A stretch of DNA of 64,000 bases from Klebsiella phage vB_KpM_FBKp34. Location of the stretch: sequence record MW394390.1, one strand, 5' to 3'. Below the pieces are notes generated by a model. That model was not told where the DNA came from. It saw nothing but the letters and a program-made list of their open reading frames with translations, and ran no database searches. How positions within the stretch are numbered: position 1 is the stretch's first letter; each line of letters opens with the position of its first letter. Positions 1 through 64,000 of this stretch are shown here, one piece after another. A program made the position numbers and the translations under genes.

Positions 1-386
1 GCAGTTTGCAATTCTTCTTCACTTAGTTCTTCAAAATCCTGATCTTGTAATCTGTCAACATAATCTTGAATAGTTTTAGACACAGATTCATACTGCTCTT
101 GAGCTTTATTAAGATTTGCTTTATTCTTTATTTTCTTTTCTGCTTCAATCTGTTCAGTGCTTTGAGTCCATTTTAAACTATCTTTGTTGAAGGAGTAATA
201 TGGACTGGGTTTTGCTGTATCAGATAGAGTTATGTCATTACCTTCAATCATTGCAAAAAAGCCTTGATTAATTTTATCTAAAGTGTCTAACCATACAATC
301 TCATCAATAGTGATGACATCTGTAGGCAGCGATACATACTCTAAAGTTTCATCATAAAAAGCTTGAGTTTTTTCACTAAATAACAT
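1..386 (-). CDS. partial CDS (N-terminal ~128 aa, continues past window start); hypothetical tail-fiber-associated protein
   Basis: ATG at 386 on minus strand preceded by GGGAGA RBS (revcomp of 388-400); open frame runs to position 1; lies downstream of the tail fiber gene in the late operon. Confidence 0.4.
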   Translation of the reverse strand, partial: MLFSEKTQAFYDETLEYVSLPTDVITIDEIVWLDTLDKINQGFFAMIEGNDITLSDTAKPSPYYSFNKDSLKWTQSTEQIEAEKKIKNKANLNKAQEQYESVSKTIQDYVDRLQDQDFEELSEEELQT

Positions 387-387
387 A

Positions 388-1416
388 TTATCTCCCTATT
401 GCAATCCAATAACATGGCTGTGCAATGCTAAAATCTTGTCCAGAGTTACTATCACCCCATAAAGAAAAGCCTGTTGTTGTGCCATTTACACAAGCTAGGA
501 CTGTAATATTTCCTGTAGAGGTATTCATCTGATTCAGCTTAGGATTAGCATTAATAGAATATACAGCATTAGGGAAAGTAATAGGAAATGTCACACCTAC
601 ACTAGTTTGAGCTGAACCTGATGTTGTAGGCAGTGTTACAGAACCCCATTGAATAATAGTGCCAGTATTTACATCTTTCCAGTAACCATTAGTTGCAAAT
701 GATGCGGTACTCTTAGAATCAATATAACTTCTTAATGTACCATCTAAATTACTTATTTGTCCATCAACATAATCTTTTCTTGTGAGATCTGCATTATCTG
801 TACCTTGTGTACTTCTTGATCGAGGAGAAGTTAATTCTACCCTACCTGCATATAGAACAATTTCAGATGTTTTTGCAGTTGGTGTTCCTTTATAGATAGT
901 AATAACATCGCCTGTTCTATCCCACGCAAAAGAACCTCTTTGAGTATTACTAGCTGCTTGATCATAAATTCTATAATCAAAGTTTTGCCCTGCTGGGGCA
1001 TATCCATAAAAGTTTTGTAGTGCTCCAAATCCACCACCACTATCTCTTTTTACAAGAGTATTTGGAGTAGGGTCAGAAGTTGCTGCATTTAAGGTTGCAG
1101 AGGATAGAGTCACAGAAGTAACTGCATCACCATTCCAAGTAGCAGTTCCTGAAATATCCCCTTCAAAGGTTAATTGTGTACCATCTTTAGGTAAATACAC
1201 ATCAGGAAGTCCTGCAATAACTTCATCGTTTAAATATCTAATCCATTGACCAAGATTATTTAGTTCCCAGTTGAATTCTTCTGCACTAGGGATTTGACCT
1301 TTATCCCAGCCAATAGTTAAAAGGCTATTCTTAGGTCTAACCTTATTCGTTTGTCCTGTAGAAGGCAGTGTAGTGTCTTCTGTAGCCCAATCAGGATAGT
1401 ATGTAGGTTGTGCCAT
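388..1416 (-). CDS. tail fiber / receptor-binding protein
   Basis: 342 aa, Ser/Thr/Gly/Asn-rich beta-type composition at the distal end of the baseplate module; RBS-like AAGGAG upstream of ATG. Confidence 0.5.
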   Translation of the reverse strand: MAQPTYYPDWATEDTTLPSTGQTNKVRPKNSLLTIGWDKGQIPSAEEFNWELNNLGQWIRYLNDEVIAGLPDVYLPKDGTQLTFEGDISGTATWNGDAVTSVTLSSATLNAATSDPTPNTLVKRDSGGGFGALQNFYGYAPAGQNFDYRIYDQAASNTQRGSFAWDRTGDVITIYKGTPTAKTSEIVLYAGRVELTSPRSRSTQGTDNADLTRKDYVDGQISNLDGTLRSYIDSKSTASFATNGYWKDVNTGTIIQWGSVTLPTTSGSAQTSVGVTFPITFPNAVYSINANPKLNQMNTSTGNITVLACVNGTTTGFSLWGDSNSGQDFSIAQPCYWIAIGR

Positions 1417-1428
1417 TATATCTCCTTT

Positions 1429-2052
1429 TTAAGGTGTGGCGGTTAATAGTGAAGGTAAATGCCCACCATATGAATTCTCATCAAATACAGAACCAAATCC
1501 TTGGAAAACATCCGATGGTGTTTCATCATAGACTGATCCAAAACCAAAAGGTGTCCCTGATTTCAATAGAAGTCTGTAACTACTAAGAATTGGGAAAATC
1601 TCTGTTAATTCCTCTTCTGCTTTTTCTGCATTTAAACATCCTTCATAAAATGCAATATCAAAAGATTTTTGACTACCAATATAAATATTTATACTTTGTT
1701 CATCTACTCCGGTAAACCTAACTAAAAGATCTATAATCTCTGGCATAGTTCCAGAAGTTTTAGTTCTATAAGATCTTATTTTTAGTACGTTTCTGTAATC
1801 ATCATCAGAAGACCCATTTCTAGGAACCCCTAATTCCTCTCCGATATTATCAAGAACAATCCCTGTTCCTGTATCTATCGTTCTATTTTTACCCAAAAAG
1901 ATAACTTCGTCATCTATTTGCTTTTTCATACTAGCAATAACTTGCAAAAGCTTGACAAGATTATCAGATCCTTTAAACTGTTCTAAAAGTAAATCAAAGG
2001 TATCTTTTACATAATCAGGATTATATTGGATATGGTCAACACTGTTAGCCAT
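1429..2052 (-). CDS. hypothetical baseplate/tail fiber-associated protein
   Basis: 207 aa ORF tightly packed between baseplate J-like and tail fiber genes. Confidence 0.4.
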   Translation of the reverse strand: MANSVDHIQYNPDYVKDTFDLLLEQFKGSDNLVKLLQVIASMKKQIDDEVIFLGKNRTIDTGTGIVLDNIGEELGVPRNGSSDDDYRNVLKIRSYRTKTSGTMPEIIDLLVRFTGVDEQSINIYIGSQKSFDIAFYEGCLNAEKAEEELTEIFPILSSYRLLLKSGTPFGFGSVYDETPSDVFQGFGSVFDENSYGGHLPSLLTATP

Positions 2053-2061
2053 GTGACCTCC

Positions 2062-3546
2062 TTAAATCACTTGTTCAAACGAAACATTTTCTGTAGAGAT
2101 GGCTGCAATTTCAGAAAACGCTGGAGTAATGTCTGAAGTAGAGAAACTTGAATCAGGATCAGATGCTTTTTTAGTTTGAACTTCTAAATAACTTAATCTT
2201 CCAAAAGTAATAGAACTAAAAACAACACTTTGTAATTGAACATTAAATATAGTTGTCCCAATCTCAAAAGATGAAGCCAGATTAACAAAGTTATTTTGGA
2301 TAACTGTTTGTTCTTCTGCTGTCAATGGAGAATCATCTACTGTTCTGTATCTTACTCTAATACTATATTCAGTTTCACTAGCAGGAGTATATTTTATAAC
2401 TTCAATACCACCATCTGGAAGCGCTTGATTATAACTGACTGTACCTGATGTCAGAGTATTAATAGGTTTTTTATTATATAATGTAGTTGCAATTTCTTGA
2501 GGATCACCACCTAGCACTACTGTATTAAATGTAAATGCTGGGGCTTCTGGTGTATCATTAATAGTTGGATTATCATAGATTCTAACTTTCTCAACACCGT
2601 CTAAATCAGAAATAGCTTTATAAATTGCTGGTCTTGTTGCAGCATTTGATTCATCAATAACATCGTTAAATCTTGCTCTATACTCTGCATCTGTTTCAAC
2701 ATCACGACCCGGATAAAACTCAGTAAAGTTACCTACAGCAAGTTGACCTGTGATTGAAGGTGTTATACTAACAATTCCACCAGGAAAAACATCATAAACC
2801 CCAGTCTCAGTTGCTGTTACAGGAATAAGACTCCACTTAGTTCCTACGTTAACTGTTGCATAGAATTTAACAGAAGAATTTAAACCAACAGGATTGGTTA
2901 AATCTGTACTATTAAATCCTACATATAAAGTATTATTCTGAACAAAAACTTTACTGGTCTCAGATGATGCAACGTTAGAAGATATAAAAGTTGCCAGATC
3001 TGTCATCAATGTTGAAGAGTTTGTTGCAAAAGTCGCAGTATTTAAGGCTCCACTAACTACATTTGTAATATAGAATGTAATGGATGTCCCAGCGGCAGTC
3101 AATTGCGATTTAGTAACCGTGTAAGCAGCAATACGATCACGTAATGCTGTTTCTATAGATACCTGGTATGTTTGACCACTAGATGATCTAAAAGATGTTG
3201 ACAGCGGAATACTTGTCGTCCATAATGCAGTATTATTTGTCTTAATGAAGGCATAACCATTCCCGGCTGCACTTGTCTTTCTAAATATACTACGTCTTGA
3301 GAGGATTTCATCCAGATAAATACCTTCTGCACCATTCAAAGTTTGGCTATTATAAACAGCTTGCAATCCTTGCCAAGTATAGATATCCTGAAATGCAAAG
3401 ATACTCAGAAACTGTCCTATAACAGAAGAGTCTCCTATGTTTACATCACTCCCAAATGTTGCCCTTGCGTTTTCATAATATGCAGATCTCCAGTCATCAT
3501 AAGAAGGCATTATGAAACCGAAATCCTTTAATCCAAAGTCACTCAT
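2062..3546 (-). CDS. baseplate J-like protein (P2 gpJ / T4 gp6-like wedge)
   Basis: 494 aa; position immediately after the gp25/W-like and spike genes, as in Mu/P2 baseplate gene order; N-terminal region resembles the Baseplate_J family. Confidence 0.55.
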   Translation of the reverse strand: MSDFGLKDFGFIMPSYDDWRSAYYENARATFGSDVNIGDSSVIGQFLSIFAFQDIYTWQGLQAVYNSQTLNGAEGIYLDEILSRRSIFRKTSAAGNGYAFIKTNNTALWTTSIPLSTSFRSSSGQTYQVSIETALRDRIAAYTVTKSQLTAAGTSITFYITNVVSGALNTATFATNSSTLMTDLATFISSNVASSETSKVFVQNNTLYVGFNSTDLTNPVGLNSSVKFYATVNVGTKWSLIPVTATETGVYDVFPGGIVSITPSITGQLAVGNFTEFYPGRDVETDAEYRARFNDVIDESNAATRPAIYKAISDLDGVEKVRIYDNPTINDTPEAPAFTFNTVVLGGDPQEIATTLYNKKPINTLTSGTVSYNQALPDGGIEVIKYTPASETEYSIRVRYRTVDDSPLTAEEQTVIQNNFVNLASSFEIGTTIFNVQLQSVVFSSITFGRLSYLEVQTKKASDPDSSFSTSDITPAFSEIAAISTENVSFEQVI

Positions 3547-3820
3547 TATTTACGTCCTTACCTTTAGGTCTAGGCTCTTGATCGTCTTCAGTTTGATTAA
3601 AATCTCCGTAACGATACTTCATTAATTTACTTGCAAGATTAGGAGTAACTACGATACATGCATAAATCCATGCATACCATTCAGGCAATCCTATGAAAAA
3701 GCCAAAGTAAATAAATACTGCGGTCATACATAGAAAACCAACATTACTCCAAAACCTTGTATGTGAATATTGCCCACCAGGTCTAAAGGCAAATAAAAAA
3801 GATTTTAAAAAATTTATCAT
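3539..3820 (-). CDS. small membrane protein (2 predicted TM helices, charged C-terminus)
   Basis: ATG at 3820 preceded by GAGGTG RBS; hydrophobic segments FLKSFLFAF and FLCMTAVFIYFGFFIGL, acidic/basic tail; embedded in baseplate cluster. Confidence 0.4.
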   Translation of the reverse strand: MINFLKSFLFAFRPGGQYSHTRFWSNVGFLCMTAVFIYFGFFIGLPEWYAWIYACIVVTPNLASKLMKYRYGDFNQTEDDQEPRPKGKDVNNE

Positions 3821-3833
3821 TTGCACCTCTAAA

Positions 3834-4358
3834 CTATCCCCAGTTATTCCACCAAGTTGCATAAGTGTTTATAGGTAGACCATTAAAATTAATAAACTCG
3901 TATAGTTTATTCACATAAGTTATTTGATCACCTAATCCACAATCAATATGAGGGTTATCATCACCAAAATCTGGGTATTCCCATTCAGCCTGTGGAGAAA
4001 TTTCTGCATCAACAAAAATAACACCGTCGTCTGTTACTACAGCAACTTTTAGATCATAAATTCTTAATTGTCTATCCCATGTAGATGAGAAGGAATCAAT
4101 AGAGTTAACTCCTTCTTCTTGTCTAATTTCATTAAGAAAAATTGTATCTACATCTTTTTTATTACGGGCTTTACCTATAATCTCTTGTTGATAGGGTATC
4201 CCATAATCTTGGTTTATAAACCACTCAGTTTCAAAAGTATTAAGTCTTATTTTCAATCTTTGACCTAACTCTTCGTCTTTCTTAGATGTAAAAGTTAAAT
4301 CTTGATCCACAAAAATAAGATCATTTGTATCCTTATCAAGTTTAAAATCAAAACTCAT
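3834..4358 (-). CDS. baseplate wedge protein (gp25 / gpW / Mu gp46-like)
   Basis: 174 aa immediately downstream of the spike gene; size and position typical of the gp25/W family. Confidence 0.45.
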   Translation of the reverse strand: MSFDFKLDKDTNDLIFVDQDLTFTSKKDEELGQRLKIRLNTFETEWFINQDYGIPYQQEIIGKARNKKDVDTIFLNEIRQEEGVNSIDSFSSTWDRQLRIYDLKVAVVTDDGVIFVDAEISPQAEWEYPDFGDDNPHIDCGLGDQITYVNKLYEFINFNGLPINTYATWWNNWG

Positions 4359-4360
4359 AA

Positions 4361-5014
4361 TTAACTCCCAAGTGGATTAGTACTGCTTCCACCACTCTCA
4401 ACACCACCATGGGTATGTTTATCAACAACAGAACCATCTACAAGTGTTAATTGTCCAGTAGGAGATATTTTTAAACCATTTAAGTTAATAGTTCCATCCG
4501 AACCCATTTCAATTTTCCCCCCAGAATTTTCAATAATAATTGTTCCATCTGGATATAAGGTAAATTTAGATTGATCATTAGCAATGACCAAATTTTCACT
4601 ATCTATTTCTGTTGAACTATTTCCAGCAGATAAACATGGTATAATCGCAATAGGATATAAACCTAAATAAGTTCTCTGTGCAGGTTCACTTAAATTGTCA
4701 CCATTATTTCCAGAAAGGAAGTTAGATGGGTCTCTTTCAGAGAAGACCACTAACACTGTATCACCAGGTTTAATAGGGAAAGTAATTTTTGCTTTACCAC
4801 CATTACCAGATTGTACTACAATAGGAATATCTAACAATTCTGGATAGGGTATTGTTTTACTTGTACCTATGGCAGTTTTCACAAGTGGTTGTGCAGATCC
4901 TTTCCCTGAGCCATAGTTAATAGAAGTTAATCTCGCCGGAACTGCTGTATGGACATCTGCCAGTTTGCTTGTGATCAGATCTCCTAATGTTGTTGTAAAT
5001 CTATCTGGATTCAC
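4361..5014 (-). CDS. baseplate spike / assembly protein V (Mu gp45-like)
   Basis: 217 aa with C-terminal VDKHTHGGVESGGSSTNPL motif typical of the Mu gp45 / P2 gpV spike family. Confidence 0.6.
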   Translation of the reverse strand: MNPDRFTTTLGDLITSKLADVHTAVPARLTSINYGSGKGSAQPLVKTAIGTSKTIPYPELLDIPIVVQSGNGGKAKITFPIKPGDTVLVVFSERDPSNFLSGNNGDNLSEPAQRTYLGLYPIAIIPCLSAGNSSTEIDSENLVIANDQSKFTLYPDGTIIIENSGGKIEMGSDGTINLNGLKISPTGQLTLVDGSVVDKHTHGGVESGGSSTNPLGS

Positions 5015-5980
5015 TTAAGCCCCCTGTTTTGATATAGTAGCATCTATTGGAACTGCTTCTACACGGGTTGTCCACTCAGACTCTTCATAACTTCCTTTAT
5101 GAGTAACTTTTGTGACTCTAAATGCACCGTCATAGCCCCTGGCCTTGACATAAATTGTAGAATCAGGAATAATAGCACCATCAAGTTGACACTCCAAAGA
5201 TATACCGTTTGCAGGTGTTTTATTCTTTTTAGATTTTTTCTCACTCTGACTTAATGGCTCTGGTCCCTGTTTGAGTCCCGTCTCATCTGACAAATACGCA
5301 GATTGCTGAGTTAATCTTTTATTATTAGGTAACACATAAATAGAGCCGTCTTGAATTGAATAAGAGTGGTTAATCCCACTGGCAAGATTTCCTAATTGAT
5401 TAGATGTTCCACCTACAAAAGAAACAGGCGTTGTAGTTGTAGGCACAGAAGAGTCTATTTCAATTCTACCTACAGGAGTTCCTAAATCTTTTGCTAGGTC
5501 ATTAAAGATTTGATCATATGTTGTCCCAGCAGGGTACGTCCTTGACGTTAGTGCCTCTTTTACATTCACAGCACCATCTGCACATTTAAGTGTAGTTTGT
5601 CTTGTTTCTCTTTCCCATTTATCAATTATTTTTGCAACAGTGCCTTTAAATACAGTTTTAACTTCTCCAACCCAGCCAGCTTCTAAAATTAGAACCAAAT
5701 AGTTTTCAATATTAGTTTTAATATAATTTACAAGGTTATCATCTAAGTTAAATATTGTTATCTCAGTACTATTAGGTTCTTTATTATTATCTTTCTTTAT
5801 TGTAAAGGAAATTTGATGAGTTGTCAACTCATAAGCATTTGTTCTTCCTTTAGAATCCTGAATATTTTTATCCAAATCAACAGGCACTGTGAAGGAAGAA
5901 TTTGTGGATAAATTTTGTGATAAAGGTACACCAGTACCAAATCTTAACCTGTACTGATGAAGAAATCTATAATTTTCCAT
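5015..5980 (-). CDS. baseplate hub / tail protein (Mu gpP / P2 gpD-like)
   Basis: 321 aa between tape-measure-proximal genes and spike; order matches Mu-type baseplate modules. Confidence 0.4.
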   Translation of the reverse strand: MENYRFLHQYRLRFGTGVPLSQNLSTNSSFTVPVDLDKNIQDSKGRTNAYELTTHQISFTIKKDNNKEPNSTEITIFNLDDNLVNYIKTNIENYLVLILEAGWVGEVKTVFKGTVAKIIDKWERETRQTTLKCADGAVNVKEALTSRTYPAGTTYDQIFNDLAKDLGTPVGRIEIDSSVPTTTTPVSFVGGTSNQLGNLASGINHSYSIQDGSIYVLPNNKRLTQQSAYLSDETGLKQGPEPLSQSEKKSKKNKTPANGISLECQLDGAIIPDSTIYVKARGYDGAFRVTKVTHKGSYEESEWTTRVEAVPIDATISKQGA

Positions 5981-5989
5981 TTAAGTTCC

Positions 5990-6331
5990 TCATAATGTTA
6001 CAGTTTCTGTTGAATCAAAGTAAACTAATCTATATCTCTTATCAATACCAAAATTATCGTAATCTACTCTTCCCCATATAGCTACTAGGTCTATGGCATA
6101 AAGAGATCCGTTAGGCACACCATCCATATATTTATATGGCCTTAATAAATCAAATCCATTAGTTATTTTAAATGAAGCAGAAGGATCTTCACCTGTAATA
6201 CCTATATATGCTTGCCAAGATTCATCTCTATCAATCCATTTCAATCTTAGATCGTAAGTGTTACCTTCTAGCACAACAGTATAAGTGACATCAACATCTT
6301 CTCCACTTTTTAGATACCAAACTGACATCAC
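5990..6331 (-). CDS. hypothetical tail protein
   Basis: 113 aa ORF in tail module. Confidence 0.4.
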   Translation of the reverse strand: MMSVWYLKSGEDVDVTYTVVLEGNTYDLRLKWIDRDESWQAYIGITGEDPSASFKITNGFDLLRPYKYMDGVPNGSLYAIDLVAIWGRVDYDNFGIDKRYRLVYFDSTETVTL

Positions 6332-6339
6332 ACCTCCAG

Positions 6340-7041
6340 CTAATTATTTGCTTCATTTCTTTTTATTGCTGCATCTCTTTCAGTTTTATATTTATCCTGT
6401 GCTGCAACAGCCGCTTCAGATTTTGCAGAACCACCACTATTAGTATTAGATGCCACACTCTTCTTAGTGCTTTTTGAAACATTTAAAGTGACCTGTTTAG
6501 CAAAAGCTAAACGAGTTTGTTCTATAGCTATTTTAAAATTAATAGCTTCTTGTGCTTCTTGATCAAATTCTATACCAGTAATAATACAATTATCTATCTT
6601 TTGAAACTCACTGTATAAGGTGAATAATGTTTTATTTTTAAAGAATTCTTCAAGATAGTCAACAGCAGCTTTAGTCCTTTGTGTACCCGTTCCATAAGTA
6701 CTAAAATATTCTCCATCATGAGTTTCAAATGGAGTATTTGAAATAACACCCTCTAAGGTAAATTTATTATTTCTTATGGTAATGTGATCAGTAATATCTG
6801 AACCTTGAGACACAGGATACTTTGTTAAATCACCTTCCCACTTAGTATTGAACTTTGTTGTAACATCCAGTGCAATTATTTTTTGTTGATCACTTTGTGT
6901 TTTATCTCCTTGCTCATCAGTTTTTATATTACCACCTTCCTTGGCAGTAAACAGTCGAGAGGCAAGAAATAAATATGTTACAGTATTTCCCTCCTGAGAA
7001 GTACTCCCAGAGGTATTTGACACTGTAGATTTAGTTGCCAT
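6340..7041 (-). CDS. hypothetical tail-associated protein (possibly DNA-circulation / tail-tip complex)
   Basis: 233 aa, directly downstream of the tape measure gene. Confidence 0.35.
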   Translation of the reverse strand: MATKSTVSNTSGSTSQEGNTVTYLFLASRLFTAKEGGNIKTDEQGDKTQSDQQKIIALDVTTKFNTKWEGDLTKYPVSQGSDITDHITIRNNKFTLEGVISNTPFETHDGEYFSTYGTGTQRTKAAVDYLEEFFKNKTLFTLYSEFQKIDNCIITGIEFDQEAQEAINFKIAIEQTRLAFAKQVTLNVSKSTKKSVASNTNSGGSAKSEAAVAAQDKYKTERDAAIKRNEANN

Positions 7042-7045
7042 TTTA

Positions 7046-8989
7046 CTATTCCCCTAAAATACTTTGGTTAATTTGGAAGTTCTGATCATCAAATGCCCAC
7101 TCAATTCTTTGGTCAGCACGTGCATCAATCAGGTTGCCAAATTCTTCAGAAGGTTCTACTTGAACTACTACAGGCGCTGGTGTAATATTTAAATTATACT
7201 GTGGAAGATTAAATGGATTGTTACCGCCAAAATTATTTTGATTAGCATACATAGCACTAGGTGCATTAGAACCACTTGAGAACCAGTTATCCCAAAGGTA
7301 TGTTAACTGATCAGATAGACTCATGGAAGTAGGATCAATGACAGCCAAAGGTAAATCACTTTGAGTGATACCTAAAGAAGCCTGGAAGTTCTTTCTCCAA
7401 TCTAAGAGGCTGTTAATAGCCCCACCAAGTTTAATAAATGAACCAGTTAAATCACCTGTGACTTTACCTAAAGCTTGAATAACAGGAACGAAACCTGACA
7501 ATTCTTTTGAAAGATTGTTGCTATTTATACCTGCATCTTTCAAGCCTTGAACAAACGCAGCACCAAATTGACCTTCCATAAAATCTGCTGTTTTACTAAA
7601 GGTTGCAGACATATCAGAAAGATCTTTCAAATTATCTCGTTGAACTTTGGTATAAAGCAAACCTGCGTCTGTTAGTTCATTAAGAGTTGCGACAACATTT
7701 TCACCATCTCTACCAACAGATTTAGCAATATAAGAGAAGTCATTTATTGCTTCTGCTAACGCAGTAAATTCAGAATCTGTAAGTTTTGCACTTTTACGTA
7801 AACCTTCAAGTAAGACTGCCAGTTCAACTGGGCCTTTTACGCTTCTTAGTGTTGCCAGTGCACCTTCACGGCTAAAACCACCACGTTCAGTCATGATCTT
7901 TAACCAGTCAGCCATTTCACCACCACCACTAAAAGACCAATCCCCAGTTTTCTTATTTTGTTTCCATTCACCAAGGCTTAACTGACCAATTTTATCCTGC
8001 ACGTCTTTAGAAATATCAGAAATTTTCTCGAAAGATAGATCGAATCCTGTTGATCTTAGGGCTGCAAGTTGCAAAGCTTGGGTTTCTTCAGGCATGATAC
8101 CCATAGAACTAACACGACTTAACCCTCTAGATTGCAATACGGCGCTCTGGAGAGCCATGACAGCACGAGAGTAGCCCATGTAACCTAATGCACCTGCACC
8201 TATTAATCCAGCCCCTGCAATAGCACCACCGAAGCCTAGACCACCTGATCCACCTTTTCTTAAGTCACCAATCCTCTCTCTGAGAGTCATATGCTCTTTT
8301 GAAAGATCTCTTGTGCTTCTTAAAAGTTGTCTTGTGCTTTCTCTGTATTGGTCTAGTTCTATTTTACCAGAACGGTATCTCCTGTTTAAATTTTCCAGTT
8401 CTCTTGAGAATTGTCTAGCTTCTTTAGCACCAAGATTTAATCTACTCACTTCAAAAGCTAATTGATTACTTCTTAAGCCAGATTTACTATCTCGTTTTTC
8501 TTGATTTCTTCTTGCAAGCAAAGCTTCTCTTGCGATCCTTTCACGAATTTTATCTACGTTTTTTTGCTGATCAAGCATATCCCTAGTATATCTTGCCATT
8601 TCAGCATTTTGTCTTTTTACCCTTTCGTTATCTTCTGCAAAAGCTTTTTTAAAAACGTTAGCACTATCTCTTGCAGATTTCCCAGGTGTCTTATTTACAC
8701 CAAGTATTTTATTATATGAGTTTTGAACATTTTTTGCCGCTTGTTTACTTCTAAGCTTTGCAACATCTTCCATAGCTTTTATATGAGCATCCATAACTTG
8801 GGTTGCTGTTTTTTTAGCATTTCTTACGGTTGCTCTCGCAGCTACAGGAGATGCTATGGCATTAGAAGCAGTTTTAGAAAACTCTTGTTGAAGCTTTTTC
8901 ATGTCATTTCTGACAGCTTTCAAACTCTTGGTGTCTGTTTTATAGACAATCCTGTTGACAAGTGTTGCGGCTTCTACCTTAGTAGCCAT
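7046..8989 (-). CDS. tail tape measure protein
   Basis: 647 aa, long coiled-coil Arg/Lys/Glu-rich N-half, Gly-rich hydrophobic segment GGSGGLGFGGAIAGAGLIGAGALGYMGY; located after the chaperone pair. Confidence 0.75.
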   Translation of the reverse strand: MATKVEAATLVNRIVYKTDTKSLKAVRNDMKKLQQEFSKTASNAIASPVAARATVRNAKKTATQVMDAHIKAMEDVAKLRSKQAAKNVQNSYNKILGVNKTPGKSARDSANVFKKAFAEDNERVKRQNAEMARYTRDMLDQQKNVDKIRERIAREALLARRNQEKRDSKSGLRSNQLAFEVSRLNLGAKEARQFSRELENLNRRYRSGKIELDQYRESTRQLLRSTRDLSKEHMTLRERIGDLRKGGSGGLGFGGAIAGAGLIGAGALGYMGYSRAVMALQSAVLQSRGLSRVSSMGIMPEETQALQLAALRSTGFDLSFEKISDISKDVQDKIGQLSLGEWKQNKKTGDWSFSGGGEMADWLKIMTERGGFSREGALATLRSVKGPVELAVLLEGLRKSAKLTDSEFTALAEAINDFSYIAKSVGRDGENVVATLNELTDAGLLYTKVQRDNLKDLSDMSATFSKTADFMEGQFGAAFVQGLKDAGINSNNLSKELSGFVPVIQALGKVTGDLTGSFIKLGGAINSLLDWRKNFQASLGITQSDLPLAVIDPTSMSLSDQLTYLWDNWFSSGSNAPSAMYANQNNFGGNNPFNLPQYNLNITPAPVVVQVEPSEEFGNLIDARADQRIEWAFDDQNFQINQSILGE

Positions 8990-9000
8990 AATAACTCCTG

Positions 9001-9222
9001 TTATATTTTAGGTTTATTTTTCTCAGAAAGTCTTTTAACCTCAATATCTCTATATTCAAGATCTCTTATATACTCTTTAAGTGCAATTGCTTCATGAAGT
9101 TGTAAGAAATAGTCAATACCATATTGATCTAAAGAGTATCTCGTTTCTGATGTCTCTGATACTACTTTAAAAAACATATAATCATACCAAGTTAAAGACG
9201 AACTTTTCCTAGCAACATCCAT
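9001..9222 (-). CDS. tail assembly chaperone, distal ORF (candidate frameshift extension)
   Basis: 73 aa ORF in a different frame, immediately downstream of the 164 aa chaperone-like ORF and upstream of the tape measure gene (G/GT-like arrangement). Confidence 0.35.
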   Translation of the reverse strand: MDVARKSSSLTWYDYMFFKVVSETSETRYSLDQYGIDYFLQLHEAIALKEYIRDLEYRDIEVKRLSEKNKPKI

Positions 9223-9242
9223 AGCTCTTTTGATGCTAGGGT

Positions 9243-9734
9243 TTACTCGGCTTTGCTCAGACCCACCACTGGAATGATCGAGCGAATAAGTTTTCCGAAA
9301 CCTGTCTTGAAAAAAGGGGAGTAGTTTATCTCAACAACTTTAGCCATTAGTTGTAAAATAACCTCGTTTTTACCCATGAAAAGAGTATCGAAGTTTTCAA
9401 GAACACTTGTATTCTCATAATAAACTTCATCTAACAACAGAGCAATGAATTGAAGAAGATCATCTTCATCCATTGTATTAAATAGCTGTAACAGAGCAGC
9501 AGGAAGGGCTTCAGAAAAGCTAGCTTCTCCTGGCTTTGTATCGACCATCATAGAAACAGGTACAGCAAAATACTTACCGATTTTAGAAATTCTTGAAAAA
9601 GTTTTAGTTGGACTCCAGTGGATAATCCTGAAATTCATTTTTTCACCGCTAATACACTCAGCAGTAAACGTTGTCTCTGGTGCAGCTAATCTTTTCATTG
9701 TAGATTGCTGTTGCATACCTTGAATACTTTGCAT
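9243..9734 (-). CDS. tail assembly chaperone (gpG/E-like)
   Basis: Start re-assigned to ATG at 9734 (GGAGAT RBS, MQSIQG...); sits between tube and tape measure genes. Confidence 0.4.
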   Translation of the reverse strand: MQSIQGMQQQSTMKRLAAPETTFTAECISGEKMNFRIIHWSPTKTFSRISKIGKYFAVPVSMMVDTKPGEASFSEALPAALLQLFNTMDEDDLLQFIALLLDEVYYENTSVLENFDTLFMGKNEVILQLMAKVVEINYSPFFKTGFGKLIRSIIPVVGLSKAE

Positions 9735-9740
9735 ATTATC

Positions 9741-9775
9741 TCCATAAAAATAAAGCACGACATTGTGCCGTGCTT
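9741..9775 (-). terminator. rho-independent terminator after the tail tube gene
   Basis: Minus-strand RNA forms AGCACG...CGUGCU hairpin followed by UUAUUUUUAU. Confidence 0.5.
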
Positions 9776-9810
9776 TTATTATAACATAAATATTTTTATT
9801 TTAAAACAAC

Positions 9811-10290
9811 TTAAACAGTAATACCTTGGATAGAGTTCAGAGAAATTGCAGTAGTTCCTCTTACAAGACTACAATCTTTAAGTCCAATCACCCAATCTAC
9901 AGAAGTAACTTCTGAACCGATTGTATTTTCACCTTGACTTTGAATCCAGCCAATTGTATTAATAATAAAACCACGGGGGTCTTCCATATACACAGGGAAA
10001 GCAACTTCTCTTGTTAAATACATCTGCTCATGATACGCTGTAATAACATCATTAGCACTAGACGTTGCTTGCAGTGATAGAGTAAGAGTTCCTAGTTTAT
10101 TTCTTTGCAGTGCAAGAGATACGTCACCATCTGTCCCTGAATAAGGAACAATGATATCACTGGTCTTAGTAATAGTGATTTTAGTATCTGTAGCAAAACC
10201 ATAAGGTGCCCAACCACCCAGAAGTAACGTAACTTCTGAAGGATCGTAGGCCATTAGACCTGTTAGCATTTGATCCATTATATTCTCCAA
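9811..10290 (-). CDS. tail tube protein
   Basis: 159 aa immediately after the sheath gene, followed by a terminator; typical contractile-tail tube size. Confidence 0.55.
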   Translation of the reverse strand: MENIMDQMLTGLMAYDPSEVTLLLGGWAPYGFATDTKITITKTSDIIVPYSGTDGDVSLALQRNKLGTLTLSLQATSSANDVITAYHEQMYLTREVAFPVYMEDPRGFIINTIGWIQSQGENTIGSEVTSVDWVIGLKDCSLVRGTTAISLNSIQGITV

Positions 10291-10320
10291 TAATATGGGG
10301 AGCTTTACTCCCCTTTATAA

Positions 10321-11688
10321 TTAACGGTCAACCAGAACGTTTACCTGAACTTTGATGTAGTGAATGAAACCAGCATAAACATATTCAACCACAACACCAT
10401 TCAGAACACGTTGTGCAATGTCATTCGTAGGAATATCTGCTCTATTAGGAACATAGACAGTAGGTCTTAAATCTTCTCTCATACCTGTTTCAGTAGAGAC
10501 GTTGATTTCATTCGCAATAGATCCATTTAAAATACCCTGATTAAGAGGATTATCCCAAATAGCTTGACGAACTTGACCCAGACCTACAGAAGTAAATCTT
10601 ACTCCAGATAACAGATCAGAACGACGTTTAAGCAGTGCAAACAGGCTTTCAGCTACACGAGCTTTAACCCACAATGCATGGTGAATTGTATCACAGAAGT
10701 TACCATCGACCATTCTACCATCACGATAGAAGTTCTGTCCATATTCACGACGATAGATGTTACCATTCTGAGCTACGATATTTGTTTCTTGTGTAGTTGT
10801 TAGTTTCTGTACTGCAAGACCAATTAGGGTTTTACCATGTAGGGTAGTAGTACCAGGATCAGCAGCAGCAATAGCACCTACAACAGCAGCTTCTGGGAAT
10901 GTAGTGTCTGCATCAGTACGCCACATTGCAAAACCAGTATTACGATAACCTGAGAGCATCAGTTCTTGAAGAATGTTGCCATCTTCTGCGTTGACTACAG
11001 CGGTATCTTGTGAACTTGTCCAATAAATCTTATCATGCTCTTGGGCATAGCCTGCAAGATTCATAACATCTGCTGGTACATGACTATCAGAAACCATCCA
11101 GAACCAAGTATTATTCACGTCTGCAACAGCAGTAATATCTTCCAGAATATCTGAACTTACATTACGTACCTGAACTAAATTAGTCCCTACAGATACATCT
11201 AATGCTTCACCTTCTACAGGGGTAAGTACCAGACTGTTTCCAGTTACAGATGCTGTTACTCTGGTATTCCATGTAGTATCTGCACTAATTAAAGTTTGCA
11301 GTCCAGTTGCAATTTCTGTTACTGTTGGTGAAGAAGTCGCCACAAACTGGAATGCTTTAGATACTGAGCCATGTTTTAAAGTAACTGTGTAAATAGCATT
11401 TGCTACAGCAGTTGGAGTGATAGTATAATTTTCTAGTTGTCTACGTCCGATGACGATCTGATCTGGAGCACCAACACCCTGGAACATTAAAGATGCCATT
11501 TGGTATGTTGGGGAGTCACTAGCAAAACCTGCTTGAAGCATTGCATCAGTTGAAGTATAAACATCAACAGTATTTTCAGTGACATTGTGTGCTGCCAGGA
11601 TCAGTGCAATATCGAATACAGCAGTTTCAATTACTGCTGAACCGAAGACTAGTGTTACGTCAATAACTTTATCAATTAAAGTTGCCAT
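10321..11688 (-). CDS. tail sheath protein
   Basis: 455 aa, precedes the tube gene; GGGGAG...CUCCCC hairpin between sheath and tube. Confidence 0.55.
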   Translation of the reverse strand: MATLIDKVIDVTLVFGSAVIETAVFDIALILAAHNVTENTVDVYTSTDAMLQAGFASDSPTYQMASLMFQGVGAPDQIVIGRRQLENYTITPTAVANAIYTVTLKHGSVSKAFQFVATSSPTVTEIATGLQTLISADTTWNTRVTASVTGNSLVLTPVEGEALDVSVGTNLVQVRNVSSDILEDITAVADVNNTWFWMVSDSHVPADVMNLAGYAQEHDKIYWTSSQDTAVVNAEDGNILQELMLSGYRNTGFAMWRTDADTTFPEAAVVGAIAAADPGTTTLHGKTLIGLAVQKLTTTQETNIVAQNGNIYRREYGQNFYRDGRMVDGNFCDTIHHALWVKARVAESLFALLKRRSDLLSGVRFTSVGLGQVRQAIWDNPLNQGILNGSIANEINVSTETGMREDLRPTVYVPNRADIPTNDIAQRVLNGVVVEYVYAGFIHYIKVQVNVLVDR

Positions 11689-11705
11689 TACAATAGATCC
11701 CCTTT

Positions 11706-12281
11706 TTAAGTTGTAAGGAAAGTGACATTTATGCCTTGAATAACGGGGTTAACATCTCCCTCGTATTTATTTGTATATATTGACCCTGTTATAGTTTCAA
11801 CTAAATTAGGGGCATTAGTATCAAGTGAAGAGATTCTTGCATTGAATGTTACAAGCATTCTTGCTCTTTTTTCTGTTTCAATTCCATCAAAGACAGTGTT
11901 AGCAGGTGTGGCATTAGAAACATCTAATAAACCAATCCCTTTAGAGTAAAGATGTTGATATCTTAATTCTTGAAAACCTCTAAAAGCTTGTATTAGTAGT
12001 GCAAGTGTTGCCATAGGTCTTCCAAATCTTGCTACTAATTCTACAGTAAAGGTTAAATCTGTTTTAGCTATATATCTACCATCTTCATTGATTTCATTAG
12101 TATTACCCCATCCATTTGAGTCGTCATATGATAAAATATGGACACCCACAGATGGTACTGTTTCATCAGGCCATGGTTGATCTATCAGAAATAAACTTAA
12201 ACCAGTTACTTCTTGAATGAAGGCTCCTATGTTCTCAAGCAGATAGTCTTCGACTAATTCCATTTTATCTGCATTAACCAT
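11706..12281 (-). CDS. hypothetical neck / tail completion protein
   Basis: Start re-assigned to ATG at 12281 with GGAGGAA RBS; ATGGTTAA overlap with the stop of the upstream ORF. Confidence 0.4.
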   Translation of the reverse strand: MVNADKMELVEDYLLENIGAFIQEVTGLSLFLIDQPWPDETVPSVGVHILSYDDSNGWGNTNEINEDGRYIAKTDLTFTVELVARFGRPMATLALLIQAFRGFQELRYQHLYSKGIGLLDVSNATPANTVFDGIETEKRARMLVTFNARISSLDTNAPNLVETITGSIYTNKYEGDVNPVIQGINVTFLTT

Positions 12282-12693
12282 AGTTTCCTCCAGTTGTATT
12301 TGAAGAGTCCATTGAGTTATTAATTTCTTCTCGAACTGCTGCACAATGGTAGTGTGATAGATAAGATGTTCTGGTCCAATCTTTGAAATTATATATAGAG
12401 AACCACTCCCCATTAATTTGTATTTGATCAGCTAATTGGTTAGTATTCTGTTCTAAACCTTTCATTTCTGTTTTACACCAGAACTGATAAACAGCTTTTG
12501 ATCTATAACCTTCTGGTAGAGCTTGAAGAGTTCTTCCATCTATTGGTTGCAAACTACAATCTTCGATGGTAAAATCTGTGTAATTAACTGTAGCGTAGGA
12601 ATTTTTAAAGACGCTTTGGGTTGATTTAACATATTCTCTATGTCTTCCTTGATAATTTTTTAATTCTATGAGTGTTAATTGTTCTAATAACAC
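12274..12693 (-). CDS. hypothetical head-tail joining protein
   Basis: 139 aa ORF, translationally coupled to the next gene. Confidence 0.4.
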   Translation of the reverse strand: MLLEQLTLIELKNYQGRHREYVKSTQSVFKNSYATVNYTDFTIEDCSLQPIDGRTLQALPEGYRSKAVYQFWCKTEMKGLEQNTNQLADQIQINGEWFSIYNFKDWTRTSYLSHYHCAAVREEINNSMDSSNTTGGNYG

Positions 12694-12738
12694 AAAACCT
12701 CCTCTACACTTAATTTTAGCACGAAAATAGTATAATAA

Positions 12739-13224
12739 TCAAGACTTCTCATTAATCTTATATTCTGCGCTATTAAGTAATTCAGAAGTTTCTACAAGAA
12801 TTGTGGAACTTCCTTTTTTCGCAACAGTCGATGGTGCTAATGGAGTAAATCTTTGAGACATAATACTTCTTTGTATTGTTCTTACACCAGTCACACCTAC
12901 TGGCTTGAATGAAGAATTAGCATCTTTCCTTTTGAAGAGATAATCTATCATTCCCTTTCTCATTGCAGAAATATCTTTATCATTTAATAGTTTTACACTA
13001 TAAAAAACAAAAGGTCTTGCTGGAATATTTCTTTTAACACTACCATATTCTTGAATAAGGGCTAAAGAACCAATAGGTAAACCAGAAGCATCATGCGTTT
13101 TGTCATCATAATAACCGTACTCTACAGATACTTGATCTAACCTATAAGTTCTTTCTTCAAGTTGGTCAAAAAAAGATGTATCCCATTTACTGTCAATTTT
13201 CAAAGACATTATCTTCTTCTCCAA
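12739..13224 (-). CDS. hypothetical head-tail connector protein
   Basis: 161 aa ORF in neck region. Confidence 0.4.
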   Translation of the reverse strand: MEKKIMSLKIDSKWDTSFFDQLEERTYRLDQVSVEYGYYDDKTHDASGLPIGSLALIQEYGSVKRNIPARPFVFYSVKLLNDKDISAMRKGMIDYLFKRKDANSSFKPVGVTGVRTIQRSIMSQRFTPLAPSTVAKKGSSTILVETSELLNSAEYKINEKS

Positions 13225-13715
13225 GGATTATATGGATCTACAAAAGTCCCTCTTGGTCTCCTGTTATCTACTCCAAAACCCCACAGACCATTAACACTAT
13301 TAGGATCACATTTAACCCTATCGACCTCGCATCTTTCAACACCACCGATAATTACACCTTTAGCGATTGGTCTTGTTGTTCCAGGTATCCATAAATCTCC
13401 ATTCAGATATCCATCCAGTATTTTCTGCCATTTAGAAACATAATCAGCAGTATAACCAACTTCAACTTCAACCTGTCCAACCTTTTCCCTTCGTGTAGAA
13501 CCAGCAGTTCCACCACTACCATTTGGATCTGTATAAATAAGATAATATAAACAATCTATGGTGGCATTATAAAGAACAACAGGTTCTTGTCTTGGATCAG
13601 GGTATATTGCAGTCCATTTATCAATATTTGCTGCAATAATTTCATCTGGCAATTCTTGTTCTGTCGGATAAAAGCAATATGACCTAACTTTAAGAATTTG
13701 TTCTGGAGTAGCCAT
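13209..13715 (-). CDS. hypothetical head-tail connector / head completion protein
   Basis: 168 aa ORF overlapping the next gene start. Confidence 0.4.
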   Translation of the reverse strand: MATPEQILKVRSYCFYPTEQELPDEIIAANIDKWTAIYPDPRQEPVVLYNATIDCLYYLIYTDPNGSGGTAGSTRREKVGQVEVEVGYTADYVSKWQKILDGYLNGDLWIPGTTRPIAKGVIIGGVERCEVDRVKCDPNSVNGLWGFGVDNRRPRGTFVDPYNPWRRR

Positions 13716-13717
13716 AA

Positions 13718-14128
13718 TTACCCCTCAGTTTTAAGGAGATTAATGATTTCTTCTTTTTTCAGGGTTGGTTTTACTTCAAGACCTTTTTCAAGAGCCATGG
13801 CAAGCAGTTCAGCTTTAGTTTTTTCTTCAAGAGTACTTTTAGCTAATTCTTTTTCTACTTGATCAAGATAGCCATCTTCAAAGGTTACAAGATATCCGAA
13901 ATTAGCTTCAATGCAACCAGACGGAATAAGCTTAACACCAAATGTTTCTTTGATTAGCTCACAAAGGTGTGTAAAATTACATCCACCGATAATGCCTTTA
14001 GATTTACTAAACATTGCATAATTAGGGGTTTGCTTATTTAATTCAACGTCACTGTTAATTTTATTTAAAAAGATTAAAAACTCACTAAAGTTCCAAAAAC
14101 TTTTCTGATTTTCTTTTGTTACAAACAT
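13718..14128 (-). CDS. hypothetical protein with C-terminal HeH/Rho-N-like helix-hairpin motif
   Basis: 136 aa; GGAGGAACCGATG RBS; C-terminal ELLAMALEKGLEVKPTLKKEEIINLL resembles the Rho_N/HeH fold. Confidence 0.4.
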   Translation of the reverse strand: MFVTKENQKSFWNFSEFLIFLNKINSDVELNKQTPNYAMFSKSKGIIGGCNFTHLCELIKETFGVKLIPSGCIEANFGYLVTFEDGYLDQVEKELAKSTLEEKTKAELLAMALEKGLEVKPTLKKEEIINLLKTEG

Positions 14129-14140
14129 CGGTTCCTCCGA

Positions 14141-14174
14141 TATAAATAAAGGGAGATAGCTCTCACTATCTCCC
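14141..14174 (-). terminator. rho-independent terminator after the major capsid gene
   Basis: Perfect 9-bp stem GGGAGAUAG/CUAUCUCCC with 6-nt loop, followed on minus RNA by UUUAUUUAUA. Confidence 0.6.
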
Positions 14175-14194
14175 TTTAGATAAGGACGCTATAC

Positions 14195-15193
14195 TTAGGA
14201 CATTGTGCTACGTACAACCAGTTCAGGACGAGTGTTCACAGCCAGCAGAGAGAACTCTGTTTCAATGTGAGCAGTACGATGATCCTGAATCATGTACATA
14301 TAGAAGTCTTGAGCAACTTCGTTGGCATCAGAAATAGCATCAGCAGGAGCATAGAACGCCTGGAACATATTCGGAATACCACGTGGGAAGAAGTAAGCTT
14401 CATTAGTCGGGATAGTTCCATACGGATCTTCTACATAAAGAACACCGTTGAAGAACCAAGAACGAGCATCAGAGTTACCACCAATACGATCACGCAGAGG
14501 AGACTGACCAGCAATACCATTATAAGCTGCACGAGTAAACGAGTTGCTTACAAGAGCCTGGAAATACTGACGACCACACAGTGCAACAATATCAGTAACA
14601 GCAGTACCAGTACCTTTGTTGTCGATAATGAAACCACGAATTTCACTTTCAATAGTGTCAGTAGGGTTAACAGTAGTAGAACTGAAAGCTACATCAACAA
14701 CTTCCTGGGTTACACCCCAAGTCTGGTAGTAGTCATAGTGCTCGTTAGCGTTTGCAGCAGTAACACCTGCATAGCTACGACCCATAACAGCTTCAGTAAA
14801 GATACGCTCTTTAGTGACAGACTCTGCATTACGAATCTGATTCAGCTTACGAGTAACAGCTTGCTGTACTGTAGCAGGAGTATCTTCACCAAGATCCAGA
14901 AGATTTGTAAAGTTCTGTACATCTACAGCTTTAATGTTAGCATCAACTGGGAAGAATGGTACAATGAAGGCCACTTCTGAAGGTTGATTACCAGTGATCC
15001 AGTTACGTTCACCTTGACGTTGACGAGCTTCAATCAGAACTTGTTCATCAACAATACGCTGTGCACGTACAGTGGTAGAACGGTCATAATTGATGTCGAA
15101 CAGATCAAGAGATTCAACAACACCCGGAGTACGAGTGGTAATCTCAATCAGTGGAGACAGATCATAAAACTGGTTAGTTAAAAAATTAGGCAT
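14195..15193 (-). CDS. major capsid protein
   Basis: 332 aa downstream of decoration/scaffold genes, followed by a strong terminator; size and position typical of an HK97-fold capsid protein. Confidence 0.6.
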   Translation of the reverse strand: MPNFLTNQFYDLSPLIEITTRTPGVVESLDLFDINYDRSTTVRAQRIVDEQVLIEARQRQGERNWITGNQPSEVAFIVPFFPVDANIKAVDVQNFTNLLDLGEDTPATVQQAVTRKLNQIRNAESVTKERIFTEAVMGRSYAGVTAANANEHYDYYQTWGVTQEVVDVAFSSTTVNPTDTIESEIRGFIIDNKGTGTAVTDIVALCGRQYFQALVSNSFTRAAYNGIAGQSPLRDRIGGNSDARSWFFNGVLYVEDPYGTIPTNEAYFFPRGIPNMFQAFYAPADAISDANEVAQDFYMYMIQDHRTAHIETEFSLLAVNTRPELVVRSTMS

Positions 15194-15210
15194 TTAGATA
15201 TTCTCCTTTA

Positions 15211-15612
15211 TTAAGTAGTAGGCAGAAGGACTTTATCAGTCAGTTTCAGACCTTTCGCTTCCAGTGCGATTACACCTGCGTCATCAATGGCAGAACCATC
15301 AGAGTAGACAACACGGTAACGATTCAGAGTTGCATCTTGTTTAGCAACAACAGCACGGAATGAAGTACCTACTGGGATAGCATCTAGACCAAATGGCTGG
15401 TCAGCCCATACGAATACGGTGTCTGCATCAGCAGCGGCAGCAGCTTCTGTCAGGTCATCGGCAATAACGGAACCAAACTGAAGAGTCGCAGTCATTGTCA
15501 GGCTAACCTCACGGAAAGCGTGACCAATGTCACTACCCATTACATAACCCAGAACTAGATCTGAGTAGTAAGGCATACGGCGGTCAGTTGGCACATAAGC
15601 TTGTTTTGGCAT
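15211..15612 (-). CDS. head decoration-like protein
   Basis: 133 aa Ala/Asp/Val-rich ORF between scaffold and capsid genes (lambda gpD-like position). Confidence 0.4.
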   Translation of the reverse strand: MPKQAYVPTDRRMPYYSDLVLGYVMGSDIGHAFREVSLTMTATLQFGSVIADDLTEAAAAADADTVFVWADQPFGLDAIPVGTSFRAVVAKQDATLNRYRVVYSDGSAIDDAGVIALEAKGLKLTDKVLLPTT

Positions 15613-15627
15613 TGTTTACCTTCCTTA

Positions 15628-16968
15628 TTATTTAGATTGTTTTGCTTTAAGAACAGCAGCAATAGCTTTAACTTTTTCTACACCATCTTTCGGGGCTTCA
15701 GCCTTGCGGTCAGAACCTTTTTCGGAGGCAAATTCAGCTTTTACTTTTTCGATTTCTTCATGTGCTTTATTCAGCATTTCAATAAAGATTACAGAATTTT
15801 CAGTATCAGCCATCAGAGCTTTAACTACTTCTTCTACTTTATCTTCTTCTACGAAACCGAAACCTTTGACCACATCTTCGTATGCAGTTTTAATACGTTT
15901 CTGTTCTGCTTTTTCTACTGCTTCAAGTCTTTCGTTAGCTTGTTTCAGAGATTTAGCCAGTTCTTCTTTTTCTGCATCTTTCTCTTTGGTTGCATCTGCA
16001 ATAAGAGATTTCAGCATTTCTTGTGCTTCAGCACTTTTTAATAGTTCATTCAGATCCACAATATTGGCTCCTTGTTTTTTAGTGATTTTTCCAGAGGAAT
16101 TCCCCTCTGATTTATCTTTATCCTCTGATTCAATCACAGAGTTTTTATTTTCCAGAGATTTAATAATGTCTGGGACATCATTATCCGGGAAGAATTTTTT
16201 ATATGCTTTACGAACTTTAGCTTTAACAGAAGCAAGATCTTCTTCAGGAATTTCAACTTTATTTCCTCTGAAACCTTTACCAAGAGCAGCTACAGCCGCT
16301 GATGTATGTCTTGCATCGTCAATTCTAAGTTTCCAGGTGGAAGGTTTTTCTTTATCTGGTGTATAAGCATAATCAGAAGCTGTAAGCGTTGAACTACCAA
16401 CTTTCTTAGTAGCAGCTTTAATAACTTCTACGGTAGCTGGTTGACTTAGGGATTTAGCTAACATATCATAAACATCTTGTTCCATAGAATCCATTAGGTC
16501 TTCAGAAACAAGGATATCATTTCCGATAACAACATAGTCCTGAATAGGAACTACTGGATTAGCTACATCACCAACTTCAACATTTGTACCATCTGAGGTA
16601 TAATCTACTGAATAAGTGCCTGAGTCTGTTGTAAATATTGCAACTGAATCATTCCAGTCAGAGACCCAAACATAATCATATTTATCTACAAACTCTTTTT
16701 CTCTGATTTTTTGATTTAGCATGTTTCTAAGGTCATTAGCATACATTGCTTTTTCAAGGTCTGTAGTATCTTCACCAAGTTCTTTCAACTTAATGATTAA
16801 ATCTTTATTAATTTCTGTGTTGTCTGCTTTGAAAAGAAGTGGTTTATTATAGCCAGAAGCTGCACCACCTTGGAAGTCAAATGTGAGTGCAATATGTGCA
16901 CCAAGACTATCCTCTGATTCTTCAAAGTCAAAACTAACATCTTCTAAATAAGTGTTAAGTTCTGGCAT
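15628..16968 (-). CDS. capsid scaffolding protein
   Basis: 446 aa, highly charged Glu/Lys-rich helical C-terminal half, between protease-like and capsid genes. Confidence 0.5.
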   Translation of the reverse strand: MPELNTYLEDVSFDFEESEDSLGAHIALTFDFQGGAASGYNKPLLFKADNTEINKDLIIKLKELGEDTTDLEKAMYANDLRNMLNQKIREKEFVDKYDYVWVSDWNDSVAIFTTDSGTYSVDYTSDGTNVEVGDVANPVVPIQDYVVIGNDILVSEDLMDSMEQDVYDMLAKSLSQPATVEVIKAATKKVGSSTLTASDYAYTPDKEKPSTWKLRIDDARHTSAAVAALGKGFRGNKVEIPEEDLASVKAKVRKAYKKFFPDNDVPDIIKSLENKNSVIESEDKDKSEGNSSGKITKKQGANIVDLNELLKSAEAQEMLKSLIADATKEKDAEKEELAKSLKQANERLEAVEKAEQKRIKTAYEDVVKGFGFVEEDKVEEVVKALMADTENSVIFIEMLNKAHEEIEKVKAEFASEKGSDRKAEAPKDGVEKVKAIAAVLKAKQSK

Positions 16969-17456
16969 TATTTCTCCACTTTCTTACGTCTACCTTGAGC
17001 ACCAATAGAGATACCCTTAAAGACGCCATCTTTTCTTTTCTGAAAAAGTTCTGGATCATGGAACTTCAACTTCACTAATGGTAAACCTTCTTTAACTTCT
17101 TCTTCACCAATAACACAATCGCATTCATTTACCCAGGCTTTAACTGGAGAGAATTTATCTGTGTTAATTGCATGACCAAAGTTACCTTTAATCTTATCTA
17201 TATTGGCATTGAAGTTATCTACCATTTTACGAATTTCAACTTCTGTCATTCCCTCGCCATGTGCATCTGCTTCTAACGGAGCACAATAAAGAACTTCAAT
17301 ACTCTCCATTTTCTCATCTTCAAATTTCTTAATGACTGGGAGATTTACATTAGAAGGCTTTTCCGTGGAATGTTTTAATTCATCTTCAGAAGTCGTGTCG
17401 AGAAATTTTTTAAATAGCTCAACAAGAGATTCTTTGTTAAACAAAGGTTCCTCCAA
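16968..17456 (-). CDS. putative prohead protease / XkdF-like head maturation protein
   Basis: 162 aa immediately downstream of portal and upstream of scaffold; conserved His/Gly residues (HGEGMT, FGHAI); weak assignment. Confidence 0.35.
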   Translation of the reverse strand: MEEPLFNKESLVELFKKFLDTTSEDELKHSTEKPSNVNLPVIKKFEDEKMESIEVLYCAPLEADAHGEGMTEVEIRKMVDNFNANIDKIKGNFGHAINTDKFSPVKAWVNECDCVIGEEEVKEGLPLVKLKFHDPELFQKRKDGVFKGISIGAQGRRKKVEK

Positions 17457-17482
17457 AAAGTTAGTTACCTTCTCTAATACTT

Positions 17483-17511
17483 ATTTTATAGTATTATTTT
17501 TATAATGTCAA
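17483..17511 (-). promoter_or_regulatory. sigma70-like promoter (minus strand) for the head genes
   Basis: Revcomp reads TTGACA-17 nt-TAAAAT in the portal/protease intergenic region. Confidence 0.5.
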
Positions 17512-17591
17512 CACTATTAGATTAGAAAAGTATATTTTATTTAATAATTTAAAACTTATTTGTGGTAAAATAACCATCCTTGGTTAAAATT

Positions 17592-19172
17592 TTAAGCAGC
17601 ATTCTCATTATTCATAGTTGAGGTATCTGTTGAAGAAACAGAAGTTGAAGTGCCATTTAATCCACCTGCGGCAATTCCATCTCCAGATCTACTTGTTGAT
17701 GCTGGAACATTATTTGCAATAAATTCGGCAGCTTTCTCTGGATCAGAAACTATGTCATCAGGAATTCTATATTTAAAACCGCACATCTCTAGCATTTCAT
17801 TCATTGTCTCAGCATTGAGAGGAATTGCTCCTACAGCTACTACACGTTGAATCATTTTAGAATTGCCTTCAATGTCAGGATCACCAACATCACCAGGTTC
17901 AAATACAGGCATTTCTTCATCAGTAAGATACATGCCATTTAAAGCTAGGAGTTGTGGAATGAGGTCTTTATTAAGAACTTCAGAAATCCCTTTGACATCA
18001 TGTTCAATAAATTGAGAATGAAGAGTTTGTTTATTATCGCTTAAAGAATATGAACCAGTTTCACTGTTACCCATAATAAGAAAACCAGCACCAAAACTGT
18101 CATATATTTCTTTTTTCCTTTGCTGTTTTAATTCTGTAGTATCAAATTGCTTACCTGAACCATCGATACCAAGGAATTTGATTTCATATTGTGGTGTTGT
18201 GCTTTGATCATGAAGATCCGATGGGATAATCATGTAAGCCTGTTCACCTGCATGAAGGTTAGCGAGGTTAGCTTTTAGAGTCTCAATGCTCATCGCTTCA
18301 TCACTATTAGGATCAACAGCAGCACGATTAAGGATGTCTGTTGGCACTTTTAATACCGGAGTACCACCTAAGTCTTTACCCACACCTACGACTTCATATT
18401 CAGAGATAAGTGTTTTTTCTTTCCATGTAATATAAATAGACGAAAGAGGTGAGACACCTGTAGGATTAGAATCCGTAATTTGCTCACCAAACAACAGAAA
18501 CTTATTTCTAGGAATATAAATCTCACCAACCAGACTTACATCAGTATCTGTTGTGAAAGTGCTTTTGTTTGGGATCACTTGATAAACACCAAGAACGTCT
18601 CTACCATCATCAGAATATCTAAATGGTTTATTTCTTCTAAGTGTTGATTGTGGCCTTGATGCTAATTTTTTGATTTTATAATTTCCAGCATACTCACCAG
18701 AAGTTACTTTAGTAAAAACTTTTTCCAGAACAGAAAAACCATATACTTTATAGGTTAACGCTTCTCTTGCAACCTGTCGTAGTGTTTGTGAATCCATGTT
18801 CTTTAAACACCATTCTACAAACTTTGCAGCTTTCTCAGATTTGCGATTACCTTTTTTATATTTTACCTCAAACTCATCAAAAGCCCTTTCTACAAAAAGA
18901 TAGTTTGCAGTTAAAGCCGTAGCAACGTCTGCATCATTTGCCATGAGACTGTATGTATCAAGACAACGAGGCCACGAAATCTCATAAGGTCTTATCCAGT
19001 TTGCATACACGTTGATTGTATTAAGTGCTGTTGTACCAATCTCACCTAATTTTAATCTTGATGTAGTTTGATCTGTGTTTCCTGCCTTATTAACTTCTTT
19101 TGTAGTCTGAGGAGATTTAATCTTGTCCCAGTAATCAGATTTTTTAGTATATTTTCTTTTAACTGTTGACAT
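17592..19172 (-). CDS. portal protein
   Basis: 526 aa directly downstream of the large terminase; size and order typical of a portal. Confidence 0.65.
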   Translation of the reverse strand: MSTVKRKYTKKSDYWDKIKSPQTTKEVNKAGNTDQTTSRLKLGEIGTTALNTINVYANWIRPYEISWPRCLDTYSLMANDADVATALTANYLFVERAFDEFEVKYKKGNRKSEKAAKFVEWCLKNMDSQTLRQVAREALTYKVYGFSVLEKVFTKVTSGEYAGNYKIKKLASRPQSTLRRNKPFRYSDDGRDVLGVYQVIPNKSTFTTDTDVSLVGEIYIPRNKFLLFGEQITDSNPTGVSPLSSIYITWKEKTLISEYEVVGVGKDLGGTPVLKVPTDILNRAAVDPNSDEAMSIETLKANLANLHAGEQAYMIIPSDLHDQSTTPQYEIKFLGIDGSGKQFDTTELKQQRKKEIYDSFGAGFLIMGNSETGSYSLSDNKQTLHSQFIEHDVKGISEVLNKDLIPQLLALNGMYLTDEEMPVFEPGDVGDPDIEGNSKMIQRVVAVGAIPLNAETMNEMLEMCGFKYRIPDDIVSDPEKAAEFIANNVPASTSRSGDGIAAGGLNGTSTSVSSTDTSTMNNENAA

Positions 19173-19309
19173 TTACCTCTCCAAATAATAAAGTTACTAA
19201 AAGTAAAAATAATTATTTACCAACTTTTATTAGTAAACAATTAATATCATATTATCAGATATTACAAGGTTTTGTCAATTCTTATTAAAAGTAAAATCAT
19301 AAAGTCGCA

Positions 19310-20854
19310 TCAATGTCTAGTGTTTAAACCAGATCTTTTAGTCAACGTTGGTGCTGATACTCTCGGAATAGCTGCTGCTACAAAACTTCTTTCTTTACAC
19401 AAAGCATTGTATGCAGAAGCCGCAGCATCTGCCCAGTCATCTTTCCTTTCACTTGTAGACCTTTCACCATTAAATGCTTCTAGTTCCTTATAGAAAGCCT
19501 CTAAGGTGGCTTTATTTGTAAAACTATCTTCTACAATACAAACTAGACCATTTTGACATGCACTTGAAAATGGCATAAATCTTGTAAGCTTAGATTTATT
19601 ATTAGGCATAGGATCTGGTTTTACTTTAAAACCTAAAATATTTAATTTCTTGGCGCTTTCTTGATATTCTACTTGTCCTGCTGCACCTGGATCTTTTGGT
19701 AGAATTACTGTAACATGTTCACCATCGATCTCTGTTTGATTTTTTATTAACAGGTCTCTAGAGCCAGCCCTTTTCCTGAATTTACCAGCTATCATTGTCT
19801 TTTCATCTAATGTTTCTGGATCAAAATCACCAAAAATATAAAAAATACCATCTGCACTTTTACCCATTTTAACTGAGGCTGTAAAGTCAGGGTGTCTGTT
19901 CTGGTCTGAAGGTTCAGAAGATGCTTTATCCCACGCTCTAACAAGTTTTAAAGGTGGTACTTCACTTCTAGTCACCTTTGTTAACCACTCTCTTTGAAAG
20001 TTGTTGGACCCTTCAGCACGGGCAAACCAGCAGCCATCTAACAGCCTTGCACGGTTAACTTTGCTTTGTGCTTTTAATGCAGATAAATATTTAGGGTTAG
20101 CTTTAATAAGTTCTGGATTATCAAAAATTGTTCCTCCAATGAAAGCAAAAGTCATTGGTGGTACATACTTTGTTTCTCCAGTTGTAGGATCTTCAACATA
20201 ACAAAGTTCTGGATAATCTTTAGCTAATTCTTCTTCTGTATCTGCAAATACTGGTGCATCGTTCACAATAACGAAATATCTTACAACACCACATCTATCT
20301 TCTCTTGGATAACCTTTTTCATCAAGATACCATAAAACCCAATTCATTACCCAAGAATCAGGATCAGGGTTTGTAGAGGCCATACAGAAAGAGTCAGTCT
20401 CTGATGCTGAACGGAGACGACCTAAAAGATATAAGAATTGGGTTTGAGTAAAGTGTGTTAATTCGTCAAAAGCCACCATTGAATATTGAAGACCCTGATG
20501 GTTCCCCTCTGCGTCATTTTCATTTTCTAGGTGTGTAAATTTAAGTGTCCCACCGCTTGTGTTGTTAAATATGATTTCCATATCTTTTTCACGAATCTTA
20601 GGTCTTAGTGGGGAGTATAGTTTTTTAGCCTCAGTAAATAAACCACCTGCCGCTTTTAATGGTGGAGATGTTCTACGGAAAAGTACTCCTTCAAAATCTT
20701 TATCATTTGCAGCATACTTTAACGCTTTTAAGAGAATCAATCTTGACTTACCAGATCCTGCTGCACCACCATAGATAAGAACATCCACTTTCTTATCTAA
20801 CGCCATTTTTTGCTTACCTTCTTGGGCTTTAAATGTGATTACATTTCTTGCCAA
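19310..20854 (-). CDS. terL: terminase large subunit
   Basis: 514 aa with Walker A YGGAAGSGKS near the N-terminus and a C-terminal nuclease-like region. Confidence 0.85.
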   Translation of the reverse strand: MARNVITFKAQEGKQKMALDKKVDVLIYGGAAGSGKSRLILLKALKYAANDKDFEGVLFRRTSPPLKAAGGLFTEAKKLYSPLRPKIREKDMEIIFNNTSGGTLKFTHLENENDAEGNHQGLQYSMVAFDELTHFTQTQFLYLLGRLRSASETDSFCMASTNPDPDSWVMNWVLWYLDEKGYPREDRCGVVRYFVIVNDAPVFADTEEELAKDYPELCYVEDPTTGETKYVPPMTFAFIGGTIFDNPELIKANPKYLSALKAQSKVNRARLLDGCWFARAEGSNNFQREWLTKVTRSEVPPLKLVRAWDKASSEPSDQNRHPDFTASVKMGKSADGIFYIFGDFDPETLDEKTMIAGKFRKRAGSRDLLIKNQTEIDGEHVTVILPKDPGAAGQVEYQESAKKLNILGFKVKPDPMPNNKSKLTRFMPFSSACQNGLVCIVEDSFTNKATLEAFYKELEAFNGERSTSERKDDWADAAASAYNALCKERSFVAAAIPRVSAPTLTKRSGLNTRH

Positions 20855-20975
20855 TTTTCCTCCAAATATAATAACTTCCTAATGTTATCATAACCCAATG
20901 TTAAAATTTAGTCAAATTTACATAAAAGAAAACCCGCACAAGGCGGGTTATATTTTTAAATTAATTCTGTACTAT

Positions 20976-21275
20976 TCATTTCTTTTTACCTTTCTTCTGT
21001 TCAACTACAGGTTTCTCTACTTTCTTACCAACCTTCTCTCGTGCAGTTTTCCCAGTACGAATACGGTGACTAACCACCACATCAACACCACCCTCTACAG
21101 TGGTAACAGACTCCCACTGTTTACGATCTTCGTTATAAACCATTTTAGTTACTGAACGACCACCAAGATTAATCTGTTTTGGTTTAGATTCAGTTTGTGT
21201 AGACTTGCTTTCAAACTGAAAAGGGTGAATAATTGCATCAATTGCAGAAACTTTCTTATTAGTATTTTTAGTCAT
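20976..21275 (-). CDS. small basic protein (possible terminase small subunit / DNA-binding protein)
   Basis: Start re-assigned to ATG at 21275 with GAGGAGAAAG RBS (the longer ORF would run toward the tRNA); Lys-rich C-terminus; sits immediately upstream of terL. Confidence 0.3.
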   Translation of the reverse strand: MTKNTNKKVSAIDAIIHPFQFESKSTQTESKPKQINLGGRSVTKMVYNEDRKQWESVTTVEGGVDVVVSHRIRTGKTAREKVGKKVEKPVVEQKKGKKK

Positions 21276-21379
21276 AACTTTCTCCTCGTCATTTAAAATA
21301 GAATTATGCTTGCCCCTTTCGGTGAAGAGGTCTACTCCAGTCTTTGAGTCTTTACAGTACATCACTCTGCTTTGATGTT

Positions 21380-21457
21380 TGGTAGACCGCCTGGGACTCG
21401 AACCCAGAACCTTCCGATTAAAAGTCGGATGCTACTAACCAATTGAGCTAGCGATCT
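21380..21457 (-). tRNA. tRNA-Lys (anticodon TTT)
   Basis: Minus-strand cloverleaf: acceptor AGATCGC/GCGGTCT, anticodon loop CTTTTAA, T-arm CTGGG-TTCGAGT-CCCAG, encoded CCA. Confidence 0.8.
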
Positions 21458-21464
21458 ATATTAA

Positions 21465-21581
21465 TTAAAAACCCCAATTTTCTTCAGATTTGATAAGATC
21501 TGGTCTCTCATCATCGTGATACCACTCATCACTAAAGATTCCTTCACCATAACCAATAAAACCATCAAATTGATCTTTCAT
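21465..21581 (-). CDS. small ORF (38 aa) between tRNAs
   Basis: AAGGAGA RBS 7 nt upstream of ATG; MKDQFDGFIGYGEGIFSDEWYHDDERPDLIKSEENWGF. Confidence 0.3.
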   Translation of the reverse strand: MKDQFDGFIGYGEGIFSDEWYHDDERPDLIKSEENWGF

Positions 21582-21603
21582 ATTTTTATTCTCCTTAAAA
21601 ATT

Positions 21604-21679
<76 letters not shown>

Positions 21680-21694
21680 TTAATCTGGAGTTGA

Positions 21695-21874
21695 CTATAA
21701 TACTTCTTCTAAATCTACGTCAACATCTTTTTTAAACTTTCTTTTCCCTTTCAAGGAAATATTGCCACAAAGTTTGCATCTTTGTCCTGGACTGATCATG
21801 TTGCAATCACAAGAGCAATAATGATATGATTTTTTAGACTTCTTAGCTTTTATTCTATTACTATGTCTAATCAT
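21695..21874 (-). CDS. small zinc-ribbon protein (59 aa)
   Basis: ATG with AAAGG RBS; two CxxC pairs (CSCDC...CKLCG); lies between tRNA-Arg and tRNA-Gly. Confidence 0.35.
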   Translation of the reverse strand: MIRHSNRIKAKKSKKSYHYCSCDCNMISPGQRCKLCGNISLKGKRKFKKDVDVDLEEVL

Positions 21875-21890
21875 AATAAACCTTTAAATT

Positions 21891-21966
21891 TGGAGCAACC
21901 GACGCGATTCGAACGCGCGACATCTGACTTGGAAGGACAGCGCTCTACCAACTGAGCTACGATTGC
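21891..21966 (-). tRNA. tRNA-Gly (anticodon TCC)
   Basis: Acceptor GCAATCG/CGGTTGC, D-arm GCTCAGTTGGTAGAGC, anticodon loop CTTCCAA, T-arm GCGCG-TTCGAAT-CGCGT, CCA. Confidence 0.75.
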
Positions 21967-22270
21967 ATATTCACTAATGTATGATCTTAAGTCCTGAATA
22001 TCGCCATATTCCCTACACAAGTACCAAGTGTTTGCGAAACACTCCGCTTGTACCATTCCGTAATAATCAGTTCTCGCGATAACTAATCTACAGAATCACA
22101 CCCCACAGGTGCAGCAAGGTTTTAAGTGTCTAAGACCATACATTAGTGTTTTGGATGGCAGGTACTGATCTCCTGCATTCTTTGAAGTGGCGGCAATTTC
22201 CACTTCTTGAGGTAAGCGCTGCCTAGCACCTGCGTATCAGTCTACGCATTCATCCAAAATTTTTATAATT

Positions 22271-22348
22271 TGGTGTGACTGATGGGGTATGATCCCATAT
22301 CATCTCATTCACAGTGAGAAACGTTAGCCAATTACGCTCACAGTCACC
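22271..22348 (-). tRNA. tRNA-His-like (anticodon GTG) with non-canonical T-loop
   Basis: Extra 5' G, acceptor GTGACTG/CAGTCAC, anticodon arm TCTCA-CTGTGAA-TGAGA; T-arm ATGGG-ATCATAC-CCCAT (A54/T58 instead of T54/A58). Confidence 0.5.
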
Positions 22349-22366
22349 ATTGATTCTAAATATTAT

Positions 22367-22430
22367 ATGAATAACTTGGGTCTGTTTGGGACTTGAACCC
22401 AATATCAACGTCTTGATAGTCTCCATACAC
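22367..22430 (-). pseudogene. truncated tRNA-like element (acceptor and T-arm only)
   Basis: Perfect acceptor GGTCTGT/ACAGACC plus TTGGG-TTCAAGT-CCCAA T-arm and CCA, but only about 26 nt where D and anticodon arms should be. Confidence 0.35.
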
Positions 22431-22440
22431 AGACCATTAT

Positions 22441-22510
22441 TTGGCACCAGAAGGAGGAATCGAACGCTCCTAATCAGGTCATGACTCCTGACTATCTCAA
22501 ACCAAATACT
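22441..22510 (-). pseudogene. degenerate tRNA-like element (anticodon-like loop AGTCATG)
   Basis: TTCGATT T-loop signature and terminal CCA; anticodon-like arm TCAGG-AGTCATG-CCTGA; no clean acceptor pairing except with ACCAGGA about 70 nt further 5'. Confidence 0.25.
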
Positions 22511-22587
22511 GTTGTGTTGGCTATTGTATAACGGCGAGCGCTCACCCTTATACAGACCTTCACTAGTATCGAGATCCTGGTATTGTT

Positions 22588-22679
22588 TGGTGCGGGTAGT
22601 GGGAGTCGAACCCACAGGAGGGTTTACCCCTCCGAGGGATTTTAAGTCCCTTGCGTACTGCCAATACCGCCATACCCGC
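22588..22679 (-). tRNA. tRNA-Leu (anticodon TAA), type II
   Basis: Acceptor GCGGGTA/TACCCGC, anticodon arm AGGGA-CTTAAAA-TCCCT, long variable arm, T-arm GGGTTCGACTCCC, CCA. Confidence 0.75.
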
Positions 22680-22690
22680 ATTAAATCTGA

Positions 22691-22765
22691 TGACCCCCGG
22701 AGGATTCGAACCTACCTGCCTCTCGATTATGAGTCGATTGCTCATACCTAATGAGCTTGAGGGCC
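22691..22765 (-). tRNA. tRNA with anticodon CAT (Met or Ile2)
   Basis: Acceptor GGCCCTC/GGGGGTC (two G-T pairs), D-arm GCTC..GAGC, anticodon loop CTCATAA, TTCGAAT T-loop; no encoded CCA. Confidence 0.55.
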
Positions 22766-22834
22766 ATTTCTTGTATCTCTTTGATGTACTTACTGTATCA
22801 AATCTTCTAGCATCTTGTCAACAACAAATTTTAA

Positions 22835-23149
22835 CTATTTCTGTTTTCTTAACTCTTCAAGTAACTTCTTAGTGTAACCTTGGAGTGCTTTCAGATTATC
22901 ACGATCTTCCTGCCAAAGTCCATTGTTTTTTGAAGTTATCAGTTTTAATGCTTCTGTGTTGCTTGGACCATTTTTTAACTGTTCTTCAGTTGGTTTATAT
23001 GGCGTCTTAGGATCTCTCATCCAATCTGGATCAGGATCTTGAATTTCTATCTTACTGGTGACAGTACACTCATTCGGGTAAACTGTCTTGGTAGAGTTGC
23101 ATCCACTTACCATCAAGGCAACGCAGATTGCCAGAATCACTTTTTTCAT
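22835..23149 (-). CDS. o-spanin (Rz1-like outer-membrane lipoprotein)
   Basis: Signal peptide with lipobox LMVSGC; Pro-rich mature part; gene overlaps the 3' end of the upstream i-spanin gene in another frame; start at Met8 of the listed ORF. Confidence 0.5.
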   Translation of the reverse strand: MKKVILAICVALMVSGCNSTKTVYPNECTVTSKIEIQDPDPDWMRDPKTPYKPTEEQLKNGPSNTEALKLITSKNNGLWQEDRDNLKALQGYTKKLLEELRKQK

Positions 23150-23492
23150 AGTTAGTAATCTCATCATCAACTTTATCTTTTTTATCTTTTCTTTTCTTTT
23201 TAAGATCAGAATTCTCTTTCTTCAACAAAGTAATTTCCTGATTAAGTTCTTGCCTTTCTTTGTCTTTAACTTTCAATCTTTCTTCATACTGGACTTTAAG
23301 ATCATTTTGTTCTTTTTTATAAATAGAAACTTGATGCTCAACACCATTTTGATATCCAGTGTTGTAATAATGATTTGTTAACAGAGAATAACCTACTTTA
23401 AGAAATATTGCAAGTACAACTGTTAAAATAAAATATCTTAAAGTTTTATTATTCCATAATGATTTAAGAATTGTTAGGATCGAAGTTACCAT
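23070..23492 (-). CDS. i-spanin (Rz-like inner-membrane spanin)
   Basis: N-terminal TM helix FILTVVLAIFLKVGYSLL followed by a long charged coiled-coil; embedded overlapping lipoprotein gene. Confidence 0.55.
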   Translation of the reverse strand: MVTSILTILKSLWNNKTLRYFILTVVLAIFLKVGYSLLTNHYYNTGYQNGVEHQVSIYKKEQNDLKVQYEERLKVKDKERQELNQEITLLKKENSDLKKKRKDKKDKVDDEITNYEKSDSGNLRCLDGKWMQLYQDSLPE

Positions 23493-23649
23493 TTAATTCC
23501 TCATACTGTTCTACTGCAATATTAACACGATCTTCATAGAGTTGGTCTAATTCCCACTCTATAGATGTTTTACGACTGTAGTCATTCTTTTGATCTTTAT
23601 GATATCCGCCAAAATTATGATCATGTTTTGCTACAAAATTATTTTTCAT
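23464..23649 (-). CDS. hypothetical small protein
   Basis: 61 aa ORF upstream of the spanin pair, same strand. Confidence 0.3.
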   Translation of the reverse strand: MKNNFVAKHDHNFGGYHKDQKNDYSRKTSIEWELDQLYEDRVNIAVEQYEELNGNFDPNNS

Positions 23650-23924
23650 ATTAAACCTATGCTAAAATATAATTATTTAAACAACTAAAGGGACATTTTG
23701 AAAAAGTCTTATTTATCTAAATCACACTCTAAAACTTTTAGTGTCACACATATTATTTTTGTTTCTAGATATAGAGAAATATATTCAATCTTAAGAAAGA
23801 CCTGATTAACACTTAGCTCACTAATCCCACACCTAAAGTGAGTGGGCTTATCGTTCGCAATTTGGTAATAGATTGAATAGTCTGTATCGTTCAATCGTTA
23901 GTTATGACGCTATATGCATATCAT

Positions 23925-25330
23925 CAGGCTATTTGACATCCTCCCCATCCTAAAGGATGGGGATTCCTAATTCATCGAGGTTTCTAATGAAACCTCTCCA
24001 AAGGCTTAAATTTCCGTGTGTCCCACGGTATTTATTTCTATATAACTATAATATATTAAATTCTTTTATGCAGCAAGAGCTTTACAATTAAAAATTTCTA
24101 AACCTCTTTTATGAATATTTAAAGCAGCATTAATGTCTCGGTCATGGTCTGTTTTACAAGAAGGACACACCCAATGACGAACATTAAGTTTCAATTCCTC
24201 AAGAACATGACCACAACATGAACAAGTTTTAGACGAGGGATAGAATTGTTCTATCTTCACAATGCTACGTCCAAACCAGGATGCTTTATACTCAAGTTGC
24301 CTTACAAACTCACCCCAAGATGCATCAGCAATATGTTTTGCCAATTTTCTATTTTTAATCATATTTTTAACTTTCAAAGTTTCAGTAGAAATTATTTGGT
24401 AAGTTTTTACTAAATTAGATGTTGCTTTATGCAATGCATCACGGCGAGAATCACTAACTTTAGCATGTGTTTTAGCAACTTTCAAACGCATTTTATTATA
24501 ATTGCTTCCACCTTTTTTCATCCGACTAAGTTTTCTCTGCAAACGTGCGAGACGTTTAGCATATTTCTTTGTAAACTTGCCATTTTTACCTTTAAGTCCA
24601 TCTGCTGTAATATAAAGGTCTTTTAAACCAAGATCAATGCCTGTTGTCTTACTCGATATTGGCAGTTCTTCAATTTCAGTTTCACACAAACAAGACACAA
24701 AATATCTACCAGATGCATCTTTACTGATAGTAATTGACGAAGGGTGACTTGGTAATTCACCATAACTCCATTTAACATCCAGCGAGACTTTCATTGATTT
24801 GGCAATGAAAAGTTGACCATTAATGTATTTAAAAGCATTCTTCGTGAGATTAAATGAGTAACTATTATCATAACGGCTTTTGAACTTAGGAAATCTAGCT
24901 CTTCCAGAGAAAAAGTTGCTATAAGCTTTTTCTTGGTTTCTCAGTTCTTGTTGCAGTGCTACCACTGAAACTTCGTTAAGCCACTCATATTCTTTTTTAA
25001 CTTTAGTTAACTCTCTCGATGCTTCGGCAAAGTTAATCTTATTTTTATCTTTTTCATAAGCCTCTTTTCTCCAAGCTAATATATGGTTATAGATAAAACG
25101 ACAAGAACCAAATGTCTTAGCAAGAAGGATTTTTTGTTCTTGTGTTGGATAAAAACGCATTTTATAAGCTTTTAAAATAATCTTTTTCATTTGATCCCTT
25201 TCTAACTATCGTTCTCAGTTTGGTCAGAATTCACAAAGTGATCTAAATCATATTTAATAAATCATAAAATTGACATCCTCCTCACCCTAAAGATTGTGGA
25301 GTTTCTCCTTCATAGAACCTTATAATCAAG
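23925..25330 (-). mobile_element. IS200/IS605-family insertion element (TnpB only, no TnpA)
   Basis: tnpB flanked by related subterminal hairpins (RE: CCCCATCC-TAAA-GGATGGGG and GAGGTTTC-TAAT-GAAACCTC; LE: GACATCCTCCTCACCCTAAAGATTGTGGAG, GGTGA-TGTCC-TCACC); both ends share TTGACATCCTCC...CCTAAAG; boundaries approximate. Confidence 0.6.
24066..25190 (-). CDS. tnpB: TnpB (OrfB) RNA-guided nuclease-like transposon protein
   Basis: 374 aa; C-terminal zinc finger CSCCGH...CPSCK and RuvC-III-like [12 protein letters not shown] motif. Confidence 0.8.
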
Positions 25331-25622
25331 ACTCTCCAGAGACTTAAAATCGGTGATGTCCTCACCTACTGAAAATCATAATATACTACTTAAATCTAAA
25401 GTTCAAGCTTTTTACTTTTTCGTTTAATTGTCAAAAACGTTATCAATAGCTCTGTTGATACTCCCAGCCATAAATAACTGGGATTCTTCCTTCAATGGCT
25501 TTCTAACGATTACCTCCAGAAGCATAACTTCGGCGTTAACCACACCTAGAAGATTACTTGTCTTTCGACTTGTTTCTCTCAACAAGAGACACTTTACAGA
25601 GTCCCTTAGTAAAAGTCAACGT

Positions 25623-25997
25623 CTATTTAAAATTTGTTTCACACAGTAATGTGCAATGTCGAGAATCACCAACAATGAAAGCATATGCTGTTAGTGCTTC
25701 TGTATTAGCATACATTATCTCTTCGCATGGTGCAAACATCACTTTATTTCCTGAAATTTCACTGCCAATTGTATCTTTAATTGTTTTTGCTACAAGACTT
25801 AAAATTTTTAATACTTGATCCAAGTCTCCAGATTGAATTTTATCTACTATATCCTTAGTTAAGTGACCAACATCTATCGGGTAAAATTTAATACCATCTT
25901 CATGTTTTTGCAAAAATTTATAGCTTATTCCATCTTCTTCTAAGAGGTCTCTGACCATTTTATCCAACATACCAGATAAGTCAACTAAAATATTCAT
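25623..25997 (-). CDS. hypothetical protein
   Basis: 124 aa ORF. Confidence 0.4.
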   Translation of the reverse strand: MNILVDLSGMLDKMVRDLLEEDGISYKFLQKHEDGIKFYPIDVGHLTKDIVDKIQSGDLDQVLKILSLVAKTIKDTIGSEISGNKVMFAPCEEIMYANTEALTAYAFIVGDSRHCTLLCETNFK

Positions 25998-26082
25998 ATG
26001 TTTCTCCTGTAGATATTAAACGTTAACCTTATAGACTCAAGGTTAACAAAACAGACTTAGTTTGTCAACATCTTGCTTAGAT

Positions 26083-26778
26083 TTAAGAATCTTGGATTAT
26101 CAATACCCCATTTTTCTTCAATTCTCTAAACTTTTCAACTTGAATGCAAGCTTCTTGAAAATTTTTACTCAGGTGAGTAGGTACGAAAATTGCCTTTCCT
26201 GTTGGATTTAAATAAAATTTAAAAAATCTCTTTTCACACTCTATCAGATTTCCTTCATTTTTCAAGTAAATTTTGAAATTTTTATTACCCTTTTTGTAAG
26301 TTTTAAGCTTTGGAAAAACCTCATACAGTTTACTTATCTCGTCTTCCTCACAAACTGCAATAATTTTATCTGCTTTTATATTGTTTTCCTTCAATTTATA
26401 CAGAGTATTATGAAGTACTGGGAAAACTTCACAAGGAATATTAAGACTATTTAATCTAGCTTGATTTATAAATCCATCTTTATCAAAGGTAACATGAAAA
26501 ATGTACTGTTCATAGGATGTTACAGTAAACATCAAACTGGTGTTTAGATTCTTACTATCTGCTATTGATTTTTCTAATAGATCTAATGGGATGTTAAGTT
26601 GTATGGCACTATTTTTTATGGCCTTTAAATTTGCAATTTTAACTGTCAAAAATTCAGAATCTATTTCTTCCTGTAGATCATAAAAAATCTTATTGATTTT
26701 GTCTAAGATTGTAGATGGGTCTTGTATGTTTTTTGTTATACAATTTAAAATATTTTTTAATTTTTCAAAGGTATTCAT
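26083..26778 (-). CDS. hypothetical protein
   Basis: Start re-assigned to ATG at 26778 with AGGAGA RBS (MNTFEKL...). Confidence 0.4.
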   Translation of the reverse strand: MNTFEKLKNILNCITKNIQDPSTILDKINKIFYDLQEEIDSEFLTVKIANLKAIKNSAIQLNIPLDLLEKSIADSKNLNTSLMFTVTSYEQYIFHVTFDKDGFINQARLNSLNIPCEVFPVLHNTLYKLKENNIKADKIIAVCEEDEISKLYEVFPKLKTYKKGNKNFKIYLKNEGNLIECEKRFFKFYLNPTGKAIFVPTHLSKNFQEACIQVEKFRELKKNGVLIIQDS

Positions 26779-26896
26779 GTAGTCTCCTGTATAAATATAC
26801 ATGTTTAATGTTGAGATATGACTATACCAAAAGTCATAATGTGTGTCAATAAAAATATAAAAGAAAACCCCAGCATTTCTGCCAGGGTTTATCATG

Positions 26897-27220
26897 TCAT
26901 TCAATTTTAAAGATTGGTCCTGTATCTTCCTCTTCTTCAACCTTAGTTTCCTCTACACCAGATGGCAGTTCATCATCTTCTTGCTCCATTTCTGCAAGGA
27001 CGCTTTCTACTGCCTCTTTGATTGTTTTTGCAGATGAAATTTTATTGGTAACAGAAGCTTTTTCATCATCCAGTACTGCTACAAGATAATTAACTGCTTT
27101 CATATAATTCTCAGCTAACTTCTCTTGACCCTCAAGGATGCTTGTTTGAAGTTCATAAAGAAGTCTATCCTGTCTTGCTGGACGACCACGACCACGTTTC
27201 ATAATTTTTGGTTTAGCCAT
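26897..27220 (-). CDS. small acidic protein with N-terminal AT-hook-like motif
   Basis: KRGRGRPAR near the N-terminus, Glu-rich tail. Confidence 0.4.
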   Translation of the reverse strand: MAKPKIMKRGRGRPARQDRLLYELQTSILEGQEKLAENYMKAVNYLVAVLDDEKASVTNKISSAKTIKEAVESVLAEMEQEDDELPSGVEETKVEEEEDTGPIFKIE

Positions 27221-27257
27221 AATCCTACCTACTTATCTTAGACACTTACAGTGACTT

Positions 27258-27296
27258 ACATAAAAATAAAGCGGCATAGAATTAATCTAGCCGCTT
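27258..27296 (-). terminator. rho-independent terminator downstream of the second tRNA block
   Basis: Minus RNA AAGCGGC-14 nt-GCCGCUU followed by UAUUUUUAUG. Confidence 0.55.
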
Positions 27297-27407
27297 ATAC
27301 AAATGCACTTTAAGATATCACCCTCAGAGGAGAGTTGAGAGTTTATCGGCTTCTTTAACAAAAAGCTGTGCTTATACAGCTAAGGCGCTGCTTGTGCTCA
27401 TTTAAAT

Positions 27408-27484
27408 TGGCAAACCCACTAGGACTCGAACCTAGACTGTACGGTTTTGGAGACCGACATGCTGTCCAGTAACATTCTGGGAAT
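27408..27484 (-). tRNA. tRNA-Trp (anticodon CCA), acceptor with two mismatches
   Basis: D-arm ATGT..GCAT, anticodon arm TCGGT-CTCCAAA-ACCGT, T-arm CTAGG-TTCGAGT-CCTAG, CCA; acceptor ATTCCCA/TGGGTTT pairs only 5 of 7. Confidence 0.5.
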
Positions 27485-27489
27485 ATTGT

Positions 27490-27565
27490 TGGTGGAACCC
27501 GATAGAATCGAACTATCTCCTAATGCTCTTCAGGCATCCGCGCGAACCATCTACGCCAGAGTTCC
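27490..27565 (-). tRNA. tRNA-Phe (anticodon GAA)
   Basis: Acceptor GGAACTC/GGGTTCC, anticodon arm GATGC-CTGAAGA-GCATT, T-arm GATAG-TTCGATT-CTATC, CCA. Confidence 0.8.
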
Positions 27566-27570
27566 TTTAT

Positions 27571-27645
27571 TGGCGGGCATACTTGGACTCGAACCAAGAT
27601 CAAACGGTTAACAGCCGTCCGTACTAACCTTTGTACTATACACCC
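27571..27645 (-). tRNA. tRNA-Asn (anticodon GTT)
   Basis: Acceptor GGGTGTA/TATGCCC, D-arm GTAC..GTAC, anticodon arm GACGG-CTGTTAA-CCGTT, T-arm CTTGG-TTCGAGT-CCAAG, CCA. Confidence 0.8.
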
Positions 27646-27840
27646 TTAAGTTTTACCATAATAGACAGAGATAGTTTTACCATTCTGATTCATTACGTAT
27701 GCTACCTCATCTTCTTTAAGAAAGATATTTTGATCTAGTCCAGAAATAGCAATACTCTTTTGTTTCGGGTTGAATCCGACACTATTGCCATCATGAATCT
27801 CTTCCCCACCTTCTGTCGAAATAACTTTTACTGTTAACAT
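27646..27840 (-). CDS. small hypothetical protein (64 aa) within tRNA cluster
   Basis: CAGGAGAAGCAAATG RBS; stop abuts the 5' end of tRNA-Asn. Confidence 0.4.
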   Translation of the reverse strand: MLTVKVISTEGGEEIHDGNSVGFNPKQKSIAISGLDQNIFLKEDEVAYVMNQNGKTISVYYGKT

Positions 27841-27887
27841 TTGCTTCTCCTGTGGTTTGTCATCTCTGACTTTTAGTTATAAAAATT

Positions 27888-27964
27888 GGTCTCCCCTACA
27901 GGATTCGAACCTGTGACCCGATGCATCCAAAGCACCCACGCTGACCAGACTGCGCTAAGGAGAG
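27888..27964 (-). tRNA. tRNA-Pro (anticodon TGG)
   Basis: Acceptor CTCTCCT/AGGGGAG, anticodon arm GGTGC-TTTGGAT-GCATC, T-arm ACAGG-TTCGAAT-CCTGT, CCA. Confidence 0.75.
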
Positions 27965-27970
27965 ATAATT

Positions 27971-28045
27971 TGGAGGGTAGTAGTGGAATCTAACCACTCT
28001 AATACTGTTTTGCAGACAGATACATGAACACTCTGACAACTACCC
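27971..28045 (-). tRNA. tRNA-Cys (anticodon GCA), weak D-stem
   Basis: Perfect acceptor GGGTAGT/ACTACCC, anticodon loop CTGCAAA, T-arm AGTGG-TTAGATT-CCACT, CCA; D-stem poorly paired. Confidence 0.55.
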
Positions 28046-28051
28046 TTTAAT

Positions 28052-28128
28052 TGGTTGCGGCTATGGGTATTGCACCCATCTTACTCTAGTTTATGAGACT
28101 AGAAAGAACTCTCTGCCTCCCAACCGCA
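28052..28128 (-). tRNA. tRNA-like with anticodon CAT (Met/Ile2), degenerate D-arm and unusual T-loop
   Basis: Acceptor TGCGGTT/AGCCGCA, perfect anticodon arm CTAGT-CTCATAA-ACTAG, T-arm ATGGG-TGCAATA-CCCAT, CCA. Confidence 0.4.
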
Positions 28129-28147
28129 ATAACTTAATACTTAATTA

Positions 28148-28215
28148 TGGCGGGAACTTCATGCACTCCACCATGCGTTGGAAGCCAAGGAGTGTTCTCA
28201 TGTAAGTATTCCCAT
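28148..28215 (-). pseudogene. short tRNA-like remnant (68 nt)
   Basis: Ends in CCA and has partial acceptor pairing TGGGAAT/GTTCCCG but no recognisable D or T arms. Confidence 0.2.
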
Positions 28216-28219
28216 GATT

Positions 28220-28295
28220 TGGTGCTACGGACTGGACTTGAACCAGTGACAACTCGATTATCGGTCGAGCATTCTACCAACTGAATTACCGAAGC
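28220..28295 (-). tRNA. tRNA-Ile (anticodon GAT)
   Basis: D-arm ATTC-AGTTGGTA-GAAT, anticodon arm CTCGA-CCGATAA-TCGAG, T-arm ACTGG-TTCAAGT-CCAGT, CCA; one T-T mismatch in acceptor. Confidence 0.7.
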
Positions 28296-28301
28296 ATTGT
28301 T

Positions 28302-28387
28302 TGGCGGAAGATGCAAGGGTTGAACTTGCACACCCTTTCGGATGGCGGTTTAGCAAACCGCTGTGGCTACCATTTCACCAATCTTCC
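28302..28387 (-). tRNA. tRNA-Ser (anticodon GCT), type II
   Basis: Acceptor GGAAGAT/ATCTTCC, anticodon arm GCGGT-TTGCTAA-ACCGC, variable arm with CCGAAAGGG, T-arm GCAAG-TTCAACC-CTTGC, CCA. Confidence 0.8.
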
Positions 28388-28467
28388 TAAATTTAAAGGC
28401 ATTTAAGCCAGTTAATGTTTCCCTGGATTTATAGACACTGGTTCATTAACATCACACTCGTCTTATC

Positions 28468-28553
28468 TGGCGGTAGATTGAAGAGTCGAACTCCTGCCCT
28501 TTCGGACCCCTCCGGGTTCAAACCGGATTGCCAACCACTTAGCGGAACCTACC
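28468..28553 (-). tRNA. tRNA-Ser (anticodon TGA), type II
   Basis: Acceptor GGTAGGT/ATCTACC, anticodon arm TCCGG-TTTGAAC-CCGGA, long variable arm GGGGTCCGAAAGGGCAGG, TTCGACT T-loop, CCA. Confidence 0.75.
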
Positions 28554-28559
28554 TTTATT

Positions 28560-28637
28560 TGGTACATCTAGAGAGATTCGAACTCATCACTGACTGGAAC
28601 CTAAATCCAGTGCCTCTACCAATTGGGCTATAGATGC
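28560..28637 (-). tRNA. tRNA-like with anticodon TAG (Leu-like) but short variable arm and weak T-stem
   Basis: Acceptor GCATCTA/TAGATGT, 3-bp D-stem with 11-nt loop, anticodon arm CTGGA-TTTAGGT-TCCAG, TTCGAAT loop with only 3 bp T-stem, CCA. Confidence 0.4.
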
Positions 28638-28647
28638 ATTTATTATT

Positions 28648-28725
28648 TGGCGTTCTGTATGGTATTCGAACCCATAGAAATCCACCTTGAAAGGGTGGTG
28701 ACTTTACCTGTTTGTCCAACAGAAC
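28648..28725 (-). tRNA. tRNA-Glu (anticodon TTC)
   Basis: Perfect acceptor GTTCTGT/ACAGAAC, anticodon arm CCACC-CTTTCAA-GGTGG, T-arm ATGGG-TTCGAAT-ACCAT, CCA. Confidence 0.75.
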
Positions 28726-28733
28726 ACAATTTT

Positions 28734-28847
28734 TGGCGGTGAATTCAGGAATCGAACCTGAGCCTACTCCATGACAAGGGAGATTGAATGCTGTAAAACT
28801 TCTCTAAGAAGTTATTTTTAGTTATTCTACCACTAAACTAATTCACC
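28734..28847 (-). tRNA. 114-nt tRNA-Leu-like (anticodon TAG) with about 38 nt of extra sequence
   Basis: Perfect acceptor GGTGAAT/ATTCACC, D-arm GTTT-AGTGGTA-GAAT, canonical anticodon arm AACTT-CTTAGAG-AAGTT, extra hairpin CTCC-CTTGTCAT-GGAG containing a TTTACAGCA repeat motif, perfect T-arm TCAGG-TTCGATT-CCTGA, CCA. Confidence 0.5.
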
Positions 28848-28853
28848 TAAACT

Positions 28854-28930
28854 TGGCGCGTCCGACGGGTTACGATCCCGCATTCTCTCCCGTGACAGGG
28901 GAGTACCATTACCTAGCCAGCCCCAGACGC
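28854..28930 (-). tRNA. tRNA-Asp (anticodon GTC) with non-canonical T-loop
   Basis: Acceptor GCGTCTG/CGGACGC, anticodon arm CTCCC-CTGTCAC-GGGAG, T-arm GCGGG-ATCGTAA-CCCGT (A54/T58), CCA. Confidence 0.65.
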
Positions 28931-28940
28931 TTAATTTGGT

Positions 28941-28990
28941 GTGGGAAGATGGAGTCGAACCAGCGAAGACGTATGTCGGGAGTTTTACTA
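28941..28990 (-). pseudogene. orphan tRNA 3' fragment (T-arm, acceptor 3' strand, CCA)
   Basis: GCTGG-TTCGACT-CCATC T-arm then TTCCCAC-A-CCA; no complementary 5' acceptor strand or D-arm within 150 nt upstream. Confidence 0.35.
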
Positions 28991-29029
28991 TTCTCCAGTG
29001 TATTTGCTGTATAACTACATCGGCTAATT

Positions 29030-29170
29030 TAATTATCAGAAGCTATCTTTTCTATACTTTCGCTCTACCAGGCTGAGCTATTCCCCGTCAGTTGTTCGGG
29101 GAAGCAGGATTTGAACCTACGACCAAAAGTTCCCATTAGATTTTATTTGCTGTAAAGCTTCTTTGATAAA
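29030..29170 (-). ncRNA. candidate Y-RNA-like ncRNA containing a circularly permuted tRNA-like module
   Basis: On the minus strand a tRNA 3' half (ACTTT-TGGTC-GTAGG-TTCAAAT-CCTGC-TTCCCCG-A) precedes, across an 8-nt linker, a 5' half (CGGGGAA-TA-GCTC-AGCCTGGTA-GAGC-G-AAAGT). The halves pair perfectly (7/7 acceptor, 5/5 anticodon-stem). Flanks can pair as AGAAGCT/AGCTTCT and ATCT/AGAT. Lies directly downstream of the Ro60-like gene on the same strand. Confidence 0.4.
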
Positions 29171-29359
29171 ATTGTCGGCAGAAGAATTTATTTTCTATGC
29201 ATGAAATTTTAAAATTGCTGTATTTCTTCTTGCCAAGATTTATTTATAAAAGATTCAGAAGATATTCTTTTCGCTACATTTCAAGTGTAATGTTGTTTTA
29301 TATTTGCTGTAAATCTTCAAGAACCTTTTATAGATAAATCTTTGTTTCTAAACTATGTA

Positions 29360-29395
29360 TTTACTTTAGCATAGGGGCTAACACCTTGTCAACCC
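29360..29395 (-). promoter_or_regulatory. sigma70-like promoter with extended -10 (minus strand) upstream of the tRNA/ncRNA block
   Basis: Minus strand reads TTGACA-15 nt-TGCTAAAGT. Confidence 0.4.
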
Positions 29396-29409
29396 CTATT
29401 TTTAATTAT

Positions 29410-30849
29410 TTAGAAATCATAACGTGGTACGTTAACTAACTTCTGCATAACTTTAACAGGTTCTAACTCACCTGTCAAGAGTCCTTTCATAATCGCTGGT
29501 GAAAATCCTGAAACCAATGCTGTACCTTTCTGACCTACTTGAACTGGCACGTTGCCTCTCTGATGGGCTGCAAGATTCCAGAAAACAAGCTGAGGCATGG
29601 TATATCCAGACTGACTGTACATGAGAGCAATAGACTCAAAGTTTGTCATACCTGAAATAGCTTGGTTAAATTCCATATCAGAGAATACGATAACTTTACT
29701 AGGCATATCCCCTTGTGTCAAGTTGTGTTTCTTACCTAACTCAAGAATTCTTGCAAAAGCTTTCATAATATCAGTTGATCCATACTCAACATGTTCTTGT
29801 ACCTTAGCAAGTTTCTGTGCAAGAGTCAAGGAACTTCCTACATCAATAAAATAAGGATTTGTTGAATACACCATCATCTGATCTTTAAAGATGCCTTTAT
29901 TACGTTCAGCAATGTAAAGAGATAAAGCAATCCCTACATGAAGAGCATAAATATCACCAGAAACTTTTGCGTTATCAAAAGTCATTGAACCAGAAACATC
30001 AGATAAACAGATAATGTTTTCACTTGTACCTTCAGTATAATCTGGCAATGCTTTCCATTGGGCATTTGCTACTGACTTATCTCCGTGCATACAAGATTTT
30101 ACAATATCATACGGATAAACAGCACCTGCATTGATCTTAGCTTGTCCATCTTCTTTAATCAGGCTTTCACGATACTGTGCATAACGTTCACTGTCCACAC
30201 GATTAAATAGTGCCTGATAACGTGCTGCTGCAAGTGATGGCAGCTTGCTATAATCAATAGCACCGTATTCTTTGCGAGAAAGACTCTGTTCCACAGTATT
30301 AGACAAAGAGGACAAGAGTTTATTATATTCCTGATAACTCAGTTTCATAAATTTAGCAAGTACCTTTGCATTATTTTTATTTTTAACTGTGTTATTTCCA
30401 CGCATACGTGGCATCCATTTTGCGCATAGTCCTGCGTTAGTCTTATCTGTTAAACAGTCAGCGATAAACTGCAAGGCTTCTTTTTCAACTGGTGTTCCAA
30501 TAGCTTCAAGAACATCGTCCCAACGACCAAGTTCTGGAATCTTAACTAACAAACGTGTTGCGAGTTTTGGATTCTGGTCACAAATGTTTTTAAATGTTTT
30601 TCTAAAAATATTTCTTTCACCCATACCTCCGCGAATATCTCGGGAGTACAGAAGAATACGTACAGCAGTTTCAGCATCTTCACTAAGAGCTTGCCAGAAA
30701 AGATCATCAGAAACAACATTCGGATTCTTACGTAAAGTACCAATCTGGAAAAACAAATCCACATTTTTATTCAGTGAAGATTCATGAGTAACTGCACCAT
30801 TAAGTGTCAGTTGGGACTTAGTACGGGATGCATCAAACAGCTTAGACAT
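29410..30849 (-). CDS. putative Ro60/TROVE-like RNA-binding protein with C-terminal von Willebrand A domain (DUF2828-type)
   Basis: 479 aa; C-terminal vWA with MIDAS LSDVSGSM; N-terminal ~270 aa helical domain of Ro/TROVE-like character (domain call by memory, not verified). Confidence 0.45.
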   Translation of the reverse strand: MSKLFDASRTKSQLTLNGAVTHESSLNKNVDLFFQIGTLRKNPNVVSDDLFWQALSEDAETAVRILLYSRDIRGGMGERNIFRKTFKNICDQNPKLATRLLVKIPELGRWDDVLEAIGTPVEKEALQFIADCLTDKTNAGLCAKWMPRMRGNNTVKNKNNAKVLAKFMKLSYQEYNKLLSSLSNTVEQSLSRKEYGAIDYSKLPSLAAARYQALFNRVDSERYAQYRESLIKEDGQAKINAGAVYPYDIVKSCMHGDKSVANAQWKALPDYTEGTSENIICLSDVSGSMTFDNAKVSGDIYALHVGIALSLYIAERNKGIFKDQMMVYSTNPYFIDVGSSLTLAQKLAKVQEHVEYGSTDIMKAFARILELGKKHNLTQGDMPSKVIVFSDMEFNQAISGMTNFESIALMYSQSGYTMPQLVFWNLAAHQRGNVPVQVGQKGTALVSGFSPAIMKGLLTGELEPVKVMQKLVNVPRYDF

Positions 30850-30931
30850 AATTAACTCCTTTGTTTATTAACTCGTTCGAAATGAACTATAGCAAAAGTT
30901 ACAAACAGAAGTCAAGTATGTTTTTAAAATT

Positions 30932-31174
30932 TTAATCAAAATCTTCAGATTTTATTCCATTTCCAGAAAAATCTAGTTCGCTTAAGTATTGATGTTCATA
31001 TTCTCGATCTGAGTTTGAGTTATCAAAAGAGTATGAAGCACACCTGGAGCAGTATGGTGATTCATTTATACCATTTTTGACATTGTAGGAATTGTGGTTA
31101 AGAGGGGCATCACAGGCTTTACATCTAAAATAAAAATTATAGGTTGGTTTATTATTGTTATTGGGTTTATCCAT
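30932..31174 (-). CDS. small zinc-ribbon protein
   Basis: 80 aa, CKAC...CSRC cysteine pairs. Confidence 0.4.
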   Translation of the reverse strand: MDKPNNNNKPTYNFYFRCKACDAPLNHNSYNVKNGINESPYCSRCASYSFDNSNSDREYEHQYLSELDFSGNGIKSEDFD

Positions 31175-31247
31175 AAAATCTCACAAAAGTTATAGTTAAT
31201 AGTTTGGTAATATTACTATACACCAGAGTGAGATTTTATGTCAAATC

Positions 31248-32102
31248 TTAGAAATTATCTATAACAGTTTCACCAGCTTCTAACCAAACTATCTTAAAAA
31301 TTATACGGTTAGCATTACCTGATGTGTTAATTAAATTTACTTGAAAATTAGATCCTTTAGGGAAAATTTGATATCCTTGGTCTCTTGAGCTAGATGCTGA
31401 AGTCCTTTGTGACGGATTACTTCCGCTTGCTGGGATAAAAGATGGTATATCATATAAAGAACCTATTCCTGTAGGGTTCCCAGATAAAACATGAATACTC
31501 ATTGTTGAATTTGAACCAAATCCTTGGTTACTTTTCACAGGGGTAATTAAAGAAGCATTAGTTTTTCCTGTACTACCTACATAAGTTCTTGCTTCAAACC
31601 CTGTATAAAAAGGTGTAAAATTGGTAGACACAATAGCGCACTCTTTGTCTGAAGGGACTATAAAATCAATCCATATGTTACCACCATTTGCAATGGTAAG
31701 ATCCACTATTGCACTGTACAACCTACCATCGATAGATGCTGCCTCTATTTGGGTTATTGTTTGTGTAAGTATTCTTGGTTCAATCAACCTTAAAAGTTTT
31801 CTAGAAGATGACCTCACATCTGAAGCCAAAACTTTATGTGCTGCTAATCTTCCCAAACCATAGGTTGAATCAGCTATAACAAAAACACCCTCCATTTGAG
31901 AGGGAACATAAAATTCTTCTTTTGAAGAAATTATATTAACTGTTGATTTATCAATATTTGTTACAGAACTCCCAAAATAAATCCTTATTGGAACTTCAGA
32001 GATATTTTCAAGAAGATAAGAAAATTTAGAATCAAAACCAGATACAGTATAAAGATTAGTCCAAGTATCATTAGAAATATTTGGAGTGAGAACTCTATTC
32101 AT
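31248..32102 (-). CDS. hypothetical protein (beta-rich, Ser/Thr/Asn-rich)
   Basis: 284 aa ORF. Confidence 0.45.
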   Translation of the reverse strand: MNRVLTPNISNDTWTNLYTVSGFDSKFSYLLENISEVPIRIYFGSSVTNIDKSTVNIISSKEEFYVPSQMEGVFVIADSTYGLGRLAAHKVLASDVRSSSRKLLRLIEPRILTQTITQIEAASIDGRLYSAIVDLTIANGGNIWIDFIVPSDKECAIVSTNFTPFYTGFEARTYVGSTGKTNASLITPVKSNQGFGSNSTMSIHVLSGNPTGIGSLYDIPSFIPASGSNPSQRTSASSSRDQGYQIFPKGSNFQVNLINTSGNANRIIFKIVWLEAGETVIDNF

Positions 32103-32191
32103 TTTATTTTCCTTATGTTTTATTTATATTTTAACATAAAGATTAAATATTTACCAGATAAATAAAAGCCCCAATTAAGGGGCTTAATTTT

Positions 32192-33877
32192 TTAAAGTTG
32201 TGACGCTGCTCGTTCACGAATCGTTGTCAGGTCTTCATCGACAATCAGCTTGCCGTTGTAGAACACACGACGCAACTCGTTATCGTCAGACTGTACATCT
32301 TCAAGCTGACAATTGTCAACCAGTTTCAGTTCGCCATTCTCATCACGAACAACCTTCAGGAAACCTTTTGCAGATTTCTTACCGAGGTCAGTCTTCGGTT
32401 CTTTGACAACCATGATCTGCTGACCATCAATCACAGCGCCAGTTGCCTTAACAGCCATACCCAGTGAATCGCGGGTTGTGTACTGCGTGGTGAAAGAACC
32501 GACGCCGTAAACAATGTTGCTGGATGCAAAACCTTTTTCTTTCAAACGTTCAAAGATGTCTTTTGCACGAGCAACAGTGATGGAGTCACCGTAAATCAGA
32601 CCAACATGACTATCAAGAACTTTGTAACCTTTAGTGTTAAATTCACCACCGAAGATTTCCCACAGACACTGGATTGCACCTTTAACTTCATGCTCTTCAA
32701 GACCTGAAGGTTGGAAGTCGAAGTAGGCATTATTCTCATCGTCAACAAGAATCCGGTAGTATTTACCTTCAATCTTGGCAACTTCTGAATTTGAATCTTC
32801 CTGTAGTGCTGAGTGTGCATCAGACCAGTCATCAAACTCACCGAGGCTACGATAGCCAGCAATGATATGCTCTGGAATACCAGAATCAGGACGGAATACT
32901 ACACGACCATCACGGGCCATGATGTCCTGTTTCAGGATCGCTGCTGCTTTGGTGATAATCGCCCAAAAGTCATAACTGTCTGCCACGTAGGAAACAAAAC
33001 CTTTAGGGAAAATTTCCGTAATGTAACGACGCAGGAACTCAACCTCAGCCAAGAAACGCGCTTCATCCAGAGTCAATTCAGGGTGTTCACCTTGTAAACG
33101 ACCAACGATGAAACCGATGTTCGTTGTTGCAACAGAGTGTTCAGATGCAGGAATAGAACCAGCAACGAACTTGCCTTTCATGTTGTAATAACGATTTGCA
33201 TACAGAATTGCTGGGATAGTATCAGTACCCATTGAGTTGATCAGTTGACCAAACTCACTCTGTGCTGCGTCGTGCGTCCCAGATTCACCACGATATGCGA
33301 AACAGTGGTTCTGGAAAGGCACATGCAAGTTGTTATCGCAAGTCTCAGCAGCCCATTTTTCAGACAGCTTGCGATACTGCCAGAACGTAGTTGCAGTCGT
33401 AATAGTTTTCCAAGTTTCTGCGGAGATCACACTTTCCAGGAAGTTAGGCAACCAGTAAAAATCAGGATGCGTGTTCTGAATGGTGAACAGCGGAACCTGT
33501 ACCGGAGACAGAGTACCTTCAGGAATCGAACGGATTTCCAGTGGCAGATAACCAAGGTCATGCAGCTTTTCAAATCCCCAAGTTTCAACCATGTTAGGAC
33601 CAATACTCAGATCACAAATTTCTTTGTACTGTTCAATAGCTTCTTCTTTACTTTTCTTGAAGAAGTTTTCGTTAAACATGTCGATAAGGAACCACTTAAT
33701 GAATCCCTGAAGACCTGCCATCATAACACGCTGGTCGTTATCAGCGAAGTGAATGAAGTGCTTCGCATTTCGTGGTGTCATGTTGTCCTGAACAATCTCA
33801 GAGCGTTTATCGTACATAGAAATGTGGCTTGGCTTATACCAATCCGCAAACATGATAGGGTTTTCTTTATACAGCAT
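32192..33877 (-). CDS. nadV: nicotinamide phosphoribosyltransferase (Nampt / NadV-like)
   Basis: 561 aa; NAPRTase-family motifs (GTDTIPA, DSYD, GLIYGDSIT, VYGVGSFT); co-localised with prs, nadR-like and pnuC. Confidence 0.7.
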   Translation of the reverse strand: MLYKENPIMFADWYKPSHISMYDKRSEIVQDNMTPRNAKHFIHFADNDQRVMMAGLQGFIKWFLIDMFNENFFKKSKEEAIEQYKEICDLSIGPNMVETWGFEKLHDLGYLPLEIRSIPEGTLSPVQVPLFTIQNTHPDFYWLPNFLESVISAETWKTITTATTFWQYRKLSEKWAAETCDNNLHVPFQNHCFAYRGESGTHDAAQSEFGQLINSMGTDTIPAILYANRYYNMKGKFVAGSIPASEHSVATTNIGFIVGRLQGEHPELTLDEARFLAEVEFLRRYITEIFPKGFVSYVADSYDFWAIITKAAAILKQDIMARDGRVVFRPDSGIPEHIIAGYRSLGEFDDWSDAHSALQEDSNSEVAKIEGKYYRILVDDENNAYFDFQPSGLEEHEVKGAIQCLWEIFGGEFNTKGYKVLDSHVGLIYGDSITVARAKDIFERLKEKGFASSNIVYGVGSFTTQYTTRDSLGMAVKATGAVIDGQQIMVVKEPKTDLGKKSAKGFLKVVRDENGELKLVDNCQLEDVQSDDNELRRVFYNGKLIVDEDLTTIRERAASQL

Positions 33878-34466
33878 CTTTTGTGTCTCCTTTGTGGTTT
33901 ATTCTATAAAATATGCAATTTCTATGAGAGTGTCTTTTACCTTTTACAACAGCACTAACTAAGCGATAGTCAAAGCCATAATCTCTCATCTCTTCATTGC
34001 CATTCATAATAGCAACTATTTCATTTGTGTCAAGAGTTATTGCAAATATTGTGAAAGATAATCTTGTTGCCCTCCTCCCACTTGGCATATCCTTCAACCC
34101 ATTGGCAAGTGCGTGAATTTGGTTAGTTTTGTTATCAACCCACTCAAGGTTTTCAACATTATTGTTTTGCTTGTTACCATCCTTGTGGTTGACTTGAGGA
34201 AGTCTTGTAGGATTAGGTATAAATGCTTCTGCAACTACACGATGAACCTTGAGACTGACTTTCTTGCCACTTTTATCCTTCGTCCTAAGACGTAAATAAC
34301 CACAATTATCTTCTTGAAATTTTAAAATCTTGCCTTTTACTTTACATAAGGTTCCTGTATCAGACCGTGCATAAACACGGTCAACAGAATAGATATTACC
34401 TTCGTTATCTACTTCAAGATATCCTTCAAAATCCTGAACGGATTTCTTTGAGAATTCCATGTTCAT
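33867..34466 (-). CDS. HNH homing endonuclease (NUMOD4-type N-terminus plus HNH_3)
   Basis: Start re-assigned to ATG at 34466 (GGGAGA RBS); HNH motif NHKDGNKQNNNVENLEW; 5' end overlaps the 3' end of prs. Confidence 0.6.
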   Translation of the reverse strand: MNMEFSKKSVQDFEGYLEVDNEGNIYSVDRVYARSDTGTLCKVKGKILKFQEDNCGYLRLRTKDKSGKKVSLKVHRVVAEAFIPNPTRLPQVNHKDGNKQNNNVENLEWVDNKTNQIHALANGLKDMPSGRRATRLSFTIFAITLDTNEIVAIMNGNEEMRDYGFDYRLVSAVVKGKRHSHRNCIFYRINHKGDTKDAV

Positions 34467-35271
34467 TTCTCCCTGAAATATTTTCCATCCATGGATGGTA
34501 AGTGTAAACCTCATCAACAAACCCTTCGAGGATATCTATCCCTTTTGAGAAGATACCATGTGTAACGTATAAAATTACACGTTTTGCACCTTTTTGTTTA
34601 AGAACCTCCCCTAATTTAAGAAAGGTGAACGCACCATCGGCGATGTCATCTACGATGACACATTCTTTACCAGCCACATCCCCAAAAACCTCTGTCCCGA
34701 AAATTTCTCCTGTCGTTACATCACGAACCTTACCAGCCTCCACCAGTGGAAGGCGCATACGATCTGCAACCTTTTGTGCTTTCTTCCTTGCACCAGCATC
34801 TGGTGCTACAATAATAACGTCTCCACCATAAAGGTGGTCATGGAATTCTGAAATCAGTATATCTTGACCACGAACATGAACATTGTTTAGTAATGCTGTT
34901 GAAACATCACTATGTGGATCATCTACCACAACTTTATCAAAACCAAGCGAGTTTACAATGTTTGCAAATACCTTAATGGCAAGAGCTTCACCAGGCTGCA
35001 TCACACGATCCTGCCGAGCATAGGGGATGTAAGGCAGATTTAGAGTAAACTCTGCATGAACATCAAGATTCTCAAGCCGAGAAACTGCATCCACGAGTAA
35101 AGCCAATACCATAATATCCGCAGAATTTTTAATCTTTGCTGTAATGTCAACAAAACCAATACTACCTTTCGGAGCATGGTTCAAGTCAATCTTCACTTGC
35201 TCCTCACCACCTTTGAACGTAAAGTGGTCTACAGGAACAATAAGTTTGTTCAGTCTAAGTTCAAGACTCAT
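34426..35271 (-). CDS. prs: ribose-phosphate pyrophosphokinase (PRPP synthetase)
   Basis: 281 aa; PRPP-binding loop VIVDDIADGAFT and Prs-type N-terminal domain. Confidence 0.7.
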   Translation of the reverse strand: MSLELRLNKLIVPVDHFTFKGGEEQVKIDLNHAPKGSIGFVDITAKIKNSADIMVLALLVDAVSRLENLDVHAEFTLNLPYIPYARQDRVMQPGEALAIKVFANIVNSLGFDKVVVDDPHSDVSTALLNNVHVRGQDILISEFHDHLYGGDVIIVAPDAGARKKAQKVADRMRLPLVEAGKVRDVTTGEIFGTEVFGDVAGKECVIVDDIADGAFTFLKLGEVLKQKGAKRVILYVTHGIFSKGIDILEGFVDEVYTYHPWMENISGRNEHGILKEIRSGF

Positions 35272-35651
35272 TTTAAATCTCCTCTATTAACTACTATGTA
35301 ATGTCTTGGTTTTGCATGACCTGATTGGTCTACAAAACCACTCTTGATTCTTTGTATATAACCATACTCTTCCATCCTTTTCAAGAACTCTGTTACTTTT
35401 GTTCTTGATTTTTCCCCAAATCCAAGTAATTCACACAATGTTTGTTGGGAAGGATAGAACACTTTAGTCAAATCTGCAAGCTTGTCTTTCTTCTTAGCCA
35501 AGTGACAAAAGTAGTCATATCTCCACCATAATCTTATCAATCTTTGTAAATCACCACCAGACAACCTCTTATCGAAAACCCAGTAGACAGGGATAGAGAC
35601 AAAAGAGTTCTCTTTTATTATAATCTCATTGTCATCTAACCTTATTTTCAT
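35268..35651 (-). CDS. putative winged-helix DNA-binding regulator
   Basis: 127 aa; HTH-like segment QQTLCELLGFGEKSRTKVTEFLKRMEEYGYIQR; first gene leftward from the divergent regulatory region. Confidence 0.35.
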   Translation of the reverse strand: MKIRLDDNEIIIKENSFVSIPVYWVFDKRLSGGDLQRLIRLWWRYDYFCHLAKKKDKLADLTKVFYPSQQTLCELLGFGEKSRTKVTEFLKRMEEYGYIQRIKSGFVDQSGHAKPRHYIVVNRGDLK

Positions 35652-35699
35652 CCAAGTTGCTCCTGCCTGTATCTCACTCTATAAGTTTTACCACTTCAC

Positions 35700-35990
35700 A
35701 GTTTCAGTGTCAACACCTAATTGTCCCTAAAAAGAGACATTCCTAATTGTCCCTAAAAAGGCACACAATACTAACTTATGATCTAGTTTATAGACTAACT
35801 TATGATTATATATTATTAATTATAAATAATTAATATGATTTAGATCACATGTAAATTTATACAGTTGTTTTGTGATCTAAATTTATGTTTTATCATCTTT
35901 TGATCACATAGTAAAGTTAAAAAATAATCTTGACTTTAGTCTAATAGATAGTTAGTATCTATACATAAATTAATAATTATGAGGTACTTA
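35700..35990. promoter_or_regulatory. divergent regulatory region with direct and inverted repeats
   Basis: Two direct copies of CCTAATTGTCCCTAAAAAG; 12-bp inverted repeats ATTTAGATCACA / TGTGATCTAAAT about 30 nt apart; repeated AACTTATGAT. Confidence 0.45.
35930..35958 (+). promoter_or_regulatory. sigma70-like promoter for the rightward operon
   Basis: TTGACT-17 nt-TAGTAT, then GAGGT RBS before the ATG at 35990. Confidence 0.5.
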
Positions 35991-36286
35991 TGTCAGATTT
36001 TACTACAATCATGTCAGTGGTAGATAAACCGAACAAGCGTATGCGTAAAGAGAAACCTACCACTGAAGAAGTCTTGTTCTTAGATCAGGTAAGAAGTGTA
36101 AGACTCTCTGTAATCCATGGTCAACCTGTTGTAGTGGTAACGGAAACAGAAAGAAGTTTTGAAGATGTCTTCAAACAGTACACCAGTGTGATGAAACTTT
36201 ATGACAAAAGAGGCTTGATCACACTGAAGAGTCTTGATAAAGTTACAGCTTCAGATTTAGATAAAAATATTGTGGAGATCCATTAA
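35990..36286 (+). CDS. hypothetical protein
   Basis: 98 aa, first ORF of rightward operon, GAGGT RBS. Confidence 0.45.
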   Translation: MSDFTTIMSVVDKPNKRMRKEKPTTEEVLFLDQVRSVRLSVIHGQPVVVVTETERSFEDVFKQYTSVMKLYDKRGLITLKSLDKVTASDLDKNIVEIH

Positions 36287-37332
36287 TGACTATTGGTTTG
36301 ATTTTTGGGAAGTTTGCACCTTTACACTTAGGACACATCAACATGGTGATCAAAGCTTCTGCTTTGGTTGACACATTGCATGTGGTCTTAAGTTATGATC
36401 AAAAATTCAATGATACATTAGAACCTAGTGTTAGTGAACCTTTAACCAAAGCCAACAGACATTTAGCTTTGATTGAAACCTTTAAAGATTTTAATAACAT
36501 CATCGTCAGTGTCATTGATGAAAGTGCGGTTCCTGGTTATCCAGAAGGTGAAGTAATGTTCACTAATATGCTGAAGAAAAAGACTAGAACTCTACACTTC
36601 GATAAAGTATTTACAAGTGAACCTAGTTATGATAAGTATCTTAAAGATAATTTTCCAGACTCTGAGCACATCGTTGTAGATGCTAACCGTGATGAAGTAA
36701 ATATCAGTGCAACAATGATCAGAAATAATCCCTATAAGTATTGGGATTTTATTGCTCCAGCCATGAGAAAACACTATGTGAAAAAAGTTTGTATCATTGG
36801 TGTAGAGTCTACTGGCAAATCAACACTAGTTAAAAAGCTCTCTAAAGCTCTACAGACGCTTTTTGTAGAAGAGGTAGGTCGAACTATCTGTGAGCAAGAA
36901 TATGGCCTCACAGAGGCTTACATGAAGCCTGAAGACTATGTATACGTTGCTATGAAGCATAAGATGAAAGAAAAGGAACTTTTGCCATATGCAAACAAGA
37001 TTTTGTTGAGTGATACAAATGCAGTTGTGACAGACTTTTCTATGAATACATTTAACAACTTGGAGCACTACTCCCCACTGTTGTCAGAGATCTGTTTTGC
37101 TGAGAAATATGATCTTGTCTTGTACTTACGTAATGACATCCCTTGGGTAGATGACCCTTTACGTAAAAAATCAACACAAGATGACAGAGAAAAATCACAA
37201 AAGGTTCTTGACAATTTTGTATACAACGTTTATAAAGTTTATGAGAAGTGTCCAGTTATCCAAATTGGTGGGACTTACGAAAACCGCTTCAATGAAGCAA
37301 TGAAAGAAATTAAAAAACTTCTAGCAAGTTAA
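36286..37332 (+). CDS. nadR: bifunctional NMN adenylyltransferase / ribosylnicotinamide kinase (NadR-like, NatV-like)
   Basis: N-terminal nucleotidyltransferase motif FGKFAPLHLGH; C-terminal Walker A GVESTGKST of the RNK domain. Confidence 0.8.
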   Translation: MTIGLIFGKFAPLHLGHINMVIKASALVDTLHVVLSYDQKFNDTLEPSVSEPLTKANRHLALIETFKDFNNIIVSVIDESAVPGYPEGEVMFTNMLKKKTRTLHFDKVFTSEPSYDKYLKDNFPDSEHIVVDANRDEVNISATMIRNNPYKYWDFIAPAMRKHYVKKVCIIGVESTGKSTLVKKLSKALQTLFVEEVGRTICEQEYGLTEAYMKPEDYVYVAMKHKMKEKELLPYANKILLSDTNAVVTDFSMNTFNNLEHYSPLLSEICFAEKYDLVLYLRNDIPWVDDPLRKKSTQDDREKSQKVLDNFVYNVYKVYEKCPVIQIGGTYENRFNEAMKEIKKLLAS

Positions 37333-37346
37333 AAACAGGAGTCTTT

Positions 37347-37532
37347 ATGAAAATAGGTGATATGGTACGTTGTACTCACAGTGCAGATAATGATTTTACT
37401 GTAGGTAAGCTTTACATTATTGATGCTTTTGATGGAGATGGTGATCCTATTCTAGTTGATAACGATGGATATATAGGTAACATTGGAGTGATTATGAATG
37501 GCTATCTTTACCAGTTTGAGGAGGTAAAATGA
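37347..37532 (+). CDS. hypothetical protein
   Basis: 61 aa ORF. Confidence 0.35.
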   Translation: MKIGDMVRCTHSADNDFTVGKLYIIDAFDGDGDPILVDNDGYIGNIGVIMNGYLYQFEEVK

Positions 37533-38227
37533 ATATTTATCTTAAAACAACTTTGACTGATTTTTATGGTTGGTCTAAGTTAGAATATCTTTGGCTTTTT
37601 GTTTGTTCCGTAACTATTGCAGCAACATCAGTTATTATGGGTGCAACTCTCGTTGAATTTGTTTCATCTGTTACAGGGATCATTGGTGCGATCCTTGTTG
37701 CTAAAGGGAAACTCTCAAGTTACTACTGGGGATTTGTTGCAACAGCATTGTATGCATATATCTCATTCACATACAAAATGTATGGTGAAACAATTATGTA
37801 TACTGTATTGTTTACACCTTTACAGTTGATTGGTGGTATTCTTTGGTCTCAAAAGTTAAAGCTTTCTGAAGATGGACAGAAGGCGGATGTTGTTAAGAAA
37901 TGGTTAACAACTCAACAACGTCTCATTGTTACTGTTGGTACACTAATCGTTATTGCAGCCTATGCTTATGGTGTTTCCTTGTTGAAGGGATATTCTCCTG
38001 GTTTAGATTCTGCGACAGCAATTCTCTCTGTGCTAGCTACAGTGTTAATGGTACTACGTTACTCTGAACAATGGTATGTTTGGGTAATTGTTAACATTGT
38101 TGCCGTTGTTCTTTGGATTCAGGCTACAATGCATCATGAGGGTGGAGGAGCAGTCGTGTTAGTAATGTGGGTTGCTTACCTCTTAAACTCAGTGTATGGT
38201 GTATATCAGTGGCGTAAAATTGCTTAA
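37529..38227 (+). CDS. pnuC: nicotinamide riboside transporter PnuC
   Basis: 232 aa, multiple TM helices, Trp-rich PnuC-like signature segments; follows nadR-like gene. Confidence 0.65.
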   Translation: MNIYLKTTLTDFYGWSKLEYLWLFVCSVTIAATSVIMGATLVEFVSSVTGIIGAILVAKGKLSSYYWGFVATALYAYISFTYKMYGETIMYTVLFTPLQLIGGILWSQKLKLSEDGQKADVVKKWLTTQQRLIVTVGTLIVIAAYAYGVSLLKGYSPGLDSATAILSVLATVLMVLRYSEQWYVWVIVNIVAVVLWIQATMHHEGGGAVVLVMWVAYLLNSVYGVYQWRKIA

Positions 38228-38256
38228 TAGATCCTTTTTGAGTTGTAGGAGATCAA

Positions 38257-38574
38257 ATGAACAAAGAACAAATCTTGGCAGAATTGGCTTACAATGAAGA
38301 ATACAAAAAACTTATTGGTGATCAATTGGATGTAATTTTCTCTGCCATAGACCGATATTCAGAGATGTCAAAAGAAGATATAGAAATTTTAGACATCTCA
38401 ACAAGTAGAGAATTTCTTTTCAATGATCATTCGGTATCTTATATTTATTGTAAATTTGATAAAAATCTTAAGGATTATGTAAATGCTATCCAGATGAAAT
38501 TGATTTGCTGGCAAATGGCTAATCATACTGGTAAAGATTATCCAATGGTTGTTTGTAAAGTATTGGAGGAGTGA
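38257..38574 (+). CDS. hypothetical protein
   Basis: 105 aa ORF. Confidence 0.4.
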   Translation: MNKEQILAELAYNEEYKKLIGDQLDVIFSAIDRYSEMSKEDIEILDISTSREFLFNDHSVSYIYCKFDKNLKDYVNAIQMKLICWQMANHTGKDYPMVVCKVLEE

Positions 38575-38855
38575 TGAAAGAGTATGAAGATGGTTTGCCA
38601 TTTGATCAGATGGATCTAGAGATAGTTTCATGCATACTACAAGATATCTTTAAGGAACTTGTGGAAGTTAAAGATATTTTGATTGATTTGAAAAGTAAAC
38701 TTCCAGAAGAGCAAGAAAAACAGTTAGATACCATTATTGAATATGTTAGCATTGCAGGTGGCTCTATAGACAAAGCACATTTAGATACAAATGATGTTAA
38801 CTTTATGAAATTCGGAGGCAAAGATTTCAAATGGGAACCACTGGAAAAACAATAA
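38571..38855 (+). CDS. hypothetical protein
   Basis: 94 aa ORF overlapping neighbours by 4 nt. Confidence 0.4.
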   Translation: MMKEYEDGLPFDQMDLEIVSCILQDIFKELVEVKDILIDLKSKLPEEQEKQLDTIIEYVSIAGGSIDKAHLDTNDVNFMKFGGKDFKWEPLEKQ

Positions 38856-39145
38856 AGAAAGAGAAATTTGATACTTCTGCTTTCGTGTTTGAGACTGATC
38901 TATCTGCTCTTGAAGAAAAGCTTCTGGCCTGTTATGCTGAGTTAGAGGATCTTCTTGAGTACCAACAACCTGATTCTGAACAAAGAAAAAGGATTGAGGA
39001 ACTCAAGTATTGGCTTGGTTGGTATGAGTTAAATTTACCAGAGGCTAAAAGGAGAAATTTAAAATTTATCTTAACTTGTGCAATAGAAAATAGAGTTTTA
39101 GGATTATATGAAAAGAAAAAAAGTTTTCGGAGTAGGAGTAAATGA
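38831..39145 (+). CDS. hypothetical protein
   Basis: 104 aa ORF. Confidence 0.4.
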   Translation: MGTTGKTIKKEKFDTSAFVFETDLSALEEKLLACYAELEDLLEYQQPDSEQRKRIEELKYWLGWYELNLPEAKRRNLKFILTCAIENRVLGLYEKKKSFRSRSK

Positions 39146-39743
39146 CTCAAAGATTCCTGTTAGTTGGTGGGAGGATAGAGGAGAAAAAAGAGTTAGAATT
39201 TTATGCCCTTATTATGTAAAATGGACAGACATGTTGAGACGATGTTATAGTGAAAAACAAAATCTTATGTCTCCTTGGTATGACTCTAAAGTTCATAATG
39301 AATGGCATATTTTTAGCAACTTCAAATCTTGGATGGAAAAACAAGATTGGGAAGGAAAACACCTAGATAAAGATATACTTGGAGATAAAAGTTTATATAG
39401 CAAAGATACTTGTGTATTTGTTCCATATTATGTAAATAATGTTTTTCAAAATCACCAAGATTGTTCTTACTGTACATACCATAAACGTGACAATAAATAT
39501 CAAAGTTCAATAAATTGGGATGGAAGAGTTAAACATATTGGTTATTTTGACAGTAAAGTAGAGGCACAATATGAATATTTTAAAGTTAAAATATTATACA
39601 TATCTGGTAAAATTAAAAGGTATTTTTCAGAAAACTATGATTCTAGGGTTATGTTGAAATTAATAATGTTATACAATAACTTAGTTGAAACATTTCAAGC
39701 TTTAAAAGTAAAATTAATAGAGTTAAAAGGAGATTTAAAATGA
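39108..39743 (+). CDS. putative homing-endonuclease-like DNA-binding protein (AP2/HNH-associated fold)
   Basis: 211 aa with W..M..RCY...Y..V.V...W..F..F..WM pattern seen in phage HNH/AP2 endonucleases. Confidence 0.3.
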
Positions 39744-40093
39744 ATTTTGAATTACCAGATATTTGTTTTAAAGTTGCAGACTGGTTGGATGGTCGTAAAA
39801 TTCAACGACGAATTGTATGTGCAGCTAATAGATTTGAATTGAAAACTGGCGGAACTATCATTATTCCTGGTACTCGTCATTATTCTCGTGACATGGCAAA
39901 TGTCTTGGATTTAATTTGTGATAAGCTGGTAACAGATCATGTTAGCGGTGATAATCAAGGGTTTGTTGATCAATGGGGTGAATATTTTACTCGTGAGGAA
40001 GCTTTGATTATTGCAACTCATGCTGGACAGATTAACACTGTACGCACCAAAGGTTATCCTCGTGATGTATTATTTAGTGAGGATTTATATTAA
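39740..40093 (+). CDS. hypothetical protein
   Basis: 117 aa ORF. Confidence 0.4.
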
Positions 40094-40584
40094 TGAGAGA
40101 TATTCTTAAAGAACTTAATGTTAATCATTTAAGTCATCAACTTGAAGATAATTGGCTAGATTTCTATGCTAGTACTTATGTGCAATGTCGTAAAAACTTT
40201 AGCGAAGCTTTACATCATGTCCAAGAACTCTTTAATGTAAAAGAGGATGAAATTTTAGCAAAATCATACTCAATTCGTGCTTATGATTACACTAATCCAG
40301 AGTTTATGCTAAAATTTTGGGAAGATGTTAATCAATTTATTAAAGAAAATACCTCAGAAGATTGGAATTTTTCATATATTACTGTTGAAGATACTGAAAA
40401 ATTCATAGACCAATATGATGATTTTGGTGAAGATTTTAAACAGATTAGTTTATATGCTTATGTTAAAAGCTTTGATCAATTTACATCACAAGAACAACAG
40501 GATGCAATTGATACAATGAGATATTGTGAAATTAAACTTAAAGAAGCAAAAGAAAATTTAGATCAATATAAAAGAGGTATTTAA
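40093..40584 (+). CDS. hypothetical protein
   Basis: 163 aa acidic ORF. Confidence 0.4.
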   Translation: MRDILKELNVNHLSHQLEDNWLDFYASTYVQCRKNFSEALHHVQELFNVKEDEILAKSYSIRAYDYTNPEFMLKFWEDVNQFIKENTSEDWNFSYITVEDTEKFIDQYDDFGEDFKQISLYAYVKSFDQFTSQEQQDAIDTMRYCEIKLKEAKENLDQYKRGI

Positions 40585-40585
40585 T

Positions 40586-41143
40586 ATGTATGTGACTTCA
40601 GACCTGCATTTTATGCATAGGAGGGTTTCTGAATTTTGTCCTGCTTATAGAAAATGGAATTATCTTCATGATATGACAGAAGGACTTATTTTAGCTTGGA
40701 ATGAAAAAGCTAAAACACCAGGGACAAAAATGTATCATCTCGGCGATTTCTGCTTTGGGACACCAGAAGAAACAGATCTCATAGCTTCCCGTCTGAATGG
40801 TGATATTACATTTATTGTTGGCAACCATGATTACTCAAAACACCGAGAAGTGCTTGAGAAGTATGGTGAAGTGAAGTATTACGATGAAGTTAAATATGGT
40901 AAGAAATTCTTTGTCCTTTGTCACTATCCTATTGCATCTTGGAATAAACAAGGAAGAGGTTCAATTATGCTTCATGGGCATAGTCATGGAAGTTTTCCTG
41001 ATGAAATGTATGGAAAGATGTTAGATGTCGGTTGGGATGCACAAGGGAAGATCTTGCATTTTGATGAAATCATTGCTAAGATGGAGCGTCGTGAAGTAAA
41101 AGTAATTGACCACCACAAAAATTTTGGTTTAGATAATGAATAA
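40586..41143 (+). CDS. calcineurin-like metallophosphoesterase (candidate RNA/DNA end 3'-phosphatase)
   Basis: Motifs DLHF, GDF, GNHD, HGHSH. Confidence 0.7.
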   Translation: MYVTSDLHFMHRRVSEFCPAYRKWNYLHDMTEGLILAWNEKAKTPGTKMYHLGDFCFGTPEETDLIASRLNGDITFIVGNHDYSKHREVLEKYGEVKYYDEVKYGKKFFVLCHYPIASWNKQGRGSIMLHGHSHGSFPDEMYGKMLDVGWDAQGKILHFDEIIAKMERREVKVIDHHKNFGLDNE

Positions 41144-41333
41144 AGACATTGATCTTATTGAGAATGTAATATTTCTTCTGAGTGAACTTGAAGATTATGT
41201 TGACAACCTAGATATGAGCGAATATGATGACTTCAATGAGATGAAGGAAGCACAAAAAGAAGTTCTTAAACTTTTGAAGAATCTTACACGAAGGAGAGAA
41301 AATGAAGTTCAACGTAGACGACTTAGTTGCTAA
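41136..41333 (+). CDS. hypothetical protein
   Basis: 65 aa ORF. Confidence 0.35.
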   Translation: MNKDIDLIENVIFLLSELEDYVDNLDMSEYDDFNEMKEAQKEVLKLLKNLTRRRENEVQRRRLSC

Positions 41334-42222
41334 AAATCTGGTGACTAAAAAGACTTACACCGAAGGCCCGTTCGCTGGTCTTTCTGTGCTCAAATATAAG
41401 AACAATGTGTTCTGGGACAACCTGTGGCATACAGACTCACGTCTGCTTGAGTGTCGTGGTATGGTTGTTGATGCAGAAGACAACGTTATTATCTGGCCTT
41501 TTACGAAGATTTTTAACCGTTTCGAGAATGGAACAGACTTACCACTCGATCAGCAGGTTGTTTGCATTCGTAAAGTCAACGGATTTATGGCAACTGCTGC
41601 GGTACGTGGTGAAAAACTTCTTGTATCAACGACAGGAACCTTGGATTCTGAGTTCTCTGATCTGGCACGGAAATATCTTGAAAAGATGAAATTAGATCTT
41701 GTTGCATTTCCAGAGGACTATACTTTCATCTTTGAAATTTGTGACAGTAGCGACCCTCACATTGTTGAGGAGGAAGAGGGTGCATATTTGATTGGTATGC
41801 GAGACTTAGCCTTAAATGGGACAATGCTTGAAGAATATCGTCTTGATCGCATAGCTGAAGTGATCGGAGCAAAGCGTCCTGAATGGCATAATATGTTCTT
41901 CAGTGATGTGATCAAGTACTCCAAGGCTGTAACTCACGAAGGTTTTGTTATCCGTAATGTCGGAACAGATAACGAAAACAGCGAACTGCTTCTTAAAATA
42001 AAGTCACCACATTACTTGACGAAGAAGTTCCTGATGCGAGGTGGACAGAACAAGTGGGACATGATCTGGGACAATCCAAAAGAAGCTAAAAAGCGTATTG
42101 ATGAAGAATATTATAACCTTATTGATTATTTACGCTGGGCCTTTGAAAAAGAGGAATGGGCAGTTAAAGATGCTCAATATCGTCGTAAATGGATCGAGGC
42201 TTATTTTGAGGAGAAATGCTAA
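41302..42222 (+). CDS. putative ATP-dependent RNA ligase (Rnl-like nucleotidyltransferase)
   Basis: Motif I KVNG, motif III FIFEI, motif IV EGFVIR, motif V LKIKS. Confidence 0.5.
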   Translation: MKFNVDDLVAKNLVTKKTYTEGPFAGLSVLKYKNNVFWDNLWHTDSRLLECRGMVVDAEDNVIIWPFTKIFNRFENGTDLPLDQQVVCIRKVNGFMATAAVRGEKLLVSTTGTLDSEFSDLARKYLEKMKLDLVAFPEDYTFIFEICDSSDPHIVEEEEGAYLIGMRDLALNGTMLEEYRLDRIAEVIGAKRPEWHNMFFSDVIKYSKAVTHEGFVIRNVGTDNENSELLLKIKSPHYLTKKFLMRGGQNKWDMIWDNPKEAKKRIDEEYYNLIDYLRWAFEKEEWAVKDAQYRRKWIEAYFEEKC

Positions 42223-42566
42223 TGATCGTATGGCTTGATGACTTAAGAGATCCAAAAGACTACGGTTATCCTGATGCATTGTGGTTTAAGACCTCTCAGA
42301 AGTTTATGGATTTTCTTGATAATCGGTCAAAGTTCTATCGTTATGTCACAGAGTGGCATTTCGATAATGACCTCGGAGAAGATTCAGAAATGGAGGGCTA
42401 TGACTGCCTGTTAGCCTTGGAAGAGAAGCTTGTGTATGGGAAACTTCCTGTGCATGATGCTAAACTCTATGTCCACACATCTAACCCTTCTGCGGCAAAA
42501 AAGTTCATGCTTGCAAAAGAGAGCTTCTTGAAGTATCGTATCACGATCTTAAGAAACAATTACTGA
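42216..42566 (+). CDS. hypothetical protein
   Basis: 116 aa ORF. Confidence 0.4.
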   Translation: MLMIVWLDDLRDPKDYGYPDALWFKTSQKFMDFLDNRSKFYRYVTEWHFDNDLGEDSEMEGYDCLLALEEKLVYGKLPVHDAKLYVHTSNPSAAKKFMLAKESFLKYRITILRNNY

Positions 42567-42575
42567 GGAGAAGAG

Positions 42576-43001
42576 ATGGAAAAGACTCTGATTATCTTGC
42601 GTGGTGTGTCTGGTGCTGGTAAGTCTACAGTAGCAGAAATGTTATCAGATGGCGTATGGCCTATCTGTGAAGCAGATAAATTTCACTACACGGAAGAGGG
42701 TGTTTACGACTGGAAACCTGAAAATATCCAGGCAGCGCATAAATGGTGTCAAAATCAAGTAAGAGGTTACATGGAAGACAGCTTCCATGGTTTAGGTAAC
42801 TGGGTAAAAATAATTGTATCTAACACTACAACTACTGAAAAAGAACTTAAACCATATATTGACTTAGCTGAAGAGTATGGGTATAAAGTTGTTAGTTTGG
42901 TTGTTGAAAATAGACATGGAAATGATTCTATTCATAACGTCCCACAGGAAATCCGTGATACTCAAGAGAGACGTCTTAGAAACTCATTAAAATTACAGTA
43001 G
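42576..43001 (+). CDS. P-loop kinase (polynucleotide 5'-kinase-like)
   Basis: Walker A ILRGVSGAGKST at the N-terminus; 141 aa, size of T4 Pnk kinase domain. Confidence 0.4.
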   Translation: MEKTLIILRGVSGAGKSTVAEMLSDGVWPICEADKFHYTEEGVYDWKPENIQAAHKWCQNQVRGYMEDSFHGLGNWVKIIVSNTTTTEKELKPYIDLAEEYGYKVVSLVVENRHGNDSIHNVPQEIRDTQERRLRNSLKLQ

Positions 43002-43009
43002 GATAAATT

Positions 43010-43222
43010 ATGAAACATATTTTAATAGTACTATTATTCTTATCTTATTCAGTTTTTGCAAATGAGAATAAGAAGGATGTATTTTTGTTTACACCTAAAA
43101 CTGATGAGATCTTCGAAGTCAAAACTAATGATGGAAAACAATTGTGGTGTTATGTCTCCGATAAATTAATAACGAGATTAACTATAAAGTGCTTTGATAA
43201 AAATTTTGATAAGGAGAAATAA
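43010..43222 (+). CDS. small secreted protein
   Basis: Signal peptide MKHILIVLLFLSYSVFA. Confidence 0.4.
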   Translation: MKHILIVLLFLSYSVFANENKKDVFLFTPKTDEIFEVKTNDGKQLWCYVSDKLITRLTIKCFDKNFDKEK

Positions 43223-43998
43223 TGAGACGTCTTATAGTAATAAGTGGGGCGGGCTTCTCTGCGGAGAGCGGTGTACGTACATTCCGCACAGATACTGAAT
43301 CTGGGAAAGCTTTATGGGATGAATATGACCTTGAGGAGGTTTGTAACATACACGCCTTCCGTGGTAACTTCTACCATAAAACACACATGTTTTATAACAA
43401 GCGTCGTGCAGAGTTACCAACGGTACACCCGAATGCTGCACATCTTCGTGTTGCTGAATGGTACAAACGTTATCCTGGACAAGTTATCAACATGACGACT
43501 AACGTCGATGATTTGTTGGAACGTGCAGGTGTACCGAAAGAAGATACTCTGTACATTCATGGATACCTGAAAGAAATTCGTTATCAGATGCATGAGGATT
43601 CTGAAGAAGAATTGGTGGATATTGGTTATGCACAAATTGATCCTGATGATTATTATTGGTGCAAACCAAACGTAGTATTTTTTGGGGAGAATGCTCCGGC
43701 CTATGCTGCTATGTATGACACCTTGGAGTCATTGACAAATCAGGATCTTGTAATTGTTGTAGGCTGTTCAAATACAGTTATTAACTTCAACTGGGAACTT
43801 TTCCCTGCTTCAAGGATTGGTACTAAGGTTGTTGTAGTCAATCCAAATGTTCGGTATGATGAGCAGTTGATGTACGAAGATGCTGGTGTTATAGTTTATC
43901 GGACTGGAGCAGTGGATGCCTTTAGTAACTTAGATCTGATTAAAATGGTTGAAGACCATCTCGAAGGTAAAACTGGGCTTCAAAAATTAGGAAAATGA
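43222..43998 (+). CDS. Sir2-family NAD-dependent deacylase/ADP-ribosyltransferase-like protein
   Basis: GAGFSAESGVRTFR NAD-binding motif and Sir2 fold pattern. Confidence 0.65.
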   Translation: MRRLIVISGAGFSAESGVRTFRTDTESGKALWDEYDLEEVCNIHAFRGNFYHKTHMFYNKRRAELPTVHPNAAHLRVAEWYKRYPGQVINMTTNVDDLLERAGVPKEDTLYIHGYLKEIRYQMHEDSEEELVDIGYAQIDPDDYYWCKPNVVFFGENAPAYAAMYDTLESLTNQDLVIVVGCSNTVINFNWELFPASRIGTKVVVVNPNVRYDEQLMYEDAGVIVYRTGAVDAFSNLDLIKMVEDHLEGKTGLQKLGK

Positions 43999-44002
43999 GA
44001 TA

Positions 44003-44188
44003 ATGAAGAAACTTTATATTGTAATTAAAGATTCACTGCTTGCTTCTTTTCAAGATGGAGATAAAATAGAAGTTGAATGGGATGAACAAGAAGAACCATT
44101 TCTTAGGAGTCTTCGTGATCCAGATGATATTGTTGAGTTTAATCATCTAATTTATCACCATGTTTTATTTGAAGTCATTAAGGAGTAG
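44003..44188 (+). CDS. hypothetical protein
   Basis: 61 aa ORF. Confidence 0.35.
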   Translation: MKKLYIVIKDSLLASFQDGDKIEVEWDEQEEPFLRSLRDPDDIVEFNHLIYHHVLFEVIKE

Positions 44189-44190
44189 AG

Positions 44191-44409
44191 ATGAATCTTT
44201 ATGTTAGCTTTGGTCAAAAATATAATCTCAGAAACAGTCTTATGAAATTTGAAGGCAAAAATGAGGATCAAATTCGAGACTATATGATGAAGGTTTATAA
44301 AAATAAATACGCCTTCATTTATGAAGAATCAGAAGCATTGCGACAAGTTGATGTTTATGGTTTAAATATTGTTCTTCCTGGAGAGGAACTTTATGAACGT
44401 GTTAACTAG
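44191..44409 (+). CDS. hypothetical protein
   Basis: 72 aa ORF. Confidence 0.35.
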   Translation: MNLYVSFGQKYNLRNSLMKFEGKNEDQIRDYMMKVYKNKYAFIYEESEALRQVDVYGLNIVLPGEELYERVN

Positions 44410-44417
44410 GAGAAAAT

Positions 44418-44636
44418 ATGCAAATTTACTTAAATGATAAAGTTAAGATTAAAGATGGTGTTTTTGATGAGCTAGGTAATCAAAATATTGACTTATCTGG
44501 TAGGATTGGATATGTTTCTAGAATTGGTTATCGGTCAGATGAATTCCCTTTTGCTGTTAGTCTTGTAAGTAAAGAGACTGGACAGATTGAAAAAGAATTA
44601 GTTTTTAATATTGACGAATTGGAGGTTATATCTTGA
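44418..44636 (+). CDS. hypothetical protein
   Basis: 72 aa ORF. Confidence 0.35.
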   Translation: MQIYLNDKVKIKDGVFDELGNQNIDLSGRIGYVSRIGYRSDEFPFAVSLVSKETGQIEKELVFNIDELEVIS

Positions 44637-45994
44637 CACTAACTGAAATTATTAATGAACTTGCTTCTACTTCTTCTAAAAATGAAAAAGAAGCTATCAT
44701 GATCAAAAACAAAGATAATAAAGATCTTAAGCGTCTTTTTGAAGTAACTTATTCTAAAGACTTAAACTTTTTTGTGCGTCAATTTAAAGTGGATCTAATT
44801 AATACCGAAGGTTTAATGGATATTAATGAAAGCATTGAAATGCTTGTTAATGAGGTTGCTTCAAGAAATTATACGGGTAATGATGCACGAAGCTATATGA
44901 CACAACTTGTGCAAACTTGTAAAGAACCAGAACTACTTTTAAAAGTAATCAACCGTGATCTTGAATGTGGAGTTCAACAAACAATTACAAATAAAGTATG
45001 GAAAGATATTATCACTGATCCGCCATATATGAGTTACAAACTCTTTAAGCCAGAGTTGATCAAGAAGTTAAAATTTCCAGCTTATTCTGATGTAAAACAG
45101 GACGGTCTGTATGCTGATGTTATTGTTCATAAAGACTTAATTATTTATCGGTCAAGGTCGGGTAAAGAACTTAATTTCCGTCTACCTGAAAGTGAAGAGC
45201 GTAAACTTAAAGAATTGGCAGAATATCCTGGTGAATCTTTTGTTCTTCATTCAGAAGCCCTTGTCATTGATCCATCTTATCCAAATGGAGTTCAACCTCG
45301 TGAAATAGGTAATGGATACTTGAATCAAGACCCAGAACTTATTGATTGTAATAAAGTTAAATTAGTAACTTGGGATATGGTCACTTATAAAGAATATCTA
45401 GCACGTAAAAGTGAAGAGACTTATGATATTCGTCGTGAAGAACTTAGATGCCTCACACAACATTTAAAATCAAATCATGTTGAAATGATTGAAGGTGTTG
45501 TGGTAAACTCTATCTCTGAAATTATTGATCATTTTATTGCTTGTCGTAAAAAAGGTCTTGAAGGTACTGTAGTTAAATCATTTACACTTCTTTGGGAAGA
45601 TAAGAAAGTTTCCCAAGGTATTAAGATTAAAAATGAGTTTGATGCAGAATTTGTTATTGTTGGCTACATTGAACATAAGAAAAAGCCTGGATGGATTGGA
45701 TCTCTCCTTGTTGAGAGTTCAGATGGTAAAATTAAATTCGGTGTTGGTTCTGGTTTAACTGACAAACTAAGAAAAGAACCTTTTGAGAATTTCAAATTAA
45801 AAATTCTTACTGTTAAAGGTAATGATATTGGTTGTTCTGAATCAAAAGATACTTGGTCTGTTTTCTTACCACGTTATGTTGAGCTTCGTAATGATAAAAC
45901 CAAAGCAAATACATTTGAAGAATGTATGGAAGCAAAAGATTCAATAATTGCAGTTCTGAAAGAGATTGCTGAAGACTTAGAGAATAAGGAGTAA
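44633..45994 (+). CDS. ATP-dependent DNA ligase
   Basis: Motif I SDVKQDGLYADV (KxDG) and downstream ligase/OB-fold pattern. Confidence 0.75.
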   Translation: MTLTEIINELASTSSKNEKEAIMIKNKDNKDLKRLFEVTYSKDLNFFVRQFKVDLINTEGLMDINESIEMLVNEVASRNYTGNDARSYMTQLVQTCKEPELLLKVINRDLECGVQQTITNKVWKDIITDPPYMSYKLFKPELIKKLKFPAYSDVKQDGLYADVIVHKDLIIYRSRSGKELNFRLPESEERKLKELAEYPGESFVLHSEALVIDPSYPNGVQPREIGNGYLNQDPELIDCNKVKLVTWDMVTYKEYLARKSEETYDIRREELRCLTQHLKSNHVEMIEGVVVNSISEIIDHFIACRKKGLEGTVVKSFTLLWEDKKVSQGIKIKNEFDAEFVIVGYIEHKKKPGWIGSLLVESSDGKIKFGVGSGLTDKLRKEPFENFKLKILTVKGNDIGCSESKDTWSVFLPRYVELRNDKTKANTFEECMEAKDSIIAVLKEIAEDLENKE

Positions 45995-45995
45995 A

Positions 45996-46655
45996 ATGAA
46001 CACTATTAATACATATCTTAAACCACTGGATTTTTCAAAATATTTTAAGCGTGTTGTTGAATGGAATGCTACTGCACGTGGTGGAAAGCATGACTTCTCA
46101 GATAAAACACTAAATAAACAAAAAGAGCTTGTTGCAGAAGAGATCAAAGAACTTAAGGAAGCAATAGATGCCTCAGACACTGTTGAAGTTCTTGATGCAC
46201 TTTGTGATATCTTTGTAGTTGCAAGCTATTATCATTTCCTACAAATGAATGGAGAACTAAAAGATTTAAGCCTGAAGATTTTAACTCCGTTATCTGGTAT
46301 TGATTATTACACCAGTATGATTTATGATTTTGAAACATTGGATAATGGGTTAATGGTAACATCCGATGTGTGTGCTCTACTGTATCAATTCAATGGTTTT
46401 GCAACAGCCGCATTGGAGGAAGTACTCTCTAGTAATGATAGTAAATTCCCTAAAGTTGAAAAATTCGGAAAACAAAAATCTAAACGAGAACTTGCTCTTA
46501 ATAATGAATGTGCTATGATTGAAACTCGATCAGAAGGACGGTACTCTGAAGTTAAATGGGAAATTCGAGGTGATCGAGTAGTATTTTTAGATGGAAATGG
46601 GAAAATAATGAAGCCATTTACATTCAAATCTCCTAATCTTAAACCTTTCTGTTGA
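45996..46655 (+). CDS. MazG-like nucleotide pyrophosphohydrolase
   Basis: EEIKELKEAIDASDTVEVLDALCDIFVV resembles the MazG EExxE/D helical motif. Confidence 0.4.
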   Translation: MNTINTYLKPLDFSKYFKRVVEWNATARGGKHDFSDKTLNKQKELVAEEIKELKEAIDASDTVEVLDALCDIFVVASYYHFLQMNGELKDLSLKILTPLSGIDYYTSMIYDFETLDNGLMVTSDVCALLYQFNGFATAALEEVLSSNDSKFPKVEKFGKQKSKRELALNNECAMIETRSEGRYSEVKWEIRGDRVVFLDGNGKIMKPFTFKSPNLKPFC

Positions 46656-46703
46656 GGTATTTATGTGGAATATGGGAGTTAATGTGACATCACTAATTGG
46701 TGC

Positions 46704-47036
46704 ATGTGTTATCTTTGGTATCGTTGTTGGATTCTTGTTTGGTGTAATCTTAGGGGCAATTGTATGGTAAACTCTTCTATTTTTGAAGTTATCCTTAAGA
46801 AGTGGATCAAGAGTATCAAAGAGGCGGGGTTTAACGACCCCACTAAAGAAGTTATTAAGGCTACAGTTGGTGGAAAACTTCTAGTCATCCAATTGTACAC
46901 AGAAGACCAATGGGAAAAGAAAACAAGTAAGACAGTTGCACAGCGAGCTTTGAAAAATATAGGATTAGATAAATTGCCAGATTACACAGTATGTGTGGAC
47001 GGTGTTATTTACTTAGTAGAGATTGTTAAAAGTTAA
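46704..47036 (+). CDS. hypothetical protein (true start possibly ATG at 46764)
   Basis: ORF preceded by an overlapping 35 aa hydrophobic ORF at 46662-46769. Confidence 0.3.
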   Translation: MCYLWYRCWILVWCNLRGNCMVNSSIFEVILKKWIKSIKEAGFNDPTKEVIKATVGGKLLVIQLYTEDQWEKKTSKTVAQRALKNIGLDKLPDYTVCVDGVIYLVEIVKS

Positions 47037-47048
47037 TGGGAGATTTTA

Positions 47049-47984
47049 ATGACTAATAAAGAAATTGTAAAAGCAATGAAAGGGTTTGTGGTATATGAAG
47101 TTAAAGGCGAAGTTGATCTAAGTGAAATTCTTAAAGCAGATAATTTTGAATACCGCAAGTATAAAATTGCGCAAGAAGATGAACTGTCTACTATTGGTTT
47201 TTTACCTACAGTTGAGCTTGAGTGTAATGACGATGGCGAAATTGTTCGGGAAGAGGAGTTTGTGTCAGAGTTTTCCGGTCTTCAGGTAGTATCTATTGGA
47301 TCATCTAAGCGTAAAGTACCCGGCAATGAAGTTAAAAAACTGGTAAACCAGAAAATTAAAGATTTTATTAAACAAGCTAAAGACAATGGTGAGGAAGAAG
47401 TTAAGGTTGATAAAGATACCAAAGAAATCTTTAAAGAAGAAGCTATCAAAGAACTTATGCCAAAATGCTTCGTAGATGAATACCAGACATTTGCATTCCA
47501 TGATAAAACTAATGGTCTGTTTTTTGTATTTAGTAATTCTTTCAAGAAGGCAGAACAAATTAATGGTCTTATCCGTTCTGTAATTGGGTCACTCCCCGTT
47601 GTTCCTCTTAGTGTAGAAAATGTTGACATTGGTAAGAAGTTCTCTGATTTTATTACTGTCCCACTAAATGATAAAATTACTCTGGAAGATTTTGCAGAGA
47701 TTGAAAATGATTCTGGAATTGTAACATTCAAAAAAGAATCTTTATATAGTGCAGAGATTGCAGGAGAAGTGCTGGAGCAATCATCAGATGCTTTTGTAAG
47801 CAAGATTGGCCTAAACTATGATGGTACATTATCTTTCGTAGTTTCTAATGACCTTGTGTTCTCTAATCTCAAGTTTGAAAGCTATCTTACTGTATCTGGA
47901 AATGATTTCAAATCTACTTTCTTGCTTGCAGCAAATGAGGTTAAAGATTCAACACTAGAATTGATTAAAGAGCTTAAAAAATAA
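47049..47984 (+). CDS. rdgC: recombination-associated protein RdgC
   Basis: GSLPVVPLSVEN matches the conserved RdgC segment; about 300 aa. Confidence 0.7.
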   Translation: MTNKEIVKAMKGFVVYEVKGEVDLSEILKADNFEYRKYKIAQEDELSTIGFLPTVELECNDDGEIVREEEFVSEFSGLQVVSIGSSKRKVPGNEVKKLVNQKIKDFIKQAKDNGEEEVKVDKDTKEIFKEEAIKELMPKCFVDEYQTFAFHDKTNGLFFVFSNSFKKAEQINGLIRSVIGSLPVVPLSVENVDIGKKFSDFITVPLNDKITLEDFAEIENDSGIVTFKKESLYSAEIAGEVLEQSSDAFVSKIGLNYDGTLSFVVSNDLVFSNLKFESYLTVSGNDFKSTFLLAANEVKDSTLELIKELKK

Positions 47985-48041
47985 TATTGACTTGGCAGGC
48001 AGAGATGTGATACTCTTTGCCTGTTCAACAAAGGGGATAAT

Positions 48042-48269
48042 ATGAAAAATCTATTTGTGGCAATCTTTATCATTTTAGTGGCTACTCTTGTTTTGTTGTT
48101 TTCTCAAAGTTCAAGAGCAACACAAATCACTCTAACTGATCCAGATGAGCAAATCACTTCAGACGGTAAGATGTGTGTTTATGAAAACTCACAAGTAACT
48201 AAGGTCATCTACGTAGGTGAACATTCTAAATGTCCTTATGCAAAAACTTTTACAGTAGAAGATGAGTAA
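48042..48269 (+). CDS. small membrane/secreted protein
   Basis: N-terminal hydrophobic helix LFVAIFIILVATLVLLF. Confidence 0.4.
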   Translation: MKNLFVAIFIILVATLVLLFSQSSRATQITLTDPDEQITSDGKMCVYENSQVTKVIYVGEHSKCPYAKTFTVEDE

Positions 48270-48343
48270 AATTAGGAGGTGTTATTAGCTTTAATACAAT
48301 AAAAATAGAAGACTTACCAAAGTATATTGATGAAAATACTAAA

Positions 48344-49381
48344 TTGGTAATAGACTACGATCAGGCAGCATTTCAATCTGCCGCGGCTCTTGAAAAACGT
48401 GAAATAAAAGCTATTCATAAAGCCTCTGGTCGTAGTATGACATTTAAAAATAGAACAGAGTTCTATGGTAAAAAGAAAAACTCATTGGAAGATAGTTGGC
48501 TTGGTGATCAAAACACTATGCGAGAAGCAAAAGGACAAAGACCTTTCTCCAAAGATGAATTTGACATTGAAGATGTTCAAATTGCCTCAGAAGTCTCGCA
48601 TACCCTTTATGAATGTAAACGTAGAATAGAAAACTATTGTAAGCATTTAGGTATTGAAGATTATTTTGGAGTAATCGGAAAAGGTGAAACATTCCGCCAT
48701 GAGTTACCCCTCCCACAAAAATATAAATCTAATCGAGATACTGCTCTTAGACCATTACTGTTAACAGAAGCTAAAGATTATTTGGTAGAATACCACGAAG
48801 GTAAGATTGTAACTGGTATTGAGGCCGATGATATGTTAACTCGTTATGGCTACAGAGGTTGGCTTGATTATAAAAAGACGGGGAAATTTTCCTACCTTGT
48901 AGGCACCATGGATAAAGACCAACGTGGAACACCTTGCCTATACTTTGACATTTTTGCTCAAAAAGGAAAGTTTAGAGATCCAGATCCTATTCTCATTGAC
49001 GATGGACTCGGTGAAATCTGGCTGCAAAAAGGAGAGGTTAAGGGTTATGGTGCAAAATGGCTGGCAGTTCAAATGTGTAAAGGTGATGAATCTGACCATG
49101 TGAGACCATATCAAGATTTTGGAATAGTTTATGGTGATACATCTTGTTATCACGATTTTCATGATGCAAAATCTGCTAAAGATCTATTTACAAGAGTTCT
49201 TAATAGATTCGTAGAATGGTTTCCTGATGGTGTAGAGTATGATGCATGGAATGGTCAACATATGAAACTTAACTCTTTAGAGTGGGCTAATATGATGTTT
49301 AAACTTGTCTACATGCACAGGATTAAAGATGATCCAACAACTTTCACAAAACTTCTTCAACACTACGGAGTTCTTAAATAG
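48344..49381 (+). CDS. 5'-3' exonuclease / flap endonuclease (RNase H-like, FEN family)
   Basis: Classic GIEADDM motif and FEN-like length. Confidence 0.65.
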   Translation: MVIDYDQAAFQSAAALEKREIKAIHKASGRSMTFKNRTEFYGKKKNSLEDSWLGDQNTMREAKGQRPFSKDEFDIEDVQIASEVSHTLYECKRRIENYCKHLGIEDYFGVIGKGETFRHELPLPQKYKSNRDTALRPLLLTEAKDYLVEYHEGKIVTGIEADDMLTRYGYRGWLDYKKTGKFSYLVGTMDKDQRGTPCLYFDIFAQKGKFRDPDPILIDDGLGEIWLQKGEVKGYGAKWLAVQMCKGDESDHVRPYQDFGIVYGDTSCYHDFHDAKSAKDLFTRVLNRFVEWFPDGVEYDAWNGQHMKLNSLEWANMMFKLVYMHRIKDDPTTFTKLLQHYGVLK

Positions 49382-49389
49382 GAGGTAGC

Positions 49390-50010
49390 ATATACACAAT
49401 AGGAATCGATCAATCATACTCCAACTTTGCTTATGTTATTTTTGACAATAATCAGCAAGTAATAGACAGAGGAGTTTTGCACACAGGAGATAATAATGAA
49501 TCTAATTCCAAAAAACAGTTCGGGAAGTATTATAATTCAACCCAAGAACAACTCCAATACCTCTACTCAGAATTCAAGCCAGTGGTATCTAAATATTCCC
49601 CTTGTCAGTTGGTATTTGAGGGCTTATCCTTCGGTTCTATCGGTAATAGAGTTTTTGATCTTGGCGGGCTATTTTATTTCATTACAACTTCACTAGTAAT
49701 GGAAGGTCTTGTTAACATTAAAGACATACATACCGTGACGCCTACATCTGCTAAAAAACTTGCGAGAGATCACCTAAGTGAAGATGATCAATACGAGAAA
49801 GATAAGTCAGGTAATGTTGTAATAGCTAAGAACAAAAAACCTAAATTGAAGAAAATGGATAAACCAGATATGCTTAAGGCTCTTAATAATACAGATGACA
49901 AGTGGATTGTTGATGGATATTCAGCAAGTTCAGTTAAAATTCAAACAGGTATTAAAGACCTTCCAGATGCATATTGGTTAGCAAGAACTTTCTTAAAGGA
50001 GGTTGTATAG
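49390..50010 (+). CDS. RuvC-like Holliday junction resolvase (start codon uncertain, probably non-ATG)
   Basis: In-frame extension upstream of the listed TTG adds YTIGIDQSYS (RuvC catalytic GIDxS-type motif) after a GGAGGT RBS; later VFEGLSFGS and DAYWLA. Confidence 0.45.
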   Translation: MYTIGIDQSYSNFAYVIFDNNQQVIDRGVLHTGDNNESNSKKQFGKYYNSTQEQLQYLYSEFKPVVSKYSPCQLVFEGLSFGSIGNRVFDLGGLFYFITTSLVMEGLVNIKDIHTVTPTSAKKLARDHLSEDDQYEKDKSGNVVIAKNKKPKLKKMDKPDMLKALNNTDDKWIVDGYSASSVKIQTGIKDLPDAYWLARTFLKEVV

Positions 50011-50558
50011 CAAGGAAAACATTTAAAAGGAAGAGTTCTACAAAATCTAAAACAAAGAAAATAGCAGTAGAACTCAATCCTTCTTTTTGGTTAAGAAATA
50101 CAGAAGAAGTTCGTAAATGGAGGGAAGAACATAAACCTGAATCTGGTCTATGTCCTATCCTTAAAATAAAACCTAGAATTTGGACTCTGGATCATGACCA
50201 TGCAACAGGTGAGGTGAGAGGGGTTATCTCTAGTTTAGGTAATCTTGCAGAAGGAAGATTCAACAGAGTATATGAAAAATATTTAGCAAATCATACTGAT
50301 CTTTCTTTCTCAGAAGTGATGAGGAATCTTGCAGATTATTTAGAAAGGGCTGAACATTTTGAAAATATGTTACATCACAGATTTGTAGAAGATCAGAGAA
50401 AATATCTTAATAGATGCACTAAAGCAACTATAGCTATTAAAGCTAAAGACTCATTCCAATTAATATTGGATGAAAATATAATGAGTAAAGAAGAAATGAT
50501 CTATGCTTATCTTGTTGAATTTGTAAAAGCTTATGAGGAAATGAATGGAAAAACTTAA
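49974..50558 (+). CDS. endonuclease VII-like (T4 gp49-type) junction-resolving nuclease
   Basis: CPILK...LDHDHATGEVRGV matches the Endonuclease_7 zinc/HNH-like motif. Confidence 0.55.
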   Translation: MVSKNFLKGGCIARKTFKRKSSTKSKTKKIAVELNPSFWLRNTEEVRKWREEHKPESGLCPILKIKPRIWTLDHDHATGEVRGVISSLGNLAEGRFNRVYEKYLANHTDLSFSEVMRNLADYLERAEHFENMLHHRFVEDQRKYLNRCTKATIAIKAKDSFQLILDENIMSKEEMIYAYLVEFVKAYEEMNGKT

Positions 50559-50748
50559 GTTCTATTATATTAATTGGAAAGGAGAGAAAAGTTTAAGAAC
50601 TGTACAAGATCCTAAATTCTGGTTCGGTGAAACACAGTACCATAAAGGTAAACAGTGGCTTATCAGAGCATATGATTTACAAAAACAAGACTTCAGAGAC
50701 TTTGCAGTAAAAGATATCCTAACATTCATCCAAGAGGAGAGTAAATGA
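50545..50748 (+). CDS. hypothetical protein
   Basis: 67 aa ORF. Confidence 0.35.
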   Translation: MEKLKFYYINWKGEKSLRTVQDPKFWFGETQYHKGKQWLIRAYDLQKQDFRDFAVKDILTFIQEESK

Positions 50749-51683
50749 GTAATCGCTTAACAGAAGAACAGAAACAGAGTATTATTGAATTAATTGAGAA
50801 TGGTCACAGCAGTCGTCAAGTAGCTAAACTCGTTATTGGTCGTGAATCGGCAAAAAGTACTGTAAATGATTTTATTAATCGGAATGCACCAGTTACAGAA
50901 GGTTCTTCTGATTACTGTAAATCTAAAGTTCTCTTTATTGATATTGAAACAGCACCTATTCTTGGGCATCTTTGGAGTCTTTGGCAGAATGGTATTGGTT
51001 TGAATCAGGTGGTTAGTGATTGGTATATCCTATCCTTCACAGCAAAATGGGCAGACAAAGATGAAATCATTTACTTTGATCAGAGCAGAGAAGATAATAT
51101 TGAAAATGATCGAGGGCTTCTTTCAGAGCTTTGGGAACTTCTTGATGAAGCAGATTTCGTTATAGGTCACAATATTAAGAAGTTTGATCTTAAGAAAATC
51201 AATGCTAGATTTATTCTTAATGGTTTCCAGCCGCCAAGTACTTATCGAATGATCGATACTTTAGACATTGCAAAACGTATTTTTGGCTTTACTTCTAATA
51301 AATTAGAATATCTGACCAGTAAACTCTGTACAAAATATAAGAAAAGTAAACATAAGAAGTTCCCAGGACATGAATTGTGGCAAGCATGTCTTAATAAAAA
51401 TCCAGAGGCATGGATTGAAATGAAAGAATATAATATTTTTGATGTTCTCTCAAATCAGGAACTTTATGAAGTCTTTATGCCTTGGGATAATAAACTCCCT
51501 AACTTTGATTTGTATATCGATGACCCTCTTGATATGTCTGATTGGGAGAAGAATGGTTATCATTATACTCAGCTAGGTAAATATCAGCGTTACCGTAATA
51601 AGAAGACTGGGCAGCAACGCCGTGGTCGTACTAATCTTCTGAGTAAAGAAAAGCGTCAAAGTATTTTGTCTAATATCATCTAA
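50745..51683 (+). CDS. HTH domain plus DnaQ-like 3'-5' exonuclease (DEDDh)
   Basis: N-terminal HTH; Exo I FIDIETAP, Exo II GHNIKKFD. Confidence 0.55.
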   Translation: MSNRLTEEQKQSIIELIENGHSSRQVAKLVIGRESAKSTVNDFINRNAPVTEGSSDYCKSKVLFIDIETAPILGHLWSLWQNGIGLNQVVSDWYILSFTAKWADKDEIIYFDQSREDNIENDRGLLSELWELLDEADFVIGHNIKKFDLKKINARFILNGFQPPSTYRMIDTLDIAKRIFGFTSNKLEYLTSKLCTKYKKSKHKKFPGHELWQACLNKNPEAWIEMKEYNIFDVLSNQELYEVFMPWDNKLPNFDLYIDDPLDMSDWEKNGYHYTQLGKYQRYRNKKTGQQRRGRTNLLSKEKRQSILSNII

Positions 51684-51720
51684 CTTAACTGGGGGCGAAA
51701 GCCCCTTATATGGAGAAATA

Positions 51721-52098
51721 ATGAGCAAATCAGCATTAAATTTTCAAGTGGGCGGTACTCACTATACAGAACTCGGAATGCAACCTCTTGAACTAGCTTA
51801 CTTGGTCAATGGAACGCCATGTTTTACAAAAGTTGCTAAATATTTAGTTAGGAAGAAAGGTACACATAAACAAGACTTGCAAAAAGCCCTAACATGTGTT
51901 CAAATTGAGGAAGAGTTAACTAACAAAGGTATTGGATTGCAGTATTTTGCTGTTTCTATTGATGAAGATTTTGTTGTCAGTATGATTGAAAAGTATACAG
52001 ATGTTATCACTTATCAGATGGTATTAAAAGATATGTATTTTGGCGAATATGATAAAGCTAAAAATATGTTACAAGGTCTGATTCTGGAGCAAGGTTAA
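51721..52098 (+). CDS. hypothetical protein (DUF3310-like GxHY motif)
   Basis: QVGGTHYT near the N-terminus. Confidence 0.3.
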   Translation: MSKSALNFQVGGTHYTELGMQPLELAYLVNGTPCFTKVAKYLVRKKGTHKQDLQKALTCVQIEEELTNKGIGLQYFAVSIDEDFVVSMIEKYTDVITYQMVLKDMYFGEYDKAKNMLQGLILEQG

Positions 52099-52184
52099 TG
52101 TGTTTCTCAGAGGGAGATCTGATTAATATTTATTCTAAAGGTACTTCCTCTCTTCTAGGGCAAATTAAAATAAAAGAAAAAACT

Positions 52185-52212
52185 TGCCCAAAGATGTTTA
52201 ATAGGTTAGTAT
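52185..52212 (+). promoter_or_regulatory. sigma70-like promoter
   Basis: TTGCCC-16 nt-TAGTAT; shares the AATAGGTTAGTAT core with the promoter at 35930. Confidence 0.4.
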
Positions 52213-52246
52213 TCTTTAAGTTTAACCTGTTACCATCACAGTTTAG

Positions 52247-52837
52247 TTGGAGGAAACAATGTTAACAATAGGTGTAGATATAGATTTGACAATAGTTCCT
52301 TCTGATGTATACTGGGAGGCATGGCTAAAAAGACATTTTGAACAAATATCTGAAATACCAAAAGAGAATGCAGACTATAATTTAGGTAGATATTTTAAAG
52401 AATCTAAAAATGGATTAAAACATATGGATTTCTGGGATAACCCTCATCTTTATGATGAAATGGAACTTCTTCCTGGTTGCTATAATGCACTTAAGGCATT
52501 AAAAGCGTCTGGTCATAATTTACTCTTTATCAGTCATACAAGATCAGGGCATTTTAGTTCTAAATTTAGATTGTTAAGTAAATTGCCATTCTTAGAATTT
52601 GAATCAGGATCTAAAGATGGATTTATTGCTACTAAGGAGAAAGGTGTATTAAGTCCAGCACTTAACATCATGATTGATGATAGAAATAAATTTTTGAATC
52701 AGTTCTACGATGTTAAAACTGTTTTATTTGAAACAAGATATACACAAGATGAAACTCCAAAGGTTTATGACTTACAAACCTCTAACTGGAGTGAAATAGT
52801 TAACTATATAAATAAAATTAACGAGGAGACTAAATGA
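52247..52837 (+). CDS. HAD-superfamily 5'(3')-deoxyribonucleotidase-like
   Basis: HAD motif I GVDIDLT near the N-terminus. Confidence 0.45.
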   Translation: MEETMLTIGVDIDLTIVPSDVYWEAWLKRHFEQISEIPKENADYNLGRYFKESKNGLKHMDFWDNPHLYDEMELLPGCYNALKALKASGHNLLFISHTRSGHFSSKFRLLSKLPFLEFESGSKDGFIATKEKGVLSPALNIMIDDRNKFLNQFYDVKTVLFETRYTQDETPKVYDLQTSNWSEIVNYINKINEETK

Positions 52838-53157
52838 GAGACGATCAAATAGAAGCATTTAAACCAATTTGTGAAGGTATTGTAAATAAAATTTTATCTG
52901 CAATATTTGGAGAAATTGGGGTAACTTGCGTTGCTGATATACTTCCAAATCCTGAAGAGTTAATCGTTGGTATGATTAAAAGTATGTATGGAGAGGGTTT
53001 TACTGAACAAGATGTAGATGAAATTATTGCTTTTAACTTAAAATATAAAGATAAAGTGGACGCTGCCGCTGTAAGATCTGAAGAATTTATCAATAAATAC
53101 TTCACAGATAATCAAGATGTAATTGAGACAATGCTGGTTAAATTTCAAGGAGAGTAA
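52834..53157 (+). CDS. hypothetical protein
   Basis: 107 aa acidic ORF. Confidence 0.4.
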   Translation: MRDDQIEAFKPICEGIVNKILSAIFGEIGVTCVADILPNPEELIVGMIKSMYGEGFTEQDVDEIIAFNLKYKDKVDAAAVRSEEFINKYFTDNQDVIETMLVKFQGE

Positions 53158-54129
53158 ATGTTAGATCAAGTAAGTGCTAAGATTATTGCAGATAGTATCT
53201 CAAAAGATGGTCAGCGAATCACAACCTTCGAACTGGAATATCCTCGTATCATCCATAGTGAATTGATGACCCATCGTTTATTTAGCCGTAATGCAGCATC
53301 TAGTCGAGCTATCCCAGTGAAAACACTAATTGATATGGTAAGGAATGAACCAGCAATGCCTGTTAGATTTGGTGCTAACCAACCTGGCATGCAGGATAAA
53401 GGTGAAGAACATACAGCACTCGTACTCAATCATTTTTCTCCACGTAGGGCTTGGACAATTGCCGCTGAAGATGCAGCATTTTGGGCAGAAGCTTTTGCAG
53501 AAGCCGGGTATCATAAACAAACGGCGAACCGTTTACTTGAACCATTTCAACGTATGAAAACCGTATTGACCGCTACTGAGTTTGAAAACTTCTGGTGGTT
53601 GCGTGTAGACGCTGACGCTGATCCGACTATCGAAGCTCTTGCTATCGCGATGCACAAAGAGTATGAAGCATCTGAACCAGAATTACTTCAACCTGGTCAA
53701 TGGCATACACCTTACGTAGAACATTTTTACGAGAATATTGGTTTAGAGGGTGATGATGTTTGGGTGTTTTGTGGTTATTATGTGGAAGATGAGAACGGTG
53801 AGAAAGTTATCTTAGACGTGGAAGAAGCGAAAGCAATTTCATCCTCCTGTTGTGCTCAGGTGAGTTATCGTCGTCTAAACTCTACTAAAGATAAGGCTTT
53901 GGATATTTATGGACGTTTACTAACTGGTCGTAAGGTACATGCTTCTCCTTTCGAACATATTGCCACCCCCATGTTAGTAGTTGATTCTTCAACAGGTGAA
54001 GATGTATTTGCCACCATTAATAGATATGAAGGTTATACTCATGTAGACAAACATGGTAATTTCTGGAGTGCTAATTTCAAAGGATGGGTGCAATATAGAC
54101 AATTGTTAGATAATCATACCAAGTGGTAA
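53158..54129 (+). CDS. thyX: flavin-dependent thymidylate synthase ThyX
   Basis: ThyX RHR-x7-S motif (MTHRLFSRNAASSRAIP). Confidence 0.85.
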   Translation: MLDQVSAKIIADSISKDGQRITTFELEYPRIIHSELMTHRLFSRNAASSRAIPVKTLIDMVRNEPAMPVRFGANQPGMQDKGEEHTALVLNHFSPRRAWTIAAEDAAFWAEAFAEAGYHKQTANRLLEPFQRMKTVLTATEFENFWWLRVDADADPTIEALAIAMHKEYEASEPELLQPGQWHTPYVEHFYENIGLEGDDVWVFCGYYVEDENGEKVILDVEEAKAISSSCCAQVSYRRLNSTKDKALDIYGRLLTGRKVHASPFEHIATPMLVVDSSTGEDVFATINRYEGYTHVDKHGNFWSANFKGWVQYRQLLDNHTKW

Positions 54130-54200
54130 ATAAGTGTTGACTTTAGGTAGTGAGTTATAATAATATCAGGGACTGAAGAAGTCCCTATAAAGGAGAAAAA

Positions 54201-54671
54201 ATGAGTCGAAAAGATTTTAAAGAAACAACCTGGGGTGCAGTCACTGAGGAAACTATTAAAAATACTGAAACCTGGAAAGCATATGTAGACCACAATGGTA
54301 ATCCCACAGTAAAACGACAGAACCTTATTTCAGCTTGTCTTTATACGCTTGGATATGATATTGATAGTGAGTTTAAATATAAAGAGCAACGTTTTGTCAC
54401 AGTTAGATCTTCTGAAGATAACACCAAAGGAATTGAAACAAGTATTTTTACTTTTCCAGTAAAACGTGGACATAAATTAGAGCACAGTTTTAAGAATATC
54501 CCATTGTTAAACTTTGATGTAGGTCAAAATACTAAAAAAATCAATTTATCAGAGTTTGGTCTCGAATATTATCAAACAGCAAAAAATAAATCTAAGAAGA
54601 AGCGAACCCGTGATCAGTTTATTGATGAAATTCTAAATAAATCAAATTCTTACAATCTTGATATTGAGTAA
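54201..54671 (+). CDS. hypothetical protein
   Basis: 156 aa ORF. Confidence 0.4.
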   Translation: MSRKDFKETTWGAVTEETIKNTETWKAYVDHNGNPTVKRQNLISACLYTLGYDIDSEFKYKEQRFVTVRSSEDNTKGIETSIFTFPVKRGHKLEHSFKNIPLLNFDVGQNTKKINLSEFGLEYYQTAKNKSKKKRTRDQFIDEILNKSNSYNLDIE

Positions 54672-54936
54672 ATCTGGAGACTTTATGGTTTTGAAAGAAG
54701 ATAAAACTTGTGGTAAAATAACATCTCCAGATGAAATCGTAACTGAAATTGACTCTGAATCTTATAATTCACCAAAACGAAAATTAGCCAGGGAAAAAGC
54801 CCGTGAACGTGGTTTTGAAGATGAATATCATTTAGCTGGTTGGTTATGGTTTAATTCAGTTAGTAACTCTCAGTACAATGGATTTGATGTTGATGTCCTT
54901 CATATGACATCCTCTGGAGAAGGTTTCGATAATTAA
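54658..54936 (+). CDS. hypothetical protein
   Basis: 92 aa ORF. Confidence 0.35.
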   Translation: MILSKSGDFMVLKEDKTCGKITSPDEIVTEIDSESYNSPKRKLAREKARERGFEDEYHLAGWLWFNSVSNSQYNGFDVDVLHMTSSGEGFDN

Positions 54937-54955
54937 TATAATAAAGGAGAATACG

Positions 54956-57253
54956 TTGATTAACTCTGTAGTAAAGTCAAATGGTCGTACTGAAATTTTC
55001 TCTGCTGAAAAAATAAATCAAGTTATAGAATGGGCGTGTGAAGATCTTGATGTTTGTCCTTCAGATATTGCAATGAATGCTAAATTATCTATCTACGATG
55101 GTATTTCCACTAAAGACATTCATGAAACAATTATTAAAAGTGCAGCAGATTTAATTTCTGTTGAAGAACCAGATTACCAATACGTAGCTGCACGTCTTTT
55201 AATGTTTAAACTTCGAAAAGAAGCTTATGGAACATTTACCCCACCAAGTCTGTTTGATCATGTAACAGAGATGATTAATCTTGGATGGTATGATCAAGAA
55301 ATTATCACTGATTTTACAGAAGAAGAGTTTGCATATCTTGATTCAAAGATTAATCATGAACGAGATCTTGAATACGCATATGCTGCCTCTCGTGCATTCC
55401 AGGATAAATATTTGGTACAAGATAAAATCTCTGGTACTGTATTTGAGACACCTCAGATGGCCTTTATGTTAGTTGGCATGTGTCTACACTCAAAGGAGAC
55501 ATGCTCAAAAGAAGAGAGATTAAAACACATTGTAGACTTTTATGAGGCTACATCTAAAAATCTTATCTCTTTACCAACACCTATTATTGCAGGCGTTAGA
55601 ACACCAACAAGACAGTTTAGTAGTTGTGTTTTGATTGAGGCAGGAGATACAATTCACCAAATCTTTAATGCTAACACCGCACAAGGCTTCTATTCTGCAC
55701 AACGTGCTGGGATTGGTGTTAACTTAGGGATGATTCGTGGAGACGGTGCTCCTGTACGTGGTGGTAGCACAGTTCACTCTGGTCTTGTACCTATTATTCG
55801 AATGTTTCAAGAGTCTTTAGGCTGGGTTAGTCAAGGTGGACTCCGTAAAGGTAGCGCAAACTACTTCTACCCAATGTGGCACTGGGATTATGAGAATCTT
55901 GTTGTTCTTAAGAATAATCGGGGAACAGAAGAAACACGAGCACGTCATGTAGATTATACAGTGCAAGTGAATCGCTTGATGTATAAACGTTTGCAAGAAA
56001 ATGGACAAATTACATTCTTCCAGCCTAATGTGGCAAACGGTGAACTTTATAAGCTCTTCTTTGAGGATCAGGATAAGTTTGAAGAACTTTATGTTAAGCT
56101 GGAAAATGATCCTAATATTAAAAAGAAAAGTATGTCAGCTTTTGAAGCATGGAAAAATACTTTGTTAGAGAGATCGCAAACTGGTCGAATTTACATTATG
56201 AATGTGGATACTGTTAATGACACAGGACCATTTAATAAATATAAAGCACCTGTTAAGCAATCTAACCTATGTGTTGAAATTACACTTCCAACTGAGCCAA
56301 TGAATAATATTTATGAAGGTGATGGGCTGGTTTCAACATGCACCTTAGCCGCTTTCAACTTAGGTGCAGCCGATAAATATGAAGAGTTGTTACGACTTGC
56401 TCGAATTATAGTAAGGGCATTAGATAACCTGCTGGATTATCAAGACTACCCTGTAAAAGCTGCGGAAAAAGGTAAGGATTGGCGGAATCTTGGTGTTGGT
56501 GTGATCAACTATGCATATTTTCTTGCTAAAAATGGTTTACGCTATACTGACAGAAAGGCTAAGACACTTACCCATGAGTTGTTTGAAAAGATTCAGTTTG
56601 CATTACTAACAGCATCCCTTGAATTAGCTAAAGAACGCGGTGCTGCAAAAGAGTTTGACAAAACAACTTATTATGATGGAGTTTTGCCTGTAGATCGTTA
56701 TGTGAAAAAAGTTGACAACCTGCACGATGCTGAACTACAGTTAGATTGGGATTCACTTAGAGAGCAAATCAAAGTACATGGTCTTAGAAACTGCACTTTA
56801 AGCGCATTAATGCCTTCTGAATCCAGTTCTCAGGTAAGTAATGCAACGAATGGGATAGAGCCTCCACGTTCTGCATTGTCTTTCAAGTCCAGTAAAAGTG
56901 GTACGGTCAAACAGCTTGTTCCAGAGGTATCTAAGCTTAAGGATGTATACGAGTACAAATGGGATATGCATAGTTGCAGACCTTATTTAGAACTGGCTGC
57001 AATCATGCAGAAATTTGTAGACCAATCTATTTCTACAAATACACCTTATAAACCACATGATTTCAAAGAGAGTAAACTACCTCTGACTGTTATCATCAAA
57101 GATCTCGTTTTTGCTAAAGCACATGGCATTAAAACTCTTTATTACCATGAGACAGAAGATGGGAATATCCAAGAAGATAAACAGGAAGTAGCAAAACCTT
57201 TAGAGGACATTAAGCCACAAGAACCGGAACATTGTGATTCATGTGCAATTTAA
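54956..57253 (+). CDS. nrdA: ribonucleotide reductase class Ia alpha subunit NrdA
   Basis: N-terminal ATP-cone, catalytic-core motifs (NLCVEI, radical-site cysteines, C-terminal CDSCAI); TTG start after AAGGAGA. Confidence 0.9.
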   Translation: MINSVVKSNGRTEIFSAEKINQVIEWACEDLDVCPSDIAMNAKLSIYDGISTKDIHETIIKSAADLISVEEPDYQYVAARLLMFKLRKEAYGTFTPPSLFDHVTEMINLGWYDQEIITDFTEEEFAYLDSKINHERDLEYAYAASRAFQDKYLVQDKISGTVFETPQMAFMLVGMCLHSKETCSKEERLKHIVDFYEATSKNLISLPTPIIAGVRTPTRQFSSCVLIEAGDTIHQIFNANTAQGFYSAQRAGIGVNLGMIRGDGAPVRGGSTVHSGLVPIIRMFQESLGWVSQGGLRKGSANYFYPMWHWDYENLVVLKNNRGTEETRARHVDYTVQVNRLMYKRLQENGQITFFQPNVANGELYKLFFEDQDKFEELYVKLENDPNIKKKSMSAFEAWKNTLLERSQTGRIYIMNVDTVNDTGPFNKYKAPVKQSNLCVEITLPTEPMNNIYEGDGLVSTCTLAAFNLGAADKYEELLRLARIIVRALDNLLDYQDYPVKAAEKGKDWRNLGVGVINYAYFLAKNGLRYTDRKAKTLTHELFEKIQFALLTASLELAKERGAAKEFDKTTYYDGVLPVDRYVKKVDNLHDAELQLDWDSLREQIKVHGLRNCTLSALMPSESSSQVSNATNGIEPPRSALSFKSSKSGTVKQLVPEVSKLKDVYEYKWDMHSCRPYLELAAIMQKFVDQSISTNTPYKPHDFKESKLPLTVIIKDLVFAKAHGIKTLYYHETEDGNIQEDKQEVAKPLEDIKPQEPEHCDSCAI

Positions 57254-57270
57254 AATAAACGCCCACTTCG

Positions 57271-58395
57271 GTGGGCATTTACAAGGAGATAAAATTGAGT
57301 TTTACAGCATTTAATAAAAACAATTTTGATTTTATGAAACAACCAATGTTTTTTGGTGAATCTGTAAACGTAGCAAGATTTGATCAGCAACGTCATACTA
57401 AATTTGAGAAATTGACAAACAAACAATTGGGCTTTTTCTGGCGACCAGAAGAAATTAATGTTTCTAAGGATGCCTCAGATTTTAAAAGTCTGGAAGAACA
57501 TGAAAAACATATTTTCGTTTCAAACCTTCAGTATCAAACGCTTCTTGATAGTATCCAAGGTCGTGGTCCAAATGCAGTGTTTCTGCCAATTGTATCAGAC
57601 CCATCTTTAGAAAACTGGATTGAAACATGGACCTTTAGTGAAACAATTCATGCAAGAAGTTATACACATATCCTTAGAAATGCTTTTAGTAATCCCTCTG
57701 AGATTTTAGATAATATTGTTAAAACTCCAGAGATTATGGAAAGAGCTAAATCAGTATCAGAAGCATATGACACACTTTACAATTTAAACATTAAGCGAGA
57801 CTATGGAGAGAAAGTAGATCCATATGAACATGCAAAAGCCCTTTACATGTGTATGCATTCAGTAAATGCTCTTGAGGCTATTCGTTTTTATGTTAGTTTT
57901 GCTTGTTCTTTTGCTTTCGATCAATTAGGATTAATGACAGGGAACGCAGGTATAATCAAACTTATTGCCCGTGATGAAGCACTTCATTTATCTGGAACTC
58001 AATATATTATTAAACAATTCCAGAATGGTAATGAAGGCGATTTGATGGCACGTGTTGCAGAAGATTCCAAAGAAGAGTGTGAAGCATTGTTCCTTGATTG
58101 TGTTAATCAAGAAAAGAATTGGGCAGAATATCTTTTTAAAGATGGTTCTCTAATTGGTCTTAACTCTCAAATCCTTAAAGGGTATGTTGAATATATTTCT
58201 GAACAACGAGCACGAGCAGTAGGACTGCAACTACCATTTCAAACAACTAGGAATCCTATTAGTTGGATTAGCAGTTATCTTAATTCTAATATGGTTCAGG
58301 TTACTCCCCAAGAGAAAGAACTTGATTCATATTTAACGGGAAGTTTGGATACAAATGTTACACCGGACTTCTTATCTAAACTTAAAATTGATTAA
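57271..58395 (+). CDS. nrdB: ribonucleotide reductase beta subunit NrdB
   Basis: Di-iron ligand motifs (ExxH pairs), tyrosyl radical region; GTG start. Confidence 0.9.
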   Translation: MGIYKEIKLSFTAFNKNNFDFMKQPMFFGESVNVARFDQQRHTKFEKLTNKQLGFFWRPEEINVSKDASDFKSLEEHEKHIFVSNLQYQTLLDSIQGRGPNAVFLPIVSDPSLENWIETWTFSETIHARSYTHILRNAFSNPSEILDNIVKTPEIMERAKSVSEAYDTLYNLNIKRDYGEKVDPYEHAKALYMCMHSVNALEAIRFYVSFACSFAFDQLGLMTGNAGIIKLIARDEALHLSGTQYIIKQFQNGNEGDLMARVAEDSKEECEALFLDCVNQEKNWAEYLFKDGSLIGLNSQILKGYVEYISEQRARAVGLQLPFQTTRNPISWISSYLNSNMVQVTPQEKELDSYLTGSLDTNVTPDFLSKLKID

Positions 58396-58407
58396 CATGG
58401 AGAAACA

Positions 58408-58662
58408 ATGGGATATGTAATTTATGGCAAAGAGAATTGTAAGTTTTGCACGGCAGCGAAGAATCTTCTGGATGAAAAAGGTAAAACCTACACATACAAA
58501 CAACTTGGAGTTGATGTCACAAAAGAAGAACTTGTTGAGTACTGTCAACAATTTGGAGTAGTCCCAAGAACTGTACCGCAGATTTTTTGTTATAGTTTTG
58601 GTGAAATGGATTATATTGGTGGCTTTGAAGAACTGCAAAAAGCAATTAAATTCGATATTTGA
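58408..58662 (+). CDS. glutaredoxin (NrdH/Grx-like)
   Basis: CKFC active-site CxxC motif, 84 aa. Confidence 0.7.
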   Translation: MGYVIYGKENCKFCTAAKNLLDEKGKTYTYKQLGVDVTKEELVEYCQQFGVVPRTVPQIFCYSFGEMDYIGGFEELQKAIKFDI

Positions 58663-58670
58663 GGTGAATT

Positions 58671-58811
58671 ATGAAAGGTAAAACTCGTCGTAAAATGATG
58701 GCAATTGAAATGTCTAAAGAACTCCGCTCTAAAGTTAATAAAACTAAACCTAAGAAAGCAGGTAGTGCGGAACATAAATTATTCGAGCAATTAGACAAGG
58801 GTGAAGAATAA
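58671..58811 (+). CDS. small basic ORF (46 aa)
   Basis: GAGGTG RBS; MKGKTRRKMMAIEMSKELRSKVNKTKPKKAGSAEHKLFEQLDKGEE. Confidence 0.3.
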   Translation: MKGKTRRKMMAIEMSKELRSKVNKTKPKKAGSAEHKLFEQLDKGEE

Positions 58812-59212
58812 TGTCAAATTTTGATGAAATTTTAAAAGACCAGTTAACTATTTCTTACGAAGCGGTTAGGTCTGAATTAGAGAGATCACTAGAGGATTAC
58901 CTTGAGTTACAGAAGGCTTATAAAGATGCTTCAGATTTTACTGTAGAAGAGGCTAGAGATTATCTTGCAGAAGTTGAAATTACCATTGAGAACATTCAAC
59001 AAGGTATAGAGAAAGCAAAAGATCCTAAACTTCAGGATTGGTTCCTTACAGAAGGATTACGACTTATTAAGTCTGCAATTACAGAAGAAGATTATGAAAT
59101 TATGAAAAAGGGAATGGAAATATCTTATCGTCTAGAAGATTCCACTCATGACCATTTTATAGAACTGGCTAAACATCTAATCCATAACCAAGAAAAGAAA
59201 CTAGTACATTGA
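58811..59212 (+). CDS. hypothetical protein
   Basis: 133 aa acidic helical ORF. Confidence 0.4.
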   Translation: MSNFDEILKDQLTISYEAVRSELERSLEDYLELQKAYKDASDFTVEEARDYLAEVEITIENIQQGIEKAKDPKLQDWFLTEGLRLIKSAITEEDYEIMKKGMEISYRLEDSTHDHFIELAKHLIHNQEKKLVH

Positions 59213-59221
59213 GGTTAAAAT

Positions 59222-59716
59222 ATGAATCTAAGTGAAAAAGGTGAGAATCTATTAAAAAGCATAGAAGTATTGTCTACTCAACCTTATGATGATCAGAAAG
59301 GCATTAAATCTGCACCTATCAAATCTTGGGTAAAAGGTGCAACTATTGGATATGGCTACTTGATTTCAGAATCTGAATGGCCTAAGTATAAAAATGGTAT
59401 CACAGTTCAACAGGCGGATGCATTGTATGATGCTAAGATTAAACCTTATGTAGATGCTGTAAACTCAAGCATCAAAGTTAAAATTTCTCAAAATCAGTTT
59501 GATGCTTTAGTCATCTTGTGCTACAACATCGGTATTACCGGTTTTAAAGGCTCTTCTGTAGTTAAGATGATAAATGGGCAACCAACATCTTACAAGTCAT
59601 TAGAGGCAGCATGGAAGGCTTGGAATAAATCTCAGGGGAAAGTTAATCAGGGAGTAATCAATCGAAGAAATGCGGAGTGGAATATTTATACAAAAGGTGT
59701 CTATTCTAGATGGTAA
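59222..59716 (+). CDS. endolysin, GH24 (T4-type) lysozyme
   Basis: Catalytic region EGxxLxAYxDxxGxxTxGxG pattern (TIGYGYLI...), QNQFDALVILCYNIG. Confidence 0.8.
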   Translation: MNLSEKGENLLKSIEVLSTQPYDDQKGIKSAPIKSWVKGATIGYGYLISESEWPKYKNGITVQQADALYDAKIKPYVDAVNSSIKVKISQNQFDALVILCYNIGITGFKGSSVVKMINGQPTSYKSLEAAWKAWNKSQGKVNQGVINRRNAEWNIYTKGVYSRW

Positions 59717-59793
59717 CACTTGACTTCTGATTGAAGATTTGATATAAGTTAATTAGCCCACTGATTTGGTGGGCATAACAAAAGGAGAGTAGT

Positions 59794-60540
59794 ATGCCTA
59801 AGCAAAATCGTCGTGACCGTATTGATCGTAAAGCTGCAAAAGTTCACAGTGCATACCAGGAGAAGGCTGTTATCAATAATGACTGGAAACTAGATTGGTT
59901 CACACCAAGTGAAGCGCAAGAAGAGATTGTCTATGGCATGGATCGTCATGATTTAACTATTGTAGATGGTCCATCTGGGACAGGTAAAACTTCCACTGCT
60001 GTGTGGAAAGCTTTGATGGATTTAAAACAAGGGCATTATCGTAAAATTGTATTCATCAAAAACCCTACTGAAGCTGGTGATGACATGATTGGTTATCTGA
60101 AAGGAGAAGTGCAAGACAAGCTTGCTGTACATTTTTCAGAAATGAAGAGAATCTTTCTAAACTTTGTTTCTAAGGGGAAATTGGAAAGTGATGAAGGTAC
60201 ACGACTTGAATTCACCATTCCTAACTATTTGCTAGGTACAACTTTCGATGATTCAATCATTATTGTAGACGAAGGACAGACATTCTCACCTAATACTATG
60301 AAGCTAGTTTTAGAGCGGGCTGGAGAGGGTAGTCGGGTGGTAGTATGTGGTGACTCGCGGCAGAGATATTCTGTTAAGAAGCGTGATGATGGCTTCTCTG
60401 ATTTAATTTCTAAAGTAACAGTACAATCAGAAGACGGTTTTATTGAAAGTAATCATGAACTGATTCACTATGTTAAACTTACCACCGATGAGAACCAACG
60501 TAGTGAACTGTCTAAACTGATTACAGAACTTTATGCATGA
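59794..60540 (+). CDS. phoH: PhoH-like ATPase
   Basis: Walker A DGPSGTGKTSTA and PhoH-family length/organisation. Confidence 0.85.
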   Translation: MPKQNRRDRIDRKAAKVHSAYQEKAVINNDWKLDWFTPSEAQEEIVYGMDRHDLTIVDGPSGTGKTSTAVWKALMDLKQGHYRKIVFIKNPTEAGDDMIGYLKGEVQDKLAVHFSEMKRIFLNFVSKGKLESDEGTRLEFTIPNYLLGTTFDDSIIIVDEGQTFSPNTMKLVLERAGEGSRVVVCGDSRQRYSVKKRDDGFSDLISKVTVQSEDGFIESNHELIHYVKLTTDENQRSELSKLITELYA

Positions 60541-60546
60541 GGTTAA

Positions 60547-61008
60547 ATGACAATATTAGCTACCATAGATAAGGAGAAAGTTGATGAAGCTTACAGGTTT
60601 GGATTAGTTAAACCTAACGAGTATTCATATATTAGAGACAATATAATTATGCGAGAAATCTTCCTTAGAACTGAAGACCTCTTGGGAAAATTCAAATTTG
60701 GTAAAAATATTGTTTTTAATTTTTATAAACAACTTACAGATAAAACAAATATTTCAGACGCAATTTTAGATTTAGCTTACCAAGAATCAGAAGACCTTTT
60801 GATTGATATTGATGATATAAGACTTCTGGTTTTGTCTGATGTAGCTTATAAGAAAGCAACTTTAGTAAGAGACCTTGGTGATTTAAATAAATCAAGTCTT
60901 GTTACAGGTGGTATCGTAGCAGATAAAGACACAATACGTGCTTTGGAGTATCTCCTTAAATACAAAAAAGGTATGTGGGAACTCTTAAGTTATATCGAAG
61001 AGGAATAA
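60547..61008 (+). CDS. hypothetical protein
   Basis: 153 aa ORF. Confidence 0.4.
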   Translation: MTILATIDKEKVDEAYRFGLVKPNEYSYIRDNIIMREIFLRTEDLLGKFKFGKNIVFNFYKQLTDKTNISDAILDLAYQESEDLLIDIDDIRLLVLSDVAYKKATLVRDLGDLNKSSLVTGGIVADKDTIRALEYLLKYKKGMWELLSYIEEE

Positions 61009-61045
61009 TCAATAATGGCAAGGATGCCTAGAAGAGGAGAGTAAA

Positions 61046-61960
61046 ATGACTACAATTGCAACACGTAATGGCGTAATGGTTTCAGATGGGCAGGTTAGTT
61101 TTGGAGATCGTATTGATCAAACAAATTTAAAGAAAGTTAGGAAGATTAATGGTTGTTTAGTTGGTGGTGCAGGTAGACTCTCCAGTGTACTCCAATTCTT
61201 TAATTGGTTTGAAGAGTGGAGTAATGCTCAAGTAGTGCAAGGTGAATCACCACATGTTCAAGTTTTTATTCCTGAGAATATTGATGATGAAGATTTTACT
61301 GGCATCGTAGTTTTTACTGATGGAGTGATCTTCATGTATGAAGGCGGGAAGCGATGCTATGAAATTGTAGGGGCTGAGTATTATGCTATTGGCTCTGGTG
61401 CTGATTTTGCCTTATCTGCCATGGATGCAGGGGCTAGTGCAGAAGATGCTGTTAAGGTTGCAATCAAGCGAGATGTCTTTAGTGGTGGAGAATTGTTTAT
61501 TGAGCACTTGGATGAAGAACCTGAAGAGCTTACTAAAGAAAAAGCTGAAGGTATGAGTAAAGAAGAATTAGTTAGATATATCTTTGGGGAAGAAACAGTT
61601 AATGAAGATATTAAATCTGAAATCTTAGATGAAGTAGATGAGGATGATGAGATTATTGCTGAAACAGCCACGCTAGCACTTTTTAAAGATGGATTCCTTC
61701 AAGTATTCTCTGGCGATGGTGAAACTCTGAAAGGAGAATGCCTGAATATAAAAGTTGAGGGTGGCGCTAACCAATGTTTAGAAATTCTAAGTAAGAAGGA
61801 CATTTTGAATAACTTACAAGCATTTGGTATTTTTGCAAAAGAAAAATCACTTAAGTCAGAGCTTAAGACTAAACTTTACAATAAACTTGTCTCTATTTAT
61901 GAGGAAAATTTGAATGCTACAAAATTACCAGACCTTCTATCAGAAACTGATAATTCCTGA
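61046..61960 (+). CDS. HslV-like (ClpQ) Ntn-hydrolase protease domain with acidic C-terminal extension
   Basis: MTTIATRNGVMVSDGQVSFGDR...KKVRKINGCLVGGAG aligns with HslV N-terminus (Thr2 nucleophile), later AIGSGADFALSAMDAG matches HslV AIGSGGPYA; about 130 aa Glu/Asp-rich tail. Confidence 0.6.
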   Translation: MTTIATRNGVMVSDGQVSFGDRIDQTNLKKVRKINGCLVGGAGRLSSVLQFFNWFEEWSNAQVVQGESPHVQVFIPENIDDEDFTGIVVFTDGVIFMYEGGKRCYEIVGAEYYAIGSGADFALSAMDAGASAEDAVKVAIKRDVFSGGELFIEHLDEEPEELTKEKAEGMSKEELVRYIFGEETVNEDIKSEILDEVDEDDEIIAETATLALFKDGFLQVFSGDGETLKGECLNIKVEGGANQCLEILSKKDILNNLQAFGIFAKEKSLKSELKTKLYNKLVSIYEENLNATKLPDLLSETDNS

Positions 61961-62687
61961 TGAGAAAGATCTTTATATTGTCTCCGATGTACACGGTATG
62001 TATGCCCTCTATAAAGAGGGCTGTAAAAGACTTGGTATCAAAGATTCTGATGTTGTCATATCCCTTGGTGATTTAGGTGATCGTGGGAAAGAAAATCTAA
62101 AAATGTTTGTAGAGTTCACACAGAAAGAAAATCGATATATGGTTCTCGGGAATCATGAAAAGATGATGATGGATGCCCTGTCAGACCGAAACTGGTATCA
62201 TTGTTGGTATCAGAATGGTGGTCATAGCGTCTTAGATGAAGTAGGTGAATCTGGTATGGAAGTTTTGTGTAAATGGCTTAATCAGAAGCCTGTTGTACTT
62301 GAAGTTCATCACAGAGGTAAGAAACTAGGTTTTATTCATGGTGGAATTCCTTGTAAGTATCAGAGTGTAGGTTTCGAGTATGAAGACACCACTTGGGATG
62401 AAGCCTTGGATATGCTAAAAACTGATAAAGGTCGTGAATCTTTAATGTGGGATAGGAATACTTTAGAAGCTTATTTTTATCATCTGGCGGATCCAAGATC
62501 TTCTGGTGAAGTTAAACCTATTTTAGATATTGATTATGTTTTTCACGGGCATTCTTACGTAAAAGAACCTACATATGTTGCAAACAGAATTTATACTGAT
62601 ACAGGCTCTGTTTTTAATGGTAAACTATGTTTTACTTGGTTAGATGATAACAAACTTAAACATTATATTACAGGAGAAGATGAATAA
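61914..62687 (+). CDS. Ser/Thr protein phosphatase (lambda PPase-like metallophosphoesterase)
   Basis: DVHG, GDLGDRG, GNHE motifs. Confidence 0.7.
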   Translation: MLQNYQTFYQKLIIPDEKDLYIVSDVHGMYALYKEGCKRLGIKDSDVVISLGDLGDRGKENLKMFVEFTQKENRYMVLGNHEKMMMDALSDRNWYHCWYQNGGHSVLDEVGESGMEVLCKWLNQKPVVLEVHHRGKKLGFIHGGIPCKYQSVGFEYEDTTWDEALDMLKTDKGRESLMWDRNTLEAYFYHLADPRSSGEVKPILDIDYVFHGHSYVKEPTYVANRIYTDTGSVFNGKLCFTWLDDNKLKHYITGEDE

Positions 62688-62953
62688 TGATATATAAAGT
62701 AAAAATTACTCGGATTGTTGGTGATGTTTCAGTAACATATGAGATAGAGACGGAAGATAAAAGTTTTGCAGAATCTTTTATAGCGAAAGATAAAGAAGAA
62801 TCTCAAACTGAGAGTGAATCAAAATCCAAACTTGAAGACCTAGTTAAGGAATTGAAGACTAAAGATTCCTCTGATTGGAAACCTTGGCCTTTTGGTGGAA
62901 TTGAATGTTGGCTAAATCAACCTAAGTCTGAAACAAATGGATTTGGTAAATGA
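62687..62953 (+). CDS. hypothetical protein
   Basis: 88 aa ORF. Confidence 0.4.
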   Translation: MIYKVKITRIVGDVSVTYEIETEDKSFAESFIAKDKEESQTESESKSKLEDLVKELKTKDSSDWKPWPFGGIECWLNQPKSETNGFGK

Positions 62954-63516
62954 GAAATAAATATTTTACTTTGGTTGGGAGTAGGCATATTTCAGAAAAA
63001 GAGTATTTAACCTTGTTTGGCCTGGCTAAATACTTTGCTCAACATGGTTACATCCTTCGTTCTGGTAAAGCGGAGGGTGCTGATACAGCAGGTGAGCTTG
63101 GCTTTAGAGAAGGTACATACCTGAAACCTGAAATTTATATTCCTTGGAAAAATTTCAAAGGTGGAAGTGTTTTACTCGGAGATGAGATTGTTTTACCAAT
63201 GCCAAAAGAAACCTTAGAATATGTTAAAAAGATTCACCCAGCTTTTGAAAGATTATCTCAAGGCGCTCTTAAACTTCATCAAAGAAATATTCACCAAGTC
63301 TTAGGTTTAGACTTAAACACTCCCTCTGAAGTCTTAATTGCTTGTGCTGATTTCAAGTTTGATAGATACAATGTTGAGAGAGTGAAAGGTGGTACGGCAA
63401 CAGCATGGAATTTAGCAAAAGAGTTCAATATTCCATGTATTAATATTAGGAATAGAAGTAAAGAAGAGATTTTAACAGAGTTTAGAAAAATTTATGGAGA
63501 TGATTTTGGCAAATAA
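62950..63516 (+). CDS. DprA/SLOG-like Rossmann-fold protein
   Basis: FTLVGSRHIS...LRSGKAEGADTAG resembles the DprA/LOG nucleotide-binding motif. Confidence 0.3.
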   Translation: MRNKYFTLVGSRHISEKEYLTLFGLAKYFAQHGYILRSGKAEGADTAGELGFREGTYLKPEIYIPWKNFKGGSVLLGDEIVLPMPKETLEYVKKIHPAFERLSQGALKLHQRNIHQVLGLDLNTPSEVLIACADFKFDRYNVERVKGGTATAWNLAKEFNIPCINIRNRSKEEILTEFRKIYGDDFGK

Positions 63517-64000
63517 TTATGAAAAGCCTAGTAATGAGTATTACCCTACACCGGAATATACCGTTTTGGACCTCTTTGAGGTAATTCCTATTAGATCAGA
63601 TTGGACATACTTAGAGCCTTGCAGAGGAGAGGCAAATTCTTTCTATAAATATATGCCGGAAGGCTCTCAGTGGGCTGAACTGAGTGAAGGTGTTGACTAT
63701 CTTACAACACCTTTTCAACATGTAGATTGTATTATTACAAATCCTCCATTCAGTTTATCTATCCCTTTCCTAGAGAAAAGTTTTACGGAGGCAGATGTTA
63801 TTATTTATTTGCAAAGGGCAAATTTTCTTGGATCTAAGAAGAGGAAAGAATTTTGGAATAAAAATAAACCAGATGCATTAATCACCTTAACAAAAAGACC
63901 AAGATTCAAAGGTGGCAAAGGGGATATGACAGAGTATTGTTATTATGTTTGGGACAAGAAGAACAGATTAGGATTAGAAGACACTTTCTATTTTGTCTGA
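63494..64000 (+). CDS. DNA N6-adenine (or N4-cytosine) methyltransferase
   Basis: Motif IV IITNPPF; stop TGA at the window end. Confidence 0.6.
   Translation: MEMILANNYEKPSNEYYPTPEYTVLDLFEVIPIRSDWTYLEPCRGEANSFYKYMPEGSQWAELSEGVDYLTTPFQHVDCIITNPPFSLSIPFLEKSFTEADVIIYLQRANFLGSKKRKEFWNKNKPDALITLTKRPRFKGGKGDMTEYCYYVWDKKNRLGLEDTFYFV

Follow-up and report, generated by a model that had tools for sequence, protein, structure and literature searches.

A tnpB gene with three omegaRNA-like modules in Klebsiella phage vB_KpM_FBKp34, a probable domesticated RNA-guided system directed at a mobile island of the host

The window analyzed here, a 64-kb stretch of the ~145-kb genome of Klebsiella phage vB_KpM_FBKp34, carries a tnpB gene accompanied by three structured modules of the omegaRNA/right-end type, each followed directly by a hypervariable spacer, and spacers of this locus match an integrative island of Klebsiella chromosomes. 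We propose that the locus is probably a domesticated TnpB/multi-omegaRNA system of the IS605/IS608 type, used by the phage as an RNA-guided nuclease against this mobile island. The intact TnpB, the three modules, and the island-matching guides together argue for a CRISPR-like weapon made from transposon ends and not for a stray insertion sequence. A preliminary description of this DNA had reported a TnpB with related flanking hairpins, and this observation is confirmed as real and far beyond chance. The features of the locus are listed below; the bit scores come from a covariance model that was trained on the three window modules themselves.

25591–25619, minus strand: promoter-like site P3, TTGACT-17-TAAAGT, upstream of module 3 (9/12 match)
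25455–25592, minus strand: module 3, omegaRNA/right-end-like scaffold (covariance-model match 25455–25552, 91.6 bits)
25430–25454, minus strand: spacer 3 (CAGAGCTATTGATAACGTTTTTGAC), beginning right after TCAA; 3 alleles among phages
25378–25406, minus strand: promoter-like site P2, TTGAAC-17-TATTAT, upstream of module 2 (9/12 match)
25270–25372, minus strand: module 2, omegaRNA/right-end-like scaffold with the end ...GGAGGATGTCAA (covariance model 105 bits)
25225–25269, minus strand: spacer 2, 45 nt; 5 unrelated alleles among phages; island match
25207–25224, minus strand: ACCAAACTGAGAACGATA motif, a left-end-like start without hairpin, between spacer 2 and the tnpB ribosome-binding site
24066–25190, minus strand: tnpB, 374 aa, with RuvC D-E-D and zinc finger intact
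23933–24034, minus strand: module 1, canonical omegaRNA 3' scaffold / right end (covariance model 120 bits)
23867–23932, minus strand: spacer 1, 66 nt, putative guide of the canonical omegaRNA, starting ATAGCCTGATGATATGCATA; hypervariable, 5 alleles
23826–23866, minus strand: left-end-like element LE', ACCAAATTGCGAACGATAA followed by the hairpin GCCCACTCACTTTAGGTGTGGG, as read from the sequence

The tnpB product contains the Pfam domains HTH_OrfB_IS605 (PF12323), OrfB_IS605 (PF01385), and Cas12f1-like_TNB (PF07282), each above its cut-off, and reaches 356 bits with the NCBIfam model guided_TnpB, for which the cut-off is 100. It aligns with the ISDra2 TnpB (8h1j/8bf8) at E~5e-86. In this alignment, the RuvC motifs GIDLG and STETL stand opposite GVDVG and GTEHL of 8h1j, and the HDRDENAALNI motif is also paired; the CxxC...CxxC zinc finger is present, the C-terminus is intact, and no inactivating change was observed in RuvC. 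The three sources agree with the earlier assignment to the IS200/IS605-type TnpB family, and the alignment bears out the zinc-finger and RuvC-like motifs that had been noticed. The dN/dS of tnpB ranges from 0.10 to 0.25 among the related phage variants, which indicates that the gene is under purifying selection. Domestication, which the preliminary description had given as one option, is also the reading preferred here.

The closest phage-borne relatives of this TnpB are GipA of Gifsy-1 and the protein of Klebsiella phage ZCKp20p, with 57–59% identity. No DNA relative of the tnpB element was found in E. coli genomes, and no close relative of the tnpB gene or of module 3 in IMG/VR. A tblastn search with two TnpA (Y1) queries gave no match across the 64 kb of the window (best E 0.3), in line with the absence of TnpA already noted; in the immediate neighbourhood, the ORFs next to tnpB present no TnpA-type domain, no Cas1/Cas2, and no recognisable domain.

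The three modules have about 100 nt each, and each one closes with a hairpin and TCAA. They share 72–84% identity in matching stretches and do not form a tandem array; a gene separates them. Module 1 is laid out as GAAT-CCCCATCC TTTA GGATGGGG-AGGATGTCAA, sharing the GAAT/TCAA motifs with IS608 and its architecture with the right ends of Gifsy-1 and ZCKp20p; module 3 has a conserved 5' extension of ~40 nt beyond the covariance-model match and ends in GAAT-hairpin-AGTATCAA. Three stems are kept across the modules through compensatory changes, both sides being changed in 13 of 21 pairs, and the three-hairpin structure is paired at 93%, against 36–44% in slid controls. Compared with shuffled sequence, module 1 (23933–24034) folds with z = -4.0 and module 3 with z = -3.7; the folding energy of module 2 alone is unremarkable (z = -0.44, no better than shuffled sequence). 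The omegaRNA scaffold had been placed in the 3' flank of tnpB, and the folding of module 1 and its likeness to other tnpB loci support that location. Outside its training set, the covariance model gives matches at tnpB 3' ends in Gifsy-1, ZCKp20p, a Pseudomonas phage, and IMG/VR loci, with E from 1e-2 to 5e-11; it gave no further match in the 64-kb window and none in the 35 island loci searched. From Rfam, only a sub-threshold HgcC match over the right end was obtained (30 bits against a gathering score of 50).

Direct repeats flank tnpB (23933–23963 and 25270–25300, 84% identity) and extend to ~100 nt, so that the related hairpins described on both sides are real; the upstream one is not a left end. 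Module 2 was considered for that role and rejected, being a full right-end-type module that ends in TCAA. The element limits proposed earlier (23925–25330) enclose tnpB and leave the third module, at 25455–25552, outside. The short near-identical direct repeats of a CRISPR array (about 25–40 nt) were not found between 21000 and 29000. The ACCAAACTGAGAACGATA motif at 25207–25224 is a repeat of 23849–23866, and it follows every allele of spacers 1 and 2, always as T-N-A-C-CAAA. The LE' hairpin lies 17 nt past the TNAC| junction, and LE' is conserved in the tnpB-carrying phages. Barabas et al. 2008 are said to have placed the left-end cleavage site of IS608 ~19 nt 5' of its hairpin. P3 is conserved throughout the related phages, KP13-16 among them, and P2 in those carrying tnpB; as 14 promoter-like sites were observed in the region for 10.2 expected, both are weak candidates for promoters.

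The same tnpB occupies the same site in 11 related phage contigs besides the window, which are few and in several cases near-identical to one another, and exactly three modules are present in the window and in each of these contigs. The sporadic IS insertion assumed in the preliminary description does not agree with this shared site and with purifying selection, and its plan of comparing relatives that lack the insertion found none to compare: no empty site was seen in the relatives, and in the phage collection only KP13-16 is close, with another cassette at the site. This cassette consists of a different TnpB (30% identity) and CRISPR-like short repeats, which comprise type I-E-like and 27-nt ones, and two of its spacers match the same Klebsiella island, one at 32/32 and another at 22/24. 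An Endonuclease_7 or HNH gene is also close to the locus in relatives. The 21–124 nt directly after each TCAA are hypervariable and unrelated among phages, and the flanks of these variable segments are 92–98% identical. A total of 13 spacer alleles was counted (5 for spacer 1, 5 for spacer 2, and 3 for spacer 3), reassorted among phages. A transposase cleavage motif stands at each border of the segments, TCAA| at one and TNAC| at the other; mismatches or a composite make-up occur in some spacers.

The preliminary description had suggested searching host genomes with the guide region past the right end, and this search proved informative. Nine of the 13 alleles match a family of ~12-kb integrative islands of Klebsiella chromosomes at E<1e-3, or ten when spacer 3a is counted, and all island matches begin at guide nucleotide 1; among controls, 1/520 shuffled guides and 2/520 random window segments gave a match. 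Spacer 2 with the next AC is identical to the island over 47/47 nt in the loci L040, L041, and L065, where TTAC precedes it. Spacer 3 matches the best island variant at 22/24 from nucleotide 1, with mismatches at positions 5 and 11; its protospacer is preceded by TTAC or TCAC, and a sister allele matches at 23/24. For spacer 1, the other 4/4 alleles match the island, and that of the window matched nothing in phages, plasmids, genomes of E. coli or of GTDB, IMG/VR, or the island loci sampled, by BLAST or exact 20–22-mers, JGI metagenomes included; a single metagenomic 20-mer, in a GC-rich contig without TNAC, was discarded as a chance match. No target was found for two more alleles either. Within the window and the related phage loci, the guides gave a single match, a 17-nt internal one of spacer 2 at 35832–35848, which does not involve the guide 5' end and is probably due to chance.

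The protospacers are preceded by TCAC, ATAC/CTAC, TCAC, TAAC, TTAC, TAAC, TAAC, TTAC/TCAC, and TTAT. Thus TNAC is found before 7 of 9 and AC before 8 of 9, one having TTAT, for a background T.AC frequency of 1.6%. Guides match both strands of the island, a pattern that fits DNA targeting and not antisense RNAs, which were rejected for this reason. Three independent spacers, from three phages, map to a ~1-kb intergenic region upstream of the main operon of the island. In a 2.3-Gb phage collection, no guide matches any record except its own. Transfer from phage to island was rejected because the matches sit in genes that are conserved in the island and their variation follows the island lineage.

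The island carries an integrase, a gene for an HTH/replication-initiator-like protein, and variable cargo, one gene of which matches PDC-S31, a candidate defence family. A weak major-capsid-like match (PHROG 29, E 3e-5; Phage_cap_E on variants) gives a capsid hint, and the island is possibly a phage satellite. Searching GTDB genomes with a 602-aa island protein returned a single Raoultella locus. Neither TnpA nor a right-end/omegaRNA module was detected in the 35 island loci sampled.

From this arrangement, we infer the following mode of action. The three omegaRNA modules, of which two precede tnpB and one follows it on the same strand, would be transcribed, with module 2 forming the 5' leader of the tnpB mRNA. 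Every module closes at the right-end cleavage motif TCAA and passes at once into a spacer, presumably copied from the island, of which the first ~16–20 nt would serve as guide. The TnpB-omegaRNA complex would then recognise 5'-TNAC plus protospacer in the island and cut it during infection, presumably to the benefit of the phage. The copies in the phage itself are preceded by TCAA instead of TNAC, so phage DNA would be spared from cutting.

Other explanations were weighed against this proposal. Passive scars are unlikely: an IS that moved back and forth between islands and phages, through TnpA transposition and recombination, might have dragged short island flanks along, with no present function, and the TCAA| and TNAC| bounds do resemble IS-insertion flanks, as composite or mismatched spacers could also suggest. 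Against this, the 35 island loci contain no module or TnpA, and the three fixed slots of the phage contain sequence from at least ten island positions, each of which would need two close IS insertions and a double crossover; tnpB is under purifying and the scaffolds under compensatory constraint, and the unrelated guide system of KP13-16 at the same phage site targets the same island. We also consider it quite unlikely that the system binds without cutting, as a TldR-like repressor or roadblock of island genes or of the replication origin of the island, or that it guides the cassette into islands by insertion or homing. The RuvC D-E-D and C-terminus are intact, unlike those of TldR, other spacers fall within island coding genes on either strand, and no cassette copies were found in islands; the three spacers ahead of the main operon speak for binding, and prophages are known to contain domesticated TnpB repressors (PMC10705468).

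The ordinary reading of the locus, a non-autonomous IS200/IS605 element with TnpB only, inserted in the tRNA region and guided by neighbouring phage DNA for homing or retention, is largely refuted and very improbable. Such elements typically lack TnpA and have this TnpB family and an IS608-type right end (GAAT...TCAA), and related tnpB genes do occur in other phages as compact IS, such as Gifsy-1 gipA and that of ZCKp20p; however, a single tnpB copy lies in the window, the locus is fixed in all related phages, the upstream end is a right-end-type module, and the motif before tnpB is without hairpin. Moreover, the guides differ wholly among phages with identical flanks and match a foreign island, with no match to any phage in the 2.3-Gb collection. 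The guides also count against an inter-phage nuclease for homing into, or exclusion of, cassette-free relatives, like the homing endonucleases of T4-like tRNA regions, since no allele matches other phage records and most match the bacterial island. Such a nuclease is disfavoured and hardly credible, even if the locus is a variable hotspot next to tRNA genes, with an Endonuclease_7 or HNH gene nearby in relatives and another cassette at the same site in KP13-16.

To our knowledge, TnpB has been thought to serve only its own transposon, with flanking DNA as guide, and CRISPR-Cas12 is thought to descend from a nuclease of this kind that acquired an array of foreign spacers. The phage locus combines a TnpB that looks active by its sequence with several omegaRNA modules, foreign and fast-changing spacers, and a target motif, and has no CRISPR repeats or Cas1/Cas2 beside these spacers. 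Tentatively, it may represent a living intermediate between IS605 transposons and type V CRISPR, an adaptive and CRISPR-independent guide store filled by TnpA-type chemistry, although we regard this as a rather doubtful extension of the proposal. In such a store, Y1-transposase chemistry would cleave foreign single-stranded DNA on the 3' side of two TNAC sites and paste it into the right-end|left-end junction (TCAA|...TNAC|CAAA...), and TnpB would possess heritable, updatable guides against a phage satellite. The locus makes testable both the natural retargeting of a transposon nuclease and the use of transposase cleavage sites for capturing spacers. A conflict that had gone unremarked, between Stephanstirmvirinae Klebsiella phages and a Klebsiella-specific island family, is also suggested by the locus and bears on host range in phage therapy. 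In addition, the locus is a source of a compact nuclease that has a short TNAC motif and three guide scaffolds of natural origin.

No description of such a multi-module TnpB arrangement was found in the literature, and the known systems resemble it only in part. IS608 has the right-end motifs TCAA/GAAT and the target TTAC (PMC5934647), and TnpB and TnpA share one left-end-adjacent motif (PMC10055086). The phage locus is similar to IS608 and ISDra2 in the TnpB fold and motifs, in a right end with GAAT, an imperfect hairpin, and TCAA, in the guide lying right after the right end, and in a TNAC motif that includes the TTAC of IS608. On the other hand, it lacks TnpA and a functional-looking left end before the gene, has three right-end/omegaRNA modules instead of one, and is fixed and not mobile, with guides taken from varying foreign island sequence and not from the local flank; relative to mobile IS200/IS605 elements, the hairpin-bearing left-end-like element (23826–23866) is downstream of the gene, not upstream. 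GipA and ZCKp20p share the right-end architecture, and their omegaRNA was found by the phage-module covariance model. Both are compact and single-module, with a scaffold overlapping the ORF 3' end, a right end ~45 nt past the stop, and a single guide set by the insertion site; no multi-module layout was seen in them.

TldR proteins (PMC10705468) are likewise phage-domesticated TnpB with a guide aimed at a host locus and not at the transposon donor joint. They differ in the RuvC, which is inactivated or truncated there and has an intact triad in the phage, and the system of the Stephanstirmvirinae, a large-phage subfamily, has three polymorphic guides against a mobile island, not a housekeeping promoter. 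In the type I-F CRISPR-Cas of ICP1, directed at PLE, a phage-encoded RNA-guided nuclease has spacers matching a small host integrative element, as do those of the Cas12r-CRISPR of phage Lalka (10.64898/2026.04.20.719267), and alternative systems occur at the same locus in sister phages; guides matching a host integrative island are common to both cases, with the Klebsiella island only possibly a satellite. The CRISPR arrays of ICP1 and Lalka are built of short repeats, with Cas1/Cas2 as an addition in ICP1, whereas the 'repeat' of our phage is a whole ~100-nt scaffold, transposon cleavage motifs delimit its spacers, and adaptation genes were not seen. TranC and other CRISPR-associated TnpB-like proteins have in common with it a duplicated guide-encoding right end and non-transposon guides; these changes have been proposed as the first step on the way to type V arrays, and the KP13-16 locus presents short repeats beside its TnpB. 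Unlike TranC, the phage modules are unsplit full scaffolds, diverged, each possibly with its own promoter, and not in tandem array. With type V CRISPR-Cas, whose spacers match foreign mobile DNA beside a conserved motif, the resemblance is functional only.

The window derives from a Klebsiella phage of the Stephanstirmvirinae, and phage KP13-16 is its nearest record in the phage collection. The TnpB of the window has the same sequence (100% identity) as the protein annotated "transposase accessory protein" in phage vB_KpM_FBKp34. Its gene is accompanied by three scaffold sequences (modules), each followed by a variable segment (spacer):

24066..25190, minus strand: tnpB ORF, 374 aa
23933-24034, minus strand: module 1, followed by spacer 1 (23867-23932)
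25270-25372, minus strand: module 2, followed by spacer 2 (25225-25269)
25455-25552, minus strand: third repeat copy (module 3, 25455-25592), further upstream, terminating in GAGTATCAA and followed by spacer 3 (25430-25454)

The protein clearly belongs to the IS605-type TnpB family. It contains all three Pfam TnpB domains and scores 356 bits with NCBIfam guided_TnpB, and its entire length aligns to structures of ISDra2 TnpB (E about 5e-86). The zinc-finger and RuvC-like motifs named in the preliminary description were confirmed, and the RuvC motifs, whose inactivation it had considered, are intact relative to ISDra2 TnpB: the first aspartate (GIDLG), the glutamate (STETL) and the last aspartate are in place, and both CxxC pairs are kept. 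The dN/dS for tnpB among the phage variants is 0.10-0.25. The reported absence of TnpA also held, as tblastn of the 64-kb window with two Y1 transposases from IMG/VR loci as queries found none.

Hairpin-bearing sequences do occur on both sides of tnpB, as described previously, but they are right-end-type modules, three in number, and not a left and a right end. The two repeats flanking tnpB, about 100 nt each, are direct on the minus strand, and both terminate in an imperfect hairpin followed by GGATGTCAA. Modules 1 and 3 present GAAT directly 5' of the hairpin and a terminal TCAA, which are exactly the guide (GR) and cleavage (CR) motifs of the IS608 right end (PMC5934647). The same layout is found in the related tnpB genes of Gifsy-1 (gipA) and ZCKp20p.

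The alignment of ten distinct module sequences supported three hairpins, with 93% of cells paired against 36-44% with slid partners, a control that somewhat favours the module structure because this was read from the same sequences. Changes on both sides occurred in 13 of 21 base pairs, and in the first stem all five pairs were fully compensated between modules; such compensatory changes between paralogues are independent evidence for the structure. A covariance model built from the modules matched only these three within the window, and also tnpB 3' ends outside its training set (E 5e-11 to 1e-2), namely those of ZCKp20p, Gifsy-1, a Pseudomonas phage (L007) and loci L008, L009, L010 and L029. 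All three modules are thus members of this TnpB clade's omegaRNA/right-end family. Module 1 (z = -4.0) and module 3 (z = -3.7) fold much better than shuffled sequence; module 2 folds no better (z = -0.44). The earlier placement of the omegaRNA scaffold in the 3' flank agrees with both the fold of module 1 and the covariance matches. Sigma-70-like sites occur upstream of modules 3 and 2, and are only suggestions of promoters, since such sites are no more numerous in the region than shuffled sequence would give. If the site upstream of module 2 (P2) is real, module 2 would be the leader of the tnpB mRNA. A sub-threshold Rfam match to the HgcC family RNA (23920-23998, minus strand; 30.2 bits, gathering score 50) runs from the terminal hairpin of module 1 into the beginning of spacer 1.

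The same tnpB is present in eleven further phage contigs (94-100% protein identity), in all of them between the same 107-aa and 61-aa ORFs and with exactly three modules. The locus flanks are 92-98% identical among the phages. On the other hand, the segments that immediately follow the TCAA motifs are unrelated from one phage to another, with lengths of 21 to 124 nt. In this small phage sample, five alleles were found after module 1, five after module 2 and three after module 3, and they are reassorted among the genomes. All variable segments behind modules 1 and 2 close with T-N-A-C, then CAAAYTGMGAACGATA. After module 1, a hairpin comes 17 nt beyond the TNAC junction, a geometry similar to that of the IS608 left end, whose cleavage site is reportedly some 19 nt 5' of the hairpin. 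The left-end-like motif copy in front of tnpB has no hairpin.

Near the cassette, a TTG-start 61-aa ORF without family match (23709-23894, minus strand) overlaps both spacer 1 and the left-end-like hairpin; it is unlikely to be a real gene. Adjoining the cassette, a second presence/absence hotspot (25623-26940) between the conserved 107-aa ORF and module 3 holds 124-aa and 285-aa ORFs without family match; these are missing in KP13-16 and in the related loci L003 and L004, and are replaced by one 231-aa ORF in L002 and L032 and by two other ORFs in L035. In the tRNA block, two Rfam tRNA matches not called by ARAGORN (27974-28045 and 28737-28847, minus strand; 43.9 and 47.7 bits) mean that the block may hold 19 genes rather than 17; the second, being 111 nt long, may carry an insertion or intron. 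Just past the block lies a sub-threshold YrlA Y-RNA-like match (29036-29143, minus strand; 39.6 bits, gathering score 69, E 5e-6).

When the full set of alleles was compared with plasmids by BLAST, two records of a K. pneumoniae "plasmid" were matched, which contain an integrated element of ~12 kb (the island). These 120-kb deposits (NZ_CP074582.1, "plasmid p2B30155", and NZ_CP084170.1) are made up of the island together with chromosomal genes (sodB, purR, tyrS, rnt, nth, rsx), and are probably mis-assigned chromosomal sequence. The island family, of which 32 variants were fetched via the element's HTH protein as a partial sample, is confined to Klebsiella and Raoultella. Island matches at E<1e-3 were obtained for 9 of the 13 alleles, or 10 counting spacer 3a, and all start at guide nucleotide 1; shuffled guides gave 1/520 matches and random window segments 2/520. 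The four nucleotides 5' of the protospacers are TCAC, ATAC/CTAC, TCAC, TAAC, TTAC, TAAC, TAAC and TTAC/TCAC, with TTAT once, against a T.AC background of 1.6% of island positions. TTAC is the target and left-end cleavage site of IS608 (PMC5934647), and in IS605 elements the left-end-adjacent motif is also the TAM required by TnpB (PMC10055086). As to the right-hand junction, the clearest cases (alleles g2a, g1c and g2b) have TNAC in the island itself where the captured piece ends; the others deviate by one base or an indel. Protospacers lie on both strands, scattered across the conserved island core:

small integrase-family gene
~1-kb intergenic region upstream of the main operon (three spacers, three phages)
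93-aa ORF
capsid-like gene
600-aa gene

Guide matches in host genomes, a search proposed earlier, were obtained for two of the window's spacers: spacer 2 with the next AC matches the island at 47/47, directly after TTAC, and spacer 3 differs at two positions from its closest match among the variants fetched. Spacer 1, the canonical guide, had no target among phages, plasmids, E. coli and GTDB genomes, IMG/VR, JGI metagenomes and the fetched islands; alleles 2c, 2d and KP13-16 spacer 1 also had none in the searches. A 17-nt exact match to spacer 2 positions 16-32 occurs at 35832-35848; it is unlikely to be a self-target, as it lies away from the guide 5' end, and is probably a chance match in AT-rich sequence. 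The phage copies of the spacers are preceded by TCAA rather than TNAC, which, on the model of the TAM/TEM logic of IS605 (PMC10055086), would protect phage DNA from its own guides.

The island carries a tyrosine integrase, of which two types occur in the family, and has several integration sites. Its other products are either a small integrase-family protein or a serine invertase, an HTH protein that weakly resembles replication initiators, an Ant-like protein, a 600-aa protein without assigned function, and a capsid-like protein matching PHROG 29 (E 3e-5) and, in precomputed annotations of variants, Pfam Phage_cap_E. Its variable cargo region includes RVT_1, DUF4062, UDG, DUF2971 and CbtA genes, and the DUF2971 protein matches the candidate defence family PDC-S31. 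This gene profile would fit a phage satellite or a defence island. No module and no TnpA was found in any sampled island locus.

At the same site, KP13-16 encodes another member of the TnpB family, of 419 aa and 30% identity and with intact motifs, and its record (OP617741.1) has two repeat regions:

about 5545-5400, minus strand: mini-array 5' of tnpB, type I-E-like repeats (GTGTTCCCCACATGCGTGGGGATAAACCG), 32-33-nt spacers
about 4096-3850, minus strand: 3' of tnpB, own omegaRNA-like scaffold (covariance model), then 27-nt repeats (GTGTATCCCGCGCAAGCATTGGTGAAC)

One upstream spacer matches the same Klebsiella island at 32/32, and one downstream spacer at 22/24, a few bases away, so the same phage locus hosts, in different phages, two unrelated guide systems directed at a single island. 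ICP1 phages present the same pattern with PLE (10.64898/2026.04.20.719267). The KP13-16 locus could be a natural TnpB-to-CRISPR intermediate.

The sequence shows that the nuclease gene is intact, that the three guide scaffolds are structured, that foreign spacers occupy the guide position and that the targets share a conserved 5' motif. We propose that the modules would be transcribed and processed; that TnpB would load all three scaffolds despite their divergence; and that, wherever an island is present or replicating, the complexes would cut its DNA, to the benefit of the phage. Because each spacer lies between TCAA| (left) and TNAC| (right), the two sites cut by Y1 transposase, we hypothesize that a TnpA from the host or an unseen part of the phage may paste TNAC-bounded single-stranded fragments into the right-end|left-end junction. 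Spacer 3b of the related phage L002 (3675-3798, 124 nt) is assembled from three or more separate island pieces of the 600-aa gene region and a nearby region, one ending in TATCAA, a right-end-type cleavage motif. This composite suggests repeated capture or rearrangement events, and would fit repeated TnpA-type pasting. If confirmed, transposase-mediated spacer capture would make this an adaptive guide system of a new kind.

The preliminary description took the locus for an IS200/IS605 element inserted in the tRNA region. However, it is unlike a mobile IS, as it has no TnpA within 64 kb and no proper left end, occupies a fixed site and has guides that are not local flank. It is also unlike a CRISPR-Cas system: no short repeats were found in 21000-29000, and no Cas1/Cas2 nearby. 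Unlike TldR, its TnpB keeps the nuclease motifs. Such an arrangement was not found described in the literature searched. In the proposed mode of work, the closest systems are ICP1-PLE and Lalka Cas12r, in which phage-borne CRISPR is directed against host islands, whereas the system described here is made of transposon ends.

What the first reader, a model, noticed from the sequence alone, without database searches (positions are those of the whole stretch)
29020..30849. Ro60/TROVE-like vWA protein followed by a tRNA-mimic ncRNA: candidate phage Rsr/Y-RNA pair
The 479 aa protein at 29410-30849 (minus) has a C-terminal vWA domain with MIDAS DVSGSM, and an N-terminal helical domain of TROVE-like character; that domain architecture is the one used by Ro60/Rsr. 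Directly downstream on the same strand lies a structured non-coding stretch. It contains a tRNA-like module in permuted topology (29055-29134), with flanking sequences able to pair as AGAAGCT/AGCTTCT and ATCT/AGAT. Bacterial Y RNAs (YrlA type) are encoded next to rsr and carry exactly this kind of tRNA-like domain, with the 5'/3' ends emerging from the anticodon-stem position and a loop closing the acceptor stem. A phage-encoded Ro/Y-RNA-like RNP at the edge of a large tRNA cluster, in a genome that also carries RNA-repair enzymes, would be an RNA quality-control or anti-defense module not normally annotated.
Basis: partly seen in the sequence, partly recalled or inferred. Interest (0 to 1): 0.85.

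Follow-up and report, generated by a model that had tools for sequence, protein, structure and literature searches.

The report
Phage Ro60-like protein with Y-RNA array
A phage gene for a ring-shaped Ro60-like RNA-binding protein is followed by small non-coding RNA genes, one a tRNA mimic. All share the signature UACAGCAA, and the same protein-RNA pairing recurs in many phages, and the short RNAs look strikingly like the unexplained "Class I" RNAs of social amoebae.

Summary

**RNA array.** Downstream on the same strand lies an array, not one RNA:
- two short units (29321-29254 and 29232-29177)
- one YrlA-like unit with a permuted tRNA-like core (29164-29035; Rfam YrlA 39.6 bits, below the cut-off of 69)
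- a truncated fourth unit

Each unit has a 6-7 bp terminal stem, then UACAGCAA, and ends in CUG.

**Recurrence.** This layout recurs beside DUF2828 genes in diverse phages and prophages, always on the gene's strand, including loci with no tRNA genes. Covariation is strong: 92% of pair positions (sequence x base pair) form a standard pair against 62% in shuffles.

**Novelty.** The canonical YrlA motif GNCGAA is absent, so this is a new variant of the known Ro60/Y-RNA kind. The short units also match the layout and motif of dictyostelid Class I RNAs. That link is untested on the protein side.

The parts
29410..30849 (-). Gene for a 479-aa Ro60-like protein. It has an N-terminal helical ring (Pfam DUF2828) and a C-terminal vWA domain (DUF7788) with MIDAS residues D284, S286, S288, T359 and D391.
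30886..30915 (-). Sigma-70-like promoter match (TTGACT-18-TATAGT, with TG) upstream of the protein gene.
   Evidence: Consensus scan. The number of such matches in the region is not above the shuffles, so this is only a candidate.
29363..29398 (-). Hairpin UAGGGG...CCCCUA just after the stop codon. It carries a promoter-like TTGACA-18-TAAAGT (with TG) that could drive the RNA array.
   Evidence: Sequence and consensus scan. Function is inferred only.
29254..29321 (-). Short Y-like unit A: stem GAAGAU/AUCUUC, motif UUACAGCAA, variable A-rich loop, 3' CUG.
   Evidence: Pattern scan. Model R1, 27.5 bits. Rfam Dicty_Class_I_RNA, 25.2 bits, E 0.017 in a 491-nt search. The stem is in the minimum-energy fold, but the fold is no more stable than shuffles.
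29177..29232 (-). Short Y-like unit B: stem AGAAGAA/UUCUUCU, motif AUACAGCAA, 3' CUG.
   Evidence: Pattern scan. R1, 31.2 bits. Rfam Dicty_Class_I_RNA, 23.6 bits. Dictyostelium-only model R2, 20.2 bits, its second-best hit in 630 kb.
29035..29164 (-). YrlA-like unit C. Terminal stem at 29162-29156 pairs with 29044-29038. A 14-nt bulge carries UUACAGCAA at 29155-29147. The permuted tRNA-like core spans 29130-29056.
   Evidence: Rfam YrlA, 39.6 bits. R1, 113.9 bits. Minimum-energy fold. Covariation in 35 homologous units.
28963..29021 (-). 5' part of a fourth unit (stem strand GUAGUU, motif AUACAGCAA, start of a T arm). A 942-bp deletion relative to KP13-16 cuts it off.
   Evidence: Alignment to L001; the junction lies at 28963/28962 inside a shared GGTTCGA. 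The complete unit in KP13-16 is L001 7065-6917, R1 49.8 bits.
28945..28962 (-). 3' remnant of tRNA-Tyr (ending CCA) fused to the truncated fourth unit.
28734..28847 (-). Tentative further member. It is a tRNA-like RNA in normal topology. Its anticodon arm is replaced by a 51-nt insert holding the hairpin AACUUC/GAAGUU, followed directly by UUACAGCA.
   Evidence: Rfam tRNA, 47.7 bits with a 51-nt insert; ARAGORN does not call it. Fold. Seen only in the window and KP13-16.

Best explanation
The gene encodes a divergent Ro60-type protein: a ring of helical repeats closed by a vWA domain with an intact metal site. The DNA just downstream encodes its small RNA partners, which would be transcribed together with the phage tRNA cluster and cut out of the precursor.

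Every unit has the same handle. The two ends pair in a 6-7 bp stem whose outermost pairs are A-U and G-C. The stem is followed on the 5' side by single-stranded UACAGCAA and on the 3' side by CUG. I infer that this handle is what the protein binds, as the conserved bulged stem of Y RNAs binds Ro60.

The variable inside of each unit is the effector part. In units A and B it is a short A-rich loop. In unit C it is a tRNA-shaped module with an intact T-loop/D-loop elbow and no anticodon.

By analogy with Rsr-YrlA-PNPase and with Thermus phage phiLo Ro60, the particle would gate or tether host RNA-handling enzymes (exoribonucleases, tRNA-recognising enzymes) during infection. That would protect or police phage RNAs and blunt host defence.

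Shown: the fold similarity, the gene-RNA linkage, the RNA structure by covariation, and a defence-related phenotype of the Bas63 orthologue (from a preprint). Inferred: that protein and RNAs bind each other, which RNA part is bound, and what the particle does.
For: Protein fold:
- Foldseek's top 11 PDB hits are all Ro60, aligned over the full length.
- MIDAS residues are invariant.

Linkage:
- A strict permuted-tRNA scan found 26 modules in 81 loci, all on the gene's strand.
- A motif+stem+CUG pattern scan found 102 units on the gene's strand against 1 on the other strand in 80 viral loci; 54 loci have at least one.
- Terminal stems: 106 observed against 7.7 expected after shuffling.
- All 173 hits of model R1 (E<=1) in 630 kb are on the gene's strand.
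- All 46 R1 hits (E<=0.01) in 80 bacterial-genome loci at 32-42% protein identity are on the gene's strand, mostly just upstream of the gene.
- Units sit next to the gene in at least 15 loci that have no tRNA gene within 3 kb.

Structure (35 units):
- 92.4% of pair positions (sequence x base pair) are paired, against 61.7% in shuffles and 36-45% with slid partners.
- 275 positions change on both sides, against 88 in shuffles.
- 23 of 28 pairs show compensatory change.

Known precedent:
- YrlA RNAs lie within 4 kb of Ro60 genes on the same strand in 254 bacteria and 22 phages (PMC4201824).
- phiLo Ro60 binds two adjacent Y-like RNAs and host PNPase (PMC12135203).
Against: - There is no direct evidence here that the RNAs are expressed as discrete species or bound by the protein.
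- The protein is not recognised by Pfam TROVE or by sequence or profile search against Ro60 chains in the PDB. Homology rests on a predicted structure.
- The RNA fails Rfam's YrlA threshold and lacks the GNCGAA motif linked to Ro binding.
- The short units fold no better than shuffled sequence (z about -0.15).
- The covariation alignment was fitted to the model, which inflates pairing.
- Phage genes are largely co-oriented, so strand bias alone is weaker than it looks.
- Twenty-six of the 80 viral loci have no unit by my pattern scan, though several carry variant motifs.
Confidence: 0.75

Rival explanations
1. The RNA units belong to the tRNA operon: spacers, processing signals or decayed and rearranged tRNA genes. 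On this view they sit near the DUF2828 gene only because both lie in the tRNA region, and they have nothing to do with the protein.
For: In the window the units lie between the gene and a run of 11 ARAGORN-called tRNA genes (27408-28930) on the same strand. T-loop-mediated rearrangement does occur here. Tandem tRNAs can mimic a permuted tRNA, as Chen et al. warn, and R1 gives such false hits at 28673-28805 and 21564-21668.
Against: Units with the same handle sit directly beside the gene in at least 15 loci with no tRNA gene within 3 kb, including L040 with seven units. The closed acceptor stems are perfect and covary, which decay would not preserve. The UACAGCAA handle is not a tRNA feature.
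Confidence: 0.06
2. The units are cis-acting mRNA elements (leader or trailer structures) that control expression or stability of the DUF2828 mRNA, for example by feedback binding of the protein. They would not be free-standing small RNAs.
For: Mini-units end exactly at the ribosome-binding site of the gene in L021, L023, L024, L025, L037 and L040. In L018 the unit holds the ribosome-binding site in its loop and the AUG in its 3' stem strand. In many loci the first unit starts 10-26 nt after the stop codon.
Against: - In the window no unit lies upstream of the gene.
- A promoter-like site separates the gene from the array.
- Arrays of 3-7 units, some 1-2.5 kb from the gene and interleaved with tRNAs, are hard to explain as untranslated regions.
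- A tRNA-shaped module is not needed for feedback.
- Feedback sites and free RNAs can coexist.
Confidence: 0.1
3. Protein and RNAs act separately. The tRNA-like RNA would be a decoy or sponge for host tRNA-targeting nucleases or tRNA-modifying enzymes. The vWA protein would counter defence through protein-protein contacts, as vWA/MIDAS domains do elsewhere.
For: The T-loop/D-loop elbow is intact. The phage invests in tRNAs and in an RNA-ligase/kinase/phosphoesterase set. The preprint's proposed model of gp130 against Ppl does not invoke RNA.
Against: This does not explain why short units without any tRNA-like part carry the same handle and keep the same tight linkage to the gene. It also does not explain why the linkage holds from 90% down to 32% protein identity. 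Ro60-type rings are RNA binders in every case studied.
Confidence: 0.07

Closest known systems
Bacterial and phage Ro60 (Rsr) with YrlA-type Y RNAs (Chen et al. 2014, PMC4201824; Rfam RF02553; Pfam TROVE PF05731)
   Same: - Ring-plus-vWA fold.
- RNA genes within a few hundred nt on the same strand, often several in tandem, with one long tRNA-like RNA and shorter ones (as YrlA and YrlB).
- tRNA-like domain with T arm, D arm and loop-closed acceptor stem.
- RNA ends paired in a stem that carries a conserved motif on its 5' strand.
   Different: - The protein is not detectable as TROVE by sequence.
- The RNA scores 39.6 bits against a threshold of 69.
- The GNCGAA(N)G motif is replaced by UACAGCAA in a 14-nt bulge, with conserved A-U and G-C closing pairs and a 3' CUG.
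Thermus phage phiLo Ro60 with Yrl1/Yrl2 (PMC12135203; PDB 9KOP, 9L5Y)
   Different: The phiLo protein is a recognisable TROVE protein. Its RNAs carry the CGAA motif, lie upstream of the gene and have no tRNA-like module according to the paper.
Escherichia phage Bas63 (JohannRWettstein) gp130 (PhageMaP preprint 10.1101/2024.10.10.617714)
   Different: The preprint only guessed that some annotated tRNAs might be Y RNAs. The units found here are not the annotated tRNAs. They lie between them, at L084 22238-22300 and 22780-22910, the latter under two small antisense hypothetical CDS.
Dictyostelid Class I RNAs (Rfam RF01414; Kjellin et al. 2021, PMC7919456)
   Same: - Size of 42-65 nt.
- A 6-bp stem joining the two ends, with structure conserved but sequence not.
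- An invariant 5' G paired with the C of a 3' CUG(U).
- A conserved single-stranded motif directly after the 5' stem strand, reading CCUUACAGCAA in D. discoideum.
- A variable, A-rich remainder, and genes in clusters.
- Phage units read (A)G-stem-UUACAGCAA-variable-stem-CUG.
- The Rfam model hits phage units at 23.6-31.9 bits over its full length.
   Different: - All scores are below the gathering score of 41.5.
- Eukaryotic promoter elements do not apply.
- The known Class I binding protein is an RRM protein (Rnp1A), not a Ro-like ring.
- Class I RNAs were reported as restricted to Dictyostelia.
- Whether dictyostelids encode a DUF2828 protein could not be tested here.

Membership tests
Ro60 / TROVE proteins (Rsr) | Toroid of HEAT-like helical repeats closed by a C-terminal vWA domain | tested here: met
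Ro60 / TROVE proteins (Rsr) | Sequence match to Pfam TROVE (PF05731) or to solved Ro60 sequences | tested here: not met
   hmmscan at E<=1 gives only DUF7788, DUF2828 and a weak VWA_CoxE. phmmer and a 51-sequence profile against PDB sequences give no Ro60 hit at E<=10.
Ro60 / TROVE proteins (Rsr) | MIDAS motif DxSxS...T...D in the vWA domain | tested here: met
   D284, S286, S288, T359 and D391 are invariant in 51 homologues.
Ro60 / TROVE proteins (Rsr) | Binds Y RNA on the outer surface and RNA 3' ends in the central hole | not testable with these tools
   Needs binding assays or a structure of the complex.
YrlA (Rfam RF02553) | Score at or above Rfam's gathering score (69 bits) | tested here: not met
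   39.6 bits over the full model, E 2e-6. KP13-16 scores 39.7 and L040 38.2.
YrlA (Rfam RF02553) | tRNA-like domain with T arm, D arm and loop-closed acceptor stem, and ends leaving at the anticodon-stem position | tested here: met
   Read from the sequence. Covariation in 35 units: acceptor 97.4% paired with all 7 pairs compensatory, T stem 100%, D stem 95%, anticodon-like stem only 69.6%.
YrlA (Rfam RF02553) | GNCGAA(N0-1)G motif near the 5' end (Chen et al. 2014) | tested here: not met
   Absent from unit C. The conserved element is U.C.GCA(A), invariant in 18 units.
YrlA (Rfam RF02553) | Encoded within 4 kb of the Ro60 gene on the same strand | tested here: met
   Unit C starts 246 nt after the stop codon on the same strand.
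Dictyostelid Class I RNA (Rfam RF01414) | Score at or above Rfam's gathering score (41.5 bits) | tested here: not met
   Window units score 25.2 and 23.6 bits. The best phage unit scores 31.9 (L035).
Dictyostelid Class I RNA (Rfam RF01414) | Short terminal stem, conserved 5' G paired with the C of a 3' CUG, and the conserved motif next to the 5' stem strand | tested here: met
   Units A, B and C. The G-C closing pair is present in 29 of 35 long units. UUACAGCAA is identical to 9 of the 11 motif positions in D. discoideum.
Dictyostelid Class I RNA (Rfam RF01414) | Common descent or a common protein partner with the amoebal RNAs | not testable with these tools
   No dictyostelid proteome could be searched. 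The truncated proteome files held with the paper gave no DUF2828-like motif hit.
Functional (decoding) tRNA, including permuted tRNA genes | Anticodon loop and an acceptor end that can be charged | tested here: not met
   There is no anticodon loop. The acceptor stem is closed by a 9-nt loop. ARAGORN does not call it.

The most novel reading that the evidence does not exclude
The short units beside phage DUF2828 genes and the Class I RNAs of dictyostelid amoebae may be one RNA class, defined by an end-joining stem with a G-C closing pair, single-stranded UUACAGCAA and a 3' CUG. Its partner would be the DUF2828 Ro-like ring protein, a family that also occurs in eukaryotes and giant viruses. Class I RNAs, abundant and unexplained since 2004 and thought unique to Dictyostelia, would then be Y-RNA analogues. 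They could have been acquired with, or evolved to bind, a Ro-like protein.
Probability: 0.3. Interest if true: 0.9.

Novelty: new variant of a known kind. Interest (0 to 1): 0.72.

Why it matters
Ro60/Y-RNA particles are known from animals, about 5% of bacteria and a few phages. Their recognition has depended on the TROVE sequence signature and the GNCGAA RNA motif.

Here a much larger, sequence-divergent branch turns out to have its own Y-like RNAs. The protein family has more than 6500 matches in the protein search and is found in 710 phage records, including Felixounavirus, KVP40-like, Campylobacter, Listeria, Staphylococcus and Enterococcus phages and mycobacteriophages. Its RNAs carry a different, easily searchable handle.

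That gives three things:
- A concrete, testable RNA partner for a protein that one preprint already ties to counter-defence (Bas63 gp130 against Ppl).
- A reason to re-annotate unassigned gaps and spurious small ORFs in phage tRNA regions.
- If the resemblance to Class I RNAs is more than coincidence, a first mechanistic lead for an orphan eukaryotic RNA class.

Tried and rejected
- Sequence routes to Ro60 failed. Pfam at E<=1, phmmer and a profile search against PDB sequences gave nothing. Only structure comparison worked.
- A relaxed permuted-tRNA scan was too noisy to use. I kept the strict scan and the motif+stem pattern scan.
- MAFFT misaligned the 3' stems of six units. I built R1 on it anyway and relied on the model-fitted alignment A5, which is biased towards the model.
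- The Dictyostelium-only model R2 is weak because its training stems are nearly invariant. Its best hits have E of 0.003-1, but all 13 hits with E<1 fall on phage units.
- Pattern-scan hits at window 25700-25517 and 13031-12966 lie inside ORFs and I treat them as chance.
- R1 hits at 28673-28805 and 21564-21668 are tandem-tRNA artefacts.
- Permuted functional tRNA is rejected because there is no anticodon loop.
- Terminator is rejected for the short units: the stems are weak and AU-rich, the loops are large, and there is no T-run.
- I could not find out whether dictyostelids encode DUF2828. Avesson 2011 is not held. The proteome files are truncated and gave only an unrelated vWA protein. The D. 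firmibasis paper has no supplements held. The Rnp1A paper says nothing relevant.
- Chen 2014's supplementary list of phages is not held, so I could not check whether any DUF2828 phage was in their set.
- The tRNA-like RNA with the embedded motif at 28734-28847 has no counterpart outside KP13-16, so it remains unconfirmed.
Full report
**1. What is in the sequence**

The window is 98% identical over 2 kb to Klebsiella phage KP13-16 (OP617741, Stephanstirmvirinae), where the gene is an unannotated 'hypothetical protein'. The ORF at 29410-30849 on the minus strand encodes 479 aa and contains DVSGSM.

The 479 nt between its stop codon and tRNA-Asp (28930) hold TACAGCAA four times on the minus strand. 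The whole 64-kb window has 11 copies against 2.96 expected.

Reading the strand gives, in order:
- a hairpin that carries a promoter-like TTGACA-18-TAAAGT (29398-29363)
- short unit A (29321-29254)
- short unit B (29232-29177)
- long unit C (29164-29035)
- the 5' part of a fourth unit (29021-28963)

It has an anticodon-stem-like helix ACUUU/AAAGU, a variable-loop-like UGGUC, a T arm, an acceptor stem UUCCCCG/CGGGGAA closed by a 9-nt loop, and a D arm with the GG of a normal D loop. The pairings AGAAGCU/AGCUUCU and AUCU/AGAU enclose it. Both pairings, the anticodon-like stem and the closed acceptor stem are in the minimum-energy fold (-33.8 kcal/mol, z = -2.05).

**2. The protein**

Sequence methods do not identify it as Ro60:
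- Pfam gives DUF2828 (residues 156-268, E 2.4e-24), DUF7788 (279-461, E 7e-43) and no TROVE hit.
- Searches against PDB sequences, with the single protein and with a 51-sequence profile, find no Ro60.

Structure comparison does. The AlphaFold model built on 51 homologues is confident (pLDDT 86.5, pTM 0.86).
- Foldseek against the PDB returns Ro60 entries as the top 11 hits: frog Ro60 1YVR, 2I91, 1YVP, 9NFA and 9NEP; Deinococcus Rsr 2NVO; Thermus phage phiLo Ro60 9KOP and 9L5Y. E-values run from 3e-9 to 2e-7 over the whole length. vWA-only proteins follow at E above 1e-3.
- The MIDAS residues D284, S286, S288, T359 and D391 are invariant.

The family is large:
- More than 6500 database proteins match.
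- tblastn finds it in 710 phage records, including Felixounavirus, KVP40-like Vibrio phages, and Campylobacter, Listeria, Staphylococcus, Enterococcus and Bacillus phages.
- It also occurs in mycobacteriophages, where it is already annotated 'Ro-like RNA binding protein'.

It is 52% identical over its full length to Bas63 gp130. The PhageMaP preprint describes gp130 as structurally similar to Ro60 and as required against the Ppl defence system. The authors guessed that some downstream 'tRNAs' might be Y RNAs.

**3. The RNAs are linked to the gene, not to tRNAs**

Rfam's YrlA model matches unit C end to end at 39.6 bits. That is significant for the search (E 2e-6) but below the curated 69 bits.

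Three independent scans tie the units to the gene:
- A strict scan for 'T arm, then 7 nt, then a loop, then their perfect complement, then a D arm' found 26 modules in 81 loci holding a homologous gene. All were on the gene's strand, with at least eleven different acceptor-stem sequences.
- The flanks showed one common layout: (A)G-stem of 6-8 bp, then YAC(A/C)GCAA, spacer, tRNA-like core, A-rich spacer, the complementary stem strand, then CUG. A pattern scan for the handle alone found 102 units on the gene's strand and 1 on the other strand in 80 viral loci. Lengths fell into two groups, 38-71 nt and 95-135 nt.
- Of 376 loose motif matches on the gene's strand, 106 have the stem, against 7.7 after shuffling. 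On the other strand the figures are 1 against 2.95.

A covariance model built from 18 long units (R1) gave consistent results:
- 173 hits at E<=1 in 630 kb, all on the gene's strand. This includes the short units, where the core is skipped.
- 46 of 46 hits on the gene's strand in 80 loci from bacterial genomes and MAGs. These carry homologues at only 32-42% identity, and the hits lie mostly just upstream of the gene.

At least 15 loci with units have no tRNA gene within 3 kb; L040 has seven units and no tRNA. That separates the units from tRNA clusters.

**4. RNA structure**

On the alignment of the 35 best long units:
- 92.4% of pair positions (one sequence at one base pair) form standard pairs, against 61.7% in shuffles and 36-45% when partners are slid.
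- 275 positions change on both sides, against 88 in shuffles.
- 23 of 28 pairs show compensatory change.

| Helix | Paired | Notes |
|---|---|---|
| Terminal stem | 97.6% | Outer A-U in 33/35 and G-C in 29/35 |
| Closed acceptor | 97.4% | All 7 pairs compensatory |
| T stem | 100% | |
| D stem | 95% | |
| Anticodon-like stem | 69.6% | Weaker |

The alignment was fitted to the model, so the percentages lean towards it. The variety of pair types does not.

The short units are not more stable than shuffled sequence (z about -0.15). Their support is comparative only.

**5. How it most likely works**

Established knowledge:
- Ro60 rings bind the conserved stem of Y RNAs on their outer face and thread RNA ends through the hole.
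- In Deinococcus and Salmonella the Y RNA tethers Rsr to PNPase (Chen 2013, 2014).
- Phage phiLo Ro60 binds two adjacent Y-like RNAs and host PNPase and dampens its activity.

By analogy, I propose that the phage protein binds the shared handle (stem, UACAGCAA, CUG). The variable insides of the units would then recruit or block host RNA enzymes. The tRNA-shaped module of unit C, with its intact elbow, would address tRNA-recognising enzymes.

The likely setting is defence and counter-defence around RNA. The array runs into the phage tRNA cluster. The window also encodes a phosphoesterase, an Rnl1-type RNA ligase and a kinase. The orthologue in Bas63 has a counter-defence phenotype.

Binding, the bound element and the function are all inferences.

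A secondary inference is feedback control. Mini-units abut the ribosome-binding site of the gene in several phages. In a KVP40-size contig the unit encloses the ribosome-binding site and the AUG. This is not so in the window.

**6. Comparison with known families**

The locus works like Rsr/YrlA. It fails two membership tests on each side: no TROVE sequence match, and for the RNA no GNCGAA motif and a sub-threshold Rfam score. I therefore file it as a new variant of the Ro60/Y-RNA kind, not as a member of RF02553 or PF05731.

Within the held literature I found no description of these RNAs. Chen 2014 searched only genomes annotated with a TROVE protein.

In Bas63 the units are not the annotated tRNAs. 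They are unannotated stretches between them, one of them under two small antisense CDS.

**7. The unexpected resemblance**

In the Rfam scan of the intergenic region, the only noteworthy non-tRNA match besides YrlA was Dicty_Class_I_RNA. It matched units A and B at 25.2 and 23.6 bits, E 0.017 and 0.044 after correction for 4227 families.

The same model hits the unit right after the gene in five of nine very different phage loci at 25.7-31.9 bits. All hits cover the full model, all are on the gene's strand, and all are below the threshold of 41.5.

Kjellin et al. describe Class I RNAs as follows:
- 42-65 nt long
- a 6-bp end-joining stem whose structure, but not sequence, is conserved
- an invariant 5' G paired with the C of a 3' CUGU
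- a conserved unpaired 11-nt motif next to the 5' stem strand
- a variable remainder
- clustered genes
- reported as unique to Dictyostelia and of unknown mechanism

Their curated D. discoideum sequences read GUUGAC-CUUACAGCAA-variable-GUCAAC-UG. Phage units read (A)G-stem-UUACAGCAA-variable-stem-CUG.

A model trained only on the amoebal RNAs is weak. Even so, its 13 hits with E<1 in 630 kb all fall on phage units.

DUF2828 proteins exist in plants and in mimivirus-like sequences. I could not test whether dictyostelids have one. This reading is therefore a lead, not a finding.

**8. Verdict**

The protein half is already known in practice. The RNA half is a new, widespread variant: an array of units with a new handle, in short and tRNA-like forms. 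It is directly testable in Bas63. It also resembles an orphan eukaryotic RNA class in a way that would matter a good deal if it holds.

Noticed in passing
window 28734-28847 (-): A tRNA-like RNA in normal topology (Rfam tRNA 47.7 bits; ARAGORN silent). Its anticodon arm is replaced by a 51-nt insert with the hairpin AACUUC-UUAGA-GAAGUU followed directly by UUACAGCA. This is the same helix-plus-motif as the Y-like units, but circularly permuted relative to unit C. It is present only here and in KP13-16.
   Followed up: partly
window 28962/28963; L001 6064-7005: Relative to KP13-16 the window lacks 942 bp. The junction lies inside a GGTTCGA shared by the T loop of the fourth unit and that of tRNA-Tyr. 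Lost are the rest of that unit, a further YrlA-like unit, tRNA-Thr, a tmRNA-like element, tRNA-Gln and most of tRNA-Tyr. This looks like recombination between T loops.
   Followed up: yes
L064 4634-5076; L001 6428-6503 and 6270-6477: A tmRNA above Rfam's threshold (68.3 bits) lies directly after the short units beside a DUF2828 gene in L064. KP13-16 has weaker tmRNA and permuted-tmRNA matches in the same array.
   Followed up: no
L018 2950-3010; L021, L023, L024, L025, L037, L040 just upstream of the gene: Mini-units of 37-54 nt end exactly at the ribosome-binding site of the DUF2828 gene. In L018 (a KVP40-size contig) the unit holds the ribosome-binding site in its loop and the AUG in its 3' stem strand. 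This may be feedback control of translation.
   Followed up: partly
L084 22780-22910 and 22238-22300 (Bas63, MZ501086): Bas63 has a YrlA-like unit (R1 80.8 bits) under two small antisense 'hypothetical protein' CDS (bas63_0137 and bas63_0138), which are probably spurious. It also has a short unit between tRNA-Met and tRNA-Asn.
   Followed up: yes
L089 2224-2337; L118 2709-2826: These units have an inner module of D arm, anticodon-like arm and T arm in normal order. The motif-bearing terminal stem takes the place of the acceptor stem. This is a third way of joining the handle to a tRNA-like body.
   Followed up: no
L039, L041, L042, L048, L053, L059, L066, L071, L075, just downstream of the gene: A subgroup of loci has YUCUGCAA (for example GUAUUCUGCAA) where the others have UACAGCAA, usually after a terminator-like hairpin. 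My pattern scan did not resolve their stems.
   Followed up: no
window 24066-25190 (-): A TnpB / IS605 OrfB-type gene (HTH_OrfB_IS605, OrfB_IS605, Cas12f1-like TNB) sits between the two tRNA blocks of the phage.
   Followed up: no
window 32192-38227 and 40586-43998: An NAD salvage set: NAMPT-like phosphoribosyltransferase, Prs, NadR-like and a PnuC-type transporter, with an HNH endonuclease at 33867-34520. On the other strand lie a metallophosphoesterase, an Rnl1-type RNA ligase, an AAA_33 kinase and a Sir2-family protein.
   Followed up: partly
window 27974-28045 (-): Rfam calls a tRNA here (43.9 bits) that ARAGORN does not report.
   Followed up: no

What the first reader, a model, noticed from the sequence alone, without database searches (positions are those of the whole stretch)
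29055..29134. Circularly permuted tRNA gene arrangement (3' half, then 8-nt linker, then 5' half)
On the minus strand a canonical tRNA 3' half reads ACTTT(39-43)-TGGTC-GTAGG-TTCAAAT-CCTGC-TTCCCCG-A. It is followed after ACAACTGA by a canonical 5' half reading CGGGGAA-TA-GCTC-AGCCTGGTA-GAGC-G-AAAGT(27-31). Acceptor 7/7 and anticodon stem 5/5 pair perfectly between the halves, and the D-arm and T-arm are textbook. The break is in the anticodon loop (AT | TGGGA would give anticodon TGG). Either this is a Y-RNA tRNA-mimic (see previous finding), a genuinely permuted tRNA gene, or the footprint of a rearrangement.
Basis: seen in the sequence. Interest (0 to 1): 0.8.

Follow-up and report, generated by a model that had tools for sequence, protein, structure and literature searches.

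The report
Phage Y-like RNA mimicking a tRNA
The "back-to-front tRNA" is real, but it is the tRNA-shaped part of a small non-coding RNA lying next to a phage gene for a Ro60-like RNA-binding protein, and it belongs to a large, apparently undescribed RNA family found beside that gene in many phages.

Summary
On the minus strand, 29056-29130 holds a tRNA 3' half, a 9-nt loop and a tRNA 5' half, with all canonical tertiary positions intact. ARAGORN calls the rejoined halves tRNA-Pro(UGG). It is not a decoding tRNA or a rearrangement scar.

It is the core of a ~126-nt RNA (29037-29162) closed by a 7-bp stem (P1) with an unpaired UUACAGCAA motif. It lies 248 nt downstream of a 479-aa gene whose predicted fold matches Ro60, although no sequence method detects TROVE.

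The same stem-plus-CNGCAA module lies beside this gene, on its strand, in 78 of 97 viral loci and in Felixounavirus, mycobacteriophage, Campylobacter and Listeria phages. The module encloses nothing, a T arm, a permuted tRNA body, or sits inside a normal-order tRNA. In 11 lineages the T arm, closed acceptor and D arm covary strongly. Rfam's YrlA model hits at 39.6 bits, below its gathering score of 69.

Best reading: a Y RNA-like tRNA mimic partnered with a divergent Ro60 homologue. Binding and function are inferred, not shown. A 52%-identical homologue, Bas63 gp130, counters the Ppl defence (preprint). The module closely resembles Dictyostelium Class I RNAs; that link is untested.

The parts
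29037..29162 (-). Y3: the complete Y-like RNA that contains the finding (~126 nt). Order: P1, UUACAGCAA, linker, permuted tRNA-Pro-like body, A-rich linker, P1, G.
   Evidence: 98% identical in KP13-16, with no difference inside a helix. Orthologue in L002 with compensatory changes in P1 and the T stem.
29156..29162 (-). P1 5' strand, AGAAGCU.
   Evidence: Pairs 7/7 with 29038-29044. Formed in the MFE fold. The 13 best core-model hits all have a P1 of different sequence.
29147..29155 (-). Conserved single-stranded motif UUACAGCAA (family core CNGCAA).
   Evidence: Unpaired in the MFE fold.
29126..29130 (-). ACUUU, equivalent to the anticodon-stem 3' strand (tRNA positions 39-43).
   Evidence: Pairs 5/5 with AAAGU 29056-29060.
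29104..29120 (-). T arm, GUAGG-UUCAAAU-CCUGC.
   Evidence: helix 1 is 100% paired in 11 lineages, and 3 of its 5 pairs show compensatory changes.
29081..29103 (-). Closed acceptor hairpin: UUCCCCG, loop AACAACUGA, CGGGGAA.
   Evidence: all 7 pairs change on both sides across lineages, with 95.8% of cells paired.
29062..29078 (-). D arm, GCUC-AGCCUGGUA-GAGC.
   Evidence: 88.6% paired, and 2 of 4 pairs are compensatory.
29056..29060 (-). AAAGU, equivalent to the anticodon-stem 5' strand (positions 27-31).
29038..29044 (-). P1 3' strand, AGCUUCU, followed by G.
29410..30849 (-). Gene for a 479-aa Ro60-like protein: Pfam DUF2828 plus the vWA-like DUF7788, with an invariant DxSxS...T...D MIDAS pattern.
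   Evidence: Pfam. AF2 model pLDDT 88.4, pTM 0.88. The top 11 Foldseek PDB hits are all Ro60/TROVE, E 1.8e-10 to 1.3e-7, TM 0.46-0.61. Invariant D284, S286, S288, T359, D391. 52% identical to Bas63 gp130.
29363..29392 (-). Sigma-70-like promoter, TTGACA-18-TAAAGT with an extended TG, heading the RNA array.
   Evidence: This is a consensus match only.
29256..29318 (-). Y1: minimal module (P1 GAAGAU/AUCUUC, UUACAGCAA, small hairpin, UG).
   Evidence: (sub-threshold Dicty_Class_I_RNA hit, 25.2 bits).
29179..29230 (-). Y2: minimal module (P1 AGAAGAA/UUCUUCU, AUACAGCAA).
   Evidence: (23.6 bits to Dicty_Class_I_RNA).
28937..29018 (-). Chimera: the 5' part of a second permuted Y-like RNA (Y4 of KP13-16) fused to the 3' end of tRNA-Tyr by a ~950-bp deletion between two GGTTCGA T loops.
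28734..28847 (-). Normal-order counterpart: a tRNA-Asp(GUC)-like RNA ending GCCA, with the module (hairpin AACUUCU-uag-AGAAGUU plus UUACAGCAUU) inserted between the D arm and the anticodon arm.
   Evidence: Rfam tRNA hit of 47.7 bits with 51 nt in place of 11. The hairpin-then-motif scan finds it. ARAGORN calls tRNA-Asp only after the module is deleted.

Best explanation
29037-29162 (-) encodes a ~126-nt non-coding RNA of the Y RNA kind.

Shown:
- It folds into a 7-bp closing stem (P1), an unpaired UUACAGCAA motif next to the 5' strand of P1, and an L-shaped tRNA-Pro-like body. The acceptor stem of that body is closed by a loop, and the P1/motif scaffold stands where the anticodon loop would be.
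- The same scaffold recurs beside a gene for a Ro60-fold protein in very different phages.
- The tRNA-like helices are maintained by compensatory substitutions.

Inferred:
- The RNA is transcribed from the promoter-like site just downstream of the Ro60-like gene, together with two minimal relatives (Y1, Y2) and the tRNA array, and is then cut out of the precursor.
- The Ro60-like protein binds P1 plus the motif, as Ro60 binds the terminal helix of Y RNAs.
- The variable insert, here a tRNA body without an anticodon loop, presents a tRNA shape to a tRNA-recognising factor. It would act either as a tether that brings that factor to the Ro-like protein, or as a decoy.
- The complex supports infection, probably by countering host defence or RNA damage.

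With a 7-bp acceptor stem and a 9-nt loop, the RNA may also be cut by RNase P into a two-piece tRNA-like molecule, as reported for M. smegmatis YrlA. This is inference only.

The confidence given (0.78) is for the identity: a Y-like RNA gene partnered with the adjacent Ro60-like gene. The tether/decoy and counter-defence steps alone would rate about 0.35.
For: Anatomy. ARAGORN calls the rejoined halves tRNA-Pro.

Protein: the predicted fold's top 11 PDB matches are all Ro60/TROVE, including Thermus phage phiLo Ro60 (on the model). The MIDAS residues are invariant.

Linkage: stem-plus-CNGCAA modules lie within -800/+1000 nt of the gene in 39 of 43 and 39 of 54 non-identical viral loci. Counts are 123 and 54 on the gene strand against 8 and 14 on the opposite strand. 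Modules are also found by eye in wV8, Faith1, CP81, a Listeria phage and Bas63.

Covariation in 11 lineages: 95.3% of cells paired against 63% in shuffles and 39-50% with slid partners. The covariation score is 0.885 against 0.247, reached by 0 of 500 shuffles. All 7 acceptor pairs are compensatory.

Specificity: of 126 distinct hits of the core model, the top 13 and about 20 others that overlap no tRNA are enclosed by P1 plus the motif. None of the hits that straddle two real tRNAs is.

Rfam YrlA matches full length at 39.6 bits, and at 42.1 and 40.1 bits on the L002 and L049 homologues. The YrlA architecture (T, closed 'acceptor', D inside a Ro-binding stem) is described in PMC4201824.

Function: Bas63 gp130 is 52% identical. 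A preprint reports it as structurally Ro60-like, located upstream of the tRNA genes, and a counter of the Ppl defence (PMC11482910).
Against: - No experiment shows that the RNA is made, processed or bound by the protein.
- The Rfam YrlA score is well below the gathering score of 69.
- The Ro-binding motif of known Y RNAs (GNCGAAN0-1G) is absent. AUCUAAUG matches only 4 of its 6 fixed positions.
- The protein has no detectable TROVE sequence signature.
- gp130 alone rescues T7, which has no such RNAs, on the Ppl strain. The protein can therefore act without its cognate RNAs, at least in that assay.
- The linkage is not universal under my definitions: 19 of 97 loci have no module, partly because of the limits of the scan.
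- The permuted tRNA-like insert is present in only some lineages.
- RNAfold alone prefers a non-cloverleaf fold (-33.4 against -27.0 kcal/mol), as it does for many tRNAs.
Confidence: 0.78

Rival explanations
1. A genuinely permuted tRNA gene. The transcript would be circularised or its ends joined, then reopened at the acceptor loop, to give a functional tRNA-Pro(UGG), as in the red alga Cyanidioschyzon merolae.
For: The halves are complete, and ARAGORN calls the rejoined sequence tRNA-Pro. Two homologues (KP13-16 Y4, L049) encode ACCA directly after the acceptor 3' strand, which suggests the acceptor loop can be opened to give a CCA end.
Against: - The window already has a standard tRNA-Pro(tgg) at 27887-27964.
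- Joining would require removing about 36 nt that include the most conserved part of the family (P1 and the motif).
- Break points differ among homologues: in the anticodon loop, between the D and anticodon arms, or after the anticodon arm. Some homologues have no acceptor stem or only a T arm.
- Many close the acceptor with a 4-nt loop that cannot give free ends.
- From my own knowledge, the known permuted-tRNA pathway uses the eukaryotic/archaeal splicing endonuclease, which bacteria lack.
Confidence: 0.03
2. A rearrangement scar or pseudogene left by tandem duplication and deletion in a tRNA cluster, with no function.
For: The cluster does rearrange. A ~950-bp deletion between two T loops created a chimera 20 nt downstream, at 28937-29018.
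Against: - The element is intact in KP13-16, and none of the differences fall in a helix.
- The same architecture occurs in phages of Enterobacteria, Mycobacterium and uncultivated hosts, with compensatory changes in every acceptor pair.
- The rejoined halves are no closer to any resident tRNA than tRNAs are to each other (best 53 of 74).
Confidence: 0.02
3. A member of the canonical YrlA family, serving a canonical Ro60/Rsr (TROVE) protein.
For: The domain order is the same, and there is a full-length sub-threshold YrlA match. AUCUAAUG aligns with the CGAAUG part of the YrlA consensus.
Against: - The score of 39.6 is below the gathering score of 69, and no homologue reaches that score in 17 loci.
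- The GNCGAAN0-1G motif is not met.
- No TROVE protein was found among the ORFs tested, and the partner is DUF2828.
- The element the family shares is the CNGCAA motif, which the descriptions of YrlA and the phiLo Yrl RNAs do not mention.
Confidence: 0.07
4. The P1-plus-CNGCAA unit is mainly a cis-acting processing or regulatory signal for the tRNA-array transcript and the Ro-like mRNA, for example a nuclease entry site or translational operator. On this reading it is not the handle of a stable ribonucleoprotein, and the tRNA-like inserts are processing intermediates or tRNA precursors with an excisable insert.
For: Modules sit between tRNA genes and inside otherwise normal tRNAs (window 28734-28847; L040-L045). 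In many loci a module directly abuts the Shine-Dalgarno sequence of the Ro-like gene. Deleting the module restores an ARAGORN-callable tRNA-Asp.
Against: - Stand-alone minimal modules and closed-acceptor forms have no tRNA to release.
- The window has an ordinary tRNA-Asp right next to the module-bearing one.
- The anticodon loop of the module-bearing tRNA-Asp-like RNA has 8 nt.
- A leader operator is compatible with the main explanation, as autoregulation by the same protein.
Confidence: 0.1

Closest known systems
YrlA, the bacterial Y RNA-like tRNA mimic (Rfam RF02553; Chen et al. 2014, PMC4201824)
   Same: A ~100-130-nt RNA encoded next to a Ro60-fold protein. A terminal stem formed by the two ends encloses a tRNA-like domain in the order T arm - closed 'acceptor' stem-loop - D arm, with the tRNA tertiary positions kept. 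A 7-bp acceptor is as in M. smegmatis YrlA, which RNase P cleaves. Rfam's model aligns full length.
   Different: The score is 39.6 against a gathering score of 69. The GNCGAAN0-1G helix is lacking, and the family's invariant feature is a single-stranded CNGCAA motif beside P1. The partner protein is DUF2828 + DUF7788, not TROVE by sequence. The inserts vary much more: none, T arm only, elbow only, full tRNA body with three different break points, or the normal-order tRNA form.
Thermus phage phiLo phiRo60 with Yrl1/Yrl2 (PMC12135203), and the phage Ro60/Y RNA pairs noted by Chen et al. (mycobacteriophages, CcrColossus, Bacillus phage G)
   Same: A phage-encoded Ro60-fold protein with Y-like RNA genes immediately adjacent. 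phiRo60 (9kop, 9l5y) is among the top structural matches of the window protein.
   Different: Those proteins are recognisable Ro60 homologues, and their RNAs were identified through the CGAA motif in a stem-bulge-stem. Here the motif and the protein sequence family differ.
Bas63 gp130 (PhageMaP preprint, PMC11482910)
   Same: 52% identical protein in the same position at the head of a tRNA array. The authors noted the Ro60-like fold and guessed that some neighbouring 'tRNA genes' might be Y RNAs.
   Different: The preprint does not identify any RNA. The modules found here lie in the unannotated gaps of the array (Bas63 20073-20907 in L070), not among the annotated tRNAs. Its Ppl-counter phenotype needs only the protein.
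Class I RNAs of Dictyostelium (Rfam RF01414; Kjellin et al. 2021, PMC7919456)
   Same: A short stem joins the 5' and 3' ends. The conserved motif CCUUACAGCAA lies directly 3' of the 5' strand; the same 9-mer UUACAGCAA occurs in Y1 and Y3, and Y2 has AUACAGCAA. The interior is variable and A/U-rich. Lengths are 42-65 nt, against 43-68 nt for the phage minimal modules. Both have a 5' G and a 3' C-UG(U). The Rfam model hits Y1, Y2 and an L049 module at 25.2, 23.6 and 32.2 bits.
   Different: All scores are below the gathering score of 41.5. Class I RNAs are eukaryotic, have their own DUSE promoter, are reported as unique to dictyostelids, and are known to bind the RRM protein Rnp1A. No link to a DUF2828 or Ro-like protein is known, and I could not test whether dictyostelids encode one.
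Circularly permuted tRNA genes (Cyanidioschyzon merolae) and two-piece (permuted) tmRNA genes
   Same: The 3' half of the tRNA(-like) structure is encoded upstream of the 5' half.
   Different: Those genes yield a decoding tRNA or a functional tmRNA after processing. Here there is no anticodon loop, ARAGORN and Rfam find no tmRNA, and the flanks form a conserved protein-type scaffold.

Membership tests
YrlA / bacterial Y RNA (RF02553) | tRNA-like domain in the order T arm - closed acceptor-like stem-loop - D arm, with tRNA tertiary positions | tested here: met
YrlA / bacterial Y RNA (RF02553) | 5' and 3' ends pair to form the stem that carries the Ro-binding helix | tested here: met
   P1 is 7 bp. 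Whether it is the protein-binding site was not tested.
YrlA / bacterial Y RNA (RF02553) | Conserved GNCGAAN0-1G motif on the 5' strand (Chen et al. 2014) | tested here: not met
   The aligned stretch is AUCUAAUG, with G1 and G4 replaced. Most homologues lack even this.
YrlA / bacterial Y RNA (RF02553) | Score at or above Rfam's gathering threshold (69 bits) | tested here: not met
   39.6 bits. No YrlA hit at the gathering score in the window or in 17 related loci.
YrlA / bacterial Y RNA (RF02553) | Encoded next to a Ro60 orthologue (TROVE-domain protein) | tested here: inconclusive
   The neighbour has the Ro60 fold and the MIDAS residues, but no TROVE match in Pfam or in PDB sequence or profile searches.
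YrlA / bacterial Y RNA (RF02553) | Bound by the Ro60 protein in vivo | not testable with these tools
   Needs immunoprecipitation or gel-shift assays.
Ro60 protein family | HEAT-repeat ring plus C-terminal vWA domain with MIDAS | tested here: met
   AF2 model pLDDT 88.4. Full-length Foldseek matches to 2i91, 1yvr, 9nep, 9kop and 9l5y. D284-x-S286-x-S288, T359 and D391 are invariant in 54 sequences.
Ro60 protein family | TROVE sequence signature (Pfam PF05731) | tested here: not met
   Only PF11443 and PF25043 match, in four divergent members.
Permuted tRNA gene giving a functional tRNA | 3' half encoded upstream of the 5' half | tested here: met
Permuted tRNA gene giving a functional tRNA | Ends can be joined to restore a 7-nt anticodon loop, with the break point and tRNA identity conserved in relatives | tested here: not met
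   The ends are embedded in the conserved P1/motif scaffold. Relatives have other break points, other identities (Thr, Lys, Asp), or lack acceptor or anticodon stems.
Permuted tRNA gene giving a functional tRNA | Circular or end-joined processing intermediate and aminoacylated product | not testable with these tools
   Needs RNA sequencing.
Dictyostelium Class I RNA (RF01414) | Terminal stem plus the 11-nt motif CCUUACAGCAA next to its 5' strand; 42-65 nt | tested here: inconclusive
   Y1 and Y2 have the stem and (U/A)UACAGCAA and are 63 and 52 nt long. Scores of 25.2 and 23.6 bits are below the gathering score of 41.5. This applies to the neighbours Y1 and Y2 and to the scaffold of Y3, not to the tRNA-like core.
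Dictyostelium Class I RNA (RF01414) | Dictyostelid origin with the DUSE promoter | tested here: not met
   This is a phage sequence with a sigma-70-like promoter.
tmRNA (one- or two-piece) | tRNA-Ala-like domain plus tag reading frame | tested here: not met
   ARAGORN finds no tmRNA. Rfam tmRNA scores 6.6 bits on the T loop only.

The most novel reading that the evidence does not exclude
The stem-plus-UUACAGCAA unit may be the recognition handle of a large, unrecognised class of Ro60-like (DUF2828) ribonucleoproteins. This class would run from phages of several bacterial phyla to eukaryotes and their giant viruses. On this reading the enigmatic Class I RNAs of Dictyostelium would be the eukaryotic members of the same RNA class, that is, Y-like RNAs of a DUF2828-type protein. 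They share the terminal stem, the same UUACAGCAA motif in the same place, the same length range and the same 3' C-UG. Within phages, one protein would use a set of interchangeable RNA adaptors (hairpins, tRNA-Pro/Thr/Lys/Asp-shaped bodies), each directed at a different partner.
Probability: 0.2. Interest if true: 0.85.

Novelty: new variant of a known kind. Interest (0 to 1): 0.68.

Why it matters
Ro60 and its Y RNAs are an old puzzle, and the role of the tRNA-like domain of bacterial Y RNAs is still unknown.

This locus points to a second, much larger phage branch of that system. tblastn finds the protein in 710 of 50,697 phage records, including relatives of well-studied phages such as Felix O1 and the Listeria and Campylobacter phages. 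Its RNA partners have gone unannotated, lying in 'empty' gaps of tRNA arrays or under small doubtful ORFs.

The family offers natural variation that could be used to find out what the tRNA shape is for. It includes permuted and normal-order tRNA chimeras, bodies resembling four different tRNAs, minimal hairpins, and copies in the mRNA leader of the protein's own gene.

A homologue of the protein is reported, in a preprint, to counter a bacterial defence system. That gives a phenotype against which the RNAs can be tested directly.

Practically, tRNA gene finders and annotators miss or mislabel these genes.

Tried and rejected
- ARAGORN and Rfam at gathering thresholds find nothing at the locus. 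The YrlA lead appeared only with the E-value threshold.
- Sequence searches failed to link the protein to Ro60: phmmer and a 54-sequence profile against PDB and Pfam on four members. Only the predicted fold does.
- My first motif definition, C[AC]GCAA, gave a weak result in an independent set of loci: 27 of 54 loci, 36 against 10. Inspection showed a clade that uses CUGCAA. With CNGCAA the result is 39 of 54, 54 against 14. The linkage is strong but not universal under my scan.
- The core covariance model also hits junctions of tightly packed tRNA genes at up to 55 bits. I separated these with ARAGORN.
- The profile-based locus search returned only close relatives, at 41-61% identity, so I could not reach giant-virus or eukaryotic homologues.
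- The AFDB fold library was unavailable, and the original Class I RNA pull-down paper is not held. I therefore could not test whether dictyostelids have a DUF2828 protein.
- Literature searches for DUF2828, YrlA plus phage, Ro60 plus phage, and the motif itself found no description of this RNA family.
- A recent copy of a resident tRNA is rejected, as is tmRNA.
- Other stem-plus-motif matches in the window, such as 54569-54628 (+), lie inside ORFs and look like chance.
Full report
**1. The observation**

On the minus strand the sequence reads, 5' to 3':
- ACUUU (29126-29130)
- UGGUC
- T arm GUAGG-UUCAAAU-CCUGC (29104-29120)
- UUCCCCG (29097-29103)
- a 9-nt loop, AACAACUGA
- CGGGGAA (29081-29087)
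- UA
- D arm GCUC-AGCCUGGUA-GAGC (29062-29078)
- G
- AAAGU (29056-29060)

The acceptor pairs 7/7 and the anticodon-type stem 5/5. The positions that build the tRNA L-shape are all present: U8, A14, G15:C48, the D-loop GG, T-loop U54/U55/C56/A58, G53:C61 and G26.U44.

ARAGORN finds 17 ordinary tRNAs in the window, all on this strand, and none here. When the halves are rejoined in silico with the flanking AU and UGGGA as the loop, ARAGORN calls a tRNA-Pro(tgg). In the native order it calls nothing.

**2. The element is larger than the finding**

The permuted core is enclosed by a perfect 7-bp stem, P1: AGAAGCU 29156-29162 pairs with AGCUUCU 29038-29044. Directly 3' of the 5' strand lies UUACAGCAA (29147-29155), which stays unpaired in the minimum-free-energy fold.

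Two smaller RNAs just upstream have the same frame without a tRNA-like insert:
- Y1, 29256-29318: GAAGAU-UUACAGCAA...AUCUUC-UG
- Y2, 29179-29230: AGAAGAA-AUACAGCAA...UUCUUCU-G

A sigma-70-like site (TTGACA-18-TAAAGT with an extended TG, 29363-29392) precedes the three.

Downstream, at 28734-28847, Rfam reports a 'tRNA' with 51 nt where 11 are expected. It is a tRNA-Asp(GUC)-like RNA ending GCCA. The same unit is inserted between its D arm and anticodon arm, this time as a closed hairpin (AACUUCU-uag-AGAAGUU) followed by UUACAGCAUU. ARAGORN calls it tRNA-Asp only after the insert is removed.

The window therefore holds both topologies of one design. In one, P1 is open and the acceptor is closed (the finding). 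In the other, P1 is closed and the acceptor is open.

**3. The neighbouring gene**

The ORF ending 248 nt upstream on the same strand (29410-30849, 479 aa) matches Pfam DUF2828 and the vWA-like DUF7788. It also matches PHROG 850, 'RNA-binding protein'.

No sequence method links it to Ro60. A single-sequence search and a 54-sequence profile against PDB find nothing, and there is no TROVE match in four divergent members.

An AlphaFold2 model built on 54 homologues is confident (pLDDT 88.4, pTM 0.88). Its 11 best Foldseek matches in the PDB are all Ro60/TROVE structures aligned over the full length: Xenopus and human Ro60, and the Ro60 of Thermus phage phiLo (E 1.8e-10 to 1.3e-7, TM 0.46-0.61). 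Isolated vWA domains follow. The MIDAS pattern D284-x-S286-x-S288 ... T359 ... D391 is invariant in the family. I conclude that the gene encodes a divergent Ro60 homologue.

**4. Relatives**

The closest phage is Klebsiella phage KP13-16 (Stephanstirmvirinae), 98% identical across the region. There Y3 differs at six positions, none inside a helix. One of these changes converts the G26.U44 pair into A26.G44.

KP13-16 has two more permuted tRNA-like RNAs downstream, Y4 and Y5. The window has lost them, together with tRNA-Thr, tRNA-Gln and most of tRNA-Tyr, through a ~950-bp deletion whose ends lie in two GGTTCGA T loops. This leaves a chimera at 28937-29018. A rearrangement scar exists, but it is next to the finding, not the finding itself.

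The protein family is large: more than 6,500 hits in the protein collection and 710 phage records. It includes Felixounaviruses, mycobacteriophages (annotated 'Ro-like RNA binding protein'), and Listeria, Staphylococcus, Campylobacter, Enterococcus, Bacillus and Vibrio phages.

**5. Linkage of the RNA module to the gene**

In viral contigs fetched through the protein, a stem plus CNGCAA unit lies on the gene's strand immediately upstream or downstream of the gene.

With a fixed definition (P1 of at least 7 bp with at most one G-U, ending within 6 nt of C[ACU]GCAA, and within -800/+1000 nt of the gene), the counts are:

| Set | Loci with a module | Modules on gene strand | Modules on opposite strand |
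|---|---|---|---|
| First set | 39 of 43 non-identical loci | 123 | 8 |
| Second, independently fetched set | 39 of 54 | 54 | 14 |

My first, narrower motif gave only 27 of 54 in the second set. Inspection showed a clade with Bacteroidota-style promoters that uses CUGCAA and a large non-tRNA domain. In some of those loci the P1 strand lies further from the motif than the scan allows, so the figures are lower bounds, but the linkage is not universal.

The unit is also plain to see in Escherichia phage wV8, mycobacteriophage Faith1, Campylobacter phage CP81, a Listeria Pecentumvirus and Bas63. It is always in unannotated gaps or under small opposite-strand ORFs.

**6. The permuted tRNA-like insert is a conserved structure**

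Eleven cores from different lineages were aligned: the window, KP13-16 Y4 and Y5, L002, L010, L013, L020, L049, L052, wV8 and Faith1. For the T arm, closed acceptor and D arm:
- 95.3% of cells form standard pairs, against 63% when partners are shuffled and 39-50% when they are slid by 1-3 columns.
- The covariation score is 0.885 against 0.247, reached by 0 of 500 shuffles.
- All seven acceptor pairs change on both sides.

A covariance model of this core scores 62.9 bits at the finding, against 22-26 bits at real tRNA-tRNA junctions in the window. The window sequence was one of the 11 training rows, so its own score is partly by construction.

Among 126 distinct hits, the 13 best and about 20 more overlap no ARAGORN tRNA and are enclosed by P1 plus the motif. 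None of the hits that straddle two real tRNAs is. Because the hits were chosen on the core alone, this is an unbiased test of the core-scaffold association.

**7. Variety of inserts**

Inserts differ in several ways:
- nothing or a small hairpin (43-68 nt in all)
- a T arm only
- a T arm plus D arm with no acceptor
- a complete tRNA body

The break point also differs. In Y3 it is in the anticodon loop. In KP13-16 Y5 and L002b it lies between the D and anticodon arms; rejoined, this is a tRNA-Thr(ggt). In L052b it lies after the anticodon arm; rejoined, this is a tRNA-Lys(ttt).

Some acceptor loops are 4 nt. Two homologues (KP13-16 Y4, L049) encode ACCA right after the acceptor 3' strand.

The rejoined Y3 is no closer to any resident tRNA than tRNAs are to one another (best 53 of 74).

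These facts exclude a recent scar. They also make a decoding permuted tRNA very unlikely, because the only constant feature is the scaffold that such a pathway would have to discard.

**8. Comparison with known families**

Bacterial YrlA RNAs (Chen et al. 2014, PMC4201824) are encoded next to Ro60 orthologues. They carry a tRNA-like domain ordered T - closed 'acceptor' - D inside the Ro-binding stem. M. smegmatis YrlA, which has a 7-bp acceptor, is cut by RNase P and receives CCA.

Y3 works like a YrlA in every respect that can be read from sequence. Rfam's YrlA model aligns to it full length at 39.6 bits, and at 42.1 and 40.1 bits on L002 and L049.

It fails three membership criteria:
- the gathering score of 69, which none of 17 related loci reaches either
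- the GNCGAAN0-1G motif (here AUCUAAUG)
- a TROVE-family neighbour

Known phage Ro60/Y RNA pairs, including phiLo Yrl1/Yrl2, also rely on the CGAA motif. I therefore file Y3 as a new variant of the Y RNA kind, not as a YrlA.

A preprint on Bas63 noted that gp130 looks like Ro60, lies upstream of the tRNA genes and counters the Ppl defence. It guessed that some of the annotated tRNAs might be Y RNAs. gp130 is 52% identical to the window protein. Bas63 carries four modules, one of them permuted tRNA-like, in the gaps of its array. I found no paper describing these RNAs.

**9. Mechanism**

Shown here:
- the anatomy of the element
- the conserved and covarying structure
- the Ro60 fold of the neighbouring protein
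- the gene-RNA linkage

Inferred:
- co-transcription with the tRNA array and excision from the precursor
- binding of the protein to P1 plus the motif, by analogy with Ro60 and Y RNA, and supported by copies of the module that abut the Shine-Dalgarno sequence of the protein's own gene in many loci
- use of the tRNA-shaped insert as a tether or decoy for a tRNA-recognising factor, in the service of counter-defence or RNA quality control

The last step is the weakest. gp130 alone rescues T7 on the Ppl strain, so the RNAs are not needed for that particular effect.

**10. An unexpected resemblance**

Rfam's model of Dictyostelium Class I RNAs hits Y1, Y2 and a module in L049 at 25.2, 23.6 and 32.2 bits, below its gathering score of 41.5.

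Class I RNAs are 42-65 nt long. A short stem joins their ends, an 11-nt motif CCUUACAGCAA lies beside the 5' strand, the 5' G is conserved and the 3' end is C-UGU. Their function is unclear and they are described as unique to dictyostelids. The phage minimal modules share each of these features.

DUF2828 proteins occur in plants and in mimivirus-like sequences. I could not test whether dictyostelids have one. This may be convergence or chance. It is recorded as the most novel reading, at about 20% probability.

**11. Verdict**

The 'Y-RNA tRNA mimic' alternative is supported, while the 'permuted tRNA gene' and 'scar' alternatives are not. The element is a new variant of a known kind and belongs to a widespread RNA family that, as far as I could find, has not been described. 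Interest 0.68.

Noticed in passing
Loci L005, L008, L010, L011, L013, L015, L017, L018, L020, L039-L045, L061, L062 (about 30-110 nt upstream of the gene start); also L009 3900-3960, L018 2799-2855, L021 3903-3964: In many relatives a stem-plus-CNGCAA module, in some a full permuted tRNA-like one using CCGCAA, lies in the 5' leader of the Ro-like gene, with the P1 3' strand directly abutting the Shine-Dalgarno sequence. This suggests translational autoregulation by the protein. The window's own leader (30850-30931) has no module.
   Followed up: partly
window 29256-29318 and 29179-29230 (-); L049 3394-3448: The minimal modules get sub-threshold hits (25.2, 23.6, 32.2 bits; gathering score 41.5) to Rfam's Dictyostelium Class I RNA model. 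They share its terminal stem, the UUACAGCAA motif, its length range and its 3' C-UG.
   Followed up: partly
window 28937-29018 (-), compared with L001 (KP13-16) 7090-8135: A ~950-bp deletion relative to KP13-16, with both ends in GGTTCGA T loops. It fuses the 5' part of a second Y-like RNA to the 3' end of tRNA-Tyr, and removes a third Y-like RNA, tRNA-Thr, tRNA-Gln and most of tRNA-Tyr.
   Followed up: yes
L070 (Bas63, MZ501086) 20695-20907; L066 (wV8) 5325-5540: Small 'hypothetical protein' CDS annotated on the opposite strand (bas63_0137, and wV8 gene 48) overlap the Y-like RNA genes and are probably spurious.
   Followed up: partly
L095-L122 (e.g. L103 about 3990-4180), downstream of the gene: A clade with Bacteroidota-style promoters carries a ~150-nt RNA with P1 (e.g. 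ACUUGUUU/AAACAAGU), the motif variant UAUUCUGCAA and a conserved domain that is not tRNA-like (...CGUAGG...GGGUUAGAAGUAAA...). Its structure was not analysed.
   Followed up: no
window 24066-25190 (-): A 374-aa ORF with HTH_OrfB_IS605, OrfB_IS605 and Cas12f1-like TNB domains. This is a TnpB-type IS605-family gene inside the phage, between two tRNA blocks.
   Followed up: no
window 31248-32102 (-): A 284-aa ORF (PHROG 5335, function unknown) lies between the 80-aa ORF and the NAPRTase gene. KP13-16 has only a ~110-nt gap at that position, so this looks like an insertion in this phage.
   Followed up: no
window 32192-33877 (-) and beyond; L001 10400-15614: An NAD-salvage cluster lies next to the locus: an NAPRTase-family protein, with prs, nadR and pnuC annotated in KP13-16. 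It may be relevant to NAD-depleting defences.
   Followed up: no
window 27974-28045 (-): Rfam calls a tRNA here (43.9 bits) that ARAGORN does not. It has an unusual D region and no encoded CCA, and its anticodon loop reads CUGCAAA (GCA, Cys).
   Followed up: no
L042 7285-7387; L062 7956-8053: wcaG RNA (79 bits) and PhotoRC-II RNA (55.6 bits) motifs occur in two related cyanophage-like contigs that also carry the Ro-like gene and module arrays.
   Followed up: no
L028, L040, L044 tRNA arrays (e.g. L028 374-431, L040 1357-1412): In some tightly packed tRNA arrays, the acceptor 3' strand of one tRNA is largely complementary to the acceptor 5' strand of the next. This gives 45-55-bit hits to the permuted-core model although both are ordinary tRNAs.
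   Followed up: partly
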